Part shown: positions 1 to 64,000 of the stretch, in pieces
How the letters are laid out: every line of letters begins with the position of its first letter
How positions within the stretch are numbered: position 1 is the first letter of the stretch
Assembly (NCBI GenBank): GCA_964346655.1
Contig: CAYFVP010000055.1
Span: forward strand, 5,028-69,027
Length of the DNA stretch: 64,000 nt
Reading direction: 5' to 3'
Source: an uncultured Thermoplasmatales archaeon
GTDB taxonomy: Archaea > Thermoplasmatota > E2 > DHVEG-1
The notes under the pieces: generated by a model
Seen by the model: the letters and a program-made list of their open reading frames with translations, nothing else
The model's database searches: none
What the model was told of the DNA's origin: nothing
Translations under genes and position numbers: made by a program

Positions 1-585
1 AAAAGAGAGCGTATTAACAATTTCTTGGATGAGGAAAGAGATTATAGTGGAAACATCTCCGTATTACATCTTCTGGAATTTTTACGGGACGAAATTGGAT
101 TCGATAAGGTCAAAGACAAGGTTAAGAGGCCATTAAATGGCTTGAAGTTGTCCTCTTACTATGGTTGCCTTTTGTTGCGACCAGACGGCATAGGAATAGA
201 TGACATTGAAGCTCCAAGGGTAATGGAGAACCTTCTCGAGGCTTTGGGCGGCGAGGTGGTTGAAAGTCCATTTAAGATCGAATGTTGCGGCTCATACCAC
301 ACTGTTGATGATATCGAACCTGTAGTCGAGCGAACAAAAATTATAATCGACGCTATTAGTTCTAGGGGAGCAGAAGCCATTGTTGTTGCTTGCCCATTAT
401 GCTTTTTCAATCTAGATTATCGCCAAAAAAATGTGGAGTTGAAAAACAGAGTTTTCACTAGGATTCCGGTTTTTTATTTTACTCAACTTTTGGCAGTCGC
501 GTTGGGATTAGGCGACGATGTCTGTGATTTCGACCTTAATTATGTAGATCCACGACCTCTTTTAGTTAAAAAGAGATTGATTTAA
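1..585 (+). CDS. HdrB/SdhE/TfrB-like CCG-domain iron-sulfur protein (C-terminal part; frame open to window start, so probably 5'-partial)
   Basis: CCG cysteine-rich motif (ECCGSYH ... VVACPLCFFN); the frame has no stop back to position 1, and the first in-frame start is a TTG at 25. Confidence 0.55.
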   Translation, partial: KRERINNFLDEERDYSGNISVLHLLEFLRDEIGFDKVKDKVKRPLNGLKLSSYYGCLLLRPDGIGIDDIEAPRVMENLLEALGGEVVESPFKIECCGSYHTVDDIEPVVERTKIIIDAISSRGAEAIVVACPLCFFNLDYRQKNVELKNRVFTRIPVFYFTQLLAVALGLGDDVCDFDLNYVDPRPLLVKKRLI

Positions 586-603
586 AAAGAGAAATGATGA
601 AAA

Positions 604-1395
604 ATGAATAAAACAGGTCTTACTAAAGAAGGACATCCGGTGGATCCTCTGCTTAACACAGAATCAATACCATCTGGATGGTGTTCAGGCTGTGGAATTG
701 GCATGGTGGTCAATACCTTTGTTCAGGCAGTCAATAAAATGGATCTTGATGCTAAAAATATACATATAGTTTCGTCGGGTATCGGTTGCACAGGAAAGAT
801 TGACCAGCATTTAAGCTTTAAATCAGATAAGATAACCGATAGTAACGTAATTGCCTACGCAACAGATTTAGCAGCTAAAAAACCATATATAAAAGCGGTT
901 CTCTTCTTAAACGACACCGATTTCATTGCATCAAATATAGACGATTTTATAAAAGCTGGAAAGAAAGGAGCAAGAATCGTTGTGATATACATAAACAACT
1001 ACATCTATCGGATTTTTATGGAATGTAAAGGCCTGTCACAAACCCCATTTTTAAAAGAATCATCTAAAGATAAAATCGTATCCCCATTCAATATACCACA
1101 CTTAGCTAAATTGAGTGGTGCCGATTATATTGCAAGATGGACGCAATTACATATTCGTAGACTCATGTTTTCAATAAAAGATGCGCTTTCAACAGAGGGC
1201 TTTTCTGTGATCGAGGTTATAGCACCCTGCTTGATGTATTATATTAACACTATAAATTTAGGGAAAACGATTGATAGAATGGGGTTTTTTGAGGAAACTT
1301 CGATTATAAAACATCGCGAACCGACAGAGAATCTTGATCTTAGAAATCAGAAAGAGATCATAGTTGGAAGATTTGTGTGGAGGGAAGAGAATTGA
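604..1395 (+). CDS. KorB/PorB-like 2-oxoacid:ferredoxin oxidoreductase beta-subunit homolog, TPP-binding motif degenerate (paralog 1)
   Basis: WCSGCGIG, SGIGCTGK, YIARWT and IEVIAPC blocks align to the genuine KorB in this window, but GDGD is replaced by NDTD and YGMTGGQ is lost. Confidence 0.6.
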   Translation: MNKTGLTKEGHPVDPLLNTESIPSGWCSGCGIGMVVNTFVQAVNKMDLDAKNIHIVSSGIGCTGKIDQHLSFKSDKITDSNVIAYATDLAAKKPYIKAVLFLNDTDFIASNIDDFIKAGKKGARIVVIYINNYIYRIFMECKGLSQTPFLKESSKDKIVSPFNIPHLAKLSGADYIARWTQLHIRRLMFSIKDALSTEGFSVIEVIAPCLMYYINTINLGKTIDRMGFFEETSIIKHREPTENLDLRNQKEIIVGRFVWREEN

Positions 1396-2189
1396 GTGGA
1401 ACTAATATAACAACAGTAAGTCGCAAAGGACAACACCCAATCAATTCTTTTTTTTCACCAGATTTAATGCCATCTGTTTGGTGTCCAGGTTGTGGAATAG
1501 GTACAATTATATATACATTCGTTCAGGCAGTCGAAGAGATAAACGCTGATCCAGACAAAATATGTATAGTATCTGGCATCGGTTGCACAGGAAAAATTGC
1601 CATGTACTTGAATTTTGGTTCACATGAAACAACTGAGGGCAATGTAATTGCTTATGCCGCAGACTTGGCGGCTAAAAAAAAGGATATAAAGATAATTGTC
1701 TTTACAAATAATGCTGACTTTCTTTTATCCAGTAAAAAAGATTTTCTTGACATTGGAAAGAAAAGGACGAATCTTCTTGTGATACATATTAACAATATTA
1801 TATATTGCATTACAGAAAACAAAGCTATTCCAACATCACCATTCCTAAGAGCATCTTCCGATAATAATTTTGAGTTGCCATTCAACATTCCTCATTTAGC
1901 GAAATCGAGTGGGGCGGGGTATGTTGCACGATGGACACCACTCCGCGCAGGATGGTTGAAGTATTCAATTATTGAGGCCCTTTCAATGCGAGCCCTATCA
2001 GTAATTGAAGTGGTATCGCCTTGTATAGAGTATTATACATTTACAAATAAAATTGGAGATGCAGCTGATCGATTAAAGTTCTATAGTGATAATTCAGTAA
2101 TGAAACAATACGAACCTACTAAACACCTTGATCTCAGGTCTCAAAGCAAGGTCATTATAGGTAAGTTTGTAGATAAAAATGAGGGTTGA
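1377..2189 (+). CDS. KorB/PorB-like beta-subunit homolog, TPP-binding motif degenerate (paralog 2)
   Basis: WCPGCGIG, SGIGCTGK, YVARWT and IEVVSPC are conserved; GDGD is replaced by NNAD; overlaps the upstream paralog by 19 nt. Confidence 0.6.
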   Translation: MEGRELSGTNITTVSRKGQHPINSFFSPDLMPSVWCPGCGIGTIIYTFVQAVEEINADPDKICIVSGIGCTGKIAMYLNFGSHETTEGNVIAYAADLAAKKKDIKIIVFTNNADFLLSSKKDFLDIGKKRTNLLVIHINNIIYCITENKAIPTSPFLRASSDNNFELPFNIPHLAKSSGAGYVARWTPLRAGWLKYSIIEALSMRALSVIEVVSPCIEYYTFTNKIGDAADRLKFYSDNSVMKQYEPTKHLDLRSQSKVIIGKFVDKNEG

Positions 2190-2425
2190 ATAATCTTATG
2201 ACAGCCGAGATTCACATAATAAATGAACGATGCAAAGGATGCAAAATCTGCGTGGAAGTTTGTCAGACAAAAGTGTTAGATATAACCAAAGAGCCCAATC
2301 CTAGTGGATATAATCCTCCCTATGTTAAAAACCTTGAAGATTGCACCATTTGTGGACTTTGCGAAATGCTTTGCCCAGACTTTGCTATCCAAGTCTCTTA
2401 TATAGAGGAAGAAGATAATCTATGA
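2186..2425 (+). CDS. 2x[4Fe-4S] ferredoxin
   Basis: CKGCKICVEVCQ and CTICGLCEMLCP motifs; overlaps neighbours by 4 nt. Confidence 0.75.
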   Translation: MNNLMTAEIHIINERCKGCKICVEVCQTKVLDITKEPNPSGYNPPYVKNLEDCTICGLCEMLCPDFAIQVSYIEEEDNL

Positions 2426-3252
2426 AGCATACGATAACCCGTAAAGAAGCTCTAAACTCAGAGGATTTTTTAGTCGAAGTCAAAGCACCCTTAGTATCAA
2501 AAAAGTTTAAAGCCGGCCAATTTTTGATTTTGAGAATTCATGAAAAAGGCGAAAGGGTCCCACTGACTATCACTGATTGTAATCCAGAAAAAGGATTGGT
2601 AAGCATGATTGTTAAGGCAGTCGGAAAGACCACATTTGAATTGAGAAAGCTGGATAGAGGCAACTCTGTATTAGATATTGTCGGTCCTTTAGGCAATCCT
2701 TCCGAAATCGAGCAATTCGGAACTGTCGTTTGTGTCGGTGGCGGAACCGGAATCGCCTGTCTCTATCCCATCATCAAAGCCCTAAAAGCGGCTGGCAATT
2801 ATGTAATTACTATAATCGGTGCTAGAACCAAAGATAAATTGATTTGGGAGGATGAAATAAAGACAATTTGCGATGATATGATTGTAACTACTGATGACGG
2901 ATCATATGGTCATAAAGGCATTGTAACAGAATCATTGGAGGAGATACTAAAGAGTAAAACTGTCGACAGGGTAATAGCAATAGGCCCAATGATTATGATG
3001 AAATTTGTTGCTAAGATGACCAAGTCATATGGTGTAAAAACGGTGGTCAGTTTAAACACTATAATGATAGATGGTACAGGTATGTGCGGCGGATGTCGTG
3101 TATTTGTCGATGGCAAAATGAAATTCACGTGTATAGATGGACCGGAATTTGACGGACATAAGTTAAACTTTGATGAATTAATGAATCGACTAGACATGTT
3201 TAAAGAAAAAGAGAAACAAGCAATAGAACATTACAAAAGAGGTACAAAATAA
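2422..3252 (+). CDS. NfnA/SudB/PyrK-like FAD/NAD-binding oxidoreductase subunit with C-terminal 2Fe-2S (GMCGGCRV)
   Basis: ferredoxin-NADP reductase-like fold, GGGTGIA nucleotide motif, C-terminal CGGC cluster. Confidence 0.6.
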   Translation: MKHTITRKEALNSEDFLVEVKAPLVSKKFKAGQFLILRIHEKGERVPLTITDCNPEKGLVSMIVKAVGKTTFELRKLDRGNSVLDIVGPLGNPSEIEQFGTVVCVGGGTGIACLYPIIKALKAAGNYVITIIGARTKDKLIWEDEIKTICDDMIVTTDDGSYGHKGIVTESLEEILKSKTVDRVIAIGPMIMMKFVAKMTKSYGVKTVVSLNTIMIDGTGMCGGCRVFVDGKMKFTCIDGPEFDGHKLNFDELMNRLDMFKEKEKQAIEHYKRGTK

Positions 3253-4646
3253 TGGTAGATATAGGTGGAACTCGTATTCCAATGCGAGAGCAGCCGGTTC
3301 AAGATCGGATAAAAAATTTTCACTCCGTGCCGTTCGGCTACAACAAGGAAGAGGTGGTAGAAGAGGCACAGAGATGTATGATGTGTAAGCATGCCCCGTG
3401 TGAGATTAGCTGCCCAGTCCATCTGAAGATCAAGGCTATGATAAGAAAGATTGCCGAACGCAATTTTAAGGAAGCGTTTCTAATTGCTAAGCAGGATAAT
3501 CCAATCCCTGCAATCACAGGACGGGTTTGTCCGCAGGAAGATCAGTGCGAAGGTGTTTGTCCATTGGCAGAGACAAAAAACGGCATAAACATTGGTAAGT
3601 TGGAAGCATTCATAGCCGATTGGGCCATGGAACAAGGGATTACCGAGAAATTTCACATCAAGAATAGAGCAGAAAAGGTTGCAGTAATAGGTTCTGGACC
3701 TGCAGGCATTAGTTGTGCCGTGGACCTCCGTAAATTCGGTTATCAGGTAAAGATATTCGAGGCACTTCACAAAGCAGGCGGAGTACTCCAATACGGCATC
3801 CCAGCTTTTCGTTTGCCTAAGGATATTGTGGACTATGAGTTATCGTATCTAAAGGAAATAGGAGTAGATATACAGCTTAATAATATAATAGGACAAAACA
3901 TAAAGTTTAGTGAATTGCGTGATAACTTTGATGCAATTTTCATTGGTACAGGTGCAGGTGCCCCCCTGTTTGTAGGTATGGATGGAGAGAAACTCAATGG
4001 TGTTTATTCGGCCAACGAGTTTCTCATACGGGTAAATCTGATGAAAGCCTATAATTTCCCTAAACATGATACACCTATCGTTTGCGGAGATGAAGTGGGT
4101 GTTATCGGGGCAGGAAACGTTGCAATGGATGCTGCCAGATGCGCCCTTAGACTTGGTGCAAAGAATGTGTATATTTTATATAGAAGAACGAAACGAGAAT
4201 CACCAGCTAGGGATGAAGAATTACAACACGCACTTGAAGAGGGAATAATTTTCAAGGAATTAATTGCACCAACAAGGGTTTTGGGCAACAAAGAGGGTTG
4301 GGTGATAGGGATAAAACTGGCTAAAATGAAGCTTGGTGAACCTGATAAAAGCGGCCGCCCCAGACCCATAAAGATCGAGAATAGTGAGTTTACCATGAAA
4401 TTAGATACAGTTATAGAGGCTCTAGGATCCAGACCAAACAGGCTCTTTCTGGATAGAACACCTGAATTGGAAAGAAACAAATGGGGTGTGTTGGTAGTCG
4501 ACAAGGATCTTAATACGAATATAGGAGGAGTCTCTGCGGGTGGTGATGCGATAAGTGGTGGTGCTACCGTAATTCTCGCACTTGGAGAAGGAAGAGCAGC
4601 AGCAAAATCTATCCATAAATACTTATCAAAGGGGGATGATAAATGA
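3252..4646 (+). CDS. NfnB/SudA/GltD-like NAD(P)H-dependent FeS flavoprotein (glutamate synthase small-subunit family)
   Basis: N-terminal 4Fe-4S cysteines, two Rossmann GxGxxG/A motifs (VAVIGSGPAG, VGVIGAGNVA). Confidence 0.7.
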   Translation: MVDIGGTRIPMREQPVQDRIKNFHSVPFGYNKEEVVEEAQRCMMCKHAPCEISCPVHLKIKAMIRKIAERNFKEAFLIAKQDNPIPAITGRVCPQEDQCEGVCPLAETKNGINIGKLEAFIADWAMEQGITEKFHIKNRAEKVAVIGSGPAGISCAVDLRKFGYQVKIFEALHKAGGVLQYGIPAFRLPKDIVDYELSYLKEIGVDIQLNNIIGQNIKFSELRDNFDAIFIGTGAGAPLFVGMDGEKLNGVYSANEFLIRVNLMKAYNFPKHDTPIVCGDEVGVIGAGNVAMDAARCALRLGAKNVYILYRRTKRESPARDEELQHALEEGIIFKELIAPTRVLGNKEGWVIGIKLAKMKLGEPDKSGRPRPIKIENSEFTMKLDTVIEALGSRPNRLFLDRTPELERNKWGVLVVDKDLNTNIGGVSAGGDAISGGATVILALGEGRAAAKSIHKYLSKGDDK

Positions 4647-4945
4647 CGTCATTACAAGCCGCATTTGGTGCAGATAAAATCGAGATACCTTTAGGTAAAG
4701 TCCATATAGTTAAGGATAGGTGTAAAGGGTGTGGTTACTGTATAAAATATTGTCCAAGAGAGGTTTTGGAGGTTTCAGACAAGCTAAATAATAAAGGATA
4801 TTATTTTCCTCAAGTGAAAGATGAAGATACCTGCCTTAACTGTGGTCTCTGTGAACTAATTTGTCCAGAATTTGCTATTTGGTCTACATTAGAGGGGTAT
4901 ATAAAACCGAAATTGACGAAGGTGGTGGTTAATGAATCCCCCTAA
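4643..4945 (+). CDS. 2x[4Fe-4S] ferredoxin
   Basis: CKGCGYCIKYCP and CLNCGLCELICP. Confidence 0.75.
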   Translation: MTSLQAAFGADKIEIPLGKVHIVKDRCKGCGYCIKYCPREVLEVSDKLNNKGYYFPQVKDEDTCLNCGLCELICPEFAIWSTLEGYIKPKLTKVVVNESP

Positions 4946-6929
4946 ATCCGAGCCGGCAATTGGTATATTCATATGTCACTGCGGAAAGAACATCGCAACT
5001 ACCGTCGATGTTGATGAGGTAACACAGAACGTGGCAGGGCTTGAAGGTGTAGTATTTGCCGAGAATTATAAGTATATGTGTTCCGAACCAGGTCAAAAAT
5101 TGATACGCGATACGATTCGCGATAAGCGATTGACAGGGGTTGTAATCGCCGCATGTTCACCTCGCCTCCATGAAGTTACTTTTCAGCAGACCGTAGCTGC
5201 AGCAGATTTAAATCCATATCTATGTGAGATAGCTAATATCCGTGAGCAATGCAGCTGGGTGCATAAGGATAAAGAAAAGGCGACGAAAAAGGCTATTAAG
5301 ATAACTAGATCATTAGTGGAAAAGGTTAAACTCAACGACGTCCTCACACCGATTAGCATCCCTGTTATCAAAAAATGCCTGGTCATTGGAGCTGGGATAA
5401 GCGGGATGCAAGCTGCACTCGATATAGCTGACGCGGGTTTTAAGGTTATCCTAGTTGAAAAGAACTCATCGATTGGAGGGCACATGGCACAACTTTCCGA
5501 AACCTTCCCTACTCTCGATTGCTCGCAATGTATACTCACACCCAAGATGATGGAGGTTGGAAACCACCCAAATATCGAGTTATTAACTTATTCTGAAGTC
5601 GTAGAGGTCAACGGATATATTGGTAATTTCAATGTCAAGGTGAAAAAGAAACAAAGATATGTGGATATCGATAAATGTACTGGCTGTAATGAATGTACCA
5701 ACGTCTGCCCCGCTGTAGTCCCTAGTGAATTCGACGAAGGGCTTGGTTTGAGAAAGGCAATATATCTCCCCTTTCCACAAGCAGTGCCTCAAGCTTATGT
5801 TTTGGATGATCAAGCCTGCCTCGGCTTGCTTCCATTAGCATGTAGTAAGTGTATGGATGTCTGCGAGCCCGGTGCGATAGATCTAGATCAACATCCTGAA
5901 TATTTGGAAGTTGAGGTCGGCACGATTATTGTTGCTACTGGATACGAACTTCTACCAAAGGAGAATATAGGTGAGTACGGGTATGGAACATACAAAGACG
6001 TAGTCAATGGATTGCAATTTGAGCGGTTATTATCTGCTTCTGGCCCAACGTTTGGCGAGATTAGGAGGCCTTCTGATGGTAGGATCCCTAAAGAAGTTGT
6101 GTTCGTACAATGTGTTGGTTCTCGGGACCCAGAACATAGTATGCCTTATTGTTCCAAGATCTGTTGCATGTATACTGCCAAACACGCAAAGCTCTACAAA
6201 CATGCGGTTCCTGATGGTCAGGCATATGTTTTTTATATCGACATCCGCTCTGCTGGGAAGGGCTATGAAGAATTTGTGCAACAGACCATCGAAGAGGAAG
6301 GGGTCATATATTTGAGGGGCAAGGTCTCAAGAGTCTTCCGTGATGAAAAGGAAGATAAAATGATTGTCTGGGGTGTAGATACCCTTACAGGCAAGAAGAT
6401 AGAAATCGCAGCAGATATGGTGGTTCTTGCAATGGCATTGGTTCCAAGCGAGGGTATTAAGGAGCTTACTAAAAAATTGAAGATTTCAATGGACACATTT
6501 GGATTTATTACTGAAGCACATCCCAAACTGAGGCCCATCGACACTGCCACCCGAGGTATATTCCTGGCTGGTTGCAATCAAGCTCCAAAGGATATTCCAG
6601 ATACTGTTGCCCAGGCATCAGGAGCAGCTGCTAAGGCGTCGATACCGCTTCTGCAGGGAAAGATTGAACTTGATCCCCAAACCTGTACTGTAAATGAAGA
6701 TATGTGTAGTGGATGTGGAATGTGTGAATCCATATGCGGGTATGACGCTATTGAAATAATAGATGATCCGAACCATCCAAAAAAGAAAATAGCTAGAGTC
6801 AATGACGTACTATGCGAGGGTTGCGGTTCTTGTGCAGGAGCATGCCCAGCAGGTGCAATGGAACAGAAAGGATTCAAAAGCAATCAACTTCATGCGATGA
6901 TAGATGTATTTTTAACTAAAGGAGGATAA
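4932..6929 (+). CDS. hdrA: heterodisulfide reductase subunit A (HdrA) family FAD/FeS protein
   Basis: N-terminal CHCGxNI cysteine cluster, VIGAGISGMQAALD FAD motif, LDCSQCILTPKM, inserted ferredoxin domain; typical length of 665 aa. Confidence 0.8.
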   Translation: MNPPKSEPAIGIFICHCGKNIATTVDVDEVTQNVAGLEGVVFAENYKYMCSEPGQKLIRDTIRDKRLTGVVIAACSPRLHEVTFQQTVAAADLNPYLCEIANIREQCSWVHKDKEKATKKAIKITRSLVEKVKLNDVLTPISIPVIKKCLVIGAGISGMQAALDIADAGFKVILVEKNSSIGGHMAQLSETFPTLDCSQCILTPKMMEVGNHPNIELLTYSEVVEVNGYIGNFNVKVKKKQRYVDIDKCTGCNECTNVCPAVVPSEFDEGLGLRKAIYLPFPQAVPQAYVLDDQACLGLLPLACSKCMDVCEPGAIDLDQHPEYLEVEVGTIIVATGYELLPKENIGEYGYGTYKDVVNGLQFERLLSASGPTFGEIRRPSDGRIPKEVVFVQCVGSRDPEHSMPYCSKICCMYTAKHAKLYKHAVPDGQAYVFYIDIRSAGKGYEEFVQQTIEEEGVIYLRGKVSRVFRDEKEDKMIVWGVDTLTGKKIEIAADMVVLAMALVPSEGIKELTKKLKISMDTFGFITEAHPKLRPIDTATRGIFLAGCNQAPKDIPDTVAQASGAAAKASIPLLQGKIELDPQTCTVNEDMCSGCGMCESICGYDAIEIIDDPNHPKKKIARVNDVLCEGCGSCAGACPAGAMEQKGFKSNQLHAMIDVFLTKGG

Positions 6930-6932
6930 AAC

Positions 6933-7631
6933 ATGCCTAAAGACAAAAAAATGATTCCAATATATATTACCGGAAAAAAATATCTAGTCCCATATGGCCT
7001 AACCATTATGAAAGCAATGGAATATGCAGGTTATCGGTATATAAGAGGCTGTGGCTGTCGAGGTGGTTTCTGTGGCGGATGCGGGACTGTTTATAGATAT
7101 AAGGGCGACTACAAGCTTCAATCAGGTCTTGCATGTCAGACCATAGCAGAGGAGAACATGTATTTGGTCCAGATTCCGTTTTTTCCTGCAAATAAAGCTA
7201 ATTATAATTTAGATGAACTTAAGCCAGTAGGTAGCACACTCCTTAAATTATACCCTGAGCTAGCTAGATGTATTAGTTGCAATACTTGTACTAAAGTTTG
7301 CCCACAAGATATAGAGGTAATGGACTATATGCAGGCCGCACTTAAAGGTGACATCACAAGCGCCGCGGATGTATCATTCGATTGCATAATGTGCGGGTTA
7401 TGTGCAGCTCGATGTCCCGCTGAGATTGTGCAGTATAACATTGCGATACTTTGTCGTCGTTTGTATGGCAAATATATGACACCAAAAGCAGAGCATGTTA
7501 AGATAAAAGCAGCTGAAATTTCTGAGGAAAAATTCGATAAAGAACTAAAAAAACTTATGAAATCCGATATTAAGACACTTAAAAAATTGTATAATGAACG
7601 TAAAATAGAACCTGAGGAGAGTAAGAGGTAA
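6933..7631 (+). CDS. succinate dehydrogenase/fumarate reductase iron-sulfur subunit-like (FrdB/SdhB/HdrC-like)
   Basis: N-terminal 2Fe-2S-type cysteines (CGCRGGFCGGC...C), then CISCNTCTKVCP and CIMCGLCAARCP. Confidence 0.55.
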   Translation: MPKDKKMIPIYITGKKYLVPYGLTIMKAMEYAGYRYIRGCGCRGGFCGGCGTVYRYKGDYKLQSGLACQTIAEENMYLVQIPFFPANKANYNLDELKPVGSTLLKLYPELARCISCNTCTKVCPQDIEVMDYMQAALKGDITSAADVSFDCIMCGLCAARCPAEIVQYNIAILCRRLYGKYMTPKAEHVKIKAAEISEEKFDKELKKLMKSDIKTLKKLYNERKIEPEESKR

Positions 7632-7636
7632 CGAAC

Positions 7637-9256
7637 ATGTACACCAAAGATATGATAGATTCAATAAATCGCCTGAAGGAAACTCGTAGTAAAAGGATGA
7701 AGCAAGAGTTACCTTTTTTAACTTCTGAAGAGAAATATGATTTATTAAATAGATTCCATCCTGATTATAGAAAAGGGACTTTAAGAGAGCTAAAAATCGG
7801 TCCTAATAAAGGAGAGAGAGTGATACAAGAAATCGCCAACTTATTTGAAGCCTATAGCAAAATCGATCCCAATAATTTCGATATTTCAAAAATAGATTAT
7901 GACGCTGATGTTCTTGTAATCGGAGGGGGCGGTGCTGGTGCTTCAGCGGCTTTGATTGCTCAAGAGAATGGTGCGAATGTTTTGTTAGCTACCAAACTTC
8001 GATTTGGTGATTCGAATACAATGATGGCCCAAGGTGGAATTCAGGCTGCAGATAAACCGAACGACTCTCCATCCATACATTACTTAGACGTGGTTGGTGG
8101 TGGTGGATTCGATAATACGCCAGAATTAGTAAATGCTTTGGTTCGAGATGCACCTGAGGCTATTGCATGGCTCGAGGACCTTGGCGTTATGTTTGATAAA
8201 AAGAGTGATGGAACTATGATCACGATCCATGGTGGCGGCACTTCTAGAAAGAGAATGCATTCTGCTAGAGATTACACAGGTGGCGAGATAATGAAAACTT
8301 TACGGGATGAGGTCAAAAATCGGGGCATAGATGTTATTGAGTTTTCACCTGCAATCGAACTTTTAACTGATGATGGGAAATGTACAGGTGCAATATTATA
8401 TAATCTTGAGACTAATGAATATATTATAGTTCAAGCAAAAACAACTATTCTTGCTACGGGTGGTGCAGGCAGATTACATGTCCAAGATTTTCCAACATCC
8501 AACCATTACGGCGCAACAGCTGATGGATTAGTTATAGCATATCGCGCAGGCAATCCTGTCATCTTCATGGATAACATTCAATACCATCCAACAGGAGCAG
8601 CCTTTCCCGAACAAATCGTCGGTCTTCTCGTCACTGAGAAATGTAGGGGACTGGGTGCACAATTGGTAAATAACGATGGAGATAGATTCATTTATGAACT
8701 CGAAACAAGAGATATTGAATCTGCAGCCATAATTAAAGAATGTATCGAGAGAAAAAAAGGAATTAAAACACCAACTGGCATATTAGGTGTTTGGCTCGAT
8801 ACGCCCATGATCGAGATCATTCATGGGAAAGGTACAATCCAAAAGAAACTACCAGCCATGTACAGACAATATCAACGTTTCAATATAGATATGAGTAAAG
8901 AACCACTCCTTGTTTATCCGACCCAACACTTTCAGAATGGTGGGATAATTGTCAATGAAAAGGCTGAGACAAAGGTTGCAAACTTGTATGGGGCTGGAGA
9001 AGTCGAAGGCGGTGTTCACGGACGTAACAGATTAATGGGTAACTCGTTATTGGAATGCATCGTATTTGGGAGACGCGCAGGTAAGAACGCTGCTCAGAAA
9101 GCAAAAGAAATCGAGTTTAGAAAACTTACACTTCAGCATATCCAGAAATATCATATAGAATTAAAAATGGCAAATATAGCAGAGGATATAACGTCACCTA
9201 TGCTCTTACCAGATTATCGGCGAAATGAGACAATCGCAAGAATGATTGATATTTGA
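7637..9256 (+). CDS. fumarate reductase/succinate dehydrogenase flavoprotein subunit-like (FrdA/SdhA/TfrA family)
   Basis: VIGGGGAGASAAL FAD motif; C-terminal RLMGNSLLECIVFGRRAG block typical of this family. Confidence 0.75.
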   Translation: MYTKDMIDSINRLKETRSKRMKQELPFLTSEEKYDLLNRFHPDYRKGTLRELKIGPNKGERVIQEIANLFEAYSKIDPNNFDISKIDYDADVLVIGGGGAGASAALIAQENGANVLLATKLRFGDSNTMMAQGGIQAADKPNDSPSIHYLDVVGGGGFDNTPELVNALVRDAPEAIAWLEDLGVMFDKKSDGTMITIHGGGTSRKRMHSARDYTGGEIMKTLRDEVKNRGIDVIEFSPAIELLTDDGKCTGAILYNLETNEYIIVQAKTTILATGGAGRLHVQDFPTSNHYGATADGLVIAYRAGNPVIFMDNIQYHPTGAAFPEQIVGLLVTEKCRGLGAQLVNNDGDRFIYELETRDIESAAIIKECIERKKGIKTPTGILGVWLDTPMIEIIHGKGTIQKKLPAMYRQYQRFNIDMSKEPLLVYPTQHFQNGGIIVNEKAETKVANLYGAGEVEGGVHGRNRLMGNSLLECIVFGRRAGKNAAQKAKEIEFRKLTLQHIQKYHIELKMANIAEDITSPMLLPDYRRNETIARMIDI

Positions 9257-9565
9257 TGTACATTATGTATGGGTTATATGCTTATTTTAATAAAATTCTA
9301 GTATTACTAAATACGATCAGATGCTTAATCATAAATCTCCGCGATTTCAGAATATTTAATATATTTTTATCTTCCGTGAATTTGTACAACTTTCAAAGCC
9401 AGCAGATATAGCTATTGCTACAAAACATATATGAATCTCAGGTTTTAAGAATAACATTTAAATGAAAAAAAGAATAGCAAATTTAACATATAGTGATAAT
9501 ATACGGGGTCTAAATAGTTACACAATGAAACAGAATCATATAAGATATAGGAGTATAAGAATAAC

Positions 9566-10726
9566 ATGGAATACAATTTTGAGGACAGTGATCCTGCAAA
9601 ACGGAAATTTTGGCAGGGAAATATAGCAACAGCTGAAGGTGCTATTGATGCTGGTTGCCGTTTCTTTGCAGGTTATCCAATTACTCCTTCATCTGAGATT
9701 TTACATCATCTTTCTAATAGATTGCCTCAAATTGGCGGTGTATGTGTTCAAATGGAAGATGAAATCGCATCTCTGGGTGCTGTTATTGGAGCTAGTTGGG
9801 CCGGAGTAAAAGCAATGACTGCAACATCTGGTCCTGGTTTTTCATTGATGCAGGAAAACATTGGTTATGCTGTTATGACAGAGACACCTTGTGTGATTGT
9901 TGATGTGATGCGTGTCGGACCGAGCACAGGACAGGCAACTCTAGCTAGTCAGGGAGATGTATATCAAGCACGGTATGGATCGCATTGTGCAGATTATGAA
10001 ATTATCACAGTGGTTCCAAGTTCTGTAAAAGAAAGCTATGAGCTAATTATACAAGCTTTTAATCTTGCTGAGCAATATCGTACACCAGTTATTTTTCTTT
10101 CTGATGGACATTTATCACGCATGAGTGAAACATTTGAAATACAAGAGAAACAGCTTATTATAAATAGAAAAAAACCAACACATAAAGGCGAATCTATTTT
10201 TGGGTCTATTTATGACAGCGAGCTTGTTCCACCTATGCCTTCTTTAGGCGAAGGATATAATGTTTTGGTCACAGGTAGCACGCATGATATTAGGGGATTT
10301 AGAGACACTTTAAATGGAGAAATCCATAGAAAACTAATGCATCGTCTTGTCAAAAAAATAATTCATAATAGAGAGAAAATCATTAAAATCGAGGAAAATA
10401 AACCTGAAGACACAATAATTGGAATTATTAGTTATGGATCTGTTTCAAGAGCTGTCTGGGAGATGCAAGAATTAGCTGAAAAGGAGAATATAAAGCTGGC
10501 TCACTTAAGGCTAATTACTCTCTGGCCTTTCCCAGATGAAAAAGTAAAATCATTTTTAAGCGGACTAAAACATGTGATCGTCCCTGAGCAAAATTCTGGT
10601 TTAATTGTTAGAGAAATTGAGAGATGTACGAATGGAAATACAGATGTTCATTCATTATCAAAAATTGGTGGAGGAGAACCCATTACCCCTAGTGAATTAT
10701 TGGATTTAGTAGTGAGTTTATCATGA
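9566..10726 (+). CDS. korA: 2-oxoacid:ferredoxin oxidoreductase alpha subunit
   Basis: family-typical blocks GYPITPSSEI, TSGPGFSLM and VMRVGPSTG. Confidence 0.8.
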   Translation: MEYNFEDSDPAKRKFWQGNIATAEGAIDAGCRFFAGYPITPSSEILHHLSNRLPQIGGVCVQMEDEIASLGAVIGASWAGVKAMTATSGPGFSLMQENIGYAVMTETPCVIVDVMRVGPSTGQATLASQGDVYQARYGSHCADYEIITVVPSSVKESYELIIQAFNLAEQYRTPVIFLSDGHLSRMSETFEIQEKQLIINRKKPTHKGESIFGSIYDSELVPPMPSLGEGYNVLVTGSTHDIRGFRDTLNGEIHRKLMHRLVKKIIHNREKIIKIEENKPEDTIIGIISYGSVSRAVWEMQELAEKENIKLAHLRLITLWPFPDEKVKSFLSGLKHVIVPEQNSGLIVREIERCTNGNTDVHSLSKIGGGEPITPSELLDLVVSLS

Positions 10727-11454
10727 TCGAGGAAATATATGACAAATTTTTGCGGGTGACTCCAAAATTCTGCATGGGTTGTGGAAATGAAAAAGTAGTT
10801 GATTCTTTGATCCTTGCTATTGATAATTTATATGGTTCAATGGAAGGTTTTGTATTTCTAAGTGGTATTGGTTGTGCAGCATGGATACCAAGTCCTCATT
10901 TTAAAGCAGATACTATACATACAACACATGGGCGTCCAATAACTTTTGCAACTGGGATTAAACTAGCAAATCCTAATTTAAAAGTAGTGGTCATAAGTGG
11001 AGATGGAGACCTTGCTGGAATAGGTGGTAATCACCTTATTCATGCAGCTAGGAGAAACCTTGAGATTACGGTGATTTGCGTAAATAACCTAGTCTATGGT
11101 ATGACTGGTGGTCAATTTAGTCCTACAACACCTCGTGGGGCTATTACAAAAACAACATTAAAGGGTAACCTAGAGTATCCTTTTGATCTAGCAAGATTGG
11201 TAGCAAATGCAGGAGCCTCATATGCTGCTAGATGGACTACCGTTCATAAAACAGAACTCCAAAGTTCTATTGAAAAGGCATTGAAAAAAGGGCAAAAAGG
11301 ATTTGCTTTTATTGAAGTAATCTCACCGTGCCCTACACAATTCACACGTCGGAATCTTAAAGCCTTTCAGACAATAAAAAATCAACTAAATTTTGGAGAG
11401 TTCATTGATGTTGAACGGGACGGTTTTGCAGAGAAATTTCGAAAAAGTATTTGA
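10723..11454 (+). CDS. korB: 2-oxoacid:ferredoxin oxidoreductase beta subunit (intact TPP site)
   Basis: SGIGC, GDGD...NN TPP/Mg motif, YGMTGGQ, YAARWT, IEVISPC. Confidence 0.85.
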   Translation: MIEEIYDKFLRVTPKFCMGCGNEKVVDSLILAIDNLYGSMEGFVFLSGIGCAAWIPSPHFKADTIHTTHGRPITFATGIKLANPNLKVVVISGDGDLAGIGGNHLIHAARRNLEITVICVNNLVYGMTGGQFSPTTPRGAITKTTLKGNLEYPFDLARLVANAGASYAARWTTVHKTELQSSIEKALKKGQKGFAFIEVISPCPTQFTRRNLKAFQTIKNQLNFGEFIDVERDGFAEKFRKSI

Positions 11455-11531
11455 GATAATCATTCAATGGGGGTGAAACTATAAGGATCAAAATTTTAAT
11501 CGCTGGTAATGGAGGGCAAGGAATAATTCTT

Positions 11532-12002
11532 ATGGGAAATATAATTGGTACAGCCGCTACTCTCCATGGGTTGTTTGCAACCCAAGTTAGTACCTATGAT
11601 GCTTCACAGCGTGGCATGCTTGTTCATACTGATATAATTATTTCAAATGAACCTGTTAAGTTTGCTTTTGTAAATAAACCAGATTTCTTTATAGTCATGA
11701 CTCCTCAAGGATTTAATGAGTTCAGTAAAAGGATGGGTGAAGATACATTAGTTTTTATTAATTTGGATCGTATGAATGACTTTAAATTGAATTACCCAGG
11801 AAAAATTATTTCATTACCCGCATCAGAAATTGCAAAAGAAATAGGAAACCCTATTGGAGCAAATTTTGTGATGCTGGGGAAATTTTTGTCAACCACTCAA
11901 ATTATACCATTAGAGATTGTTGAAAAAGCAATAAAACAAAATATACCAGAAAAATTAATAATGAAAAATCTAGAAGCTGTGAGAATAGGAAGTACTATTT
12001 AA
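11532..12002 (+). CDS. korC: 2-oxoacid:ferredoxin oxidoreductase gamma subunit; the conserved N-terminus (IKILIAGNGGQG) lies upstream of the first in-frame start, so an apparent frameshift
   Basis: gamma-subunit GxGGQG motif is encoded in-frame at 11472-11531 but has no start codon; an ATG at 11467 is in another frame across a G5 run. Confidence 0.7.
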   Translation: MGNIIGTAATLHGLFATQVSTYDASQRGMLVHTDIIISNEPVKFAFVNKPDFFIVMTPQGFNEFSKRMGEDTLVFINLDRMNDFKLNYPGKIISLPASEIAKEIGNPIGANFVMLGKFLSTTQIIPLEIVEKAIKQNIPEKLIMKNLEAVRIGSTI

Positions 12003-12283
12003 CTCTAAACATTATACGATCACAAGTCATCTATTTACCACGATTCTCTGCTTCGCTGCAAACTTCTATTACTCTTTCTTTTAAATTGGTAGATTATTTA
12101 AAATCTGCAGCTATAAAATATTTCATAGAAAGTGTTGCCGCCTTTGTTGAAAAAACTAGTTTAAAATGATAAAAAAATTGGTTAAAACAAATGACTGTAA
12201 AACTTTAGAAACATTTATCTATTTAGCCTAACATCGCCATCTTAGGTTTGGCAATCATTAATTGCTTATCTGGGGGAGCAATA

Positions 12284-13066
12284 ATGAAATATGAAACCCT
12301 TGAAATACAAATAGAAAAAGATGTTGCAACAGTGTTTCTTAATAGACCAGAAGTTCACAATGCAATGAATGAAAAATTAATGAAAGAATTAACTGCATGT
12401 TTTAAAAAATTTACCATTGATCAAAGTATTAGAATTATAATTTTAACTGGTAAAGGTAAATCATTCTGCGCTGGTGCCGATCTAAACTGGATGAAAAGCA
12501 TGGCTAAATATGATAAAAATGAAAATATTAAGGATAGTCGGCTTTTATCAAATCTTTTTGAATCAATTTATAATTGTCCAAAACCTGTTATTGCCAGAGT
12601 AAATGGTCATGCTTTTGGTGGTGGATTAGGTTTATTTGTTGTATGTGATATAGTAATTGCTATATCAAATTGTAAGTTTGCGTTTAGTGAGGTAAAACTT
12701 GGAATCATTCCTTCTGTAATCTCAACATATATTGTAAGAAGGATAGGTCTTGCTAATATGAGAAGGCTTTTTGTAACAGGAGAGAGATTCAACTCAGATT
12801 ATGCGCAAAATATTGGTCTAATAGATTTTGTTGTTTCCGAAGATGAATTAAATGATAAAGTCAAGAAATATATTGAATTATTACGATCTTCTGGTCAAAT
12901 TGCAATTAAAGAAGTAAAAAAATTAGTAGATGCATGTGAAAATATGAATAGAAAAGATTATATCGAGTATACAATAAACAAGATTGCAGAACTTAGAGTA
13001 TCTAAAGAAGGACAAGAAGGTATAAATGCTTTTCTTGAAAAAAGAAAACCCGATTGGAGTGGATAG
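12284..13066 (+). CDS. enoyl-CoA hydratase/crotonase family protein
   Basis: crotonase blocks (GKGKSFCAGADL, NGHAFGGGLGL); GGGGGAG SD before the ATG at 12284. Confidence 0.75.
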   Translation: MKYETLEIQIEKDVATVFLNRPEVHNAMNEKLMKELTACFKKFTIDQSIRIIILTGKGKSFCAGADLNWMKSMAKYDKNENIKDSRLLSNLFESIYNCPKPVIARVNGHAFGGGLGLFVVCDIVIAISNCKFAFSEVKLGIIPSVISTYIVRRIGLANMRRLFVTGERFNSDYAQNIGLIDFVVSEDELNDKVKKYIELLRSSGQIAIKEVKKLVDACENMNRKDYIEYTINKIAELRVSKEGQEGINAFLEKRKPDWSG

Positions 13067-14574
13067 TTATTTTCAAAAAAATCCTTATTGCCAACCGTGG
13101 AGAAATTGCCGTCAGAATCATTAAAGCATGCCAGGAAATGGGTATTAAAACTGTTGCAATTTATTCTAATGTTGATAATAATGCTCCTCATGTTCAACTT
13201 GCTGATGAAACTATAAATTTAGGCGATCCAACTCCTATTGAAAGTTATTTAAATATTTCAAAAATTATTAAGATTGCCCAAGATGCTGGAGCAGAAGCAA
13301 TTCATCCGGGTTATGGTTTTCTTGCTGAAAATCCTGATTTTGCCAAATCCTGTAATGATATAGATATCAAGTTTATTGGTCCAAGCCCTGAGGTTATTAG
13401 TCTCATGGGCGATAAAATTGTTGCAAAAACAAAAATGGAAAATGCAGGTGTTCCAGTAATTCCAGGATATCATGGTGATGCTCAAGATAGCTCGTCCTTA
13501 ATAAATGTAGGTAAAAAAATTGGTTTTCCACTTCTAGTTAAAGCTGCAGCAGGTGGTGGTGGAAAAGGGATGAGAATTATATATTCTCAGGACCTTTTAG
13601 AAGAATCAATTGAAAGTGCAAAGCGTGAATCAAAATCTTCATTTGGTAATGACACAGTTTTTCTTGAAAAATATATTGATAAACCCAGACATATTGAGTT
13701 TCAAATTCTTGCAGATGAATATGGCAATACTATTCATCTCTTTGAAAGAGAATGCTCTATTCAAAGAAGGCATCAAAAGATAATCGAAGAAACACCATCT
13801 CCTGTTGTTACATCTGAACTTCGTAAAAAAATGGGAGATGCGGCAGTAGCTGCTGCAAAAGCAGTAGGCTATACAAATGCTGGAACTGTCGAATTTATGG
13901 TTGATGGTAATCTGAACTTCTATTTTATGGAGATGAATACTCGTCTTCAAGTGGAGCATCCCATTACTGAAATGACTACAGGTATTGATCTTGCCAAGTG
14001 GCAATTGAAAATTGCCAGTGGAGAAAAATTAACTATAAAACAAAATGATTTATTTCAAAGAGGTCATGCAATTGAATGTCGAATTTATGCAGAAGATCCT
14101 TCTAATGGTTTTCTTCCTAGTGTTGGAACTATTGGAAAAGTTGAAGCTACAACTGGACCTAATATCAGAAATGATACAGGAATATATTCTGGTATGGAGG
14201 TTACCTCATACTATGATCCGATGCTTGCAAAACTTATAACATATGCAGAAAATAGACTTGATAATATTAACAAGATGATATGGGCTCTTTCTCATTATAT
14301 CATTCTTGGAGTTACCACAAATATATCCTTTCTAAAAGAAGTTCTTGGCCATGTTGAATTTAAAAAAGCAAACATTACAACACATTTCATAGACAATTAT
14401 TTTCAAGATTGGACAGTTACAAAAAATGGTTTACCTATCGATGCGATTATTGCACTTGCAGTATACGATTCTATGCACTCAAAATCCCAAGAAATTGTAA
14501 GATACAAAGAAGCTGATCCTCATTCACCATGGAAGCATGTAGGTAGATGGCGAGTTGGTGGAAGGGAGGTGTAA
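13054..14574 (+). CDS. accC: biotin carboxylase subunit of acetyl/propionyl-CoA carboxylase (archaeal split type)
   Basis: ILIANRGEIAVR, ATP-grasp GGGGKGMR, EMNTRLQVEHPITE. Confidence 0.85.
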   Translation: MEWIVIFKKILIANRGEIAVRIIKACQEMGIKTVAIYSNVDNNAPHVQLADETINLGDPTPIESYLNISKIIKIAQDAGAEAIHPGYGFLAENPDFAKSCNDIDIKFIGPSPEVISLMGDKIVAKTKMENAGVPVIPGYHGDAQDSSSLINVGKKIGFPLLVKAAAGGGGKGMRIIYSQDLLEESIESAKRESKSSFGNDTVFLEKYIDKPRHIEFQILADEYGNTIHLFERECSIQRRHQKIIEETPSPVVTSELRKKMGDAAVAAAKAVGYTNAGTVEFMVDGNLNFYFMEMNTRLQVEHPITEMTTGIDLAKWQLKIASGEKLTIKQNDLFQRGHAIECRIYAEDPSNGFLPSVGTIGKVEATTGPNIRNDTGIYSGMEVTSYYDPMLAKLITYAENRLDNINKMIWALSHYIILGVTTNISFLKEVLGHVEFKKANITTHFIDNYFQDWTVTKNGLPIDAIIALAVYDSMHSKSQEIVRYKEADPHSPWKHVGRWRVGGREV

Positions 14575-14578
14575 ATAG

Positions 14579-15073
14579 TTGTTTATAAATTACGAGCATG
14601 AAAACCATGTTTTCAATGTTACAATTGAACACAAGGATAATTATTATTTTGTTATTTATGATAATACAGAATACAAGGTAGAAGCTGAGGAAATAAAACC
14701 AGGGCAATTGAAAATAAAGATTGGTGATAGAACAGTTAAATCAATTATTACAGAAGGTAATAAAGAAAAATATATTTTTATCGATGGAGCAGTTTTCAAA
14801 GTAAAACCTGTGGAACTTACTGGCCTTAAAAAACAAAAGAAAAAAGATAAAGGCGATCTTGGTTCACCAATATCTGGAAAGGTTGTAAGTGTTAAGGTAA
14901 AAAATGGTGATTCTGTCAAAAAAGGTGATGTTTTAATGATTATTGAGGCCATGAAAATGGAGTATCTTATAAGAGCCCCTTATCCTGGAGTTATAAAAAA
15001 GATAAATTTTAAAGAAAATGAACAAATTGAAATTGGACAGGTTACATTAGAACTCTTTAAAAAGGGAGGATAG
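14579..15073 (+). CDS. accB: biotin carboxyl carrier protein
   Basis: biotinyl-lysine motif IEAMKMEY near the C-terminus; TTG start directly after the accC stop. Confidence 0.8.
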   Translation: MFINYEHENHVFNVTIEHKDNYYFVIYDNTEYKVEAEEIKPGQLKIKIGDRTVKSIITEGNKEKYIFIDGAVFKVKPVELTGLKKQKKKDKGDLGSPISGKVVSVKVKNGDSVKKGDVLMIIEAMKMEYLIRAPYPGVIKKINFKENEQIEIGQVTLELFKKGG

Positions 15074-15077
15074 GTAA

Positions 15078-16685
15078 ATGGATGTTATTGAAAGTAATAT
15101 TGATTCATCTAGTAAGGAGTTTATTGATAATTACAAACATTATGAACTTTTAGTTAAAGATTTAAAGCAAAAAATTTCACAGTTTCAAATGGGTGGTGGT
15201 GAAGAAAAAATAAGGCTTCATAAATCAAGAAATAAAATGCTTGCCCGTGAAAGAATTGAAGCATTAGTTGATCATAATACACCCTTTATGGAATTTAATC
15301 CCCTTGCTGGTTTTGATATGTATAATAATAAAGCACCATGTGCAGGCATTGTTACAGGTATTGGTTTAATACATGGCCGTGAGGTAGTAATTATTGCAAA
15401 TGATGCAACTGTTTCTGGTGGAACGTATTATCCAATGACTGTTAAAAAACATCTTAGAGCTCAAGAAATTGCCCTAACTAACAATTTACCTTGTATATAT
15501 TTGGTAGATTCTGGTGGAGCATTTTTACCGATGCAAGATGAAGTTTTTCCTGATAGAGAGCATTTTGGTAGAATTTTTTATAATCAAGCTGTAATGTCAG
15601 CAAAAGGTATTCCACAAATCTCTTCCGTTATGGGTTCTTGCACTGCTGGAGGTGCGTATGTTCCAGCAATGTCAGATGAAACAATTATTGTAAAGGGAAC
15701 TGGAACAATTTTTTTAGGTGGTCCTCCTCTTGTAAAGGCAGCTACTGGTGAAGAGGTTTCTTCTGAAGATTTAGGTGGAGCAGATGTTCATTGTAGAGAA
15801 AGTGGTGTGTCTGATCATTATGCCCATAATGATACAGAGGCAATTCGCATGCTTAGAAATATTGTTGAAAATCTTAATCGCCCAGAAAAAACTCAACTTG
15901 ATGTTAGAAAACCTGAAGAGCCTAATTATGATATTAAAGAAATTTATGGTGTTATTCCAAAAGACTTGAGAAAACCTTTTGATGTACGAGAGATACTTGC
16001 TAGAGTTATTGACGGTTCAAAGTTTCATGAGTTTAAGTCTCTTTATGGTAAAACAATTGTTTGTGGTTTTGCACGAATTATGGGTTATCCTGTAGGGATT
16101 TTGGCTAATAACGGAGTTCTTTTTTCTGAATCTGCTTTGAAGGGATCACACTTTATTGAGGTATGTTGCCAACGAAAGATACCACTTGTTTTTTTCCAAA
16201 ATATCACTGGTTTTATGGTTGGTAGAAAATATGAAGCAGGTGGCATTGCAAAGGATGGTGCAAAGATGGTTAATGCAGTTGCAACTGCAAATGTTCCAAA
16301 GTTTACTGTTATTATTGGTGGGTCTTTTGGTGCTGGAAACTATGGAATGTGTGGTAGGGCCTATCAACCTAGACAGTTATGGATGTGGCCCAATGCCCGA
16401 ATATCAGTGATGGGTGGTGAGCAAGCAGCTAATGTTCTTTTAACTGTAAAACGTGATCAGCTTTGGAGGAAAGGAAAAGAGCTTACCAAAAAGGAGGAAA
16501 AGGAAATCACAGAGCCCATTTTAAAAAAGTATGAAAAAGAGGGGAATCCATATTATAGTACAGCTAGAATCTGGGACGAGGGTATCATTGATCCTATTGA
16601 TACAAGAATGGTTCTGGGTCTAGGAATTTCTGCCTCTCTTAACGCTCCAATTCCTGATTGGAAGCCTGGAGTATTTAGAATGTAA
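15078..16685 (+). CDS. pccB: acyl-CoA carboxylase carboxyltransferase (beta) subunit
   Basis: carboxyltransferase N and C domains; 535 aa. Confidence 0.85.
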
Positions 16686-16699
16686 AGAAAATAAATTTT

Positions 16700-17359
16700 T
16701 TATTCTATTTCTTTGATTAATTTTTCTAGTACTTTGTATCCTCTTATGGCATCTTTTTCTGTTACAATAAATATTATCTCAAGGTCGATTGTGATTAACT
16801 TAATTATATTAATATCGTCCCATGCAAAATTTCTTACAATTTGAAATAATACGCCAGCTGTTTCTGTTAATTTCTTACTGATTAATAAAGATAGAGAGAC
16901 TAGGTTTTTTTTAATATTTAATATTCTCTCACTGTTTAAAAAATTGCATATTTCTTTGTTGTATCGCTCGTTTGTTACAATACTTGCTGAGTTTCTACCA
17001 TAGATTATATGCAATATATCTCCATTTTCAAAATTGATTATATCATATATTTTTTTAAGTTTATCAAAAAGAGTCGGTGATCTTAAAACATTTATATAGA
17101 TTACATTGGTCTTAAGGTTTACTTCACAAGTATATTTATCAAATATTATATCTTTGAATTTTATTTGCATTTTTTCTGCATGTCTTCGTATTGCTGCAAC
17201 TATTGCATAGTGTGCCGCTTCTTTTCCTAGAATATCCTCTATATCAGGTTTTAATTTTTTTGCAACAGACCCATAAGATGCTATGCCCCTTCCTATCGCC
17301 TCTTGTAAATAAACGCTATCATTAATCAATTTATTTACCACATGACTGATGGTAACCAT
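16700..17359 (-). CDS. hypothetical regulatory protein with C-terminal ACT-like fold
   Basis: beta-alpha-beta-beta-alpha-beta hydrophobic periodicity at the C-terminus; no recognisable catalytic motif. Confidence 0.3.
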   Translation of the reverse strand: MVTISHVVNKLINDSVYLQEAIGRGIASYGSVAKKLKPDIEDILGKEAAHYAIVAAIRRHAEKMQIKFKDIIFDKYTCEVNLKTNVIYINVLRSPTLFDKLKKIYDIINFENGDILHIIYGRNSASIVTNERYNKEICNFLNSERILNIKKNLVSLSLLISKKLTETAGVLFQIVRNFAWDDINIIKLITIDLEIIFIVTEKDAIRGYKVLEKLIKEIE

Positions 17360-17594
17360 AGAACCCTGCCAAATATATATTAAAAAATATATATAAATTT
17401 TATGTAAAATATATCATTAATCTGTAATTTAAATGTAATATATTATAACAAATTGTTACACCAATAACTATTTATATAAAAATTGTATTAAAATAAAAAA
17501 TTATTCCAAAATTTTTGTAATAATTTAAGATTTAGAACTATTATTAACAAAAATTATTTACAACATAATAGCCTTTATAAATAAGAAAATTATA

Positions 17595-17894
17595 TTGCTT
17601 AAAGGATTGGGAAACTCTATGAAAGATAAAATATTAAAAGAGGTTCAAGCGTGGTATGACGAACATGAAGAAAAAAACGAAGTATTTTTTGAAGATTTTG
17701 TAGATATTGTTATATCAAAAACTGCCGATGTTTTATTTGAAGAAATAAAAGATGGATTCAAAGAAGAGTTTAATAAGGGAAATCTAAAGCATCCATTTGT
17801 AATTTCACCTGAATATTACCTATACCTAAAATTAAAAGAAATAAAAGAAAAATGTGTTCCTAGTGATTCGACAGATGAACCTTTTGAAGAATAA
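17595..17894 (+). CDS. hypothetical acidic protein
   Basis: ORF with upstream AT-rich promoter region; no motif recognised. Confidence 0.3.
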   Translation: MLKGLGNSMKDKILKEVQAWYDEHEEKNEVFFEDFVDIVISKTADVLFEEIKDGFKEEFNKGNLKHPFVISPEYYLYLKLKEIKEKCVPSDSTDEPFEE

Positions 17895-17953
17895 AATTTA
17901 TCTATTTTTTTCTATTTATATTTTTAAAAATCGAATTGATAGGAAATAAATAA

Positions 17954-18232
17954 ATGAAAATAAAAATAAAACTACTTAGGCCATTTTCAGATGTTGTTGG
18001 TAGAAAAGAATTTTACCTAGATTTTAAAGGACAAAATATTTCAGATCTAATAAAAACTTTAGTAAAAAAGTATCCAAAGTTAGAAAATGAATTTTATAAA
18101 GAGACAAAAGAATTATCTGAGTTTGTGTGTATTTTTGTAAATGATAAACCGATTACTGCATTAGATGGATTGGATACAATTTTAAAAGACGGCAATGAAC
18201 TTTTATTTTTCATGCCTGTTAGTGGTGGATAG
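17954..18232 (+). CDS. MoaD/ThiS/SAMP-like ubiquitin-fold protein ending in Gly-Gly
   Basis: 92 aa, C-terminal ...PVSGG, beta-grasp-like pattern. Confidence 0.7.
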   Translation: MKIKIKLLRPFSDVVGRKEFYLDFKGQNISDLIKTLVKKYPKLENEFYKETKELSEFVCIFVNDKPITALDGLDTILKDGNELLFFMPVSGG

Positions 18233-18556
18233 AGATTTTTTTTTAAAAAAAGAAATCAAAATATTAGTCTTTTTATGAAACAGATGCTTTAATAGTCTGT
18301 ATAAAGTATATATAGCACTAAAACATTTCCATTTACAATATTTTACGGGGAGGCAAGTTTTGGGAAAAAAGAATCCATTGATTTTATTATTAATAACTAT
18401 CTTAATATCATTTATTGATTCTGTTAGACAGAAGGTTTTCTTTTTTGTAAATTTTCAAGTAAATGATTTATATTGTTTTGACGGCCGAGACGGATTATTT
18501 ATGCCTAAAGGAACCTTTATCTCGGGAGGTCAAAAAAGATATCGAGGTGAAAAAAT

Positions 18557-19807
18557 ATGAAAAAAATATACTCTTTAATAACAGTTGGATTAATGATTGC
18601 AACTGCAATATTTTCAATGACCACCGTTTCTGCTGAATGGGAACCTAGCCCTCCATATCAACCAATGCCAATGATTAAAAATGTTAATAAAGATGATTGG
18701 CATGGACGTCCAACAGTGCCTGGGGATAAAAATATTTATTTTACTGCAACAGTAGATTATATGGAAGGACCATTTCATTGGATATATGAATTTACTTTTG
18801 TGGAAGGACAACTAGGTGCACCTGATAATCCTATCTTTGTAGAAAGTGATAATGATTTGGAATACAATAGAATGAATCCTACATGGTTTTTTACATATGG
18901 ATTTAATTTTGTTAGTACTTATACTGTAAAAATAAAAGTTTATAACGATACAGGAAAACAAGCATCTTGGCCACAGCTCATCCCAGCTGATAATTATACA
19001 TATATCGATTTAAATGTTAACGCTAATAGTGAAGATAGAAATTACGTTGGTATCTCTAATTGCACCTATGATTGGTTAAATTTGCCAGATGGTTTTTACC
19101 CTGAAAAATATGGGGTACCTGTACGCTTAAAAGGATCTGGAGAAATTGATGATCTCTATCAGTATTCTGGTTTTACGGAGGAAATAAGTTGGAAATTCGA
19201 AGGAGGTCCATACCTTGATGGTGACTGGGAATGTGAAAAAATGCATGATGTAAATATGACAGGTGATGATGATGCTTTATTTGATATAACCTTAAAATAT
19301 AAAGTCATTTGGGGTGACGAAGAACGGAATGAGTATTGGGAAGATGAAAATACAATAGAGAATGATGTTCTTATTTATTCTAATTGGTTTTGGATGGAAC
19401 TAGATGTTTATCATTGGAGATACGGAGATACATTTTTACATAATCAGCCAGCATGGTTTCGCGGAACCTATTATGTTTATCCTTCTATTACTGAACCACA
19501 AGGAATTCCTACATTTAGAAAAACACCTGAAGTTAAGGTAAATATATCTGTGTTTATCAATGTTAATCCACCATTTGCACAAGAAGATGAAAAGTTAATA
19601 GATTCAACTATCGATGAGTTAGGTAGAAGAAATCCAAGTCAAAATTATCAATGGTGCCAGGGAAATTTTAATATTGAAACATATTGGTGTGAACATACCG
19701 GTCATTGTCAATTAAGAGGTACTGTATATTTCCTTGACACATATCCAGAGTATAAAGACTTATTATGGCAAGATGAATATTACGATTTTTGGGTTATTGT
19801 ACTCTAG
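18557..19807 (+). CDS. secreted Trp/Tyr-rich hypothetical protein (signal peptide)
   Basis: N-terminal MKKIYSLITVGLMIATAIFSMTTVSA; GAGGTGA SD; many N-x-S/T sites. Confidence 0.5.
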   Translation: MKKIYSLITVGLMIATAIFSMTTVSAEWEPSPPYQPMPMIKNVNKDDWHGRPTVPGDKNIYFTATVDYMEGPFHWIYEFTFVEGQLGAPDNPIFVESDNDLEYNRMNPTWFFTYGFNFVSTYTVKIKVYNDTGKQASWPQLIPADNYTYIDLNVNANSEDRNYVGISNCTYDWLNLPDGFYPEKYGVPVRLKGSGEIDDLYQYSGFTEEISWKFEGGPYLDGDWECEKMHDVNMTGDDDALFDITLKYKVIWGDEERNEYWEDENTIENDVLIYSNWFWMELDVYHWRYGDTFLHNQPAWFRGTYYVYPSITEPQGIPTFRKTPEVKVNISVFINVNPPFAQEDEKLIDSTIDELGRRNPSQNYQWCQGNFNIETYWCEHTGHCQLRGTVYFLDTYPEYKDLLWQDEYYDFWVIVL

Positions 19808-19839
19808 AAATCCATCATAATTGATAAATAAATTATAAG

Positions 19840-19890
19840 CCCTCCTTTATGATCATTTATTGGTCATGGAAGAGGGAATCATTTTTTTTC
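19840..19890 (+). terminator. imperfect hairpin followed by a T8 run downstream of 18557..19807
   Basis: cctcctttATGATCAt...tggtcatggaagagg then attttttttc. Confidence 0.3.
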
Positions 19891-19941
19891 ATCGAAAAAG
19901 ATTATTTTTATATTGTTTTCTGTTTTTAAAAATTTTAAAAT

Positions 19942-20868
19942 TTAAAGGGAATGGATCATACCTCTTTTATAAAGTATCGTTGCATCAAGTATTTCCTCAT
20001 CAATAGAGGAAAGAAAATCAAGTGTCTGAACAATTATATCAAGCATATCTTGCTTTTCCTGAGGTAAAATACCATAAACACCTCTATAAATGATATTGCC
20101 ACCTGCCCAAATATAATTGGTAAAATGATCTGAAGCAAGTTCACATTGTTTGACATTTAGATTTTCAATAAATAATTTTACTTCCTTTAACTTTTCGACA
20201 GGGGATGTAGGTTTATAATTTCCATAATTCATCTCTTTTTCAAGAAGTGAGCCATGCTGAACAACAAGAGTTCTAAGCCTAATAAAATCAGGATTTACCA
20301 TATTACAAATCTTTGCAGATTCAATTGCATGTTTTTCAAGACGTCTCTTACCACCAGCACCAATTAAAATATAAAAAGAAAGCTCAAGACCTGCATCTTT
20401 CGCAGCCTTTCCTCCAGATTTTATTTCTTCGGGAGTAACACCTTTCTGCATGAATTTTAAAGTCTCTTCATCTCCAGATTCAAGACCGACATGGACTCTA
20501 GTAAGACCTGCCTTTTTAATCTTCCTTAACTTTTCAGAACCTATTTTCATTAATGATTTTGCTCTGGCGTAAGATGTTATTCTGTCAGCATCAGGAAAGC
20601 GGAGTTTGATATACTTAATTATTTCAACTATATCTTTCATAACAAGACTGTCAGAGTCAGCAATAAAAACAGTTTTTGCTCCCTCATAAATTTTTGCTGC
20701 AATGTCAATATCTCTTTTAATTTCATCAACAGATTTCGGTTGGAATTTAAAGGTCTTATACATCGTACAAAACAAACATCTATTCCATGGACAACCTCTA
20801 GAAGCACGTATCAAAGCAGAAGTTGCTTCATTTGGAGGTCTATAAGGTGGATAATCATAATCAAACAT
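19942..20868 (-). CDS. radical SAM domain protein with non-canonical Cx4Cx2C cluster spacing
   Basis: GCPWNRCLFCTMY, then FIADSDSL and VHVGLESGDEETL blocks; start placed at MFDYDY to avoid overlap with the upstream gene. Confidence 0.5.
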   Translation of the reverse strand: MFDYDYPPYRPPNEATSALIRASRGCPWNRCLFCTMYKTFKFQPKSVDEIKRDIDIAAKIYEGAKTVFIADSDSLVMKDIVEIIKYIKLRFPDADRITSYARAKSLMKIGSEKLRKIKKAGLTRVHVGLESGDEETLKFMQKGVTPEEIKSGGKAAKDAGLELSFYILIGAGGKRRLEKHAIESAKICNMVNPDFIRLRTLVVQHGSLLEKEMNYGNYKPTSPVEKLKEVKLFIENLNVKQCELASDHFTNYIWAGGNIIYRGVYGILPQEKQDMLDIIVQTLDFLSSIDEEILDATILYKRGMIHSL

Positions 20869-20873
20869 AAGAT

Positions 20874-21680
20874 CTACCCAAATTCTTTTGCATATAAAGC
20901 AGCACCAAAAGCGCCACAAAGTTGAGGATTTGGAGGAATTAATATTTCATTTCTAACAAATTTAGATAAGATCTTTAGTAGAATATCATTATAAGCAATA
21001 ACACCACCAGTAACAGCTACAGTTCCCTTTAATGTGTCCATCTCAATTACACGTCTTGCAACTGATTCAAAGGCACTTTTAATCATGTCCTCTTTTTTTT
21101 CGCCTTCTTTGATACGTGTAAGAATTTCGGTTGAAGCAAATACTGTACAAAAACTGCTAAGAGCAGTATCTTTCAAAGATTTTTCTGCAAGATTATTCAT
21201 TTCATTTATTGGTATATTTAATTTATATGCAATTTCTTCAAGAAATGAACCAGTTCCTGCAGCACATTTTCTGTTCATTTTGAATCCAATAATTCTTCCT
21301 TTTTTATCGATTTTAATGATTTTTGTGTCTTGACCACCGATATCAATGATTGTAATTTTTTTTGGAAAATAATAAAAAGCTCCTTTTGCATAAGTACTAA
21401 TTTCTGTTTTAATACTATTTGCATGAGTTACATTATTTCTTCCAAAACCTGTAGCAGTAACATGGCAAATATTATCCTTAGATGTATTTGCTGAAGCAAT
21501 TGCTCCTTTGAAAGCGTTATTAATTGATTTTTGTAAATCTGCATCTGTTTTTTCTATAAAGGATCCAGCAATTTCGCAATTTCCATCAATGATTACTATT
21601 TTAATGTAAGATGTGCCGACATCAATTCCTGCAAAATATTTTTTTGACATGAATTCACCGTGAATAATTAAAATAATCAA
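20874..21680 (-). CDS. BadF/BadG/BcrA/BcrD-type ATPase (2-hydroxyacyl-CoA dehydratase activator HgdC-like)
   Basis: GIDVGTSYIKIV, IGGQDTKIIKI, CAAGTGSFLEEIA. Confidence 0.75.
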   Translation of the reverse strand: MIILIIHGEFMSKKYFAGIDVGTSYIKIVIIDGNCEIAGSFIEKTDADLQKSINNAFKGAIASANTSKDNICHVTATGFGRNNVTHANSIKTEISTYAKGAFYYFPKKITIIDIGGQDTKIIKIDKKGRIIGFKMNRKCAAGTGSFLEEIAYKLNIPINEMNNLAEKSLKDTALSSFCTVFASTEILTRIKEGEKKEDMIKSAFESVARRVIEMDTLKGTVAVTGGVIAYNDILLKILSKFVRNEILIPPNPQLCGAFGAALYAKEFG

Positions 21681-21869
21681 ATATGAAATAATTAATAATA
21701 TATCATTGTTAGCATTAATTTATAAGAATCAGAGTAAAAAATAAAAAATAATAATAAGTTCTTCTATAATATGGAAATTGACATCAGCCTATCGTTTTAG
21801 TGAGCCGGGGGAGATATAATCTCAAATGAGGAAAAAAAACTTCGAAAAAAGTTCAGTGCAAGTACAGAT

Positions 21870-23066
21870 TTGAAACAGATTATGGCTGATTATTATTATG
21901 AACTAGATTCTGCTGTTAAAGATAAAACAAAAAAGGTTGCATGGTGTTCAAGTGTTGGACCTGCTGAGATTCTTAGAAGCCTAGGTTTTTATGTATATTT
22001 TCCAGAAAATCATAGTGCAATGCTAGGATCAAGCAGAATGGCAACAGATTTGATTCCCTATGCAAATGCTGTTGGGTATTCACCTGAAATTTGCTCCTAT
22101 TTAACAGCTGATATTGGCTCCTATTTAAAAAAGATCACACCTCTTTCAAAAGCATATGTTGGTATAAAGGGTATTCCTAAACCTGATGTAATAGTTTTTA
22201 ATACAAATCAATGTAGAGATGTACAAGACTGGTTTAACTGGTTCGCTAAAGAATTTAGAGTTCCTATTCTTGGAATTTACACTCATAGAGGTGTAAATGA
22301 AATTACCGATAGTCACATTCAATCTATCTCTCAGCAGTTCAAAGATCTAATCGAACCTTTAGAAAAGATTTCAGGAGACACTTTTGATTTAAATAATCTT
22401 AAAAAAGTGCTTTCTTTATCACGAAAATGTTCTGATTTATGGAAAAAAGTTTTAGATACTGCATCAACTATTCCTTCTCCTATAACATTTTTTGATGGAA
22501 CCATACAGATGGGACCTGCAGTGGTTTTGAGGGGAACACAAAAAGCAGTAGATTATTACAAATTACTACTATCTGAGTTACAGGAAAGAATACAAAATAA
22601 TATTAGTGCAGTTGATAATGAACGCTTTAGATTATATTGGGATGGAATGCCAATATGGGGAAGATTAAGAGCACATTCTGAATTATTCTACAAACAAAAT
22701 GCATGTGTTGTTGCTTCAACCTATTGTAATAGTTGGATTTTTTCGAGTTTTAATGAGGAAGATCCCTTTAAAAGTATGGCAAGAGCTTATACTGAATTGT
22801 TTATAGTGCGGTCAGATGAAGAAAAAGAAAAATACTTGAAAAAAATGATAGATTTCTTTAAAATTGACGGTTTAATTTTTCATGATGCAAAAACATGTCC
22901 AAATAATACAAATAGTAGATATGGAATGCCACAACGACTTGAAAAAGAAACAGGGATTCCAAATCTTGTTGTAAATGGAGATTTAAATGATTTAAGATGC
23001 CTATCTGATGAACAGTTCAGAACAAATGTTGAGGCATTTATTGAGCAGCTTGAAGATAAAAGATAA
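21870..23066 (+). CDS. 2-hydroxyacyl-CoA dehydratase / benzoyl-CoA reductase BcrC/BadD/HgdB-family subunit
   Basis: N-terminal KKVAWCSSVGPAEILRSLGF is typical of the family. Confidence 0.65.
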   Translation: MKQIMADYYYELDSAVKDKTKKVAWCSSVGPAEILRSLGFYVYFPENHSAMLGSSRMATDLIPYANAVGYSPEICSYLTADIGSYLKKITPLSKAYVGIKGIPKPDVIVFNTNQCRDVQDWFNWFAKEFRVPILGIYTHRGVNEITDSHIQSISQQFKDLIEPLEKISGDTFDLNNLKKVLSLSRKCSDLWKKVLDTASTIPSPITFFDGTIQMGPAVVLRGTQKAVDYYKLLLSELQERIQNNISAVDNERFRLYWDGMPIWGRLRAHSELFYKQNACVVASTYCNSWIFSSFNEEDPFKSMARAYTELFIVRSDEEKEKYLKKMIDFFKIDGLIFHDAKTCPNNTNSRYGMPQRLEKETGIPNLVVNGDLNDLRCLSDEQFRTNVEAFIEQLEDKR

Positions 23067-23097
23067 AAGACGTGAAATAGAAATGGAGGAAAAAATT

Positions 23098-24654
23098 ATG
23101 GCTTGCTGGTTGAACTTAGCAGAAATGGTTAAAATGAATGCAAAAAAGTTTCCAAATACCATTGCATTAAAGGATAGCAAACGAAGTTTTACTTATTCTG
23201 AATTAAATAGAAGGGTCAATAAACTTTCACATAGTCTTCTTTCACTGGGATTGAAAAAAGGAGATAAATTTGCTGTACTTCTTGAAAATTGTGTTGAAAT
23301 TGTTGAAGCATATTTGGCTGCTGCAAAAACAGGGCTTGTAATTGTTCCAGTTCACTTTCGTTTTGTTGGCAAAGAAATACTTAATTTAATGGAAAACTCA
23401 GATGCTGAAGCATTTATCGTTCATGATGAGTTTGTGCCTGTTGTCAATCCAATTAAAAAAGACCTAACAAATGTAAGAGAAGATAGATATATTGTTGTAG
23501 GAACGAAAGTTAAGGGATACAAAGAGTACGAAGAATTTATTCAAAACTCAAGTGATGACGAATCTAATATAAACATAGATTGTAAAGATCCATGGATAAT
23601 TCTATATACATCTGGAACAACAGGTGTCCCTAAAGGAGTAGTTCGGTCTCATGAATCATACATTGCATTCTTCTTAATCAATGCCGTTGATTTTGGATTT
23701 ACCAATCGTGATATATGTATAAATGTAATGCCTTTGTATCATGTTAATTCAACTTTCTATACCTTTTTATTCTTGTATTTAGGTGGAACAGCATACATTC
23801 ATCCAGCACGTCATTTTAGAGCTGATGAAATATTAGAAATTATCGAAAGAGAAAAAATTACCTATATATCTTTAATTCCTACACACTATAATTTAATTTT
23901 AAATGCATCAGAAAAGGCAAAAAAACGTAATGTCAAATCAATAAAAAAGCTTCTTTGTTCCTCAGCACCAGTTACAAAAAATATGAAAAAAGAGATTATG
24001 AAATTTTTTCCAGGTGTTGAGCTTTATGAAGCATATGGCTCAACTGAAGCAGGTTTAGTAACAATTCTTAAACCTGAGGATCAATTAAAAAAACTTGGAT
24101 CCATTGGTTATGAAGCTGTTGGAACTGATACAATTAAACTTTTAGATGAAAACGGTCATGAAGTAGGCATTGGTGAAGTAGGTGAACTATTTTCACGTGG
24201 ACCTATGATGTTTGAGAAGTACTATAAAATGCCTGAGAAAACAGAGAGCTCATTTAGAGGAGAATGGTTTAGTGCTAGAGATATGGCTATGCGTGATGAA
24301 GATGGTTTTTATTATATTGTTGATAGAAAGGATAATATGATTATTACAGGTGGGGAACATGTTTATCCAAGTGAAGTACAGGAGGTTATTACCCTGCATC
24401 CTGATGTTTTTGATGCTGCAGTAATTGGTCTTCATCATGAAAAATGGGGAGAACAAGTAACCGCTATTGTTGTGCCAAGAGATAATGTCAAAATTAATGA
24501 AAAGAAAATTATTGAATATTGTAAGGATAAAATGGCTGGATATAAACGTCCAAAACAAGTAATATTTATCAAAGATGAGGAAATGCCACGAACTCCAACT
24601 GGAAAAATACTTCATAGGAAACTTAGAGAACGTTTTAATAAATGCGAGGAATAA
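23098..24654 (+). CDS. AMP-forming acyl-CoA/aromatic-acid CoA ligase
   Basis: YTSGTTGVPKGV, GYGSTE, C-terminal PRTPTGKI lysine motif; GGAGG SD before the ATG at 23098. Confidence 0.8.
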   Translation: MACWLNLAEMVKMNAKKFPNTIALKDSKRSFTYSELNRRVNKLSHSLLSLGLKKGDKFAVLLENCVEIVEAYLAAAKTGLVIVPVHFRFVGKEILNLMENSDAEAFIVHDEFVPVVNPIKKDLTNVREDRYIVVGTKVKGYKEYEEFIQNSSDDESNINIDCKDPWIILYTSGTTGVPKGVVRSHESYIAFFLINAVDFGFTNRDICINVMPLYHVNSTFYTFLFLYLGGTAYIHPARHFRADEILEIIEREKITYISLIPTHYNLILNASEKAKKRNVKSIKKLLCSSAPVTKNMKKEIMKFFPGVELYEAYGSTEAGLVTILKPEDQLKKLGSIGYEAVGTDTIKLLDENGHEVGIGEVGELFSRGPMMFEKYYKMPEKTESSFRGEWFSARDMAMRDEDGFYYIVDRKDNMIITGGEHVYPSEVQEVITLHPDVFDAAVIGLHHEKWGEQVTAIVVPRDNVKINEKKIIEYCKDKMAGYKRPKQVIFIKDEEMPRTPTGKILHRKLRERFNKCEE

Positions 24655-24656
24655 AT

Positions 24657-25604
24657 ATGGATAAATATAGATTTGGAATAATTGGTGCTGGACCAGTAGG
24701 AAGTATAATGGCTGCTCATCTTGCAAAAGCAGGCCATAATGTTATCTTAATTGATATCTTAAAAGCACATATGGATGAAATAAAGAGAAATGGCCTTTCT
24801 ATTACTGGCTTTAGGAAAATGAATGTAAAATTTCCTGATGATAATATTTGCTATGGTATTGACGAGATAAGTGGAAAGGATTTTGATTATATTTTTATCT
24901 CTGTTAAAGCATCTGTTCTTCCTCAGATTTTACCTATAGTTAAAAAAGTTGTAAAGCCAGGTATTAATTTTATCAGCCTACAAAATGGCCTTGATAATGA
25001 GGAATTAATTGCAGATGTTTTTGGAAAGGCTAACACATTAAGAATTGTTGTAAATTATGCAGGAAACCTTATTGATAATGGAAAGATAAGAATGTCATTT
25101 TTTAATGCTCCAAATTATATTGGCATGATTGATCCAAGGGCTGAAAAAAAGTCAAAAGCTCTTGCAAAGGTTATTTCTGCAGCAGACCTGGAAACTTCAT
25201 TTACAAAAGAAATCAAGAAATATGAATGGGAAAAAATCATACTTAATGCAGCACTTAGTCCTGTGTGTGCGTTGACTCGAAAAACAATGAGACAAATGAT
25301 GGAATTTAATTATACAAGAGATCTAACAGAAGCTATTCTTAAAGAGGGAATTGAAGTTGCTGCAGCAAATGGGTTTCATTTTAAGCCAGATTTTTTAGAG
25401 TTCTGTATGAATTATTTGGACAAAGCAGGCCATCATAGAACTTCCATGCATGTTGATATTGAAAGAAAGAGTCCAACTGAGATAGGATTTATTAATGAAA
25501 AAATTGTAAAATATGGAGAAAAAAAGGGAATTCCCACTCCTTTTAACTCAACGATTGTTTCCCTTATTAAGGGCTCAGAACTTCCTGAATATATTGGGGC
25601 ATAA
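24657..25604 (+). CDS. ketopantoate reductase (PanE/ApbA) family NAD(P)H oxidoreductase
   Basis: N-terminal FGIIGAGPVGS Rossmann motif, size. Confidence 0.6.
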   Translation: MDKYRFGIIGAGPVGSIMAAHLAKAGHNVILIDILKAHMDEIKRNGLSITGFRKMNVKFPDDNICYGIDEISGKDFDYIFISVKASVLPQILPIVKKVVKPGINFISLQNGLDNEELIADVFGKANTLRIVVNYAGNLIDNGKIRMSFFNAPNYIGMIDPRAEKKSKALAKVISAADLETSFTKEIKKYEWEKIILNAALSPVCALTRKTMRQMMEFNYTRDLTEAILKEGIEVAAANGFHFKPDFLEFCMNYLDKAGHHRTSMHVDIERKSPTEIGFINEKIVKYGEKKGIPTPFNSTIVSLIKGSELPEYIGA

Positions 25605-25616
25605 AATGGTAAATTT

Positions 25617-26852
25617 GTGGATGGGGTCTTGTTGCATTATGTAATAATAGGTAATGGTGGTGCAGGGGTTAGCGCACTTCAAGTCATTCGTGAAGTTGAT
25701 AAAGTTTCAGATGTAACAATTATATCTAAAGAGAAGTATCCAGCTTATTCACCATGTTCACTACCAAATTTAATTGGTGGTGAAATTGATAAACCTACCA
25801 TTTTTCGATTTGATAAAGAATTCTATAAAAGATTAAACGCAGGTTTTATAAAAAATACACAAGTAATAAAGATTCACCCTGATAATAAATCAATAGAGTT
25901 TTCAAATGGTAAGGTTTTAAAGTTTGATAAGTTGTTAATTTCTGCAGGTGCAAATCCAATAACACCAAAAAATATTGATGGATTAAATCTAGTTGGAGTT
26001 CATATAATGGGCTCACTTGATTCTGCCCTAGGTATTATTGAACATATTAAGCAAGGTGTAAAACATGCAATAGTAATTGGTGGAGGTTTTATGGGTATTG
26101 AAACCGCTACCATGCTAAAAAAAAGAGGTATAAATGTAACAATTGTGGAGATGTTACCACAAATTCTAGCTAGAATGCTTGATTCAGATATGGCTGAAAA
26201 GATAACAGAAATACTAAAAGAAAATGGCATAAACCTTGTTTTAAATGATACAGTAAAAGCTGTAAATGGAAACAAAAAAGTAAAAAGTGTTACTTTGAAT
26301 AAAAAAACAATAAATTGTGATATGGTTGTTCTTGCAATAGGTGTTAAGCCCAATATTGAGCTTATTCAAGGTTCAGGGATAAATGTAAATCTAGGCATAA
26401 TAGTTGATTCAAAAATGCAGACAAATAAAAAAAATATTTTTGCAGCAGGTGACATTGCAGAGGTAAAAGAGCAAATTGAGGGAAGAAAAGGCTCTTTTGC
26501 AATATGGCCAAATGCAATAGAACAAGGACGAATTGCAGGTTTAAATATAGCTGGTAAACCAACAAAATATGATGGTGCAGAAGTGGTAAATGTTCTTGAT
26601 ATCTATGATATCCCAGTTGTTGCAATGGGCCAAATATCTAAAGAAATTGGAAAATGTGAAATGATATCACGATTTACCCCTCATTCATCTAAAAAAATTC
26701 TCATAAAAAATAATAGAATAATTGGCCTTCAATTTATTGGTACAATAAGAAATACTGGAGTTTTTTATAGCCTTATGAAAAAAGGAACTGATGTCAGAGA
26801 TATTAAGGATAGACTGCTAGATGATAATTTAATAATTGCTCCTGATATCTAG
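25617..26852 (+). CDS. pyridine nucleotide-disulfide oxidoreductase, NADH oxidase/CoA-disulfide reductase-like (single redox Cys)
   Basis: VIIGNGGAG, YSPCSLP redox-cysteine motif, second GxGxxG at VIGGGFMG. Confidence 0.7.
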   Translation: MDGVLLHYVIIGNGGAGVSALQVIREVDKVSDVTIISKEKYPAYSPCSLPNLIGGEIDKPTIFRFDKEFYKRLNAGFIKNTQVIKIHPDNKSIEFSNGKVLKFDKLLISAGANPITPKNIDGLNLVGVHIMGSLDSALGIIEHIKQGVKHAIVIGGGFMGIETATMLKKRGINVTIVEMLPQILARMLDSDMAEKITEILKENGINLVLNDTVKAVNGNKKVKSVTLNKKTINCDMVVLAIGVKPNIELIQGSGINVNLGIIVDSKMQTNKKNIFAAGDIAEVKEQIEGRKGSFAIWPNAIEQGRIAGLNIAGKPTKYDGAEVVNVLDIYDIPVVAMGQISKEIGKCEMISRFTPHSSKKILIKNNRIIGLQFIGTIRNTGVFYSLMKKGTDVRDIKDRLLDDNLIIAPDI

Positions 26853-27484
26853 ATATAAATTCCTGCTGCTCCTAAAATAAAATAGAAACCAAAAAAGATT
26901 AGAATTGCACTAAATATCAGCATTAACGGTTTGTACCATTTTAATCCCATAATATTTGTCCCTTTTTTTGAAAAATACGCAACACTTGTAAGCCATGCAT
27001 AATCCATCCAGACATGGCAAATAAACATAAAAATTACTCCAAGTAACCCTGCAAATAAAAGAGCATTAAAAATTAATATACCTCCAACGGTTAACCACCA
27101 TATAATAAAATAAGGATTAAGACCAGTAAAGGCAATTCCAATAAAAAATAGATATTTGTAAGAGGATTTTGGCTTTATTAATTCATCTGGTTTTGAAACA
27201 ATTATTTTTCTGATTTGAATAACACCAAATATTATTAGAACAATTCCCCCTGTGACACCTATTACAATTTTTACAACTGGTTCACTGGCAATGGTTAGTA
27301 GTCCTAAAGCAAAAAGCATGATAAGTGAAAATTCTACAAGTGTGTGGGCAATAGCAAAAATAAGACCAGATTTGGCACCATGTTTGGTTCCATGCGAGAT
27401 TGTTGCAATAAATAATGGACCTGGTGCAAGTGCACCAGAGGCAGAAATTATAATAATTGATGCAACAAAACCTAAAAGCTCCAT
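26849..27484 (-). CDS. LysE/RhtB-type amino-acid exporter family membrane protein
   Basis: six hydrophobic segments; LysE-like N-terminus. Confidence 0.55.
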   Translation of the reverse strand: MELLGFVASIIIISASGALAPGPLFIATISHGTKHGAKSGLIFAIAHTLVEFSLIMLFALGLLTIASEPVVKIVIGVTGGIVLIIFGVIQIRKIIVSKPDELIKPKSSYKYLFFIGIAFTGLNPYFIIWWLTVGGILIFNALLFAGLLGVIFMFICHVWMDYAWLTSVAYFSKKGTNIMGLKWYKPLMLIFSAILIFFGFYFILGAAGIYI

Positions 27485-27524
27485 AGTAAAACCAGTAAAT
27501 AAGAATTTTTTATAATACTATTGC

Positions 27525-27983
27525 CTATTTCTTTGAAATTTCTAAAAACCTTTCAGCCATTTTTTTACGTCGCTTTTCAAGTTCCTCTGTTTCATCCAGA
27601 TATTGAATCGCTCCAGTTGAACAGTATTTAACACATTTTGGTTCTCCATCACACAAATCGCATTTGATAATTTCATTATCAATTGTTGTTACTGCATTAT
27701 ATGGACAAAGAACTGCACAGAGTCTACAACCTATGCATCTATCTTCGTCTCTAAAGATAATACCATCTTTGATAGTGTAAGCGTTTTGATGGCAAAACTT
27801 TAAACAAACTGGATCATCGCATTGGAAACAAACAATGGGAAACTCATATCTATTGAATTCATCTCTAACAATATAAATAGCCGCTTTCTTTGGATTGCAT
27901 TCCCCAAACTTATTAAGTGAACAAGCAATCGAGCATTCCCTGCAACCAGTACATTTCTCAGGATACACATAGAGATGTTTCAC
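27525..27983 (-). CDS. polyferredoxin (4x[4Fe-4S]) electron-transfer partner of AOR
   Basis: four CxxCxxCxxxC(P) motifs; 4-nt overlap with the upstream AOR gene. Confidence 0.7.
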   Translation of the reverse strand: MKHLYVYPEKCTGCRECSIACSLNKFGECNPKKAAIYIVRDEFNRYEFPIVCFQCDDPVCLKFCHQNAYTIKDGIIFRDEDRCIGCRLCAVLCPYNAVTTIDNEIIKCDLCDGEPKCVKYCSTGAIQYLDETEELEKRRKKMAERFLEISKK

Positions 27984-29683
27984 AACAATTCCTCCAGTTC
28001 TCTAACACGTTTTTCTTCAACAAGTCCGTTACTGTCCCAACCTCTGAGTTTATAGTAACGCATAAGAAGACTATCAAATTCTTTTCTATCTATATGATGA
28101 CCTTTTGATAAACCAAGGGGCATAGGCTCATCAAAATAACGTTTTGGAAGTGTATCATCAGTTCTAGAAATTCCCTCTCTGTTATTGAACATTCTTTCAA
28201 CATCAATTATTCTTTTTCCAACTTCTTGAAGCTCTTTTTCTCTAAAATTCCAACCAGATGCACAATGAATCAGTTTTTTCATCCATGTATAATCGATAAA
28301 ATGTGGGCTGTTAAAACCATGACATATAAATTTGCATACACCTAAACTATCAATTACAGCAAAGATATTATCTGAAAAATAAACAGATTTTTCTTTGGCT
28401 TTATATGATGTAGGATCGTTATTTACTCCTTTACCATATATTTTTTCTTTGACCTCTAATGGTAATCGAAGAAATATTTCAAGTGTAGGTCTGCTTCTTA
28501 AATGATCTGCACCTCTAGATGAAGTTGCAATGCCTAATGCAAATGCCTTTATGTATCTACAATCATGTGGATCGCTTTGAGGTAAACCTTTAATAGCAAT
28601 TAGAAAGTCTTCAGATTTTTTACCAAATCGCTTAACGTTTTTGGTACTATCTGCTAAAATATCTCCAAATCCTTCCCTTCTAGATATTTTATAAAGTAAT
28701 TCTTTTGCTAATTCAAAATCCCCGAAATGTAGGTCCTCACCAGTCATCTTTTTATCAATAATTCCCCGTTCATAGAGTTCAAAGGCCCATGCAAGAATAG
28801 TTCCAGATGATGATATATCAAGACCCAGTTCATTACAAACATTGTTAAGTTCAATTACATGAGCAGTATTTTCTAGCCCTAAGTTTGCACCAAGAAGACC
28901 AACAGCTGTATATTCAGGACCCTCGCCGCCTAATTTATTTCTATGGCGACAATGTACCATACATGAGGAACAACTAATCATTTTTTCAACAAAGGTTTCA
29001 ATTACCTCAGCGTTTAATGAATCTGACCAAGCATTAAGCTGACTGTTTTTAGTTCTAATAGCACCAAGGGTATTGCTAACTTCATAGAGAAGTGGAGTTC
29101 CAACACTACCCAAAATAGAAGTAATTTTTGAACTCATCAAGTAATCCTTGAGTTGCTCTACAGTTTCAAGCATTTCTTCAGGATAAGCAATTTTAATACC
29201 TTGTGTTCCCCTTGCAGCAATTGCCTTTAAATTTTTTGAACCCATTACAGCTCCAAGTCCACAACGCCCTGCTGCATTTTTAACTCCAGTTCTGACACAT
29301 GCAAACCTTACAAGGTTTTCACCTGCAACACCACAAACAGCAGCTTCAACTTGCCCAAAATCCTTTTTTAAAGATTGTTGAACATCAGTTGTATCCATTC
29401 CCCAATATACACCTGCATCCTTAATTTCAATTTTTCCATCTGAAACATATAAAATACAAGGTTTCTTTGCCCTTCCAGTAATAATAAGTCTATCAAAACC
29501 TGCGTAGCGTAGTTCAGCTGCAAAGTAGCCTCCAGAGTTTGCATCTCCAAGAATGCCTGTTTCAGGTGATTTTGCAGAAACATTAAAACGACTGGAGTTT
29601 GGAACAAGCGTTCCAGTTAAAAAACCTGTTCCAAATATTAACACATTTTCAGGTGAAAAAGGATCAATTCCAGGCTTTAACAT
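27980..29683 (-). CDS. aor: tungsten-containing aldehyde:ferredoxin oxidoreductase (AOR family); the true 5' end is probably a GTG at 29819, separated from this frame by a 1-nt frameshift
   Basis: DPFSPEN...GTGFLTG N-domain, AOR family blocks throughout; 42 in-frame upstream codons encode the conserved N-terminus but have no start codon. Confidence 0.85.
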   Translation of the reverse strand: MLKPGIDPFSPENVLIFGTGFLTGTLVPNSSRFNVSAKSPETGILGDANSGGYFAAELRYAGFDRLIITGRAKKPCILYVSDGKIEIKDAGVYWGMDTTDVQQSLKKDFGQVEAAVCGVAGENLVRFACVRTGVKNAAGRCGLGAVMGSKNLKAIAARGTQGIKIAYPEEMLETVEQLKDYLMSSKITSILGSVGTPLLYEVSNTLGAIRTKNSQLNAWSDSLNAEVIETFVEKMISCSSCMVHCRHRNKLGGEGPEYTAVGLLGANLGLENTAHVIELNNVCNELGLDISSSGTILAWAFELYERGIIDKKMTGEDLHFGDFELAKELLYKISRREGFGDILADSTKNVKRFGKKSEDFLIAIKGLPQSDPHDCRYIKAFALGIATSSRGADHLRSRPTLEIFLRLPLEVKEKIYGKGVNNDPTSYKAKEKSVYFSDNIFAVIDSLGVCKFICHGFNSPHFIDYTWMKKLIHCASGWNFREKELQEVGKRIIDVERMFNNREGISRTDDTLPKRYFDEPMPLGLSKGHHIDRKEFDSLLMRYYKLRGWDSNGLVEEKRVRELEELL

Positions 29684-29833
29684 CTTATAAAGATAGTAAC
29701 TATTAAGTCCTCGCCCTCCTAAAAATAATTTCTTTAATGAATCTGGAGTTTTACTGATACTAATTTTTTCTTTAGATAAATCAACGATTCCAAGTTTTTT
29801 ATTAAAGATTTATTTTCACCTCAATTGTGACTC

Positions 29834-30472
29834 TTATCCTCTTACAAATGCATTAAATCTCTTTTCATCTCCTATGGTTGTGAGAGGTCCATGACCTGTA
29901 TAAACAATGGTATCATCAGGTAATGTGTAAAGGCGGGTTTTAATTGAATTAGCTAAATCTTCAAATGAACCTTTTCGAAAATCGGTTCTCCCGATACTTC
30001 CCTGAAAAAGGGTATCACCGCCAAACAACATTCGATTATAATGGAAACTTACTCCGCCAGGTGAATGTCCTGGTGTATGAATAACTGTGAGTTCATAATT
30101 ACCAACTTTAATCTTCTCTCCATCCTCAATATATCGATCTGGTTTGGGAGGTTGAGCAATTTCAATTCCCCAACGTCTAGCAGCATTTTCTCCATCTTCA
30201 ATAAAAAAGAAATCATCTTTATGTGCTAAAAACTCTGCTTTTAATTCTTTTTTAAGTGGAGCAACAGCCCCTACATGATCAAAATGACCATGTGTAGCAA
30301 GTATAAATTTAATTTCTATTCCAAGATTTTTTACCACTTTTAAAATAGTTTCTGCATCATCACCAGGATCAATTATTACTCCCTGGTTTGAATCCTCGTC
30401 CCATAAAATATAACAATTTGAAAATAAGGGACCAACAACGAGGGGTTCCACTTGTGGTTTAGAAGAGGTCAT
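29834..30472 (-). CDS. MBL-fold metallo-hydrolase (glyoxalase II-like)
   Basis: HGHFDHVG zinc motif; start placed at MTSSKPQ. Confidence 0.7.
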   Translation of the reverse strand: MTSSKPQVEPLVVGPLFSNCYILWDEDSNQGVIIDPGDDAETILKVVKNLGIEIKFILATHGHFDHVGAVAPLKKELKAEFLAHKDDFFFIEDGENAARRWGIEIAQPPKPDRYIEDGEKIKVGNYELTVIHTPGHSPGGVSFHYNRMLFGGDTLFQGSIGRTDFRKGSFEDLANSIKTRLYTLPDDTIVYTGHGPLTTIGDEKRFNAFVRG

Positions 30473-32972
30473 CGAGTTCATCACCTTCTCCATCACCTGC
30501 TGGCATTTTTCCAAATTGCTGGAGAAACTGTTGTATTAGCTCACTTTCTCGTTTGGTATACATAGGATCTGTTTCATACCAAAAATATCTTGCTTTAGTA
30601 TCTGAATTCAACTTTTCCTTAAGATCAGCTTGAATATTTTGTGTGCCTTTTATTACAATTATTACCTTGTTTTCATCTTTTAATTGATACACTCCTTCTT
30701 CAGCAGGAACCGCTAAAACATTTTCATTGTTGAGCTCCAGCCACTTATCAGGTGGAAATGTAACTGGACGTATATTCAAACGTAAATCACACCTTAAACA
30801 ACGTATTGATTCCTTTTTGGCTTGATCTTCATTGTAACAATTCTCCACTATTTCAAAATTATTTTTCCTTATATTTGGAGAAAGTTTTGGAGGATCTATT
30901 CTGTTCATATCTGCAAAACCTTCTAGAGGTCCAATATACGGATCTACCTTTATGGATGGAGCAAGTGTAGGATATATATTTCCATCTCCACCAAGGAACT
31001 TATCAATTGAAGTTGCTGCTGATGCTCCATCTGCAACAGCTTCTATTACTGAAGCTGGTCCCCTTACAACCTCACCACCTGCAAAAACACCAGGAAGATT
31101 TGTTTCCATATCTTTATTTACAGAAATCATCTCATTCTTACTATCAATTCCTTCTATCCATGAAAGATCTGAACTTTGACCAATGGCAAGTATTGCCTTA
31201 TCTGCTTCAATTATTTTAGTTACACAAGTGTTAAATTTTGGAGAAAATTTACCCTTCTCATCAAAAACAGAGGTGCATTTTATTAGCTCAATACCGGTGA
31301 TCTTTCCATTTTTGCTTAATATTTTATTTGGGCCCCAAGAAGGATGCATCACAACACCTTCATCCTTTGCATCTTTGATTTCCCAGTCATGTGCAGGCAT
31401 ATCTTTTTCACATTCTAGACAAGCAAGCTTGACATCACTGGCGCCCAAACGGATTGCGGTCCTTGCAACATCTATTGCAACATTGCCACCACCAATAACA
31501 ACCAACCGATCACTCATGGTTTTTACATTTTTCTTTTTTACATCTCTTAGAAAATCTAGGCCCCATTCTACTCCTTTCAGCTCTGAACCTTCAAGTGGGA
31601 TTTTCTTGCTAAGCCATGCTCCACTACCAATAAATATAGCATCAAAATCCTTACGAAGATCTGATAATTTTATCTTATTTCCAACTGAAGTATTGGTTTT
31701 AAACTCTACCTTTAAATCTTTTAACTTTCCAATTTCTTTATCAAGGACAGCTGGAGATAGACGGTAATCAGGAATTGCATATCTGAGCATACCACCAATA
31801 TTTCCTTCTGATTCAAAGATAGTTACACTATGACCTGATAAAGAAAGGTAATATGCAGCTGAAAGACCAGAGGGACCACTTCCAACAATAGCAACCTTTT
31901 TTCCAGTAGATTTTTTAGGTTTTAGTTTTAAAGAACCATTGTCATTATCTGTTGCAAACCATTTCAAAGCACATATGGACATTGGTTCATTTAGTTCCCC
32001 TCTACGACAAACATCCTCGCATGGATGAAAACAGACACGTCCTAGAATATCTGGGAAGGGTATCCTTTCTCTTATTACTGCTATTGCTTCAGAATAATTT
32101 CCCTTATTGATAAGATGTATATATCTAGGAATATCTACACCTGCAGGACAATTCGCAATGCAGGGAACAAGAACGTCTTCTCTTTCTTCACGAGGTAGGT
32201 CTTTGTCAGTTAAAGCTCCAGTTGGACAAACCTCAACACAATTACCACAGAACCTACAATCAGAATCATCATACATAGAACTCTTTGTAAGACCAACGAT
32301 TACCTTATCCTCATTAAAGACAAATCCCAAAGCATCAATACCCCTTAAATCACGGCAGGCCCTAACACATCTCAAGCAAGAAACACAGAAATTATAATCA
32401 CTTTCGAAAAGTGGTTCATTATTATGTTTTGGAAGGTTTTTAAAAATATATTTGGATAAATCCTGTCTAATACCAATGTATTGAGCAATCTTCTGTAACT
32501 CGCAGTAGCCAAGAAGTGGACAGCATCGCTCATCTTCTGGAACGTTAGTTGAACATTGAGTCCTTGAGCAACCATCCTGTTGGGCACATTGAAGACAAGC
32601 ATGTGGATGATCTCTTAATATCTCAGCAAGGTTGTCCCTACGTGCCTCTTTTACTATATCAGTTTCGGAGTTTACCTCCATTCCTTCTTCAGCAATAGTA
32701 TCACATGCGGTTACTAGATCTTCTCTACCCTTCATTTCAACAAGACATAACTGACAACCAGAAAACCCTTCTTTAGGACCTGAACCATCATTTCTATATT
32801 CACTGTTTTCTCTGAATATTTTTTCAACTGGTTTTTGACCATGTGAACTACCTAGACTAGGATGATAACATAATCTTGGGATATATATATCATTATCTTG
32901 AGCAGCCTCTAAAATTGTCATTCCTTCTTTACATTTGACACTATTACCATTAATATTTAATGTAATACTCAT
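30459..32972 (-). CDS. multi-domain FeS flavoprotein: N-terminal 2Fe-2S, then 4Fe-4S, then a GltD-like NAD(P)H/FAD module, then a C-terminal domain of unknown function (BzdV-like)
   Basis: MSITLNINGNSV...C...C 2Fe-2S N-terminus, multiple CxxC, VAIVGSGPSGLSAAYYL and VVIGGGNVAIDVA Rossmann motifs, acidic C-terminal tail. Confidence 0.6.
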   Translation of the reverse strand: MSITLNINGNSVKCKEGMTILEAAQDNDIYIPRLCYHPSLGSSHGQKPVEKIFRENSEYRNDGSGPKEGFSGCQLCLVEMKGREDLVTACDTIAEEGMEVNSETDIVKEARRDNLAEILRDHPHACLQCAQQDGCSRTQCSTNVPEDERCCPLLGYCELQKIAQYIGIRQDLSKYIFKNLPKHNNEPLFESDYNFCVSCLRCVRACRDLRGIDALGFVFNEDKVIVGLTKSSMYDDSDCRFCGNCVEVCPTGALTDKDLPREEREDVLVPCIANCPAGVDIPRYIHLINKGNYSEAIAVIRERIPFPDILGRVCFHPCEDVCRRGELNEPMSICALKWFATDNDNGSLKLKPKKSTGKKVAIVGSGPSGLSAAYYLSLSGHSVTIFESEGNIGGMLRYAIPDYRLSPAVLDKEIGKLKDLKVEFKTNTSVGNKIKLSDLRKDFDAIFIGSGAWLSKKIPLEGSELKGVEWGLDFLRDVKKKNVKTMSDRLVVIGGGNVAIDVARTAIRLGASDVKLACLECEKDMPAHDWEIKDAKDEGVVMHPSWGPNKILSKNGKITGIELIKCTSVFDEKGKFSPKFNTCVTKIIEADKAILAIGQSSDLSWIEGIDSKNEMISVNKDMETNLPGVFAGGEVVRGPASVIEAVADGASAATSIDKFLGGDGNIYPTLAPSIKVDPYIGPLEGFADMNRIDPPKLSPNIRKNNFEIVENCYNEDQAKKESIRCLRCDLRLNIRPVTFPPDKWLELNNENVLAVPAEEGVYQLKDENKVIIVIKGTQNIQADLKEKLNSDTKARYFWYETDPMYTKRESELIQQFLQQFGKMPAGDGEGDELDDLF

Positions 32973-33023
32973 GAAATTCCTCTTATTTTCAGGTAAAATG
33001 GGAAGAGATATTCCCAAATAGTC

Positions 33024-33311
33024 TCACCATGAATGCGAGATTGCGTCTTGTTTACATGCAGTTGTACAGGGTAAAGGTGGTCTGTTGGTCATTGGTTTAC
33101 AGGGAGCACAGGTATATTTAATCTTTTTTCGCTCTGCTTCAGTAACAAATGCTACTTCGTCATCAGAAAATGGGTCGTTTTCATCAGGTCCCACATCCAA
33201 AACACCATATGGACATGCGTTAATGCAATCCTTACAACCATTGCATTTATCTGTGTCTATTGCTATAAAATAATCCCCAGAACCATCCTTATATCCATAA
33301 TTTGCTATCAA
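33024..33311 (-). CDS. small 4Fe-4S ferredoxin
   Basis: CNGCKDCINACPYGV and a second cysteine cluster. Confidence 0.65.
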   Translation of the reverse strand: MIANYGYKDGSGDYFIAIDTDKCNGCKDCINACPYGVLDVGPDENDPFSDDEVAFVTEAERKKIKYTCAPCKPMTNRPPLPCTTACKQDAISHSW

Positions 33312-33326
33312 ATAAATTCCCCCAAG

Positions 33327-34238
33327 CTACTTTTTGCCTTTCTCCAGTAATGCCTTTGCAAAGAGAGCGGCACCTATTGCACCAGCGAGCTGTGTATCAT
33401 AATCTGTTTTCATTATAGGAATTCCAACTTCCTTTTCAAGTCTTACAACTACCCCCTTGTTTTTTGCAATTCCACCGGTTATGGCAAAATCTTCCTCAAT
33501 TCCTATTCTTTCAAGAAGTGTCATAATTCTATGAGCCATAGCAGAACAATAGGCAGCAAGGACTTTATTTTTAGGCCATCCCTCCCTTAGTAGACCAGTA
33601 GCCTCAGTTTTTGCATATACAACACAAGTGCTACTAACTGGTGGAGGTTCTTCCTTAACATCAAGTGAAAGATCTCCAACATCATTGATGGACACACCCA
33701 GAAGATCAGCAAACACCTCCATTCCACGACCTGTACCAGCAGCACATTTATCGTTCATAAGAAAATTTGTAACCTTTCCACGTTCGTCACAATGTATTGC
33801 TTTACAATCCTGCCCACCCATATCTAAAATTGTTCTAACTGTAGGTCCATACATAAAGTTACCGCCACGGGCATGACATGCAATCTCTGTTATTGCTCGT
33901 TGGCTAAAAGGAACATTTACACGGCCATAACCTGTTCCGACGGTATATTTTATATCCTCAAGTTTAAGTCCAGTATCTTCCATTGCCCAGTTTATCGCCT
34001 TCATTGCTGAATCAGGGCTGTCAGAGCCAGTTCTCATATTAGAATACGCATAAAGTTCACTATCTGCAAGAATAACTGCTTGTGAGCTAACAGAACCTAC
34101 ATCCACTCCAGAAGTAATCAGTTTGCCTTTCCAATCTAGATTAGGATTTGTCCAGCGGGATTCAGTCCATCTCCAAAATTCAAGTTTTTCAACCATTTTA
34201 CTTGCCTCCTTTCCAACCAGCTGCAGCAAGTGCTGCAC
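33327..34238 (-). CDS. benzoyl-CoA reductase BcrA/BcrD-type ATPase subunit (BadF/BadG/BcrA/BcrD family)
   Basis: GVDVGSVSSQAVIL, MGGQDCKAI, CAAGTGRGMEVFA. Confidence 0.7.
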   Translation of the reverse strand: MQHLLQLVGKEASKMVEKLEFWRWTESRWTNPNLDWKGKLITSGVDVGSVSSQAVILADSELYAYSNMRTGSDSPDSAMKAINWAMEDTGLKLEDIKYTVGTGYGRVNVPFSQRAITEIACHARGGNFMYGPTVRTILDMGGQDCKAIHCDERGKVTNFLMNDKCAAGTGRGMEVFADLLGVSINDVGDLSLDVKEEPPPVSSTCVVYAKTEATGLLREGWPKNKVLAAYCSAMAHRIMTLLERIGIEEDFAITGGIAKNKGVVVRLEKEVGIPIMKTDYDTQLAGAIGAALFAKALLEKGKK

Positions 34239-34977
34239 CTAATGCTCCAACATATTCAGGATCTTTTGGAACAACTACTTCAAGTCCAAGGTCTTTATTA
34301 AGCGAATCAACAAAACCTATATTTTTTGCAACACCTCCTGCAAGTAGCACATCTTTAGTAAAACCAATCTTTCTTATCATAGATGAAATCCTACTTGCCA
34401 TAGCATCATGAACCGCTTTTGCCATATTTGCTTTTGAAACCTTATTATGCACCATTGTTACAACTTCTGATTCTGCAAAAACAGTACACTGAGCATTCAT
34501 TGGAATATCCTCAGTCGCCTTTAAAGAGAGAGATCCAAGTTCTTCAAGATTGACTTCTAGTGCACGAGACATAGCTTCTGTAAATGCTCCTGCACCTGCT
34601 GCACATTTTTCATTTACCTCAAAATCTATTATTTTCCCAGTCTCATCACATCTCATACCTCTTCCTTCTTCAGCACCTACATCTATAACACTTCGAGTAG
34701 CTGGATGGAGAAATACACCACCAAGTGAATCACACCCTACAACAGATTTTGTTTCATCGTAAAAAGGAGCAAGTTTTTCACCTGTTCCAGTGGATATAGT
34801 CTTTTCAATGTCATCTTTTTTAATGCCTGCCTGTTTTAAAGCCTTTTCAACTGCTTCTTTTGCGCTTTTTTCCACTTCAAAACCTGCAAGAACATTTGTT
34901 TTTGCAAGAATTTTATTATCTTTCAAAATTACTACTTTAATATTTTTTGCACCTAAATCTATGCCCATAGTAATCAT
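34198..34977 (-). CDS. benzoyl-CoA reductase BcrD/BcrA-type ATPase subunit
   Basis: GIDLGAKNIKVVIL, CAAGAGAFTEAMS. Confidence 0.7.
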   Translation of the reverse strand: MITMGIDLGAKNIKVVILKDNKILAKTNVLAGFEVEKSAKEAVEKALKQAGIKKDDIEKTISTGTGEKLAPFYDETKSVVGCDSLGGVFLHPATRSVIDVGAEEGRGMRCDETGKIIDFEVNEKCAAGAGAFTEAMSRALEVNLEELGSLSLKATEDIPMNAQCTVFAESEVVTMVHNKVSKANMAKAVHDAMASRISSMIRKIGFTKDVLLAGGVAKNIGFVDSLNKDLGLEVVVPKDPEYVGALGAALAAAGWKGGK

Positions 34978-34991
34978 AATTATTTCCTCCG

Positions 34992-36332
34992 TTATTTCAC
35001 GCCAAGTGTCTCCATAAAAGCGTTAATCTTTGCCTTAGTTCGTGCTTCATCAAACTCCCTTTCATCTGCGTTGTTTCCTTCAAAAGCCATAACAGGAAAA
35101 CCTGCATTAAGAAGTGCAAGTCTATTTTCAGCTATGCCAACAGTTAATCCTTCACAACCTCTATTATAGTGAAGCATTACACCATTAAGTTTCCACTCTT
35201 TTGCAATCCTTATCATCATTTCACTTTTTAGGTGACATGAATAGAAATGCTGCCATTCAGGTTTATGTAATTCATATTTAACATATTCATAAAGAGCTTG
35301 ATCTCTACTTGAAAACTCTATATCTGGAATTGTTTTTGCACCCCAGGTTCCATCTTTTTTAACCTCCCATTGACCAATAAGTCCAAAAGTATAAAGTGAA
35401 CCAATTGAGATACATCCAAATTTTTCCAAATATCGAAATATACTTAAAAAACTCCATGGAGGTTGCGTATCTGACATAACTCTAACTCGTTCGTTGGGAA
35501 CTGCTGCAATACCTCTTTTGACTCTGTCTTTTACTTCTGGAAGAAGATCTTTTTCATAAAAATCTGCCACTTGTTTCCCTGATTTTTGTAGAGTTCCAAG
35601 GACATAGAGTGAGTAAATAGATTTTTCATCAAGTGGTGCAGGTATTGCCTTATTTAATACACAAATCTCTGCCCATTTTGAAGTTGATATAAAATGGTTT
35701 CTTATTGCTTTAAATAATAATTCATCATTGTAATTCCTGTGAGTTACCTTTTCTAAAAATTTAATTCCATCTTTCAACTGCTCTACTACATATTTTATTT
35801 TACTATCGGTAAGCTCGTTGGCAGGTCCAACAGCATTATCAACAGTAAACATAGGAATTCCACCTTCAAGGTCTGATACGACCTGATACCACTTTGCATG
35901 CGAACAACAGATATGATCCTGCCAAATAAAATCAGGTTTCGGAAATCCTAATGGTTTTGCCCCTTCAAATCTTGGGACAAACTCTCCATCCTTATACCCA
36001 AATGCAAATTTATCAGTAATAATAGAACCCCAATAATTCCGCATATAAGAACATAGATCCCGCGGATAACCCTTTACCTCTGTTGCTTCCATGCATTCCA
36101 ATGAAAGCTCCTTGTCAAATGCAATTGTAGCACTATAAGGTTCACTTGTGATAGGATAAACATCATCTCCCAATCCTGCTGGGATTGCATCAAATGTCCA
36201 GGCTCCACCTGCCCATCGTAATCCTCCTTTGTCCTGGGCTTCAGCATAGTCCTGATAGAATTTCATTCGAATATTTTTTGCTTTGTTCCAGCATTTTAAT
36301 TTCTCAGTTGGATATTTAGTCTCTAATTCCAT
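34992..36332 (-). CDS. bcrB: benzoyl-CoA reductase / 2-hydroxyacyl-CoA dehydratase BcrB/BadE-type subunit
   Basis: 446 aa; family-typical N-terminus and size. Confidence 0.7.
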
Positions 36333-36345
36333 CTATGTTCACCTC

Positions 36346-37479
36346 TTAAAATAAATCCTCCTCACCAATCATTTCAAGGAATGCTTCTACACGAATTTTG
36401 AACTGACCTATTGGAACAGTTACATCAAACTCTAAAAATAAAGTTGGTATTCCTGCATCTTCAAGCGCCTTTTTAATAGCGACAAAATCTAGCTCATGGG
36501 GATCGCAGAACTTCTGTTGCATAATTATTGCTCCATCAACCTTCCAATCTTTGCATAGGTTCAAAATATGGGGGATTCTCTTTCTTTCTTCCCAATCTTT
36601 AGAAGGGCATGGAATCCTATCAATATATCGTGCTGCAATAGATGCTAATTTATCTTTTCCGTTTTCTACTTCATTCCAAAAATATCTAGACCCTGTACAG
36701 TGGTCATCTATTACAAATGTTGCACCACAGTTTTCAACCATGTTCATAAAAACAGTATCATCATCCTCAGAACCAAGAATCATTAAACGACTTCCAACTT
36801 CGCGATTAGGTTTATATTTTTCAAGTTTGCTTATAAGATCCTTCAAGATTTTATTATGTTCTGCTTTGTCAGTCATCTGCATAGCTATTACAACTTCCAT
36901 TACCTCTTCACCTGTAATTGGGGGATTATCACGTTTCCTTAGATCATAGAGCTTTCTCATTAACCGTCGATTTTCATTGTAAACGTCTATTGCTTTTTCC
37001 AAATCCTTATCTGTGATTTTTTTACCTATCCAATCCTCAGTTTCTTTTTTAAAAATTCTATACTCTTCTGTTAAAAACTCATATGAATGTGGACTCTGAA
37101 CCTTATGCGGCATGCAGAGAAATTTTTCAAATTCAACTGGTCTATGTTTTATCCAACTGGTATAAGCTTGTCGAATATGAAGGCAGGATTGAGCTATCAT
37201 CAGGCCATCAAGATATTTGTATTTATTTTTAAGTCCCTGAGCAAGACAATCTCTGCAAAATGGACAAAACATACCAAAGATATGAGGTTCAGTTACATCC
37301 TGTGGTTCGTGACTACCTAGAATACGTACTGGTAAAACACCTGCAGCATACAATATTTCTTCAGGTACATATGTACAAAAATATCCTAAAACCTTACCAC
37401 CGGTTTTATTCTTCCATTCTTTAGCATAATCATGCCGATTCTTATCCCATTGCTTAAATTGCTCTATCAATTCTATCAT
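36346..37479 (-). CDS. bcrC: benzoyl-CoA reductase BcrC/BadD-type subunit
   Basis: 377 aa; HgdB/BcrC family. Confidence 0.7.
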   Translation of the reverse strand: MIELIEQFKQWDKNRHDYAKEWKNKTGGKVLGYFCTYVPEEILYAAGVLPVRILGSHEPQDVTEPHIFGMFCPFCRDCLAQGLKNKYKYLDGLMIAQSCLHIRQAYTSWIKHRPVEFEKFLCMPHKVQSPHSYEFLTEEYRIFKKETEDWIGKKITDKDLEKAIDVYNENRRLMRKLYDLRKRDNPPITGEEVMEVVIAMQMTDKAEHNKILKDLISKLEKYKPNREVGSRLMILGSEDDDTVFMNMVENCGATFVIDDHCTGSRYFWNEVENGKDKLASIAARYIDRIPCPSKDWEERKRIPHILNLCKDWKVDGAIIMQQKFCDPHELDFVAIKKALEDAGIPTLFLEFDVTVPIGQFKIRVEAFLEMIGEEDLF

Positions 37480-37499
37480 TCTCCCTTTTATTTTAATAA

Positions 37500-37949
37500 T
37501 TATTTATTTTTTAGTTTTAAATTAATGAAATTACTTTTTTCAAAACCAATTGATTTGAAGAAGGTAATCAAGTCTCCACTATCCCATTTCACTGTGGTAT
37601 ACACCTCTTTTATTCCTTCATTTACAAAGTATTTAATCAACGATTCTCCTAAGGTCTTACCAATACCTTCTCCCATAAATTTTGGATCAACTTCTATCAT
37701 CTCAATCCAACCAGAAAGATCTACTCCAAATCCCCATTCTTTAATACTTCCAATAATAAAACCTACAACTTTGTGTTCTTTTTCTGCAACAAAACATGTT
37801 TTTGGACTCTTTTTCATAAATGATTTAAATAAATCCTCAATTGCATAATCTGTAACTTGGCCTAATCCTTCTCTAATAACTTTTCGGTGAATATCAGCTG
37901 CCTGACTTATGTCATTTTTAACCATTGTTTTTATTGTTATTTCTGACAT
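37500..37949 (-). CDS. GNAT family N-acetyltransferase (ATG at 37949 with GAGGT SD; alternative TTG at 37964)
   Basis: acetyl-CoA binding GNAT fold; the predicted N-terminus from this ATG (MSEITIKTMVKND) is GNAT-like. Confidence 0.75.
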   Translation of the reverse strand: MSEITIKTMVKNDISQAADIHRKVIREGLGQVTDYAIEDLFKSFMKKSPKTCFVAEKEHKVVGFIIGSIKEWGFGVDLSGWIEMIEVDPKFMGEGIGKTLGESLIKYFVNEGIKEVYTTVKWDSGDLITFFKSIGFEKSNFINLKLKNK

Positions 37950-37960
37950 ATAAGCATACC

Positions 37961-38098
37961 TCAATCTACCCGAATAATTTTGACTTTCTTCTCAATCCAA
38001 TCAGGAGGAAGATAAATTCGACCACTATTTCCACACTTTTTTACTATTTTTTCAATCATTTCCTGACCATATACCTCAAACTTGGTTGAATTATCCAT
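37961..38098 (-). CDS. unannotated 45-aa AbrB/MazE/SpoVT-like swapped-hairpin DNA-binding protein
   Basis: KKCGNSGRIYLPPDW resembles the KxWGNSxAVRIP loop; GGGG SD at -9; stop lies 11 nt before the GNAT ATG. Confidence 0.4.
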   Translation of the reverse strand: MDNSTKFEVYGQEMIEKIVKKCGNSGRIYLPPDWIEKKVKIIRVD

Positions 38099-38108
38099 AA
38101 AAACCCCA

Positions 38109-38141
38109 TAGCTATATTATAGCTATATTATAACTATATTT
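38109..38141. repeat. three tandem 11-bp direct repeats TAGCTATATTA / TAGCTATATTA / TAACTATATTT
   Basis: read directly; sits -11 to -43 upstream of the small AbrB-like ORF in a divergent promoter region. Confidence 0.8.
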
Positions 38142-38318
38142 AAATTTTATCATAATATTGTTTTTTTACTAATATTTTTAATAAAAAATATAAAATTATT
38201 CAACTTAATAAATTTTTAAAATTTTCACACAAAAGTAAAATAATAGTGTAACATACTCATTTGAATCAGTTTTGCGGCCATAAAAATTCTAAAATTAAAT
38301 TGAATTGGAGGAGCAAAA

Positions 38319-39062
38319 ATGGAATTAGAAGGAAAAACAGCTATTGTTACAGGTGGAAGTATTGGAATTGGTGCAACTATAGCAATAGAACTTGCCCGTG
38401 AAGGAGCAAATATTGCCATTAATTATAGAAAACATGACGCAGAAGCAAAAGAAGTTGCAAAAGAAATTGAGAAGTTAGGTAAAAAATGTCTTGTTGTTAA
38501 AGCTGATGTAACAAGTTATTCCGATGCTGAAACAATGTTTAATAAAGTAAAAGAAAAATTTGGAGGAATAGATATTTTGGTTTGCAATGCAGGTATTAAC
38601 ATAGATCGAGTTATTTGGAAAATGAGTGAAAAAGATTGGGATAATGTAATAAATGTAAATCTCAAAGGATATTTTATTTATAATAAACTAGCAGCTGCTT
38701 ACTTTAAAGAACAAAGATCAGGTAAAATTGTAAACATTACATCTATCAATGGTCTTAGAGGAAAATTTGGTCAATGTAATTATTCTGCGTCAAAAGGAGG
38801 CATTATTTCACTTACCAAAGCTTTGGCAAAGGAAGTTGGTAAATTTAATGTCAATGTCAATGCTGTTGCTCCAGGTATGGTAATAACTGAAATGGCAAAA
38901 AACATACCACCTGAATTTCTCCAAAAAGCAATTGACGAAACTGTTTTAGGTCGGATTGCTACAACTAAAGATGTCGCAAATGTTGTAGTTTTTTTATGTA
39001 GTGAAAAATCAAGACATATAACAGGAACTGTTATACAGGTTGATGGAGGTCAATATATATAA
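38319..39062 (+). CDS. short-chain dehydrogenase/reductase (FabG / 3-hydroxyacyl-CoA dehydrogenase-like)
   Basis: TGGSIGIG, NAG, YxxxK (YSASK). Confidence 0.8.
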   Translation: MELEGKTAIVTGGSIGIGATIAIELAREGANIAINYRKHDAEAKEVAKEIEKLGKKCLVVKADVTSYSDAETMFNKVKEKFGGIDILVCNAGINIDRVIWKMSEKDWDNVINVNLKGYFIYNKLAAAYFKEQRSGKIVNITSINGLRGKFGQCNYSASKGGIISLTKALAKEVGKFNVNVNAVAPGMVITEMAKNIPPEFLQKAIDETVLGRIATTKDVANVVVFLCSEKSRHITGTVIQVDGGQYI

Positions 39063-39078
39063 AACGTAGGTGAAATAA

Positions 39079-40230
39079 GTGAAAGTAGGTATTGTTGGAA
39101 TTGGACATGGAAAATTTGGTAATCGAAGCGATTCAACTGTTCAGGAACTTGCATTTGAACCCTTTAAACAGGCAATTGAAGATGCCAAGAACCTCCGAAG
39201 AAAAGACATCGATGCATTAATCGTAGGTTCAGTTCCAGAGTACCACATGCAACGATCACTACCAGGTGTTGTTGCAGAGTATGTTGGAATGAATCCAAAA
39301 TCAACATGGCTTACTGAAGCAGCATGTGCCTCAGGTAGTGCTGCGATTAGAACTGCTTATATGTCCATTAAATCAGGAATGCATGATATCGTTGCTGTTA
39401 TCGGCGTTCAAAAGATGAGGGAACTATCAACTGAAGAAATCTTAGCATTAATGGGTAGAGTTGGAGATGTTCAATGGGAGTCAATTTTTGGAACTACATT
39501 TCCTGGTTACTATGCACTATATGCCAATAGACATATGCATGAATTTGGAACTACAAGAGAGCAAATGGCCCTTGTTGCAGTTAAAAATCATTATTATGGA
39601 TCAATGAATCCACATGCGTTTTTTCAAAAAGAAGTTACATTAGATCGTGTAATTGGTTCAGAAAATGTTGCTTATCCCGTAAGTGTCTTTGACTGTTGTG
39701 CTAACGCTGATGGCGCCGCATGTGTAATAATGACTAATGATAAATTAGCAAAAAAATTCAATGATACACCAATATGGTTTAATGGTCTTGGATCTTCCTC
39801 TGCTCAGATGTCACTTTTAAGGAGACCTAATCTTGTTGAAATTCCAAGTGCAGTAGAGGCTGCAAAACAAGCTTATAACCATGCAAAACTTAAGCCATCT
39901 GATATTCAGGTTGCTGATGTTCATGATTGTTTTACTATAGCAGAAATTATGGCATATGAAAACCTGGGATTCTGTCCAAAAGGCAAGGGTGGTAAGTTTA
40001 TAGAGGAAAAACAATCATATATCGGTGGTAAAACACCAGTCAATGTTGACGGGGGACTAAAGGCAAAGGGTCATCCAGTTGGTGCTACAGGTGTTTCAAT
40101 GACTGTGGAAATTGTAAAACAATTAAGAGGTGAAGCTGGAAAAAGACAGGTTCCTGGTGTAGAAATAGGACTTACACACAACGTTGGTGGTATAGGTCAA
40201 TATACCTTTGTGCAAATATTAGGGAGGTAA
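39079..40230 (+). CDS. archaeal-type thiolase (acetyl-CoA C-acyltransferase, SCP-x-like)
   Basis: thiolase fold with active-site Cys in AACASGSAA. Confidence 0.8.
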   Translation: MKVGIVGIGHGKFGNRSDSTVQELAFEPFKQAIEDAKNLRRKDIDALIVGSVPEYHMQRSLPGVVAEYVGMNPKSTWLTEAACASGSAAIRTAYMSIKSGMHDIVAVIGVQKMRELSTEEILALMGRVGDVQWESIFGTTFPGYYALYANRHMHEFGTTREQMALVAVKNHYYGSMNPHAFFQKEVTLDRVIGSENVAYPVSVFDCCANADGAACVIMTNDKLAKKFNDTPIWFNGLGSSSAQMSLLRRPNLVEIPSAVEAAKQAYNHAKLKPSDIQVADVHDCFTIAEIMAYENLGFCPKGKGGKFIEEKQSYIGGKTPVNVDGGLKAKGHPVGATGVSMTVEIVKQLRGEAGKRQVPGVEIGLTHNVGGIGQYTFVQILGR

Positions 40231-40235
40231 ATTAA

Positions 40236-40655
40236 ATGCCATTCAAATATTTTGGAAAAATAAACTTCACACCTTATACTAAAGTAGACAAATTTGCTGA
40301 CTATCTTCACAAGGGAAAGCTCATGGGAACTAGGTGTAAAAAATGCAATGAGAGATATTTCCCGCCCCGTGCAGATTGTCTCAAATGTATGAATGATACT
40401 TTTGAATGGATAGAATACTCTGGAAAAGGAACACTTCATAGCTTTACTAAAATATATGCCGCGCCTAAGGGCTTTGAAGACATAGCTCCATACACCTTGG
40501 GAGTTGCAGATCTTGAAGAAGGTGGGCGTGTAATTGCCTGGATTGAAAATATCTCAGATAAAGATATAAAAATCGGCATGCCAATCAAGATTGTTCCGAA
40601 AATATTTGAGGAAATTGAAGAAATCAAATTATACTATACAATTGAAAAACCTTAG
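40236..40655 (+). CDS. DUF35 OB-fold / zinc-ribbon protein partner of thiolase
   Basis: CKKCNERYFPPRADCLKC zinc ribbon; adjacent to and co-oriented with the thiolase. Confidence 0.75.
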   Translation: MPFKYFGKINFTPYTKVDKFADYLHKGKLMGTRCKKCNERYFPPRADCLKCMNDTFEWIEYSGKGTLHSFTKIYAAPKGFEDIAPYTLGVADLEEGGRVIAWIENISDKDIKIGMPIKIVPKIFEEIEEIKLYYTIEKP

Positions 40656-41794
40656 GATTCAGGTTTCTTTAATGGTTTTGGAAGAACTGCTTCTTTTAGT
40701 TTATCATTAAAGGGATGACCTTCAGCTAAAAGCTGGCGATATTTCACAAAATCAATAACATCTTTACCAGTTAATTTTTTATTATTAAATGCATGAAAAC
40801 CAAGAAACGCCTCTGTTGCCATGTTTGCAGCAAGCCAATGACGATTTGCAAGTTTTGTTTGATCCCAGAAGAATTTCTTTTTCATTCTAATTCCATCAAT
40901 GGATTTAATTAAACATCCTGGCATTAAATTGGTATAAGTCCAAAGTATCCTATCAATTGTCTTATCCAAAAGTTCAAAGTCTGTAGGATAAGATTTAATT
41001 AACTCCCTTGCTTTTTTAAAATCTTCACCTTTTAAAAATTCTCCATATACAATTTCACTGTCTTCTATATATTTATCTATGATAACTGTTGGATTTCTTA
41101 CAAATTTCGCGCCCTTTTTTAAAACAGGAACTACCTTACTAACAAGTCCTAATCTTTTCATTTTATATGCAGACCAAAGTTCACAGGAAATACAGTTCCA
41201 CATTGCGTCTTCTATTCCTAAATACCATGGAAGAAAATCTGTTGAACCACCATCTGGTGCAGAGCCATGTCTAGGACCAGCTTGACCGAAAATTGCTGTA
41301 TCTGAAGAAACAGAAATATCACAAGCCATCCCTATTTCTTGACCGCCTGCAACTCTCATGCCATTTACCCTACAAATTATTGGTTTTTTACAATTTAATA
41401 TAGCATCAACCATGGCATTGAATAAATCCATGTATTCTCCATATTCATTTGGTCTTCCAGAATAATATTCAGCATATTCCTTGGTATTTCCTCCAGTGCA
41501 AAAGGCTCTATCACCAACTGCAGTAAATATTGCTGCAACAACACTACGATCCATTGACGCTTTATGAAAACCTGCAATAACTCCTTTTACCATTTTTGTA
41601 GTGTATGAATTATATTGCTTAGGATTGTTAAGTATAATCCATGCTGAATTCAGTCCTTTTACTTTTTTTCCCTCAGAATCTACAATTGGCTTTAATTCAT
41701 AAATTATACTTGGAGGTTCTTTACTAAAGTATTCATCTCCCCATAGGTTATGATTTTTAATTTCATCATCTTTTGGTAACCAATCTAAAGGCAT
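40652..41794 (-). CDS. crotonase-superfamily enzyme, 380 aa; candidate 6-oxocyclohex-1-ene-1-carbonyl-CoA hydrolase (Oah/BamA-like)
   Basis: crotonase core (AIFTAVGDRAFCTGGN, NGMRVAGGQEIG) plus a long C-terminal extension; size matches Oah/BamA. Confidence 0.45.
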   Translation of the reverse strand: MPLDWLPKDDEIKNHNLWGDEYFSKEPPSIIYELKPIVDSEGKKVKGLNSAWIILNNPKQYNSYTTKMVKGVIAGFHKASMDRSVVAAIFTAVGDRAFCTGGNTKEYAEYYSGRPNEYGEYMDLFNAMVDAILNCKKPIICRVNGMRVAGGQEIGMACDISVSSDTAIFGQAGPRHGSAPDGGSTDFLPWYLGIEDAMWNCISCELWSAYKMKRLGLVSKVVPVLKKGAKFVRNPTVIIDKYIEDSEIVYGEFLKGEDFKKARELIKSYPTDFELLDKTIDRILWTYTNLMPGCLIKSIDGIRMKKKFFWDQTKLANRHWLAANMATEAFLGFHAFNNKKLTGKDVIDFVKYRQLLAEGHPFNDKLKEAVLPKPLKKPES

Positions 41795-42038
41795 TTTAAC
41801 CCTCCCTCATGATAGAAAGCTTAGAGCAGAATGATATTACATTATTTATATCTTTTTTAATTCCTAACTAAAAATTTAACAATATTTTATAATAAAATCA
41901 TAAATTCAATTTTCTTATATATTTAAGTTTAATAGAAGTTTATTTTAACTTTTCAAAAAATAGTTGTTATAATTTAGTAAAATAAAATAAATAAGATTAT
42001 ATACTCTCCACTATTTCACAAAATCCGGGGAGAAAGTT

Positions 42039-43211
42039 ATGAAAGCAGCAGTTTTATATGGAAAAGAAGAATTAAAAATAGTTCCTGATTTTGATGATCC
42101 TGTTATGAAAGAATCGGATGTTTTAATAAACTCGAAATATACTGGTTTATGTAGTACAGATAGAACACTGTATCGTGGTTTTGTTCCATTTACACCACCA
42201 TTAATAATAGGTCATGAAATCGCAGGAGTTGTAGAAGATGTTGGTAAATCTGCTAAAGGTTTAGATGTTGGTGATCATGTAATTGTCCCTCCAGTTTATC
42301 CAGGATGTGATAATGAAAATTGCCAAGCATGCAGAGAGGGACTTACAAACAGATGTAAAAATTCTATTTTTATAGGCCATGGAGTACATGGTGGTGATGC
42401 TGAATTAATTGCAGTCCCATCAAAATATACATTTAAAATTAAAGAGGGTGTTTCATTGGATGAGGCTTGTATTATACCAGATGCCGTGTCAACACCATTT
42501 CATGCATTAAAAAGTAGATCTATTCCACCACATATAATTCAAAATATACCAAATTCTAAAAGGTTATTTGAAAGACAAACCCATTGGTTAAAAGGAAAAA
42601 ATATTGTAATTTTTGGTGTAGGTGGTGTTGGAGGTCCAGCAGTAAACCTTGCTAAGCGTTATTTTCAAGCAAAAAATATTCTTGCTGTTGATATTTTTGA
42701 TAATAAACTTGAGTATGCAAAAAAACTTGGTGCAACCCATGTAGTTAATTCTTACACCTATTTTAAAGAAAATAATATTCAAATAAATGAACTAACTGGA
42801 AGAGAAAAAGCAAAGGCAATTTCTGGTCTTGCAAGAAATATTTCTTCCAATTTTTCAGAGGATAAATTCCAGGTTGATTGCGTTCTTGACTGCTCCGGTG
42901 TACCCGATACATTTCCAGTAGCCGTTGAAACTGTAAGTAAAAATAGAACTGTTATTCAAGTCGGATGGCCACCAAAACCAGTTAGTGAGTTTTTAAACCA
43001 AAAAATCATGGATAAATATCTTACAATTAACGGAACATGGGCATGTCCAATGGATGAAATGGAAGAAATTGTGAAAGCAGTTGAAGAAGAAACAGTTGAT
43101 TTAAATTTACTTGTAACAAACAAAGATTATTCTTTAGACAAATTAGAAACTGCAATTCATGATTTAGAAGCAGGAAAAATTCTTGGACGAGCAACCATTT
43201 GTGTTGAATAG
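42039..43211 (+). CDS. zinc-dependent medium-chain alcohol dehydrogenase family; candidate 6-hydroxycyclohex-1-ene-1-carbonyl-CoA dehydrogenase (Had-like)
   Basis: GHEIAGVVEDVG, structural-zinc cysteines CDNENCQACREGLTNRC, GVGGVG Rossmann motif. Confidence 0.6.
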   Translation: MKAAVLYGKEELKIVPDFDDPVMKESDVLINSKYTGLCSTDRTLYRGFVPFTPPLIIGHEIAGVVEDVGKSAKGLDVGDHVIVPPVYPGCDNENCQACREGLTNRCKNSIFIGHGVHGGDAELIAVPSKYTFKIKEGVSLDEACIIPDAVSTPFHALKSRSIPPHIIQNIPNSKRLFERQTHWLKGKNIVIFGVGGVGGPAVNLAKRYFQAKNILAVDIFDNKLEYAKKLGATHVVNSYTYFKENNIQINELTGREKAKAISGLARNISSNFSEDKFQVDCVLDCSGVPDTFPVAVETVSKNRTVIQVGWPPKPVSEFLNQKIMDKYLTINGTWACPMDEMEEIVKAVEEETVDLNLLVTNKDYSLDKLETAIHDLEAGKILGRATICVE

Positions 43212-43229
43212 ATATAAGGGGATTTTGTT

Positions 43230-43997
43230 ATGGATTATAAGACAATTATTGTTGATGAAAAAGATATGATCGGAAAAATCATATTCAATAGACAACCTTT
43301 AAATGTTTTGAATATTGAAATGATGAAAGAGATAAATCAGGCATTAAAAGATTTTCAAGGTAAAAATCTAAAAGTTTTAATATTCGCTGCCAATGGAAAG
43401 GCTTTTTCTGCAGGTGTTGATGTTTTAGATCATACAAAGGATAAAGTAAAAGATATGATACAGGTCTTTCATGATATTTTCAGAAATCTAAATAAAATCA
43501 ATGCTCCAACTGTTGCAATTGTAAATGGATCAGCACTTGGAGGTGGATGTGAAGTAGCAACTTTTTGTGATATAGTAATTGCATCAGAAAAATCTAAATT
43601 TGGACAACCAGAAATAAAAGTAGGAGTTTTTCCACCAGTTGCTGCTGCGTTCTTTCCAAAAATTATGTGGAATAAAAAAGCTCTAGAGCTTATTATGACC
43701 GGAGATATTATTGGTGCAAATGAAGCAAAAGAACTTGGCCTTGTAAATCATATACTTCCAGTTGAAAATTTTGAAGAAGCTGCGGATTTACTTATCAAAG
43801 AAAAACTTGCAAGTAATAGTGCAAAAATTCTTCAATTAACAAAGAGAGCTTTTTTTGAAGGTGTAACTAATAATTATTCTGAATCTATTAAAAAAATCGA
43901 GGATATTTACTTAAATGAGCTTATGAAGACCAATGATGCAAATGAAGGTCTTGCTGCATTTCTTGAAAAAAGGCAGCCTGTTTGGAAAAACAAATAA
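43230..43997 (+). CDS. enoyl-CoA hydratase; candidate cyclohexa-1,5-diene-1-carbonyl-CoA hydratase (Dch-like)
   Basis: FSAGVDV and NGSALGGGCE crotonase motifs; 255 aa. Confidence 0.65.
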   Translation: MDYKTIIVDEKDMIGKIIFNRQPLNVLNIEMMKEINQALKDFQGKNLKVLIFAANGKAFSAGVDVLDHTKDKVKDMIQVFHDIFRNLNKINAPTVAIVNGSALGGGCEVATFCDIVIASEKSKFGQPEIKVGVFPPVAAAFFPKIMWNKKALELIMTGDIIGANEAKELGLVNHILPVENFEEAADLLIKEKLASNSAKILQLTKRAFFEGVTNNYSESIKKIEDIYLNELMKTNDANEGLAAFLEKRQPVWKNK

Positions 43998-44132
43998 AGA
44001 AATATTTTCTTTAAATAAACTTTAATATTTTTTCAAGTAATATGGGTCAGCTATTGTTATTTTTAAAAGTTATAAGGATAAAAACTTAATACCTATTAAG
44101 AGATTATGGATTTGTATTCTGGGGAGACATAT

Positions 44133-47100
44133 ATGAAGAAAAAAATAATTGGGATTTTTATTATATTGTTAATGATCTGCAGTGTTCTTGCAAGTGCTTC
44201 TGTAAATATTAACATAGAAGCAAATATGTTAGGTGAAAAAGAAAATATTATAAAAGAAACTATCTCTGTTGGAGCTTATCAAATAGAAAGCACTGAGCAA
44301 GGCGTAAAAATTTGTGTTAATAATTTTGGTCGTTTATTGATACCTGGTAAACCTAATTTACCATCAAAGATATTTTCATTTGCTATTCCACCTGGTTCTG
44401 AGTTTGTTGATATCAACTATAAAATATTGGAACGCGAAATTCTTCCAGGTAATTATTATGTTCAACCTACTACTTTACCACGGGTAATAGGTCAGGAAAA
44501 ACCTGAAGTTTATATGCAAGAACAAAAAGTATATGAGGACAATTACAACAAGGTCTATTATAGCAAAGAACCGTATCCTTCTTCTGCTGTTGAATTTGTA
44601 AGGACTGCAGGTTATAGAAATTTTAATCTTGTTGATGTTAGAGTTAATCCTTTTTCATATAATCCACTATCTGGAATATTAGAATTTTTTTCAAATATTG
44701 ATATACAAATAACATATAAATTTCCTGATGGTTATCCAGATAATAATTTAATGATTGACGATAACATAAATGTCAATAAAATTGCAGAAAAAATCATTTT
44801 TAATTATGATCAAGCGAAAAACTGGTATAAAACCAGTTTAAGTGGAAGAGAATCTTATGATTTGGTAATAATTACAACCAGTACATTAACTTCAAAAGTT
44901 ACAGATTTAGTAGATTGGGAAGAAGAAAAGGGAAAAAGTGTAAAAGTTGTTACTACTTCTTGGATTAGTTCCAACTATGATGGGTATGACTTAGCAGAAA
45001 AGATGAGAAACTTTCTTAGAGATAAATATCCTTCAAATAAATGGGGTATTGAAGATGTTTTAATTGTAGGTGATTATGATGATGTTCCAATGCGACGTAC
45101 TGCCCAGGATACAGGTTATGGAAGACCTGAGACTGACTATTATTATGCAGAGCTTTCCCTTCCTGATAGTCAATCTTGGGATGCAGATGGTGATCATCAA
45201 TATGGTGAGGATTCAGATCCTATTGATTTTTATACCGAGGTAAATGTTGGAAGGATTCCCTGGAGTAGTACTTCAACTGTTGAAGATATTTGCGAAAAAT
45301 CTGTTGATTATGAACAGAATAATGATGTATCTTTTAAGAAAAATATTCTCCTTTTAGGTGCCTATTTTTGGCCAGATACTGACAATGCAGTATTGATGGA
45401 GGAAAAGGTTGATCAAGAATGGATGGTTGATTGGACTATGACTCGAATTTATGAACAAGGTCATTCCTCTTATCCATCTGATTACGACCTTACTTATTCA
45501 AATGTTGAATCAGTATGGTCATCAGGTAAATATGCTTTTGTGAACTGGGCAGGTCATGGCTCTCCTACTGGCTGTTATATTTACTATTCATCAGGACCTT
45601 TTGTTGATACACAAACATGTAATTCTTTAAATGATAACTATCCTGCTATTATCTTTGCTGATGCTTGCAGTAATTCAGATACAGACCATCTCAACCTTGG
45701 TCAGTCTATGTTAAGGAATGGTGCTGTTGGATTTGTAGGCGCAACAAAGGTTGCTTATGGTATGCCTGGCTGGAATAACCCATATGATGGCTCAAGTCAA
45801 TCAATGGATTATTTCTTCACGACATGTGTAACATCTGGTGAATATTCACAGGGTCAGGCTCATCAATGGGCATTACTTGAGATGTATACAAATGGACTTT
45901 GGTATTATAATAAATATGAAACATTTGAATGGGGAGCTTTATGGGGGCATCCTAATCTAGCTATGGAACCACCTCTCTTAAAAATTAAGCTACAAGATGA
46001 ATTACCTAAGTTGATAGAACCAGGAGTCTCAACATCCATTTCTGTTGAAATTGAAGAAAATACAGATAACTATATTCCTGGATCAGGTAAGCTTTATTAC
46101 AGATATGACAGTGCAACATTTATTGAATCACCTTTAGAGCATGTTAATGGTGAGCTATATGAGGCTACATTACCACCAGCATATTGTGGCGATATACCTG
46201 AGTATTATTTTAGCGCAGAAGGAGAAAAGGCTGGAACAATATTCAAACCATATGGTGCTCCAGACAATTTATATTCTGCACTTGTAGGAGAATTTATCAC
46301 AGTGTTTTCTGATGATTTTGAAATAGATAAAGGTTGGACTGTTGAAAATGATCCATATTTAACGATTGGTGCTTGGGAACGAGGAGTGCCAATTGGCGGT
46401 GGTGACCGAGGCGATCCGCCAGCAGACTATGATGGCTCAGGACAATGTTATCTAACATGTAATCAAGATGGAGACTCTGATATTGATGATGGAATTACTT
46501 GGCTTATATCTCCAACTTTTGATCTTAGTTATGGTTTAGATCATATTATTGAATATGCCTTATGGTATACCAATAACTATGGGAATGATCCAAATAATGA
46601 TTTATTTAACGTGTATGTTTCAAATGATGATGGCTCAAACTGGGTTTTAGCAGAAACCATTGGACCTGCATCTTCTTCAGGTTGGAAAGAACATAGTTTT
46701 GTAGTTAGCGATTATGTTACACCCAATAATGAGGTAAAGGTTCGCTTTGAAGCATCAGACTTAAATGCAGGATCAGTTGTTGAAGCAGGAATTGATGCAT
46801 TCCATATTTATATCCACGAATGTAATAATCCTCCAATGCCTCAGCTAAGTTGTAGTGGAAATCTTAATTGGAATAGGGTGCAACCAGAAGAAACGGTTAC
46901 AGGTTCTTTTACAGTTGAAAACTCAGGTGATCCTGATTCACTTTTGAGTTGGAATATTGAAATTCCCACAAGTTGGGGCTCATGGATTTTCAATCCTGAG
47001 TTTGGTATCGACTTAAAGCCTCAAGATGGACCAGTTACGATAAATGTTGAAGTTGTGGCTCCATCTGATCCACAAACAGAATTCAGAGAAAAAATTAAAA

Positions 47101-47258
47101 TATACAATCCGGAAGATGTTGGAGATTACTGTGAAATAGACGTTGTTTTAAATACTCCAAGAAACAGAGCCATTAATATGCCACTTTCTATTTTTAAAAA
47201 TAGAAATTTACAGATATTTACGTTTCTTCAGATGTTATTACATCTTTTAATTAAATAA
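44133..47258 (+). CDS. secreted clan-CD cysteine peptidase (C25 gingipain-like) with C-terminal beta-sandwich domains
   Basis: signal peptide; His-Gly ([10 protein letters not shown]) and Ala-Cys ([10 protein letters not shown]) catalytic blocks each preceded by a hydrophobic strand; GGGGAG SD at 44120. Confidence 0.6.
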
Positions 47259-47398
47259 AGACTTTAAGCTTTTTTTATTTTAATATTTCAAAATCCATAA
47301 TAAAATAATCTTTTATTATATATTACAAATTTTATTAAAATTAGACATACTAATTTATATACCTAAAATCTATTTATTATGTATTAAATACGGCGGAG

Positions 47399-48169
47399 GT
47401 GGAAAATTTGAAAAAAACAAGTTTTAGGAAAAAAGGCTTAGTAGTATCTATAATTATTTTATTTATTGGAGTTGGTATTTACCCTGCTATTGCGATATTC
47501 CCTGACAAATCTTCTGATATTTTCTTGGATAAAAATATCAAGCAAGGAAAAAATACAGAACCAAAAGAATATTTATTTCAAACTATTATTGATATAGCAA
47601 ACAATCCTGAAGTAAAGGATTTATTTGAACAAACAAAAAATAATGGTGAATGTATCAGTTGGGATTGTGATTTTAAAAGTGTTTTTCAAAAATTATTATT
47701 TAGAAAACCCATACTTATCATTTCTTTGATATTTTCTATACCTAGTATAACACATTCTTATCTTAATAATAATTTTAACAGAGGTTGTGAAATAACAAAA
47801 ATACTTGGAGAAGAAAAAGTAAGTAATATAGTTGAATCAACTGAGATTACTAATCCTGAATTTTTCATTGAATTAAATGACATCATTACAAATGATGAAG
47901 AATTGTCTAATAGGATTTCAATTCTATCGGAGATGAATGAAGAGTTAAAACCTGATGCACCTTTCCAGAATGATTCATCTATCTGTGTACTTTTATTTAT
48001 ACTTTGGTTTGTATATATTATTAGAACTGGGATATCAAAAATAATAGGTAATTTCTTCGAAGGCTCAATTTTATCAAAATTATTTGATTTGCTATGGTAT
48101 AAAAATTGGCGTATAGCAGGTATCATTGCATTAGTATTTGATTTAATGGATTGTGATCATATTATCTAA
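47399..48169 (+). CDS. secreted/membrane hypothetical protein with the IIILFIGVG leader
   Basis: N-terminal KKGLVVSIIILFIGVGIYPAIA; C-terminal TM segment. Confidence 0.4.
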   Translation: MENLKKTSFRKKGLVVSIIILFIGVGIYPAIAIFPDKSSDIFLDKNIKQGKNTEPKEYLFQTIIDIANNPEVKDLFEQTKNNGECISWDCDFKSVFQKLLFRKPILIISLIFSIPSITHSYLNNNFNRGCEITKILGEEKVSNIVESTEITNPEFFIELNDIITNDEELSNRISILSEMNEELKPDAPFQNDSSICVLLFILWFVYIIRTGISKIIGNFFEGSILSKLFDLLWYKNWRIAGIIALVFDLMDCDHII

Positions 48170-48394
48170 ATAATTATTACATAAAAATTATCAAGAGCTC
48201 AATTAAAAAAATCTATTTTTTTTTAAATTTTATATATTTAATTTTTTTTAAAACAAATTTTTTTAACAACATTTTTGTTTGGTTTTTTCCGAACATAGTA
48301 GTATAATATATAAACTATAAAAATGCTTCTTATTCGAATCTTGATACATAGGACGACATGAAATCACATAGAAATTCCATTGGTAGTAGAAATC

Positions 48395-48535
48395 ATGAAA
48401 AAGAAATATAAAATTATAATTGGTATTGTAATATTATTGGTTGGCATTATTGCATTATTTTTTGATAATGCAGTTACTGCTACATTATGCGTTCCAATTG
48501 GAGTTTCTCTTATTATATTTTCAAAAATAATATAA
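48395..48535 (+). CDS. unannotated 46-aa membrane mini-protein
   Basis: MKKKYKIIIGIVILLVGIIALFF...; a single TM. Confidence 0.25.
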   Translation: MKKKYKIIIGIVILLVGIIALFFDNAVTATLCVPIGVSLIIFSKII

Positions 48536-48721
48536 TTTTTGTTGAAAAAATTAAAAAAATATTTTAAAAAAGTTTATTTTCTAGTTATTTTTAATAAATA
48601 GTAATTATATTTATTTGAAGATAAAATTTAATTTTTAATAATAAGATTTATATATGATATATAGAGGTAAAAGTTATATACACTAATTGTCATATGATAA
48701 AATATAAGAGGGGGATAGAAA

Positions 48722-49567
48722 ATGAAAAAAGAATTATCCAAAAGGGCGCTGGTTATTGGAATTATAGTAATATTTATTGGTGTTTCTGTTTCACCAGTAA
48801 TTCAAGGATCAAATCTTAAAACAGATTCATATAAAATAAGGGTAAATAATGAAAATCAAGATACTTCTTTTATAACATTTCATACTTTTGATAAATCTGG
48901 TTCAAAAAAGTGTGGTGTTGAGCTATCTTATAATGCTGTTGAAGAAATCTCTTCCATGTTCGAAGATTTAGAACATAAAATTATTAATGAACCTTTTAGT
49001 TCGGAAACTAAAGCTTTAAAATCTGATTTTGTTGATCTATTAGAGTCGTATGACTTGTTTCCTGCTGGGATGTCCAAAAATAAGGTGCTTTCTTTGTTGA
49101 ATCCGTCCTGGCTTAGTTGGTTTGAAAAAAGACCATATTTTAAAACAAGTAAAGCCTTAAAAACAGGTTTTTTCAACATCTTTAATGTATTGGGAAATCT
49201 TCAAAGGTTTTTTGTTTCTTCTGATATCATTGAGTCGTTGGTAAGATATCCTGAGCCATCTTCTGCTGCCGCTGATGCATTTTTATGTAATATAATTAGT
49301 TGGGGTGTTGGGGTACCTATCCCTTTGTTTATGCTTCCTAGACCTCGTGGTATAGCTTTATGGTATGCTCCAAAAGAATCCCTAACTAATGTAGGTCAGC
49401 TAGTGATTGCAAGTGGATTTCAAGCAAAAGGCACTCAATACGGTATTGCTTTAGGTTTTGTTGGTCTTGGCCTTAGTTTTGCTGTTTTAGGTGAATTTCT
49501 ATATGGTATCATAGGTTATTCAGTTTATGTATATATTAATGCAGATGAAATTACATCGATTTCTTAA
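48722..49567 (+). CDS. secreted/membrane hypothetical protein with the IIVIFIGVSVSP leader
   Basis: N-terminal KRALVIGIIVIFIGVSVSPVIQG; AGGGGGA SD. Confidence 0.45.
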   Translation: MKKELSKRALVIGIIVIFIGVSVSPVIQGSNLKTDSYKIRVNNENQDTSFITFHTFDKSGSKKCGVELSYNAVEEISSMFEDLEHKIINEPFSSETKALKSDFVDLLESYDLFPAGMSKNKVLSLLNPSWLSWFEKRPYFKTSKALKTGFFNIFNVLGNLQRFFVSSDIIESLVRYPEPSSAAADAFLCNIISWGVGVPIPLFMLPRPRGIALWYAPKESLTNVGQLVIASGFQAKGTQYGIALGFVGLGLSFAVLGEFLYGIIGYSVYVYINADEITSIS

Positions 49568-49833
49568 TCCAATTAAAAATCCCTAAATTCTAGTTAATCT
49601 ATTTATAACATTGTAAATATTTCAACTTATCTAAATTCTTTTTTAGAATTCTTTTTTTTATAGTAAAATGTAAAGATTTTATCTTTATAAAAAAGCTTTG
49701 ATTTTTTACTTAATTAAGGGAATCAAAATTATTAGTAAGAAAACAGAACAATTTTAACAGATTCAAAATTATGCTATTAATAATGGTATATATTTAAATA
49801 CTTAAACAAATATAGATAATTATTGGGGGTAAT

Positions 49834-51402
49834 ATGCAAGGAAAAATAGGTTTTAGGAGAAGATTTTTTGTAATATTTGCAGTTTTAATATTAGCATGTG
49901 CTACTATTATTCCGAATGTGGTTGGTCAATCTTATGTTGATTCAAAAAAAGCTGAAGAAAAAGAAATTAAAAATTTGGCTAGTTTTAGATCACTTTTTAG
50001 AAACTTATTAATTAAAACACTTTCTAATAGATTTCAACCAGTAGGAATATTAAAAAGTACTCTTAACACAAATTGTGATGGTATTGAACTATCAACAGAG
50101 ATAATATTTGGTAGAACAAAAGAAATAGATATTGATAATAATTTAGATACTGGTGTTAATGGTAAAGACATTAAAGTTAATTATTTTATTTTACCTTATA
50201 TTAAATTTGACTTTGGTATTGGATTAGGATTAACATTTACGTTTTATATTGAGCGTATTGGTGCAGAAATAAAAGATAGCGATTTCAGTGCAAGTTTAGA
50301 AATTGCTCAGAAGACTATTGTTTTAGGATTCAAATCCCCTGCTGAAATTGGAAATGAAATCCCTTTTTCCACTCGAGTATCATTTAATTTATATTTTTAT
50401 TTGCTTAAGAGAACTCGTGGATTTGGTTTGGCATTGACTCCTGAATATTCTAGTGGAAATGATAATAAAAAGATTGAACTTTTTGCAGAATATTCTGGTG
50501 AAGAACCAAAACGGGAATTCTCGTTATTATTTGACCCTGCTATACAAACTGAAATAGGTTTTGAATCAACAAAGATAAAGGGCGTTTGGAACTATAATTT
50601 CTATCGTAAATCCTCAGATGATTGTCAACTTACATCTAATTTTAAATCAATAGAAAACGGTGCGTCAAAAGATACAACAATTACAATAGATAAATTGCCG
50701 AAAGAATTAAAATTTTCGCTAGGATTAACACCTCTTTCTCAAGGAGGTGGCCAGTTTTTATATGAAAGTAGTGATAAATACGATATTGAATTACAAATTA
50801 TAAGCAGTGAACTAGGAATCTGTGGTTATTCATATCTAAAAAATACTCCAAAAAGAATTTTTGCAGAATGGATTCCTACTTTCCTTAATGGAGAATACCA
50901 TATAGATATAGATTCAAATGGGACAGATTTTGGTATTAAGGATACATTAGTTAATCCATATATTAATCTTGAAGTAAAAAGCCTTAAAACAATTGAGGTA
51001 GATGCATATTGGAATCTTACAAATCCAGGGGATTTTACAGTTTACAAAGATACAGATATTCATGTTGACTTAGATTTTTCAATTGGAGAATGGGTTGCAA
51101 ACCTTGATGTTGAACCAATTGCAAAAAACATTTCAACATCCTGGTTTATAGATATATCCGGTTATTTGACAATTGATACAAATGGAGAGCCATTTAGTAT
51201 TATGGATTTAACTGTTAAAGGACCTTTAATAGGTCTTCGTATTATTGGAGAATCGTTTAAATCTGAGGATGCAAAAATTTCTTGGACTTTATGGCCACCT
51301 CAGGAATGGGATTTAACAATAACAGGCTGGGTTATTGCATCTGAAATAAGTTCCATTGATATATACTTAATAGATAGTTGGTATCATCTCTGGCCGTGGT
51401 AA
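49834..51402 (+). CDS. secreted hypothetical protein (522 aa)
   Basis: signal peptide RRRFFVIFAVLILACATIIPNVVGQ; GGGGG SD. Confidence 0.45.
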   Translation: MQGKIGFRRRFFVIFAVLILACATIIPNVVGQSYVDSKKAEEKEIKNLASFRSLFRNLLIKTLSNRFQPVGILKSTLNTNCDGIELSTEIIFGRTKEIDIDNNLDTGVNGKDIKVNYFILPYIKFDFGIGLGLTFTFYIERIGAEIKDSDFSASLEIAQKTIVLGFKSPAEIGNEIPFSTRVSFNLYFYLLKRTRGFGLALTPEYSSGNDNKKIELFAEYSGEEPKREFSLLFDPAIQTEIGFESTKIKGVWNYNFYRKSSDDCQLTSNFKSIENGASKDTTITIDKLPKELKFSLGLTPLSQGGGQFLYESSDKYDIELQIISSELGICGYSYLKNTPKRIFAEWIPTFLNGEYHIDIDSNGTDFGIKDTLVNPYINLEVKSLKTIEVDAYWNLTNPGDFTVYKDTDIHVDLDFSIGEWVANLDVEPIAKNISTSWFIDISGYLTIDTNGEPFSIMDLTVKGPLIGLRIIGESFKSEDAKISWTLWPPQEWDLTITGWVIASEISSIDIYLIDSWYHLWPW

Positions 51403-51634
51403 TCTCTTTTTTATTTTGAACCAATATACCCTAAATTCATAGGATTAAAAATCAAACACATCAACAGAAGGCATAATTTAAATGAGATAGACTTTTTACT
51501 CAACGTTCTAACCTCCTCAATAATTTTTACAGATCTAAAATATTTGAAACTTCAAGATGATTATCTCTGGGTTAATCTTTAATCTTGTAAATAAAAAGTG
51601 AAAAATCTATTTTGTAATAATAATTTTAGATTTA

Positions 51635-52147
51635 TTAAAAAGGTTCATCCCAACAATTAAACTCATAGCCAATTACCCAAGTTAATAACCAAATCTCAGC
51701 AAAAGGAACAGCAAGTAAAGTAAGTATAAAAGCCTTTAAAGGTTCTTCTCCCAATAAATTATTGTATACATCTTTCAAATAATACAAAGTGTCTTTAAAT
51801 GAAAAATAAATATTTTTTAAAATATCACAAATTGGTCTATCGTTATTTAAATCTTTTAATGCAGAAATTCTAATAGATAATTTTTCCCATTTCTCTAATA
51901 AATCAGGATTGTTTATATAGAAAAACTTTAATATCTTTGTATAAACCTCTAATCTATTAAACATCCTATCCAATTTAACAAGATAACTGTTGCTTATTTC
52001 TTGACAATCAAAATCCTCTTCACTTTTATTATTAACTATAAATAATTCAGTTTCAATAGATATAGCAGAAGAATAACTAACTCCAATAAATAATATAATG
52101 ATACCCAGAGTAAGGGTTTTACTTAATAGATTTTGTTTTATATACAT
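51635..52147 (-). CDS. secreted/membrane hypothetical protein with the IIILFIGVSYSS leader
   Basis: N-terminal SKTLTLGIIILFIGVSYSSAISIE. Confidence 0.4.
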   Translation of the reverse strand: MYIKQNLLSKTLTLGIIILFIGVSYSSAISIETELFIVNNKSEEDFDCQEISNSYLVKLDRMFNRLEVYTKILKFFYINNPDLLEKWEKLSIRISALKDLNNDRPICDILKNIYFSFKDTLYYLKDVYNNLLGEEPLKAFILTLLAVPFAEIWLLTWVIGYEFNCWDEPF

Positions 52148-52449
52148 ACCTCCTCTTATCTTAGATATTTACAATTATTTGTAAATGTTTAAATTTATGC
52201 ATGAATTTTTTGATAAAATACCGATATTTAATATTTAAAATCCTAGTTTTGCACTTAAAATAAATAAAAAATTCGATTATAAATTAAAAATTGAAAAGTA
52301 TAGTTAAATCAGCTTATCAAGTAATTAAATTTTTTATATTATGAAGTATTAAAAGTTAAATATAGAATTATTACAAAATACGAATTATCAATAAAAAATC
52401 AGGTTGGTTTTATATTGATTTCTTATTGACCCTTTTTTTGAAAATGTTT

Positions 52450-52581
52450 TTAGATGGTTTCTAAGTCTTCTTCTGTGAAAAATTTTAATTCTGTCCCATC
52501 TGGAAGAATTGCAATTTTTACTTTTTCTCCTGTTTTTGGATCAACTTCATCTCGAAATATTGTTCCTTTAGGAAAATCCAT
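52450..52581 (-). CDS. unannotated 43-aa hypothetical protein
   Basis: strong GAGGGG SD 6 nt upstream of the ATG. Confidence 0.25.
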   Translation of the reverse strand: MDFPKGTIFRDEVDPKTGEKVKIAILPDGTELKFFTEEDLETI

Positions 52582-52719
52582 TTTTTCCCCTCACAAAATA
52601 CTATAATACATATTTGTTTTAAAAACTATACGACGATATCTATATATACATATAAATATACATTTGATAACCTTTTTACTATTGGTTTTGCATTTTTATT
52701 TAATACATAATTATGCAGA

Positions 52720-52741
52720 TGCATATGCAATTGCATATGCA
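52720..52741. repeat. 22-bp perfect palindrome TGCATATGCAATTGCATATGCA
   Basis: read directly; sits about 50 nt upstream of the wHTH regulator gene. Confidence 0.8.
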
Positions 52742-52792
52742 GGTATTTATACATAGAAGAATAATAATATAAATAGGGACTCACATCTACAT

Positions 52793-53140
52793 ATGGACGG
52801 GATGCAGGAAGATAATCAATTAGAGTCTTCTATCAATATCAGAAGACCCTTGGTTATTAGAGCTTTAAGGCGAAGCAATGTAAGAAAGAAAATAGCAGAA
52901 TATTTATTTGAAATTAGTCCTAGTAGTAGCTATACCTCTGAAATTGCTTATAATGTTAAAACCACCCCAACAAATGTAATTGGTGCAATTAGAGGAATGG
53001 GATCAAGGTATAAGGTTGATGAATCACTTTTAAATTTAAAAATTATTGAAGAAAAAAGCACTGGAAAAAATATTAAATTATATTGTTTAACTCCTTTTGG
53101 AAGAGAAATAATTTCATCTTTATTAAAAAAAGATATATAA
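52793..53140 (+). CDS. small winged-helix (MarR/ArsR-like) transcriptional regulator
   Basis: helix-turn-helix-like stretch VRKKIAEYLFEISPSSSYTSEIAYNV followed by a wing. Confidence 0.35.
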   Translation: MDGMQEDNQLESSINIRRPLVIRALRRSNVRKKIAEYLFEISPSSSYTSEIAYNVKTTPTNVIGAIRGMGSRYKVDESLLNLKIIEEKSTGKNIKLYCLTPFGREIISSLLKKDI

Positions 53141-53194
53141 TTTTTTTAATATTATTTAAAAAACATTACAAAAAAACATAAAAAACATGTATTA

Positions 53195-53344
53195 CTCATC
53201 TTGAAATTGCTCTCTCATTTCTTGTCTTTCTGCCAATATTTCCTCACTGTAATATTTGCTTCTACAATTTGGGCATGTAATTGGGGATTCCTCTGAACTT
53301 CTCACCCATCTATGTCCACAAAATGGACAATTTTCTTTTTTCAA
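53195..53344 (-). CDS. unannotated 49-aa zinc-ribbon protein (TTG start)
   Basis: CPFC...17 aa...CPNC; GGGGG SD before the TTG. Confidence 0.3.
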
Positions 53345-53566
53345 TTTGAAGCCCCCGTGTAAAGAATATAATATAGGCAGTTTAAAAATATATCTGTTAT
53401 ATTAATTTTTTTACATTTTTTTATTTGTTTTAAAATTTTGAAATTTTGAATTTTTAAAGAGTCAATCTAATTAAAGAATCTAAATATAAAAGATAAATAT
53501 CATTGAATTAAATATGAATTTTGATATATTTATTTTTTCAAAGATATTTTTTATTTATTTGATAGT

Positions 53567-53704
53567 TTAATTAGAACCGTTTTTCCACTTATATTCTAAT
53601 TTTTTCAGGTGAGGGGGAACCTTTTTACCATTCTTTTTTCTAAAACCTTCTACTGGTTGCCATTTTATTCCATACTCTCCGATTTTACTATATTTATGTT
53701 TCAT
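53567..53704 (-). CDS. unannotated 45-aa basic protein
   Basis: AGGAGG SD 7 nt upstream of the ATG; Lys-rich. Confidence 0.3.
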   Translation of the reverse strand: MKHKYSKIGEYGIKWQPVEGFRKKNGKKVPPHLKKLEYKWKNGSN

Positions 53705-53821
53705 TTTTTTCCTCCTAACTTCTTCTCATGCTATTTAATAACACGCTTACCTTTTGAATTTATTTATATATAAAGCTAATGTGGAAAAATGTCAAAATGA
53801 AAAAAAATTTAGGAATAAAAT

Positions 53822-54643
53822 CTATAGTTCAGACAGTTTATTCCTTGCAATTTTTACATAAGATTCATCTATTTCAAAGCCAATAAAATCCAACCTTAAT
53901 CTTTTACATGCAATAGCAGTTGAACCAATCCCCATGAATGGATCTAATACAAGTTTTACTTTTTCAACACCATGCAATTTTAAACATGTCTCAGGTAATC
54001 TTATAGGAAAAACAGAGGGATGCGGGCGGGATACTTGAATTGTTTCATAAGGAATAAACCACGTATTTCCACGAGGACGTAAATCATCAATTGCTTTTTT
54101 CCATCGACCAATGTTACTTTTATCTTGGTAACAAACGCCTATCGCCATTTTATTTAATTTTACATCTCCACTTAATGTAAAATGAAAAACATACTCATGA
54201 CAGCCACTCAAATATCTTTCACTATTTACTGGTTGGTAATGACCAACAGAAATATCATTATTTATATTTGTATAATTTCCAACATCTTGTTTTGAAATAG
54301 AAATTGATTTTATCCAATGAATTACATTTTGTAAAATAAAATATTTTCTAAAACGCTGAGCAATATCAAATGGAATCCAAAGGTCAGTTGGTTTCCCGCC
54401 AACATTTAAAAAAAATGAAGAATTGTCATTCATTACATCTTTACATTCTTTTGCCAAATGTTCCAACCAATTAAGATACTCTTCTCTTGGTTTTTCATCA
54501 TAATAATTACTATATTTTTTACCAATATTATAGGGTGGTGAAGTAACAATTACATCTGAAAATAAAGACTGCTCTTTCATAAGGCCAATTCCTTTTATGC
54601 AGTCCATTAAATATATATTATTTAACTCAAGTTGAAGATACAT
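53822..54643 (-). CDS. beta-class DNA amino-methyltransferase (N6-adenine or N4-cytosine), orphan
   Basis: motif [13 protein letters not shown] followed later by motif [11 protein letters not shown] (beta order). Confidence 0.75.
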
Positions 54644-54659
54644 ATTATCTAAAATTTTT

Positions 54660-56117
54660 TTATTTTTTGTTTTTTTCAATATTGATATCTTCAGTAATAT
54701 TGGCAAGACGTTTTGCAAGTTTTATATAATGATTAATATCTGTTTTTGCATTTATTACTAACTTTGCACTATCTGGAGAACCACCTCCATGCATGCATCC
54801 CGGAACTCCTGCACCCAAGGTAAGCCACTCTACTAACCTTGCTATTTTTGCTCGGGTTTCCCCTGAACAGTTTGCCTGTAAATATTTCTTTAATAACTTT
54901 CCATATTTTGGATCATTAATATCTTTACATGAAGGTAAACAACCAGTTTCAGCAATTCCTCCTGCAATATCCTGAGTAATTCTTTTTGTTTCATAGGGAA
55001 GTTTTGCCACATGAACCTTATTAATGTTTGAAAGAAGTTGATCTGGAATCCAGACACCAGAGGGATGTTTTTTCCCAAGAACGCCTGCTGCAATTCCCAT
55101 ACCAAAGGTTGTTTCATTGTTAATTATCATTTGAGTAATTTTTTCTCTAAACACTTTTTCAGAAAGACCATTTGCTCGAGCCATAAGAACGGCTGCACCA
55201 ACCATTACATCTCCTTGACCTGCTACGCAACCGCCAATTGCAGCTCTATATGGAGCAATAAAATTCATTATAGCTTTTGTTGAATAATCAAATTCACCAC
55301 ACATAAAAACTCTTTCATTTGGAATAAATACATCTTCAAACAATAGATATGCTTGAGTTATACCACCAATATCAACAGGGATATCAAAACCATTTTCTAG
55401 TTCTCTATTATCACTTGGTCTTCTGGTTTCCACGATTGTTAGGTTTTTAATATCTCGAGGAATAACAAAAGAAATTGCATAATCTTTATCAACTTCTTTA
55501 TATCCAGATCCCGGCATTATAAAAATCTCATTTGCTGCAGCAACCCCACAGATCATGACCTTTGCACCGCGGACAATAATTCCATTATCTTTTTTTTCAA
55601 TAACATGTAAACACAAATCAGGATCTTTTTGATTGGACGGAGATTTAGTTCGATTTCCCTTTGGATCAGTAAGTGCACCCGAAATAGTAATATCGCGATC
55701 TTGGGCAGATTTCAGCCAATTATGAATTCTTTTATGATACACAGTTCCAAGATCTTTATCCATATCAAAGGTTGTTGCCCACATTGAATTAAATGCATTA
55801 AACCCTGCACATCTACCTCCAGTACAAGTACCAGTAAGATTAAACATCAATCTTTTCATATGCAGATTTGCAATCATATCTTGAGCACTAGTAATAATAG
55901 AAAGATATCTTGATACCTGTTTACCACTTATACTTGATTTAGTAGTTAGAATATCTTTATACTCATCTTTAAAAGATGCATCAAAAATCTGGGCATGTCC
56001 TGCAACTGTTCTCTTAGTTGCAGGGTGAATTGTTACATCTTTTATAAGTTCACCAAATTTGTAAATATTTGGTTTCATTTTTCGAAGGCTTTCTTTGTAA
56101 TCCTTACCTGTTTTCAT
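54660..56117 (-). CDS. abfD: 4-hydroxybutyryl-CoA dehydratase / vinylacetyl-CoA delta-isomerase
   Basis: near-colinear blocks with Clostridium aminobutyricum AbfD ([67 protein letters not shown]). Confidence 0.85.
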
Positions 56118-56321
56118 ATTTATTTTTTCCCTTTCACTTTAAATTCCCATTTTGGAAAAGTTAACTTGATTTAATTTTTTTGATTTACTAGTGTTTTCTC
56201 ATTATTATTTTATATTTTTTTAAGATGTCAATCAAGTCCTATTATTTAACTTTTTAATTTATGATAATTTTTTTTCTTGTTTTTTTATCAAATTATATAG
56301 GGTTGTAAGCCTAAAAAATTG

Positions 56322-57254
56322 ATGAGTCAATCTTTTGAAAATTTATTCTATAAGCAGCAATTAATCCCTGATTCATTGGTGGATGGTGGGGATGGTGTTC
56401 AATGTGTGGGCGGAGCCACCATTGAACAGGATTCCTTCTCAGATTCTTATGATAAAAGTTCATTATGTTCTCCTTTAGGAACTTTTGTAAATTTAGAATA
56501 TATTTTTGAAACGTATCCTGTTGTTAAAAGAATTTTTGATAAGATCTCTAGGTGTGGTATTATTTATCCAGAGTTTCTAAATATTAAAACCTTGGATACA
56601 ATTAATATTAAGGCTTTTTGTGATAATCGTGTGTGTAAAAATCCTGAATGTCAGAAACATCGTCTTTTAAAGTTTATGAAGGAGCATATGTATCAGATAT
56701 TTGATATTCAGAAAGATATGAGGAAGCCTAAGGCTTGGATTTTTACTGTTCCTCATAAAAAATATCCTATTGATAGGAAATATTGTATGAATAAACTAAA
56801 ATTTCTTTTTTATCTCTTATCGAAGGATAAACATTCAAGTTTTGGATCTAGTTCTTTATTTTCAGTTCATATGGAGATTAAGTCTAGTGTTAATAGTTGG
56901 TTTTTACATTTTCATATTGTTAGTGGTGGTATTACTAATCTTAGGTTTATTAAAAAAAAGTGGAAATATATGATTAGATATCAAGTGGCAATTAGTCCTA
57001 AGCAGCTTTCTCGTTATGTTTCAAAATATGCTTCTAAAACACCTTTTTTTCCAAATAAATTGGCTTTCTTTGAGTATGCTCAAGCTGTTTATAAACTTCA
57101 GATGCATCGTTTTTCAACGAAGATAAAAAAATCTAAAATTGTATCTGATTGGGTTCTTATTGGTATTAGTGGATATAGTAAATCCAATGATTTATTTAGT
57201 GATATGAGTCAGTATTTGGATAGATATGTTGATGATTTTGGTTATGGGAGTTAA
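56322..57254 (+). CDS. HUH-endonuclease rolling-circle Rep (superfamily I, phiX174 gpA-like two-Tyr motif) with a Cys/His zinc finger
   Basis: motif I AWIFTVP, motif II LHFHIVS, motif III YVSKYASK (compare phiX174 YVAKYVNK), CDNRVCKNPECQKH. Confidence 0.55.
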   Translation: MSQSFENLFYKQQLIPDSLVDGGDGVQCVGGATIEQDSFSDSYDKSSLCSPLGTFVNLEYIFETYPVVKRIFDKISRCGIIYPEFLNIKTLDTINIKAFCDNRVCKNPECQKHRLLKFMKEHMYQIFDIQKDMRKPKAWIFTVPHKKYPIDRKYCMNKLKFLFYLLSKDKHSSFGSSSLFSVHMEIKSSVNSWFLHFHIVSGGITNLRFIKKKWKYMIRYQVAISPKQLSRYVSKYASKTPFFPNKLAFFEYAQAVYKLQMHRFSTKIKKSKIVSDWVLIGISGYSKSNDLFSDMSQYLDRYVDDFGYGS

Positions 57255-57343
57255 TTAAGAATCAAAATTGTTCTCCTATTATTCTAATTTAGGTTGTTAA
57301 ATATTTCCTCGTTATATAATCAAATGATTCATTCTTTGAAATT

Positions 57344-59287
57344 TTAAAAGAGTTTCAGTACCCTTATGTTTTTTATTATAGTTTTATCATATATTCCATT
57401 GCATATCAGCTTAATATTATGAAATCCAAATTTTACTTCATCCCATGAATAGGTGTATAATGAAAATCTATCTGCTCGTTTAAATTTCTCATCAATGTAA
57501 AACTCTACTTCGGCTAGATTTTCAGATCCATTGACCTCAATATTTATTTTACCTATTATTATCGGGAAGATAAACGGAATTAATTTTTTATTATTCAAAT
57601 ATATTCCAGGTTTTGGTTTTTCGACACTGATGTTCAATAAAACAGGTTGCATTACAAAATCAATTTGTAAGGTTTCACCATCTTGAATTGGATATTTTTC
57701 AGTTCCTGAAGGATAGTGTCCATCTGCAGTAGCATGAAGTCTTACTTCTCCAGCGGCAACATTCATCTCATAATATCCTGAATTATCTGTTTCTGTGTGA
57801 TTTCCTCCGCAATAATCTCCATTTTCATCATATGAAGAAGCTGAAACATAGGCACCTTTAATTTCTGGATGAGTAGTAGTATCGCTTTTAATATAACCTT
57901 TTACAACTGAATTTTTAGGAGGATATGGGTCTAATGAGATATTCAGCAATATGGTTTCATCTTCTCCTATCATGTAGGTATCAGATCTAAAACTATAATA
58001 TTCTCCACTTGAAGCAGAAACATAAATTGAGATATTCCCAGGTGCAATATTCATTTCGTAAAATCCTAGATTATCTGCCAAAGTATTTTTACTAAAGTGA
58101 TGACCTTGTCCATCAAACCAAATACACCTTATATGAGCCTCTTCTATTGGATCATTTGTATTATTGTCAGTAATATATCCCGTTATTTTTGCTGTTTGGG
58201 GAGGAATTTCATATAGTGTTTGGTCCCAATAATATGTTTCACCTTCATTTATATGATCGTGAAGGCCATAAGAGGAAGTATGGTGATATGTAAATGCATC
58301 AATCCAAAAATCAGATTCTGCAACCATTATTTCATAGTATCCATCTGCATCTGTAAAAGTGAAATTCCAATCAAAATGAGGAATTTCATAATTATCTGAC
58401 ATTACTTCTATTAAGACATTTTCTATTGGTTCACCTGATTGTTCTTCTGTTACATATCCACATATCATCGCGGAATCTGGATATCTAGGATAAAGGTGGA
58501 TGATAAACTCTGTCGTCTCTCCATCTCCAACTAGTTTTTCTCTTTTATATGTTTCATAATAATCCTCTGCATAAACCCATGGCATTGCCTCTCCTGCAGC
58601 AACGTTTACACTGAAAAAACCATTATCATCAGTAACTGTATATAACCATTCTCCATGATCATTGTTATCACTCCAGGTTATATCAACAACAGCGCCTTCA
58701 ATAGGATCTGCGTTATCAGCATGATATACATATCCATTAACAACAGAATTCTTTGCAGGAGCTCCAGGTGTTAATGTTTTATTTATCCAATTAATCTCCT
58801 CGTCATGTAAATGAAGAATATCACGAAAGCCATAGTAACCTTCAGCACTAACAAAATAAATTACCTCACCATAAAAGATTTTTTCTAAATTTATTTCATA
58901 ATATCCTGTTGAATCAGTAGTTGTTTCATCTCTATCAAAACTTAAATGTTTACCAATTGAAATTATTAAAATAGTTGCATCTTCAATAGGTAAACCGTTA
59001 TTTTCATCTGTGATAAAACCTTTTAGTGTATAATCAAAATAACCTTGATAAAAAATAGGTTCATTGGAATTTTCATAAAAAAGTGTGTCTTTTATTTTTA
59101 AATCATAAAATTTACATACTTCTTCTATAGGTCGTAAGTTTTTTTGCTCTTCAATATTAAGATATTTTGTTTCAGTTATGATGTGATTAATAGATATTGG
59201 ATTATTCTTTACCAGCCCCATTATTGTTGGAGATAAACTAGTCCCAATAAACAATAATATAATCATATAAGCAATTTTTTTCTTCAT
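57344..59287 (-). CDS. secreted surface protein with about six CarboxypepD_reg-like repeats and the IILLFIGTSLSP leader
   Basis: recurring G(Y/F)YE(M/I)N(V/I)AAGE blocks roughly every 95 aa; N-terminal signal peptide. Confidence 0.55.
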   Translation of the reverse strand: MKKKIAYMIILLFIGTSLSPTIMGLVKNNPISINHIITETKYLNIEEQKNLRPIEEVCKFYDLKIKDTLFYENSNEPIFYQGYFDYTLKGFITDENNGLPIEDATILIISIGKHLSFDRDETTTDSTGYYEINLEKIFYGEVIYFVSAEGYYGFRDILHLHDEEINWINKTLTPGAPAKNSVVNGYVYHADNADPIEGAVVDITWSDNNDHGEWLYTVTDDNGFFSVNVAAGEAMPWVYAEDYYETYKREKLVGDGETTEFIIHLYPRYPDSAMICGYVTEEQSGEPIENVLIEVMSDNYEIPHFDWNFTFTDADGYYEIMVAESDFWIDAFTYHHTSSYGLHDHINEGETYYWDQTLYEIPPQTAKITGYITDNNTNDPIEEAHIRCIWFDGQGHHFSKNTLADNLGFYEMNIAPGNISIYVSASSGEYYSFRSDTYMIGEDETILLNISLDPYPPKNSVVKGYIKSDTTTHPEIKGAYVSASSYDENGDYCGGNHTETDNSGYYEMNVAAGEVRLHATADGHYPSGTEKYPIQDGETLQIDFVMQPVLLNISVEKPKPGIYLNNKKLIPFIFPIIIGKINIEVNGSENLAEVEFYIDEKFKRADRFSLYTYSWDEVKFGFHNIKLICNGIYDKTIIKNIRVLKLF

Positions 59288-59561
59288 ATTGTTCCTCCCT
59301 TTTCTTATTATATATTAAAATTGCAATATATAAGATTTATTAAGATATTTATAGTCAAATCTTGAAAAAAATAAAATAATTTACTATTTTGCACAAAAAT
59401 AGAACAATGATATTCATTTATTGAACATTATCTTAGAGATTATTTTAAACACAAATAAATATAATTTTAAAAAAATATTATATTCAAAACTCTTTACTTG
59501 TTCATATTGCCAGTAAATATGCACTTTATATGATGAGGATAAACCTAATTAAACTGAATGA

Positions 59562-60101
59562 TTATATTGTAAATTCCCATTCGCACCACAAATTATTAGG
59601 ATGCATATCAGGAGGACAAACATTACATCTAACTTTTATATCAGGATTAAACTCTTTGGCAAATGCCTTTAAAAAACCATATCTAACAGGTTTACATCCA
59701 AACTCAACAAGGCCTTTTTTAATCCTTGTATTTTGAACACGACATTTAACATTTCTAATTATTGCCCTGTTAGTTTCAACAATTATTTCTTTATCTTCAA
59801 GATCAAGAGCCCAACCAGAATAACTAAGTGCTTTTATTAGAGAAGGAATATCATTTTTTTTAATTTCGAATAATTCTTTAATTCTACGAGATTCAATCTT
59901 TCCCATTACTTCCCATACTTTTTTATCAATTTCGGTTGCAGCATTAGTTCCAAATTTTTCTTCAATTCCAAGATAATAAAGCCCATCAACTGTCCACAGA
60001 TTCCTTAAATGCATAAAGATAAAATCAGCAAGTTTATCACTAGGAATTTCTTCTATTAACTTTTTATCCTTAACTCGACTAATAATTAAACACCTCATCA
60101 A
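59562..60101 (-). CDS. hypothetical Cys-containing protein downstream of etfA
   Basis: ORF only; C-terminal CNVCPP...WCEWEF. Confidence 0.25.
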   Translation of the reverse strand: MMRCLIISRVKDKKLIEEIPSDKLADFIFMHLRNLWTVDGLYYLGIEEKFGTNAATEIDKKVWEVMGKIESRRIKELFEIKKNDIPSLIKALSYSGWALDLEDKEIIVETNRAIIRNVKCRVQNTRIKKGLVEFGCKPVRYGFLKAFAKEFNPDIKVRCNVCPPDMHPNNLWCEWEFTI

Positions 60102-60135
60102 GATTTTAATTTATTAATAAATAAAAATCAGGATA

Positions 60136-61092
60136 TTATACCAATTTTTCTTTAACAGCATTTGTAAGTTTTGGAAGAACCTGATAAAGATCTCCAACTA
60201 TCCCATAATCTGCGGATTTGAATATAAGTGCCTCAGGATCTTTATTAATTGCAACAATTATTCCTGAGTCTCTCATACCAGCTATATGTTGAATCTGACC
60301 AGATATTCCTGCAGCAATATATAGTTTGGGCTTAACTTTATGACCGGATAGTCCAATCCAATGATCCTCAGATAGCCATTTAAGGTCAGCTGCAATAGGC
60401 CTACTGCAACCAACAGTTTTTCCTTTTAGAACGTCAGCAAGTTCCTGTACCAATTTTATATCGTCCTTGTTTTTAAATCCTCGACCACAGGATACAATTA
60501 TTTCCGCATCTTCAACATTAACTTCACCTGTTTTCATCTCTTGAACCTTTAATATTTTAGAATCAGATTTTTCAATATCAAATTTCTTTTTGGTAATGTC
60601 GCCTTTGCGTTTATCATCTTTTGGAAGAGGATCAAATACTTTTGGTGGAATTGTGATAATTTCAGGTTTGGAATTGAATTGTTTAACAGCTATAGCATTA
60701 CCACTATATACAACACGTTCGACAGTGAGTTTTTTATCTTTTAAATATACATTTATACAATCAATTTCACAACCTGCATTAAGTTTACCTGCTAGTCTTG
60801 AGGCAAGTTCTTTACCATTTTTATTAGACCCAATTAAAATTGTATCAATTTTAGTTTCTTTGACAATATTTTCTAAAATATCTGCAAATTCCTCTGCTTT
60901 GAATGAATTAAGATTTGTTTCTGCAACAAGCACATTTTCTGCTCCATAGGAAATATATTCTTTTGCTAGAGCATCATCGCTTTTTCCAATTATTATTGCT
61001 GTGAGCTTTGTTTTAAGTTCTTTTGCAAGTTCACTACCCTTATTTAAAAGCTCAAAAGTCAATTTTTTATCATCAGAATAAACCAGAACCAT
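60136..61092 (-). CDS. etfA: electron transfer flavoprotein alpha subunit
   Basis: C-terminal FAD-binding blocks of the Etf alpha family. Confidence 0.8.
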   Translation of the reverse strand: MVLVYSDDKKLTFELLNKGSELAKELKTKLTAIIIGKSDDALAKEYISYGAENVLVAETNLNSFKAEEFADILENIVKETKIDTILIGSNKNGKELASRLAGKLNAGCEIDCINVYLKDKKLTVERVVYSGNAIAVKQFNSKPEIITIPPKVFDPLPKDDKRKGDITKKKFDIEKSDSKILKVQEMKTGEVNVEDAEIIVSCGRGFKNKDDIKLVQELADVLKGKTVGCSRPIAADLKWLSEDHWIGLSGHKVKPKLYIAAGISGQIQHIAGMRDSGIIVAINKDPEALIFKSADYGIVGDLYQVLPKLTNAVKEKLV

Positions 61093-61098
61093 TTGAAA

Positions 61099-61860
61099 TC
61101 ACCTCAAAACTCCCTCTTTAGCAAGACTATCGATAAGTTTATTTACAGATTCATCTAAATCATCTTGATAAATAATATTTTTTCTTTCCATAGGAACTCC
61201 TTTTAATTCAATAGTTTCAACAAGTGGTTTCATTCCACTTTCAATAGAATCAGCAGTCCACTCGTTAATTGGTTTATTTGCAGCACCTAATATTTGCATA
61301 AGACTAGGAAGTCTTGGCTCATTTATTTCTTTAGTAACAGTAATAAGAACAGGATATGTTGACTCCTCTGTTACTGCTGTATCACCCATATTTCTTTCAG
61401 CTGTAAGTTTGGTCTTTTCAGCATTAACACTTTGTGCATAAGTGATTTGTGGAATATTTAAAAGGCCTGCAAGACGAGGACCAATTTGACCAGAAAACAT
61501 ATCAATAGATGCTTCACCACATAAGATAAGGTCGTATTCGCCTATTTTTTTAATAGCCCCTGCTAATAGATTTGATACAATATGATAATCATGTTTTTCT
61601 GGAGGAATTACAAGTACCCCTTCATCTGCACCCATAGCCAAAAGTTCCTTTATTCGTTCTTTAGCATCAGCCGGTCCGATAGTTACAACTGTTATCTTAC
61701 CACCATGTTTATCCTTGATTTTTATTGCCTCCTCCAGTGCGTTCTTATCAATGTCACTTATTTTCTGTGGAACTCCTTGAAAAATTGGCTTTTTTGTATT
61801 TGTATCAATTTTCATTTCAGATACATCAACAACTTGTTTTGCACAAACAATTATATTCAT
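61099..61860 (-). CDS. etfB: electron transfer flavoprotein beta subunit
   Basis: N-terminal MNIIVCAKQV; Etf beta family. Confidence 0.8.
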   Translation of the reverse strand: MNIIVCAKQVVDVSEMKIDTNTKKPIFQGVPQKISDIDKNALEEAIKIKDKHGGKITVVTIGPADAKERIKELLAMGADEGVLVIPPEKHDYHIVSNLLAGAIKKIGEYDLILCGEASIDMFSGQIGPRLAGLLNIPQITYAQSVNAEKTKLTAERNMGDTAVTEESTYPVLITVTKEINEPRLPSLMQILGAANKPINEWTADSIESGMKPLVETIELKGVPMERKNIIYQDDLDESVNKLIDSLAKEGVLR

Positions 61861-63488
61861 TTTATCACAACTCCTTTTTTTTCAAATTCTAACTCCCTTA
61901 ATTCCTTTCTTTTTATTTTGCCACTTTGAGTTTTAGGAAGCTTATCAACAAATTCAACCTCTTTAGGATACTTATAAGGAGCCGCAACCATTTTGACATG
62001 ATCTTGAATCTCCTTTACAAGATCTTCAGAAGCCTTTGAATTATCATGAAGAATAACAAATGCCTTAATAATAACACCAAGAACTTTATCAGGACTTGCA
62101 ACAACTGCACATTCAAGAACTTCGGGATGTGAAATAATTGCTGATTCAACTTCAAAAGATGATATTTTATAACCCTCAGATATGATTAAATTATCATCTC
62201 TACCACTGTACCAAAAATAACCATCCTTATCCTGATATAAAACATCACCACTTAAAAACCAGCCATTTTTAAAACTCTTTTTTGTTTTATCTGGTTTGTT
62301 CCAATATTCTCTAAATAGACCTGGATCAGTTTCTTTAATGCCTAAAATTCCATGTTCACCAAAAGGAAGAGTTTTTCCATTGTGATCAACAATTGCACAA
62401 ATTTTTCCAGGTTGAGGTTTACCACATGAACCTGGTTTTATTTTCAAACCCTCAAAGTTGGAAAGAAAAACCATGATTTCTGTCATACCTATACCATCAT
62501 ATATATCAAGACCAAAACGTTGTTTCCATTTTTTTATTATCTCTGGATTTAGCGGTTCTCCAGCAGATATACAATGTCTGAGTGAAGATAAATCATATTT
62601 TTTTTCAGCATCCTTAACTGCTAAAAACAATCTATATGCAGTTGGAACAGATGCAAGATTAGTAACTTTGTATTTTTCTAATAATTTTAACCAATTTTCA
62701 GGATTAAATCGACCATCATAAATAAGGGTAGAAAATCCCCATCTCCATGGATATAGAAAGCCATTTCCAAGTGGAAAAATCCAATTAAGATCACCAGTAT
62801 GAGCAAGTAAGTCATCATCTCTTCCTTGCTGCCAAAAAAGCACACTAGGATCATTTCCTGGAACCCATCGATGCAAATGCACAGCACCTTTAGGATTACC
62901 GGTTGTTCCAGATGTATAACAAAAAAAGGCAATATCATCCTTATTTGTTGGTTCAAGGTCCAAATTGCCAGAAGCTTCTTTCATTAATTCATCATATGAA
63001 AGTTGATCACTATAGGCATCATCAAGAACAATAATATATTCTAAAGAGGGACAATCATCCTTAATTTCATTAATTTCTTTAACATATTTTGAAGTGGTAA
63101 TAACAGCTCTGGATTCGCTATCATTAATTCTATATTCAATTTCATGGGCTCTAAACATTACAGACGAAGGAATAGGAACAGCACCAATTTTTGTTCCTCC
63201 TAAAAATGAAATTTGAAACTCTGGAAGGTTAGGAAGACGAATTAAAAATCTATCACCCTTTTTAAATCCAATATTTTTCAAGGCATTTCCAAATTTATTA
63301 GTAAGTCTTTTCATTTCATTATAAGTAAATTTATCTGATTCACCGTCAGAATTTTCCCAATATAAAGCTATTTTATTTTTCTTATCGGTAAGAGTATGTT
63401 TATCAACACAATCAAAACCGATATTATATTTTTTAGGGATATCCCATTTCCAATTATCGTATTCTTTTTTATAATTGAACTCCCCCAT
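61857..63488 (-). CDS. AMP-forming acyl-CoA synthetase
   Basis: YTSGTTGNPKG, GIGMTE, C-terminal PKTQSGKIKRKELR. Confidence 0.75.
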   Translation of the reverse strand: MGEFNYKKEYDNWKWDIPKKYNIGFDCVDKHTLTDKKNKIALYWENSDGESDKFTYNEMKRLTNKFGNALKNIGFKKGDRFLIRLPNLPEFQISFLGGTKIGAVPIPSSVMFRAHEIEYRINDSESRAVITTSKYVKEINEIKDDCPSLEYIIVLDDAYSDQLSYDELMKEASGNLDLEPTNKDDIAFFCYTSGTTGNPKGAVHLHRWVPGNDPSVLFWQQGRDDDLLAHTGDLNWIFPLGNGFLYPWRWGFSTLIYDGRFNPENWLKLLEKYKVTNLASVPTAYRLFLAVKDAEKKYDLSSLRHCISAGEPLNPEIIKKWKQRFGLDIYDGIGMTEIMVFLSNFEGLKIKPGSCGKPQPGKICAIVDHNGKTLPFGEHGILGIKETDPGLFREYWNKPDKTKKSFKNGWFLSGDVLYQDKDGYFWYSGRDDNLIISEGYKISSFEVESAIISHPEVLECAVVASPDKVLGVIIKAFVILHDNSKASEDLVKEIQDHVKMVAAPYKYPKEVEFVDKLPKTQSGKIKRKELRELEFEKKGVVIK

Positions 63489-63509
63489 TATAGTCCACCT
63501 GATCAATTA

Positions 63510-64000
63510 TTATCTTAACAGACTACTAGAAATGACAAGGCGTTGAACCTCAGAAGTTCCTTCATAGATTTCAGTTATTTTCGAATCTCTAAATAAACGC
63601 TCAACAGTATATTCCTTGGTATAACCATAGCCACCATGAATCTGAACTGCTTTTATTGCTGAATCTACTGCTGTTTCAGAGGCAAAAAGTTTTGCCATAG
63701 CCGCTTCTTTACTTATTCTTTCTCCTGAATCCTTTTTGTAAGCTGCATTATAAACTAAATAACGTGCTGCTTCGATTCTTGTAGCAATATCAGCAATCAT
63801 CCATTGTATAGCTTGGAATTGGGCAAGAGATTTTCCAAATTGTTGTCTTTGTTTTGAATACTCAATACTTTCGTCAAGAGATGCTTGAGCAATACCAACT
63901 GCTTGAGCAGCAATACCAATTCTTCCACCATCGAGAGCACTTAGGGCAATTTTAAAACCGTCACCTTCTTTTCCAAGAAGATTTTCTTTAGGAACCTCCA
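63510..64000 (-). CDS. acyl-CoA dehydrogenase, C-terminal part (5' end beyond the window)
   Basis: C-terminal IHGGYGYTKEY...IYEGTSEVQRLVI is typical of ACAD; the frame stays open to position 64000. Confidence 0.75.
   Translation of the reverse strand, partial: EVPKENLLGKEGDGFKIALSALDGGRIGIAAQAVGIAQASLDESIEYSKQRQQFGKSLAQFQAIQWMIADIATRIEAARYLVYNAAYKKDSGERISKEAAMAKLFASETAVDSAIKAVQIHGGYGYTKEYTVERLFRDSKITEIYEGTSEVQRLVISSSLLR

Follow-up and report, generated by a model that had tools for sequence, protein, structure and literature searches.

A stereotyped N-terminal leader on exported proteins of uncultured Thermoplasmatota is probably a cleavable Sec-type signal peptide

Exported-protein genes in the window

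The window, the 64-kb stretch of DNA analysed here (~31% GC), contains six signal-peptide-like ORFs by a heuristic call, all within 44-59 kb. In this region, a plus-strand gene (44133..47258; probable ATG start at 44133, longest ORF from 44106) encodes a C25 (gingipain-like) peptidase with a 'type B' signal peptide (44133-44204, plus strand; 22.9 bits under the type-B HMM, from M10), a propeptide (aa 71-235), a catalytic domain (aa 254-595), a choice-of-anchor-J-like domain (aa 739-881) and a hydrophobic C-terminal tail. The protein matches Pfam PF01364 (8.9e-39) and the propeptide family PF08126 (1.4e-7), and in an alignment with gingipain R (PDB 1cvr) its GHGS and ADAC motifs fall on the catalytic His and Cys, confirming the original prediction of a gingipain-like clan-CD peptidase with His and Cys blocks.

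Four further ORFs share a near-identical N-terminal segment, as had been proposed: the strings quoted earlier are found at all four N-termini. These ORFs start ...[KR]K-x-L-V-x-G-I-I-I-L-F-I-G-V-S-x-x-P-x-I... and are the sole matches to it across six frames; a six-frame search of the window with the regular expression [hydrophobic]x3-F-[ILVM]-G likewise returned the four leader ORFs only, 15-33 residues from the upstream stop. An independent leader HMM, trained on leaders from other genomes alone with window sequences excluded, ranked the same four highest among 905 six-frame ORFs (E = 2.9e-13, 4.3e-8, 5.9e-7 and 1.4e-4 for leaders 1 to 4), followed by a fifth-ranked ORF at E = 0.76.

Leader 1, (M/L)KKTSFRKKGLVVSIIILFIGVGIYPAIA (47408..47494, plus strand), is the putative signal peptide of a 253-aa protein (47408..48169, plus strand) that continues with a disordered linker, a helical ectodomain bearing a conserved EPKEYLFQTIIDIANNPEVK motif and a C-terminal two-helix membrane hairpin. 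The gene probably starts at TTG 47408, which is preceded by a GGAGG-like stretch, and NCBI annotates a product of 253 aa; read at its longest, from GTG 47399, the ORF spans 256 aa. The family comprises 85 clusters, and searches of Pfam, NCBIfam and PHROG returned nothing above threshold, nor did a PDB fold search with the AF2 model (pLDDT 74.5) return a match. Leader 2, MKKELSKRALVIGIIVIFIGVSVSPVIQG (48722..48808, plus strand), opens a 281-aa protein of an uncharacterised family (48722..49567, plus strand) with TFYTFDK, LSLLNPSW and PLFxLPRPRG motifs, a Gly-rich hydrophobic C terminus and a low-confidence AF2 model (pLDDT 55). Leader 3, MYIKQNLLSKTLTLGIIILFIGVSYSSAIS (52058..52147, minus strand), precedes a 170-aa protein with a hydrophobic C terminus (51635..52147, minus strand). 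Leader 4, MKKKIAYMIILLFIGTSLSPTIMG (59216..59287, minus strand), has a short n-region and is the most divergent of the four, scoring 34.9 bits under an HMM that includes the window leaders. It belongs to a 647-aa exported protein (57344..59287, minus strand) with five CarboxypepD_reg (transthyretin-like) repeats (PF13620, 2e-38, 5 stretches) and a C-terminal Ig-like domain; an S-layer glycoprotein model matched weakly, and the protein may be adhesin-like or surface-layer-like. Positions 51635 and 57344, as given in the original prediction, are the 3' ends of minus-strand genes, and the fourth leader gene falls beyond the 44133-52147 span considered there. A 522-aa exported protein of no known domain (49834..51402, plus strand) has a generic signal peptide, MQGKIGFRRRFFVIFAVLILACATIIPNVVG, in which the leader is absent.

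The leader proteins had been described as otherwise unrelated. BLAST does place them in four distinct clusters, and the leader is the sole common part of the 253-aa and 281-aa families, but hhalign identifies the 170-aa protein as a distant paralogue of the 253-aa one (probability 97%, 165 columns) that is without the EPKDYLFQ module. The region had also been viewed as an accessory surface island devoid of metabolic genes. The concentration of exported-protein ORFs stands, but an HpaB/4-hydroxybutyryl-CoA-dehydratase-like gene (54660-56117) lies between leader genes 3 and 4, as does a DNA methyltransferase gene. Leader 3 DNA and leader 1 DNA form an inverted repeat, I1 (81% over 42 nt).

Distribution and passengers of the leader

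The ~30-residue leader occurs in at least 1,971 protein clusters at E ≤ 1e-3 (1.84 billion searched). Among the best 150 cluster matches, 147 start in the first 30 residues, the three other starts being given as 68, 137 and 28, and the leader is N-terminal in every archaeal locus. Across the 185,579 species genomes scanned, it is confined almost entirely to uncultured Thermoplasmata/Thermoplasmatota MAGs: 49 of 60 matches to the exact DNA pattern fall in archaeal MAGs or probable mis-bins of them, and at least 22 species-level MAGs carry it, in up to 6 copies each. Six bacterial matches to the amino-acid pattern were rejected as leaders, being ordinary N-terminal or internal transmembrane segments otherwise unlike it. 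Leader loci range from 27% to 54% GC, and the ~8-kb surroundings of the seed genes hold ~20 additional leader ORFs, revealing clustering. No Pfam or NCBIfam model matches the leader, and we found no description of it in curated models and literature.

As first suspected, the leader is a portable N-terminal module: the exported proteins that bear it are unrelated. Among 62 passengers scanned are 22 NosD/beta-helix, 6 PKD and 3 LamG proteins, together with C1 (papain), C14, S8 and M28 peptidases. In a pre-pro-subtilase the leader (1-30) occupies the 'pre' position, ahead of the prodomain (63-195) and catalytic domain (211-474). It also interchanges with generic signal peptides: orthologues in the 281-aa family are split between the leader and a generic signal peptide, which in orthologues of the 281-aa and 253-aa proteins (P0161, P0163, P0236 and P0243) sits at the leader's alignment position, and leader scores within one family form a continuum, with 54 bits at the top and values under 10 bits at the bottom. 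At least two stereotyped classes, A and B, coexist within genomes, and homologous beta-helix 'LYVGGSGPGNY' proteins have either type, which argues against passenger-specific sorting.

In leader loci, about one-quarter to one-third of the non-seed signal-peptide-like ORFs carry the leader or a recognisable variant, a share estimated from loci selected for having a leader and with ORFs called by a home-made hydrophobicity heuristic. The leader is therefore common. A signal specific to one family or island, as first envisaged, does not agree with its spread over so many clusters and MAGs or with its grading into ordinary signal peptides; the leader is probably a lineage-wide stereotyped signal peptide, and it is nothing special to this gene cluster.

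Anatomy and conservation

The leader consensus is M-x5-6-[LWM]-[FLVI]-[KR]-K-G-L-V-[VIL]-G-I-I-[LVI]-L-F-I-G-[VA]-[SAG]-V-x-P-[SA]-I-[SAN]-[GA], and its anatomy is tripartite. In a set of 284 leaders, the n-region has a median length of 8 residues and ends in K/R-K, 16 residues (IQR 16-16) separate the last charge from a Pro that is 80% conserved, and in 99% a small -3/-1 pair lies 6-17 residues past the Phe. Sites behind the Pro are of the A-x-A or S-I-S-G type. Cleavage-type sites are textbook (YPAIA|V, QPSVA|V and QPAFA|V) in the 85 clusters related to the 253-aa protein, where the conserved mature domain follows the leader after a variable, low-pLDDT linker; the best -3/-1 site of the largest sub-family (APSINF/APSINA...VKAS) is further from the canonical form.

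Conservation amounts to ~35-58 bits over ~30 residues, far beyond that of generic signal peptides, as originally argued. It takes in the n-region ([LWM][FLVI][KR]KG) along with all the rest of the pre-sequence, and stops sharply at the predicted cleavage site. Leaders of the same genome share only ~60% DNA identity and use the same codon at only ~50% of identical residues. This scrambling of synonymous codons demonstrates selection at the protein level, and together with the DNA identity it rules out recent copying of leader DNA.

We consider it likely that the leader is a cleavable Sec-type class I (signal peptidase I) signal peptide that has become sequence-stereotyped in an uncultured, mostly sediment-dwelling clade of Thermoplasmatota. 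It would take proteases, beta-helix/PKD adhesin-like proteins and small membrane-anchored proteins across the cytoplasmic membrane, presumably by Sec/SRP targeting, and residue statistics suggest that signal peptidase I would remove it at the small-x-small site right behind the conserved Pro. The window's four leader genes would then be ordinary users of a lineage-wide export signal, in a small exported-protein cluster that includes a secreted C25 peptidase bearing a second stereotyped signal peptide type. Like Sec-dependent class I signals, the substrates of signal peptidase I (in archaea of the Sec11 type), the leader is N-terminal, with a positively charged n-region, an h-region of ~15 residues, a helix-breaking Pro and small -3/-1 residues; it precedes exported hydrolases and adhesin-like proteins and is swapped with generic signals in orthologues. 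It differs in being stereotyped over ~30 residues within one lineage, on unrelated passengers that number in the thousands, whereas conservation in ordinary signal peptides is limited to physicochemical properties. Because ordinary Sec signals neither need nor normally show such conservation, 'just a signal peptide' leaves it unexplained; as a guess, the leader may have co-adapted to the lineage's SRP/SecYE/signal-peptidase machinery or to its membrane.

Alternative explanations

An uncleaved N-terminal signal-anchor, whose helix would stay in the membrane and tether the proteins to the cell surface, is an unlikely reading, although its conservation could reflect packing against a partner or suitability for tetraether lipids, and a tether would be useful if these Thermoplasmatota are wall-less. 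The uncharged span (median 23 residues) is long enough for membrane retention, a counterpoint to cleavage; AF2 predicts a single continuous helix over residues 5-28 of the leader segment, and conservation of the h-region far exceeds what export needs. However, the core is only 16 residues, and its conserved Pro end and near-universal small-x-small site would be purposeless in an anchor. Several members, including three window proteins, already have C-terminal hydrophobic anchors, and orthologues carry classic cleavable signal peptides in the leader's place. A specialised sorting or processing signal, by which a dedicated factor routes a subset of the secretome as with YSIRK-G/S or Tat motifs, we regard as improbable; candidate factors would be a paralogous signal peptidase, an SRP or translocon component, or the neighbouring C25 peptidase. 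Conservation of the entire pre-sequence with its abrupt end, the discrete A and B classes in the same genomes, the clustering of leader genes and their position beside C25 at a second independent locus all favour such a route, but passenger families are shared among leader A, leader B and generic signals, scores grade into generic ones, and viewing the loci without a systematic screen we noticed no conserved non-leader neighbour. Like YSIRK-G/S (PF04650), KxYKxGKxW (TIGR03715) and ESPR (PF13018), the leader is a motif inside an otherwise normal Sec signal, common to many unrelated surface proteins of one lineage; those motifs have no sequence similarity to it, are bacterial and lie in the n-region or an N-terminal extension, whereas the leader is archaeal and conserved mostly in its h- and c-regions, and a specialised route for it is at most hypothetical.

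Archaeal class III signals put conserved N-terminal helices on diverse exported proteins, such as Sulfolobus sugar-binding proteins, and the leader resembles them in its basic residue and Gly, conserved hydrophobic helix and diverse extracellular passengers. In its most frequent form the leader reads [KR]-K-G and then L-V-V-G-I-I-I, reminiscent of a prepilin peptidase site ahead of such a helix; a PibD/FlaK/EppA-type enzyme would cut after K-G and the helix would then build a pilus- or bindosome-like structure. This is very unlikely: the putative -1 Gly is just 78% conserved in a Gly-biased set, with W, H, K, R, C, T or E in its place in clear family members, and K-G occurs in only one of the four window leaders. 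Archaeal pilins have hydrophobic stretches of >20 residues, compared with 16 residues to the conserved Pro here, and the conserved downstream A-x-A sites would be superfluous. Chance, or the bias that an AT-rich genome gives to the composition of hydrophobic N-termini, is scarcely credible. K, I, L and F codons are AT-rich and the window is ~31% GC, but the fixed G and P positions, the GC range of leader loci and the scrambled synonymous sites make composition alone insufficient; the independent HMM singles out exactly four ORFs, and other signal peptides in the window and loci lack the leader. The original prediction would have yielded to a leader present in most secreted proteins as compositional bias: it is common, but composition does not account for it.

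The C25 peptidase

The peptidase had been linked to leader processing, which the wider comparison does not support. By tblastn, C25 and leader genes are neighbours in just two places, the window and a metagenomic locus (L003-L005) in which leader genes adjoin the peptidase gene; no C25 gene was found in ~46 other Thermoplasmatota leader loci (~8 kb each). The enzyme is itself exported by a different stereotyped signal (type B). Gingipains cleave after Arg or Lys, and the other C25 enzymes of known specificity (PorU) remove C-terminal domains; the leader c-region contains neither Arg nor Lys. Compared with bacterial gingipains and PorU, the window protein is without a T9SS C-terminal domain (PorU model 35 bits, cutoff 420). 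Extracellular gingipain-like C25 peptidases occur in Thermoprofundales/MBG-D and other sediment archaea (PMC6461988 and work cited therein), and the window protein likewise has a signal peptide, a propeptide and a His/Cys catalytic domain. The neighbourhood, with genes for AOR, 2-hydroxyglutaryl-CoA dehydratase and acyl-CoA enzymes besides the 4-hydroxybutyryl-CoA-dehydratase-like gene, fits what may be an anaerobic amino-acid-fermenting sediment archaeon.

A shared leader on four window proteins

Four open reading frames (ORFs) of the window begin with a common leader of about 30 residues, here also called type A: a 253-aa protein (47408-48169, plus strand; 256 aa from the other start at 47399), a 281-aa protein (48722-49567, plus), a 170-aa protein (51635-52147, minus; leader at 52058-52147) and a 647-aa protein (57344-59287, minus; leader at 59216-59287). 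The original prediction had named all four with the N-termini that we find, although the island it outlined leaves out the 647-aa gene and its positions for the minus-strand genes are 3′ ends. In a six-frame search of the window, the pattern of three hydrophobic residues and then F-[ILVM]-G matches only these ORFs and always at the N-terminus, and an independent leader HMM trained solely on leaders from other genomes places them at ranks 1-4 among 905 six-frame window ORFs (E = 2.9e-13, 4.3e-8, 5.9e-7 and 1.4e-4; fifth-ranked ORF, E = 0.76). The shared leader is therefore real and far beyond chance. It is present on four of the six signal-peptide-like ORFs of the window, the exceptions being the gingipain-like C25 peptidase and a 522-aa ORF, and at E ≤ 0.1 the four N-termini match no model in Pfam or NCBIfam.

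The leader is the sole likeness between the families of the 253-aa and 281-aa proteins. The former is sizeable and uncharacterised (85 clusters), with a predicted helical ectodomain, a C-terminal helical hairpin predicted with very high confidence and homologues in three Thermoplasmata MAGs (loci L015, L023 and L060); its AlphaFold model (pLDDT 74.5, pTM 0.32) matches no PDB fold at E ≤ 0.001. The 170-aa protein is a distant paralogue of this family (hhalign 97%). The 281-aa protein belongs to a small uncharacterised family with a structure model too poor for use (pLDDT 55), and the 647-aa protein, with five CarboxypepD_reg repeats and an Ig-like domain, is predicted to be adhesin-like or S-layer-like.

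Distribution of the leader

An initial profile search of a word-indexed database of 5.8 billion proteins returned 6 short ORFs from 63 candidates, which share a near-identical string (for example MRNTLFKKGLVVGIIILFIGVGIQPAISNEI) and were used as seeds only. A scan of 185,579 genomes, one per species, with a degenerate back-translation of K-G-x-[VI]-x-x-[VI]-I-x-[LI]-F-I-G gave 60 loci, none from a cultured genus. Archaeal MAGs or probable mis-bins account for 49 of these, labelled nearly all as Thermoplasmata, Thermoplasmatales or Thermoplasmatota, and matches occur in at least 22 different MAGs with at most 6 in each (6 in Hel238.bin54, 5 in CSMAG_1140 and 4 in chromosome CP070724.1). In every archaeal locus a few residues separate the start codon from the match, which is within about 10-60 residues of the upstream stop. 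The remaining 11 loci are in bacterial MAGs; the amino-acid pattern recovered 6 of them, all ordinary transmembrane segments, either N-terminal or internal, that resemble the leader in no other respect. Because the strict DNA pattern catches only 14-32% of recognisable leaders, genomes with 4-6 matches probably encode some tens of leader proteins. Viral contigs scanned with the DNA pattern gave 0 matches, and thus no indication that viruses carry leader genes.

HMMER, run in full over 1.84 billion cluster representatives, identified 1,971 proteins at E ≤ 1e-3. Among the best 150, the leader match starts at or before residue 30 in 147, the other three starts being given as residues 68, 137 and 28. 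Literature on conserved signal peptides in Thermoplasmatota or other archaea yielded no earlier description of the leader. Two matches carry discordant labels: the leader gene of L041, from an 'Aenigmatarchaeota' MAG, has the same 140-aa protein, N-terminus and HMM score as that of L048, from a Thermoplasmatales MAG, and L042, a contig of a 'Sedimentisphaerales' bin, encodes two leader-type ORFs with a typical beta-helix start. Both contigs probably come from Thermoplasmatota and were binned wrongly, which makes the leader a working clade marker; its HMM can be used to mark contigs of the clade as it flagged these two.

Some matches consist of little beyond the leader. Mini-ORFs of 35-43 aa that end in a genuine stop codon occur at L003 6001-6120 (also in L004-L006), L065 ~1295-1400 and L007 6001-6132. 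The L003 example (MKDYWLKKGLVVSVILLFIGVAVAPSINFNVVKASQDFI, followed by the stop) duplicates, in truncated form, the start of a 290-aa gene 1.7 kb downstream (its 5′ end), and the same truncation occurs in the separate MAG of L065. About 17 of the best 150 of the 1,971 matches are at most 61 aa, some of which may be contig-end fragments. The mini-ORFs could be gene remnants or real small peptides.

The leader resembles a Sec signal peptide

Alignment of 210 distinct leaders on the invariant Phe gave the consensus [LWM]-[FLVI]-[KR]-K(95%)-G(78%)-L-V-[VIL]-G-I-I(97%)-[LVI]-L(96%)-F(99%)-I-G(94%)-[VA]-[SAG]-V-x-P(80%)-[SA]-I-[NSA]-[GSA]. Across 284 leaders the n-region has a median of 8 residues and ends in [KR]K, the last basic residue is followed after 16 residues by the Pro (interquartile range 16-16), an uncharged span of 23 residues precedes the next charge, and 99% have a small -3/-1 pair shortly past the core. 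These statistics describe the n/h/c plan of a Sec signal peptide cut by signal peptidase I: an extreme N-terminal place, a basic n-region, a core of about 7-16 residues, a polar c-region and small residues at -3 and -1. Predicted sites in the 85 clusters of the 253-aa family are canonical A-x-A (...FIGVGIYPAIA|V, ...GLAIQPSVA|V and ...GIQPAFA|V) and lead into an acidic linker of variable length, disordered in the AlphaFold model, and then the conserved mature motif EPKDYLFQTIIDIANNPEVK. Judged on these sequence features, the most fitting description of the leader is a Sec/SPI signal peptide that is sequence-stereotyped across the clade; these genomes contain at least two such classes.

Other export signals fit less well, and the sequence excludes both Tat and lipobox signals. 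A Tat signal would carry S/T-R-R-x-F-L-K, whereas the leader n-region ends in [KR]-K (K 95%) with no RR, and the position table holds no conserved Cys such as a lipobox (L-x-x-C) places at +1. The leader also matches none of the models for YSIRK-G/S, KxYKxGKxW, ESPR and other curated signal-peptide motif families. Its K-G followed by a hydrophobic helix recalls a class III, prepilin-like signal cut by prepilin peptidase, but we regard this as highly improbable: the -1 position of that class needs an invariant G, A or S after the basic residue, and the leader Gly is present in only 78% and in clear members gives way to W, H, K, R, C, T or E. Among the four window leaders one has K-G and one R-A, and the two with K-T or K-K do not fit. 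Class III signals further need about 20 or more uninterrupted hydrophobic residues, compared with 16 here before a conserved Pro and small polar residues, and would leave the downstream A-x-A without a point. The 23-residue uncharged span makes an uncleaved N-terminal anchor possible; conserved cleavage-type residues, and orthologues that carry generic signal peptides instead, argue against such an anchor.

Leader passengers are diverse and signal peptides interchange

The window and archaeal loci together encode 67 leader ORFs at ≥ 25 bits, and with the first 40 residues removed the 66 that are long enough for comparison fall into 23 BLAST clusters. Pfam analysis of 62 leader ORFs identified 22 with NosD/beta-helix, 6 with PKD and 3 with laminin-G domains, along with papain C1, caspase C14, subtilase S8, M28 and FG-GAP domains. 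This domain content is that of a typical archaeal exoproteome. In the ORF of locus L055 the leader (residues 1-30) is followed by the prodomain (63-195) and the catalytic domain (211-474) of a subtilase, and so sits at the 'pre' position of a predicted pre-pro-enzyme.

Individual families use the leader interchangeably with other signals. In the 281-aa family the leader is present in some orthologues, and in others the equivalent alignment columns hold an ordinary signal peptide (for example MQRKNILIAILCVTILFLVPLTNVCGA). Leader scores in the 253-aa family run continuously from 54 bits to below 10, and two members have generic signal peptides (for example MKKEILITLLCASLMLITPFTTIAQ). Homologous beta-helix proteins ('LYVGGSGPGNY') have type A on some members and type B, a second signal peptide class, on others. 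The leader thus behaves as a general export signal, and the proposal that it is a family-specific tag does not hold, as the same passenger families use the leader, type B or generic signal peptides.

A crude heuristic that selects ORFs with a single N-terminal hydrophobic segment counted 61 leader-positive and 65 leader-negative ORFs in the window and archaeal loci. Dropping the ORFs that seeded the loci leaves about 20 extra leader ORFs, about one-quarter of the non-seed candidates, or one-third with weak variants of 12-25 bits, in loci that were chosen for containing the leader. Many leader-negative N-termini belong to recurrent types: type B, a divergent 'LNKNILTIGIIFLF..SALTP..LG' type and a 'MNKKILIGSIIAV..VVGY' family. 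Type B (MKKKI[IV]GIFVCMLLIGT..P..G; 42-57 bits between members) occurs in the same genomes as the leader, at window positions 44133-44204 and in L020, L022, L036, L037, L043, L048, L051, L055, L058 and L063. Small proteins that start MNKKIL[IF]GSIIAV.ILVLVSFTGVVGYQ..KS....SPLF..R, found in L050, L054, L063 (a 195-aa minus-strand ORF), L067, L009 and L025, probably represent one more exported protein family conserved in these archaea.

Selection maintains the leader at the protein level

In textbooks, signal peptides exemplify function that does not depend on a conserved sequence. The leader is an exception: within one archaeal clade, about 2,000 unrelated protein clusters carry a 30-residue pre-sequence that hardly varies. 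Leaders within one genome share only ~60% DNA identity and use the same codon at about half of their identical residues, and the leader is retained in loci of 27% to 54% GC; together, these observations indicate that its conservation is selected at the protein level. Recent duplication, gene conversion and cassette shuffling, as at the 5′ ends of Mycoplasma vlp/vsp genes, are ruled out by the low DNA identity and scrambled synonymous sites, and AT bias by the retention across this GC range.

The simplest idea is that selection would act through co-adaptation to the SRP, Sec and signal-peptidase machinery or to the membrane of the clade. We think it unlikely that types A and B are address labels for distinct export branches, each with its own lineage-specific reader, for example a signal-peptidase paralogue, a component of the SRP or the translocon, or a surface assembly factor that binds signal peptides. 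Such labels would be an archaeal counterpart of YSIRK-type or Tat-type specialisation, and the cleaved conserved peptide might then have a function of its own. Such strong sequence selection on a signal peptide is unexplained, and it poses a tractable question: which part of the export machinery or membrane selects one h-region and c-region. A small leader HMM also provides a cheap and highly specific secretome marker for abundant sediment archaea, covering extracellular proteases and adhesin-like proteins.

The C25 peptidase is a neighbour

The clan-CD, gingipain-like peptidase recognised in the original prediction is genuine, with Pfam matches to the C25 domain (PF01364, 8.9e-39) and its propeptide (PF08126, 1.4e-7), and alignment to RgpB/gingipain R (PDB 1cvr) places its GHGS and ADAC blocks at the catalytic His and Cys region. 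It occupies ORF 44106-47258 (plus) with ATG 44133 as the likely start, and its N-terminus is the best non-training match of the type B HMM (22.9 bits), a diverged copy. The DNA of this signal peptide resembles that of the 647-aa protein's leader (inverted repeat I2).

The original prediction asked whether the peptidase cleaves the leader; no cleavage would be expected in the stretch ...FIGVSVSPVIQGSN... On a tblastn search of the catalytic region against all fetched loci we reject a linkage of C25 with the leader genes, and no evidence connects it to leader processing: C25 genes turned up beside leader genes in the window and at one metagenomic locus (L003-L005) alone, and at 0 of ~46 other leader loci of Thermoplasmatota. 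A PorU-type sortase system is rejected on this inconsistent co-occurrence and on a PorU model score of 35 bits against a cutoff of 420; PorU substrates, moreover, carry a C-terminal sorting domain, whereas the shared signal in the window is N-terminal. In place of a dedicated sorting system, the practical upshot of the window is mundane: a cluster of exported-protein genes adjoining a secreted C25 protease.

Secreted C25 peptidases have been reported in sediment Thermoplasmatota of the Thermoprofundales/MBG-D group (PMC6461988). The remaining window genes fit such a C25-secreting organism, and include aldehyde:ferredoxin oxidoreductase, 2-hydroxyglutaryl-CoA dehydratase, acyl-CoA synthetases, acetyl/propionyl-CoA carboxylase, a thiolase with a DUF35-type protein and an HpaB/4-hydroxybutyryl-CoA-dehydratase-like gene. 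The host is most probably a peptide-fermenting archaeon of the leader clade, an assignment based on the four leaders, on the homologues of the 253-aa family in L015, L023 and L060, and on this gene content.

Other features of the window

A 311-aa ORF (56319-57254, plus) shows, in the correct order, the three motifs that mark rolling-circle (HUH) replication initiators (WIFTVP, HFHIV and YVSKYASK) and contains a Cys-rich CDNRVCKNPECQKH stretch; it has no match in Pfam, NCBIfam, PHROGs, PLSDB plasmids or GenBank phages. Nearby are a DNA methyltransferase (53822-54718; phrog_67, 8e-45) and an EarA-like wHTH protein (52793-53140), and the ORF may be what is left of a plasmid or virus, of unknown type, that had integrated. 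Around 44-60 kb there are no convincing flanking repeats, direct or inverted; the top-ranked inverted repeats are the leader-coding segments themselves, and the window has no tRNA gene. The 553-bp AT-rich spacer between the first two leader genes holds a 46-aa ORF (MKKKYKIIIGIVILLVGIIALFFDNAVTATLCVPIGVSLIIFSKII; 48396-48536, plus), annotated as a gene in the NCBI record, with two predicted hydrophobic helices. At NCBI the window falls within contig JABAOF010009932.1 (78 kb, assembly GCA_012974965.1). GC content falls from ~38-44% in positions 1-10000, which encode HdrA-like and FAD/FeS oxidoreductase genes, to ~30-35% in 10000-64000, and is lowest (22-29%) at 47-54 kb, where intergenic spacers are long.

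Follow-up and report, generated by a model that had tools for sequence, protein, structure and literature searches.

Cryptic plasmids of 1.7–3.5 kb whose main gene encodes an HUH Rep are known from haloarchaea (pGRB1/pHSB-type) and Thermococcales (pGT5, pTN1, and pTP2). In the Rep of pC194, the catalytic residues are one Tyr plus a Glu. Sediment Thermoplasmatota (Thermoprofundales/MBG-D type) are abundant and uncultured, and no rolling-circle plasmid described for Thermoplasmatota was found in the literature searched. Among transposons, IS91 TnpA has two essential tyrosines, IS91/ISCR elements have conserved ori-IS/ter-IS ends, and IS91-family elements generate no target duplication (PMC5714925). 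The archaeal Rep-Arvir family, described recently, is Rep_trans-like and not HUH (PMC13107129), and the Rep family analyzed below was therefore not assigned to it.

Conserved motifs of the Rep protein

The window, that is, the whole stretch of 64,000 nucleotides analyzed, contains a Rep gene on the forward strand (56319..57254). The product is predicted to consist of a disordered N-terminal tail, a zinc-binding module, and an HUH/Y2 nuclease domain, and it has no helicase domain. The ORF has two candidate start codons, TTG 56319 (311 amino acids) and ATG 56322 (310 amino acids), and its last position is 57254. Gene callers choose ATG 56322, which yields a protein of 310 amino acids (P0001), and the ORF 56322–57254 of the original prediction is real. 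In a 65-sequence alignment of homologues down to ~30% identity, C79, C101, C106, C111, H114, H197, H199, Y233, K236, Y237, and K240 are invariant. The first five of these residues form the zinc-binding module (56553..56660, forward strand), in which C79 is followed by the cluster C101-x4-C106-x4-C111-x2-H114 (56619..56660). Motif I (KAWIFTVP; 56730..56753, forward strand) coincides with strand 138–143 of the predicted structure and is aligned with the FITLT motif of Rep_1-like relatives; P137, K138, W140, and F142 are nearly invariant. The two histidines of the HUH motif (motif II), H197 and H199 in LHFHIVS (56904..56924, forward strand), are on strand 193–202, and the putative catalytic tyrosines of motif III (Y-x3-Y), Y233 and Y237 in YVSKYASK (57015..57038, forward strand), are on helix 227–239. 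Given their invariance in the 65 sequences, the motifs are beyond chance.

FTVP, LHFHIVS, YVSKYASK, and CxxxxCxxxxCxxH had been named in the original prediction, and all four are located where it put them, with their key residues invariant or, in motif I, nearly invariant in the alignment. The likeness of motif III to that of phiX174 was also real: residues 341–353 of gpA read GFYVAKYVNKKSD, and YVSKYASK is paired with YVAKYVNK. Based on the catalytic hallmarks and the zinc module, Rep is suggested to be a two-tyrosine HUH nuclease, and the invariant Cys/His, HUH, and Y-x3-Y residues agree with the earlier view of an HUH Rep having an N-terminal zinc-binding module. The dN/dS value between the window Rep and that of an integrated relative (L002) was ~0.21, indicating purifying selection. 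A decayed copy of Rep is present in L006 as a pseudogene, in which the codon for Y233 is a stop.

Sequence relatives and predicted fold

The Rep family is small and unannotated (~100 cluster representatives among 1.84 billion proteins). Its named members are from Thermoplasmatota, and it occurs mostly on tiny circles. The window Rep showed no significant match to Pfam, NCBIfam, PHROGs, or PDB sequences. No match was obtained by tblastn against 72,556 plasmid records (PLSDB) or GenBank phage records, and no relative was found among 2.9 million IMG/VR viral contigs. In the Pfam scan, the window Rep did not match PF01446 or Zn_Tnp_IS91, and its match to REP_ORF2-G2P (PF23343) scored 13.1 bits, below the Pfam cut-off of 27.8. 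Sub-threshold Pfam matches across the family were to REP_ORF2-G2P (16/65), Zn_Tnp_IS91 (7/65), and Rep_1 (5/65). The best E value for Zn_Tnp_IS91 (PF14319) in the family was 2.4e-5, which is also sub-threshold, and P0072 carries a precomputed PF14319 annotation. Neither Y2_Tnp (PF04986) nor Phage_GPA was among the 25 most-matched Pfam families listed (39 matched) for the 65 Rep members, and the sole Y2_Tnp match seen in the distant relatives scanned was that of P0157 (E = 0.027, below the cut-off). The family as defined here is left unannotated by current domain libraries.

Searches with the family profile extended to P0157, P0151, P0156, and P0158, distant members that score above the Pfam cut-offs for Rep_1 / REP_ORF2-G2P. 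In hhalign, the Rep family was aligned with Rep_1 / REP_ORF2-G2P-positive proteins over 195 columns (probability 99.7%, E = 3.2e-25). Homology of the family to Rep_1 / REP_ORF2-G2P is demonstrable by profile methods, and these two are its nearest sequence families. The AlphaFold2 model of Rep (pLDDT 84.8) is disordered at residues 1–43; its HUH histidines belong to a strand and its tyrosines to a helix. A Foldseek search of BFVD with this model gave 50 matches at E ≤ 1e-3, with a best value of 6e-8; those carrying names were Microvirus replication initiators. The matches to PDB were rich in HUH nucleases but weak (best E = 0.02). The earlier description of the protein as phiX gpA-like therefore holds for motif III and the fold, but not for the whole protein, which has no significant sequence match to gpA.

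Borders of the insertion and the empty site

The Rep gene is located in an insertion of 3,418 bp (56152..59569) between the DUF6125 and AbfD genes. The insertion carries only two genes, Rep and that of a 647-aa secreted protein. It is bordered by two copies of a 12-nt direct repeat, TAAATTCCCATT, at 56140..56151 (forward strand; left, attL-like junction) and 59570..59581 (forward strand; right, attR-like junction, inside the 3′ end of the DUF6125 gene). The 12-mer was missed by the repeat finder (seed 12, minimum 16) and emerged from the empty-site alignment. Its only two occurrences in the 64-kb window are those at the insertion borders, and the probability that two 60-nt intervals of the window share a 12-mer by chance is 0.00065. 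At the empty site, DUF6125 abuts AbfD, as observed in the contig of P0160 and in L055/L056, and the latter two contain one copy of the repeat, TAAATTCCCAGT. The AbfD identity of these comparison genomes is just 83–87%, and a deletion between the repeats in them, rather than an insertion in the window, could conceivably underlie the difference. In its reverse complement, the left repeat copy encodes ...E-W-E-F, a remnant of the original C terminus of DUF6125, and the last DUF6125 codons at the right repeat are now derived from the element (...WEF-TI*). The integrated junctions are ...CTTTCACTT-TAAATTCCCATT-TTGGAAAAG... and ...GATTATATTG-TAAATTCCCATT-CGCACCAC..., the empty-site junction is ...CTTTCACTT-TAAATTCCCATT-CGCACCAC..., and the reconstructed circular junction is ...GATTATATTG-TAAATTCCCATT-TTGGAAAAG....

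The empty site in relatives and the flanking direct repeats support the predicted integration of a rolling-circle element into the chromosome, and the terminal repeats that were to be sought in the flanks are present as an exact 12-nt direct repeat. The extent of the element has to be revised: the ORF and its AT-rich flanks lie inside it, but it really measures 3.42 kb and includes the 647-aa gene and the 12-nt repeats. Syntenic orthologs, which would have spoken for a host gene, were not seen in these relatives, which have the empty site, and close Rep homologues are at nonsyntenic positions.

No free circular copy of the 3.4-kb element is on record, and its circular junction is absent from viral contigs. 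All contigs of at least 20 kb with this Rep or the cargo protein were reported to have the same integrated arrangement. The remaining contig with the window Rep, L001 (1,023 bp), contains Rep alone with no visible neighbors; it corresponds to 56273..57295 and was rejected as a marker of the repeat boundary because its ends differ from the real borders. No integrase was detected in the window by tblastn with the integrases of L002 and L004. A tRNA gene as the att site was also rejected, as the repeat of L002 is outside the tRNA and the window has no tRNA. In L002, L006, and L021, tRNA genes are located ~200 bp upstream of Rep.

Noncoding arms, cargo gene, and host flanks

The noncoding DNA around Rep is AT-rich, as originally noted (GC 0.18 and 0.21 for the left and right flanks, respectively). 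The left arm of the insertion (56152..56318, forward strand; GC 0.18) is a candidate promoter or origin region. It contains a TATA-like sequence, AAATTATATA, at 56290..56299, ~25 nt before the ATG, and a block at 56227..56257 that is ~75–80% identical to the matching place upstream of the L002 Rep (counted manually from the alignment). The short spacer (57255..57343) that separates the convergently oriented Rep and cargo genes has a GC content of 0.21, and that of the right arm (59288..59569) is 0.19. In the circular form as reconstructed, both arms are joined via the 12-nt repeat into a divergent intergenic region of 461 nt.

The search of the flanks for a nick site or hairpin origin was unsuccessful, with no significant hairpin and no iterons. 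The DNA fold of the left arm gave z = −1.09, the spacer showed no structure above shuffles (z = +0.32), and the reconstructed circular junction contained no iterons and no stems of ≥9 nt. The element has no terminal inverted repeats. The conserved structured element of the 1.6-kb circles described below is not present in the arms, and Rfam scans of the window and of the circles gave no match. Two origin motifs were considered and rejected. AACTTGAT at 56163 is identical to the phiX174 origin core, yet its frequency in the window is that of chance (4 found versus 5.3 expected). L024 is the sole circle that contains it, and the Rep-proximal arms of L002–L004 lack it. CTTGATA is not conserved in the circles.

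The cargo gene (57344..59287, reverse strand), recognized from its ORF and precomputed Pfam matches, encodes the 647-aa secreted protein with CarboxypepD_reg-type repeats. It is within the repeat-bounded insertion and is missing from the empty sites. Its signal peptide is similar to those of other secreted proteins in the window (host-type). Outside the element, AbfD (54660..56117, reverse strand) is a 4-hydroxybutyryl-CoA dehydratase of the HpaB family (Pfam HpaB_N and HpaB). It has 2463 homologues at E ≤ 1e-100, and within the best 120 listed, the named entries belong to Thermoplasmatota/Thermoplasmatales. The DUF6125 gene (59562..60101, reverse strand), on the other side, is the last of an AMP-ligase/ETF/DUF6125 run. 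The insertion splits a gene run that is co-directional in relatives, and in annotation terms a fatty-acid/4-hydroxybutyrate gene run is interrupted. The methyltransferase gene (53822..54640, reverse strand) is at the position given in the original prediction, where it was regarded as an orphan and as a clue to mobility. It is a syntenic host gene outside the element and unrelated to it; since it adjoins AbfD in relatives without the insertion, it is not evidence for mobility.

Circular and integrated relatives

At least 14 contigs of 1521–2381 bp are circular relatives, with terminal overlaps equal to the assembler k-mers, and a 2269-bp unit of one further Rep relative was assembled as a concatemer. 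The Reps encoded by the 14 circular contigs and the concatemer are 30–52% identical to the window Rep. Rep is the only ORF above ~150 aa in the circles, which also have additional conserved small ORFs and a regulatory structure; Pfam searches of the small circle ORFs, and of the unknown neighbors of integrated copies, found nothing. The coverage of the circles reached 1601x in one sample. The 12-mer TAAATTCCCATT was not found in them.

Three sister elements, L002, L003, and L004, are integrated and flanked by repeats of 14, 12, and 18 nt, respectively; in each, Rep and an integrase occupy opposite ends. The integrases of L002 and L004 match Pfam Phage_integrase, and that of L003 shares 28% identity with its L002 counterpart. 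No sequence is shared among the repeats of the window element and its three sisters (TAAATTCCCATT, AAGGAAATACTTAT, TGTTAGATGTAT, and TTTAGTGAAAGAAAACAT). The repeat upstream of Rep is 167 nt away from it in the window, and the corresponding distances are 165 nt (L002) and 147 nt (L003). Rep homologues with 73–86% identity have different neighbor genes and are at nonsyntenic positions, and no conserved ends are shared with L002 or L006, aside from one short block for L002. In the Rep tree, integrated and circular forms are interleaved.

Proposed mechanism and alternative explanations

Here, we propose that the Rep gene is the initiator of a small rolling-circle plasmid that was integrated into the chromosome of a Thermoplasmatota archaeon as an element without an integrase; we consider this explanation probable. 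In the free form, Rep would nick the plus strand at an origin within the ~460-nt intergenic region, which integration would separate into the left and right arms. Rep would become covalently joined to the 5′ end via Y233 or Y237, the 3′-OH would be extended by the host polymerase, and the second tyrosine would close the displaced strand, as in phiX174 gpA. Integration would proceed by recombination of two identical 12-nt cores, one upstream of Rep (attP) and the other at the DUF6125 3′ end (attB). The catalyst was most likely a tyrosine recombinase like those of the sister elements, acting in trans or since lost; as the window contains no integrase, the nature of the integration enzyme is a conjecture. 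The integrated copy is probably silent in replication but intact, because the ORF and both repeats are intact.

The same element might instead have been integrated by Rep, which would have cut its own origin and a chromosomal look-alike and exchanged strands, as AAV Rep integrates in a like manner at AAVS1. Each junction would then have its own copy of an origin-like sequence, with the nick site inside the 12-nt repeat. The element has no integrase and yet encodes an intact Y2 HUH enzyme, presumably able to cleave and join DNA. The spacing between the repeat and Rep is fixed (167, 165, and 147 nt), so that the origin could sit there, and the N-terminal zinc module is similar to that of IS91 transposases. 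However, related Reps would be expected to have similar nick sites, yet the four repeats have no sequence in common. A tyrosine recombinase-type gene beside the other repeat in three of the four elements is the usual attP–int arrangement, and the 12-mer is not found in the circles. Integration by Rep is thus unlikely in our view. There is likewise little chance that zinc-finger/Y2 Reps are dual-purpose enzymes that both replicate the 1.5–2.4-kb circles and insert them at short chromosomal look-alikes. If they were, the Thermoplasmatota family would represent an extant intermediate that connects rolling-circle plasmids with IS91/Helitron-type transposons, and the window element would be a Rep-integrated copy with the 12-nt repeat as the mark of the nick site.

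The readings as an IS91-type transposon, a host gene, or a provirus are disfavored. An IS91/ISCR-like transposon, whose Y2 transposase moved itself and the adjacent cargo by one-ended rolling-circle transposition, would share with IS91 TnpA a zinc-binding N terminus followed by an HUH/two-tyrosine domain (PMC5714925), and the sub-threshold Zn_Tnp_IS91 matches, the cargo gene beside Rep, and the absence of terminal inverted repeats are consistent with it. It conflicts with the element because of the exact 12-nt flanking direct repeats, as IS91 makes no target duplication (PMC5714925). In addition, Y2_Tnp was not matched among the families listed, apart from the sub-threshold hit of one relative (P0157), the element is single-copy in 64 kb, its flanks are not conserved with those of L002 beyond one short block, and relatives reside on autonomous circles with small ORFs and a regulatory structure and in integrase-bearing elements. 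We regard this origin as very unlikely. It is highly improbable that Rep is a domesticated HUH nuclease with a cellular role and vertical inheritance. The intact ORF with its upstream TATA-like box, the purifying selection relative to L002 (dN/dS 0.21), and the failure to detect an origin nearby would fit such a host gene, but Rep is missing at the syntenic site in relatives, its closest homologues are in unrelated contexts with one of them decaying, and the family is very sparse (~100 cluster representatives) and mostly on tiny circles. A provirus of a small ssDNA virus, either microvirus-like or pleolipovirus-like, with Rep as the viral initiator, is likewise very unlikely. Although the best structural matches of Rep are Microviridae replication initiators, its motif III equals that of phiX174 gpA, and the secreted/surface cargo protein could in principle be a virion protein, no capsid-like gene was found in the 3.4-kb insertion or any circle. 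No relative was found in the 2.9 million IMG/VR contigs or GenBank phage records, PHROGs gave nothing meaningful, and the cargo protein (647 aa) combines ordinary CarboxypepD_reg repeats with a signal peptide of host type. Among the possibilities of plasmid, provirus, and IS91-like element raised in the original prediction, the integrated plasmid is retained; IS91 is set aside on account of the direct repeats and a provirus on account of the missing capsid gene and viral-contig relatives.

Comparison with known systems

With integration of a small rolling-circle plasmid as the preferred explanation, the locus provides an integration event whose limits are known precisely from attL, attR, and the empty site, and it connects this Rep family to a set of circular replicons of extremely small size (from 1.5 kb) that have Rep as their sole sizeable gene. 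Such small replicons are candidate minimal vectors for archaea without genetic tools and a compact system for asking how little rolling-circle replication needs. By joining an IS91-like zinc module to a Rep_1/phiX-like two-tyrosine nuclease, this Rep is also relevant to the kinship of rolling-circle plasmids, ssDNA phages, and rolling-circle transposons.

The Rep family resembles Rep_1 (PF01446; pC194/pUB110-type) and REP_ORF2-G2P (PF23343) in having an FxTLT-like motif I, HUH, and Y-x2-K-Y-x2-K in the same order, and in being a helicase-free nuclease on very small plasmids; it differs from them in the invariant N-terminal Cys4/His module and the two tyrosines. The phiX174 gpA protein and Microviridae initiators (Phage_GPA) share Y-x3-Y on one helix and are the closest in predicted fold (Foldseek E down to 6e-8), but hhalign with gpA aligns only 22 columns around motif III (probability 4.3%). 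Rep also differs from the Microviridae initiators in its zinc module and archaeal host, and the capsid and other virion genes of microviruses are absent. The Y2 transposases of IS91/ISCR have a similar order of a zinc N-terminal domain and an HUH/two-tyrosine domain, and they are likewise associated with chromosomal insertion and adjacent cargo, whereas the window insertion has 12-nt direct repeats and IS91 has none (PMC5714925). Compared with the small archaeal rolling-circle plasmids, Rep has no sequence match to any plasmid record, and the smallest circle measures 1,521 bp. L002–L004 resemble integrative archaeal plasmids in that a tyrosine recombinase gene adjoins one of their short att repeats.

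Rep Lies in a Repeat-Bounded Insertion

The Rep ORF occupies 56319..57254 of the plus strand, starting at TTG 56319 or ATG 56322, and a database record of 310 aa (P0001) is identical to its product. The window corresponds to contig JABAOF010009932.1 of assembly GCA_012974965.1. The locus was compared with those of two relatives whose 4-hydroxybutyryl-CoA dehydratase (AbfD, HpaB family), a well-conserved Thermoplasmatota gene, is 87% and 83% identical to that of the window. In both, the genes for acyl-CoA dehydrogenase, AMP-ligase, ETF-beta, ETF-alpha, DUF6125, AbfD, and N6/N4 methyltransferase follow one another, with the stop codon of DUF6125 adjoining or overlapping the start of AbfD. This order recurs on the minus strand of the window, except that ~3.4 kb separates DUF6125 from AbfD. 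Alignment to the empty site, which has a single copy (TAAATTCCCAGT), located a 12-nt border sequence, TAAATTCCCATT, present exactly twice in the 64-kb window (56140..56151 and 59570..59581). The chance of a common 12-mer between two 60-nt intervals of the window is 0.00065. The original prediction of an integrated element is supported by a repeat-bounded insertion around Rep and an empty site in two relatives.

The insertion (56152..59569; 3,418 bp; GC 0.288) contains only Rep, on the plus strand, and a convergent gene encoding a 647-aa secreted CarboxypepD_reg-repeat protein; no integrase was found in the window. The insertion altered the DUF6125 C terminus from ...WEF-KVKGKK* to ...WEF-TI* (59562..59581), and the left junction (56111..56139) still preserves the original tail in readable form. 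AbfD is displaced by 3.4 kb from the gene that abuts it in the relatives, and its transcription, as far as the arrangement tells, must now come from within the left arm of the insertion. A 1,023-bp Logan contig (L001; run ERR2564001) corresponds to 56273..57295 and matches Rep, together with flanks of 46 and 41 nt, at 100% identity; the contig does not end at the insertion borders.

The methyltransferase gene (53822..54640), formerly taken as a hint of mobility, belongs to the conserved host arrangement in the relatives. In L055/L056 (9498-10964), the methyltransferase gene is followed by an MjaV-type restriction endonuclease gene, which is missing beside the window methyltransferase, where small ORFs are found instead. 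Because the methyltransferase is syntenic in relatives and the restriction gene is missing in the window, it looks to have been orphaned by partner loss, not by mobility. In the window, 44100..53800 is a low-GC stretch (0.25–0.30) of secreted/membrane-protein genes without Pfam matches that share a signal-peptide sequence (..IILFIGVS..). It splits an acyl-CoA metabolism cluster (39–44 kb versus 54.6–63.5 kb), and one of its genes (51635..52147) is homologous to a gene adjoining Rep in L002, an integrated sister element. This stretch may be a second island.

Motifs and Fold of Rep

Motif I (KAWIFTVP), the HUH motif (LHFHIVS), the Y-x3-Y motif (YVSKYASK), and the zinc cluster (C101-x4-C106-x4-C111-x2-H114) were all found in the ORF as predicted, and the YVAKYVNK cited for phiX174 gpA is present in the gpA sequence. 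Conservation was analyzed in 65 homologues of 30–86% identity, and also in a 31-sequence version. Since the Cys, His, HUH, Tyr, and Lys residues (C79, C101, C106, C111, H114, H197, H199, Y233, K236, Y237, and K240) are invariant in the 65 homologues, the motifs are, on sequence grounds, not due to chance.

In direct searches, the sole Pfam match of the window Rep was REP_ORF2-G2P at E 0.12; there was no match to NCBIfam or PDB sequences and no meaningful match to PHROGs. The named matches of the first search were from Thermoplasmata/Thermoplasmatota MAGs, and nearly all others were without a name. The family is small and isolated: when 1.84 billion representatives were searched exhaustively with its profile, 100 proteins were found at E ≤ 0.001. 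Weak Pfam matches occur within it to REP_ORF2-G2P (16/65 members), Zn_Tnp_IS91 (7/65), and Rep_1 (5/65), and the most remote profile-found members score above the thresholds that Pfam sets for Rep_1, REP_ORF2-G2P, or both. An hhalign comparison of the family profile with these Pfam-passing members gave a probability of 99.7% (E 3e-25) over 195 columns, with the zinc module and each of the three motifs included.

In the confident AlphaFold2 model (pLDDT 84.8, core >90; residues 1–43 disordered), the HUH motif is part of a strand, and a helix carries both tyrosines. Foldseek against solved structures gave no match at E ≤ 0.001; the weak top-ranked matches include HUH nucleases, namely SIRV1 ORF119, AAV Rep, Helitron, and the Reps of circovirus, nanovirus, and geminivirus. 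The search of predicted viral structures gave 50 matches at E ≤ 1e-3 (best 6e-8), the named ones being Microvirus replication initiators. The description of Rep as phiX174 gpA-like holds for the fold and motif III but not for the rest, as the alignment of gpA with the family is limited to 22 columns around motif III. Because of the motifs, the profile comparison, the model, and the Foldseek matches, Rep is assigned as a predicted rolling-circle initiator of the two-tyrosine HUH type that has a zinc module at its N terminus and lacks a helicase.

Rep Relatives on Circles and in Chromosomes

A metagenome scan yielded 48 loci with Rep relatives. In 14 contigs the two ends overlap directly by the length of an assembler k-mer (55, 99, 127, or about 120), the signature of circular assemblies; the resulting circles measure 1,521–2,381 bp, and Rep is their sole large ORF. 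A 2,269-bp unit with a Rep gene, assembled as a concatemer in L013 (3743 bp) and L023 (4996 bp), reads as another circular or tandemly repeated element; it escaped the terminal-overlap test. Coverage of such contigs in sample ERZ791558 was 173–1601x, versus 4–10x for the other Rep contigs there. Further relatives sit in MAG contigs amid housekeeping genes, and none was found in IMG/VR, GenBank phages, or PLSDB.

Six 1.6-kb circles (L008, L010, L012, L017, L018, and L025; 1575–1674 bp) have a common layout that is absent from the window. Directly after the Rep stop come GAGGGGGTGA and a tiny acidic ORF, then 3–6 iterons (e.g., GTCTTAACA), a basic ORF of ~48 aa, a TATA-like box, a ~150-nt element, and finally a small ORF (M[AS]FEKT...) before Rep. 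The ~150-nt element has two interleaved helices whose sequence varies among circles while complementarity is kept (e.g., CCACCTGCACGG/CCGTGCAGGTGG in L008; CTAGCCTAGCC/GGCTAGGCTAG in L012). It had no Rfam match, resembles a pseudoknot, and might serve either as an origin or as a copy-control RNA. In the high-coverage circles L010 and L018, ACG follows a Shine-Dalgarno-like GGGGGTG just before the conserved Rep N terminus LSSPFRNF, with no canonical in-frame Rep start nearby; other members have ATG before S-L-S-S-P. Translation of Rep in these two circles could begin at a non-canonical codon or be coupled to that of the small ORF upstream.

Three integrated sister elements are likewise bounded by repeats. 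In L004, an exact 18-nt repeat (9009 and 14628) brackets 5.6 kb between MtrH and MtrA; Rep is close to the left end, and 49 nt separate a Phage_integrase gene from the right repeat. The L002 element spans 9.8 kb between the copies of a 14-nt repeat (2559 and 12369); its Rep, 73% identical to that of the window, begins 165 nt away from the left copy, and an integrase begins 58 nt away from the right copy. In L003 the repeat (3347 and 8272) measures 12 nt; 147 nt separate its left copy from Rep, and 16 nt separate its right copy from an integrase-like gene that shares 28% identity with the integrase of L002. Chance estimates for the repeats are 0.013 (L002) and 0.002 (L004). The distance from the left repeat to Rep in the window (167 nt) is nearly that of L002, and a block of sequence preceding Rep is conserved between them. 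Within the L002 element, a 65-nt sequence occurs three times (4213-4277, 5221-5285, and 10492-10556; 82–100% identity) before secreted-protein genes and looks like a shared promoter or leader.

The neighbors of close Rep homologues differ: TBP/Alba/tRNA-His in L002, PQQ propellers in the P0002 contig, and tRNA-Met in L006. With these neighbors and the empty sites, the locus does not show the syntenic orthologs free of mobile-element hallmarks that would speak for a resident gene. The L006 copy (L006:5614-6325), ~200 bp from the tRNA-Met gene, is a pseudogene 80% identical to the window Rep: a stop codon stands in place of the first catalytic tyrosine, Tyr replaces H114, and the reading frame shifts further on. 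The dN/dS between the window and L002 genes is 0.21. In a neighbor-joining tree, integrated copies are scattered among circle clades, and the sister of the window clade is the 1.6-kb circles. In three chromosomal copies that are independent of one another, Rep is preceded at ~200 bp by a tRNA gene (tRNA-His, L002:2460-2533; tRNA-Met, L006:5360-5434; tRNA-Tyr, L021:1414-1504). In L002 the tRNA is not itself the att site, because the flanking repeat is 26 nt outside it.

Proposed Mechanism and Alternatives

The window Rep gene, with HUH and Y2 motifs intact, lies in an insertion absent from relatives, and the rest of the family, as read from the contigs, is on tiny circles and integrase-bearing integrated elements. 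Here, we propose that the insertion was formerly a circular plasmid of ~3.43 kb with rolling-circle replication. Rep would nick the origin, bind covalently via one tyrosine, and terminate via the second. The origin and promoters would lie in a 461-nt region that integration split into two arms, by recombination of the 12-nt core upstream of Rep with the identical sequence at the DUF6125 end. Because of the arrangement in L002–L004, the most likely catalyst is a tyrosine recombinase that was either provided in trans or lost afterwards. Integration by Rep itself is possible but not favored, as the repeats of the four elements have no common sequence and an integrase adjoins the repeat in three of them.

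A nick site or hairpin origin in the flanks, for which the original prediction proposed a search, did not emerge: the insertion arms contain neither a significant hairpin nor iterons, and they lack any counterpart of the structured element seen in the 1.6-kb circles. The phiX-like AACTTGAT at 56163 was rejected as an origin since it occurs at chance frequency. No episomal copy of the window element is on record. An IS91-like transposon is disfavored, since IS91 makes no flanking repeats (PMC5714925), in conflict with those of the insertion; moreover, Y2_Tnp is absent from the 25 Pfam families (of 39) most often matched by the 65 members, and the element is single copy in the 64-kb window. A provirus is disfavored by the lack of any capsid candidate and of relatives among viral contigs, and a vertically inherited host gene by the empty sites and by relatives that are non-syntenic and partly decayed. 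The integrated plasmid is thus the reading we prefer.

Comparison with Known Systems

The window Rep is related in sequence to Rep_1/REP_ORF2-G2P and resembles microvirus gpA in fold and motif III, and it falls outside all three Pfam families by their own thresholds. The recently published archaeal family Rep-Arvir is Rep_trans-like, not HUH, unlike the window Rep. Full-text literature searches gave no account of the Rep family or of Thermoplasmatota rolling-circle plasmids. Both this class of enzyme and the concept of plasmid integration are well established. What is new is the family itself, invisible to domain libraries; its architecture, an IS91-like zinc module joined to a Rep_1/gpA-like Y2 nuclease; and the hosts and very small circles that it occupies.
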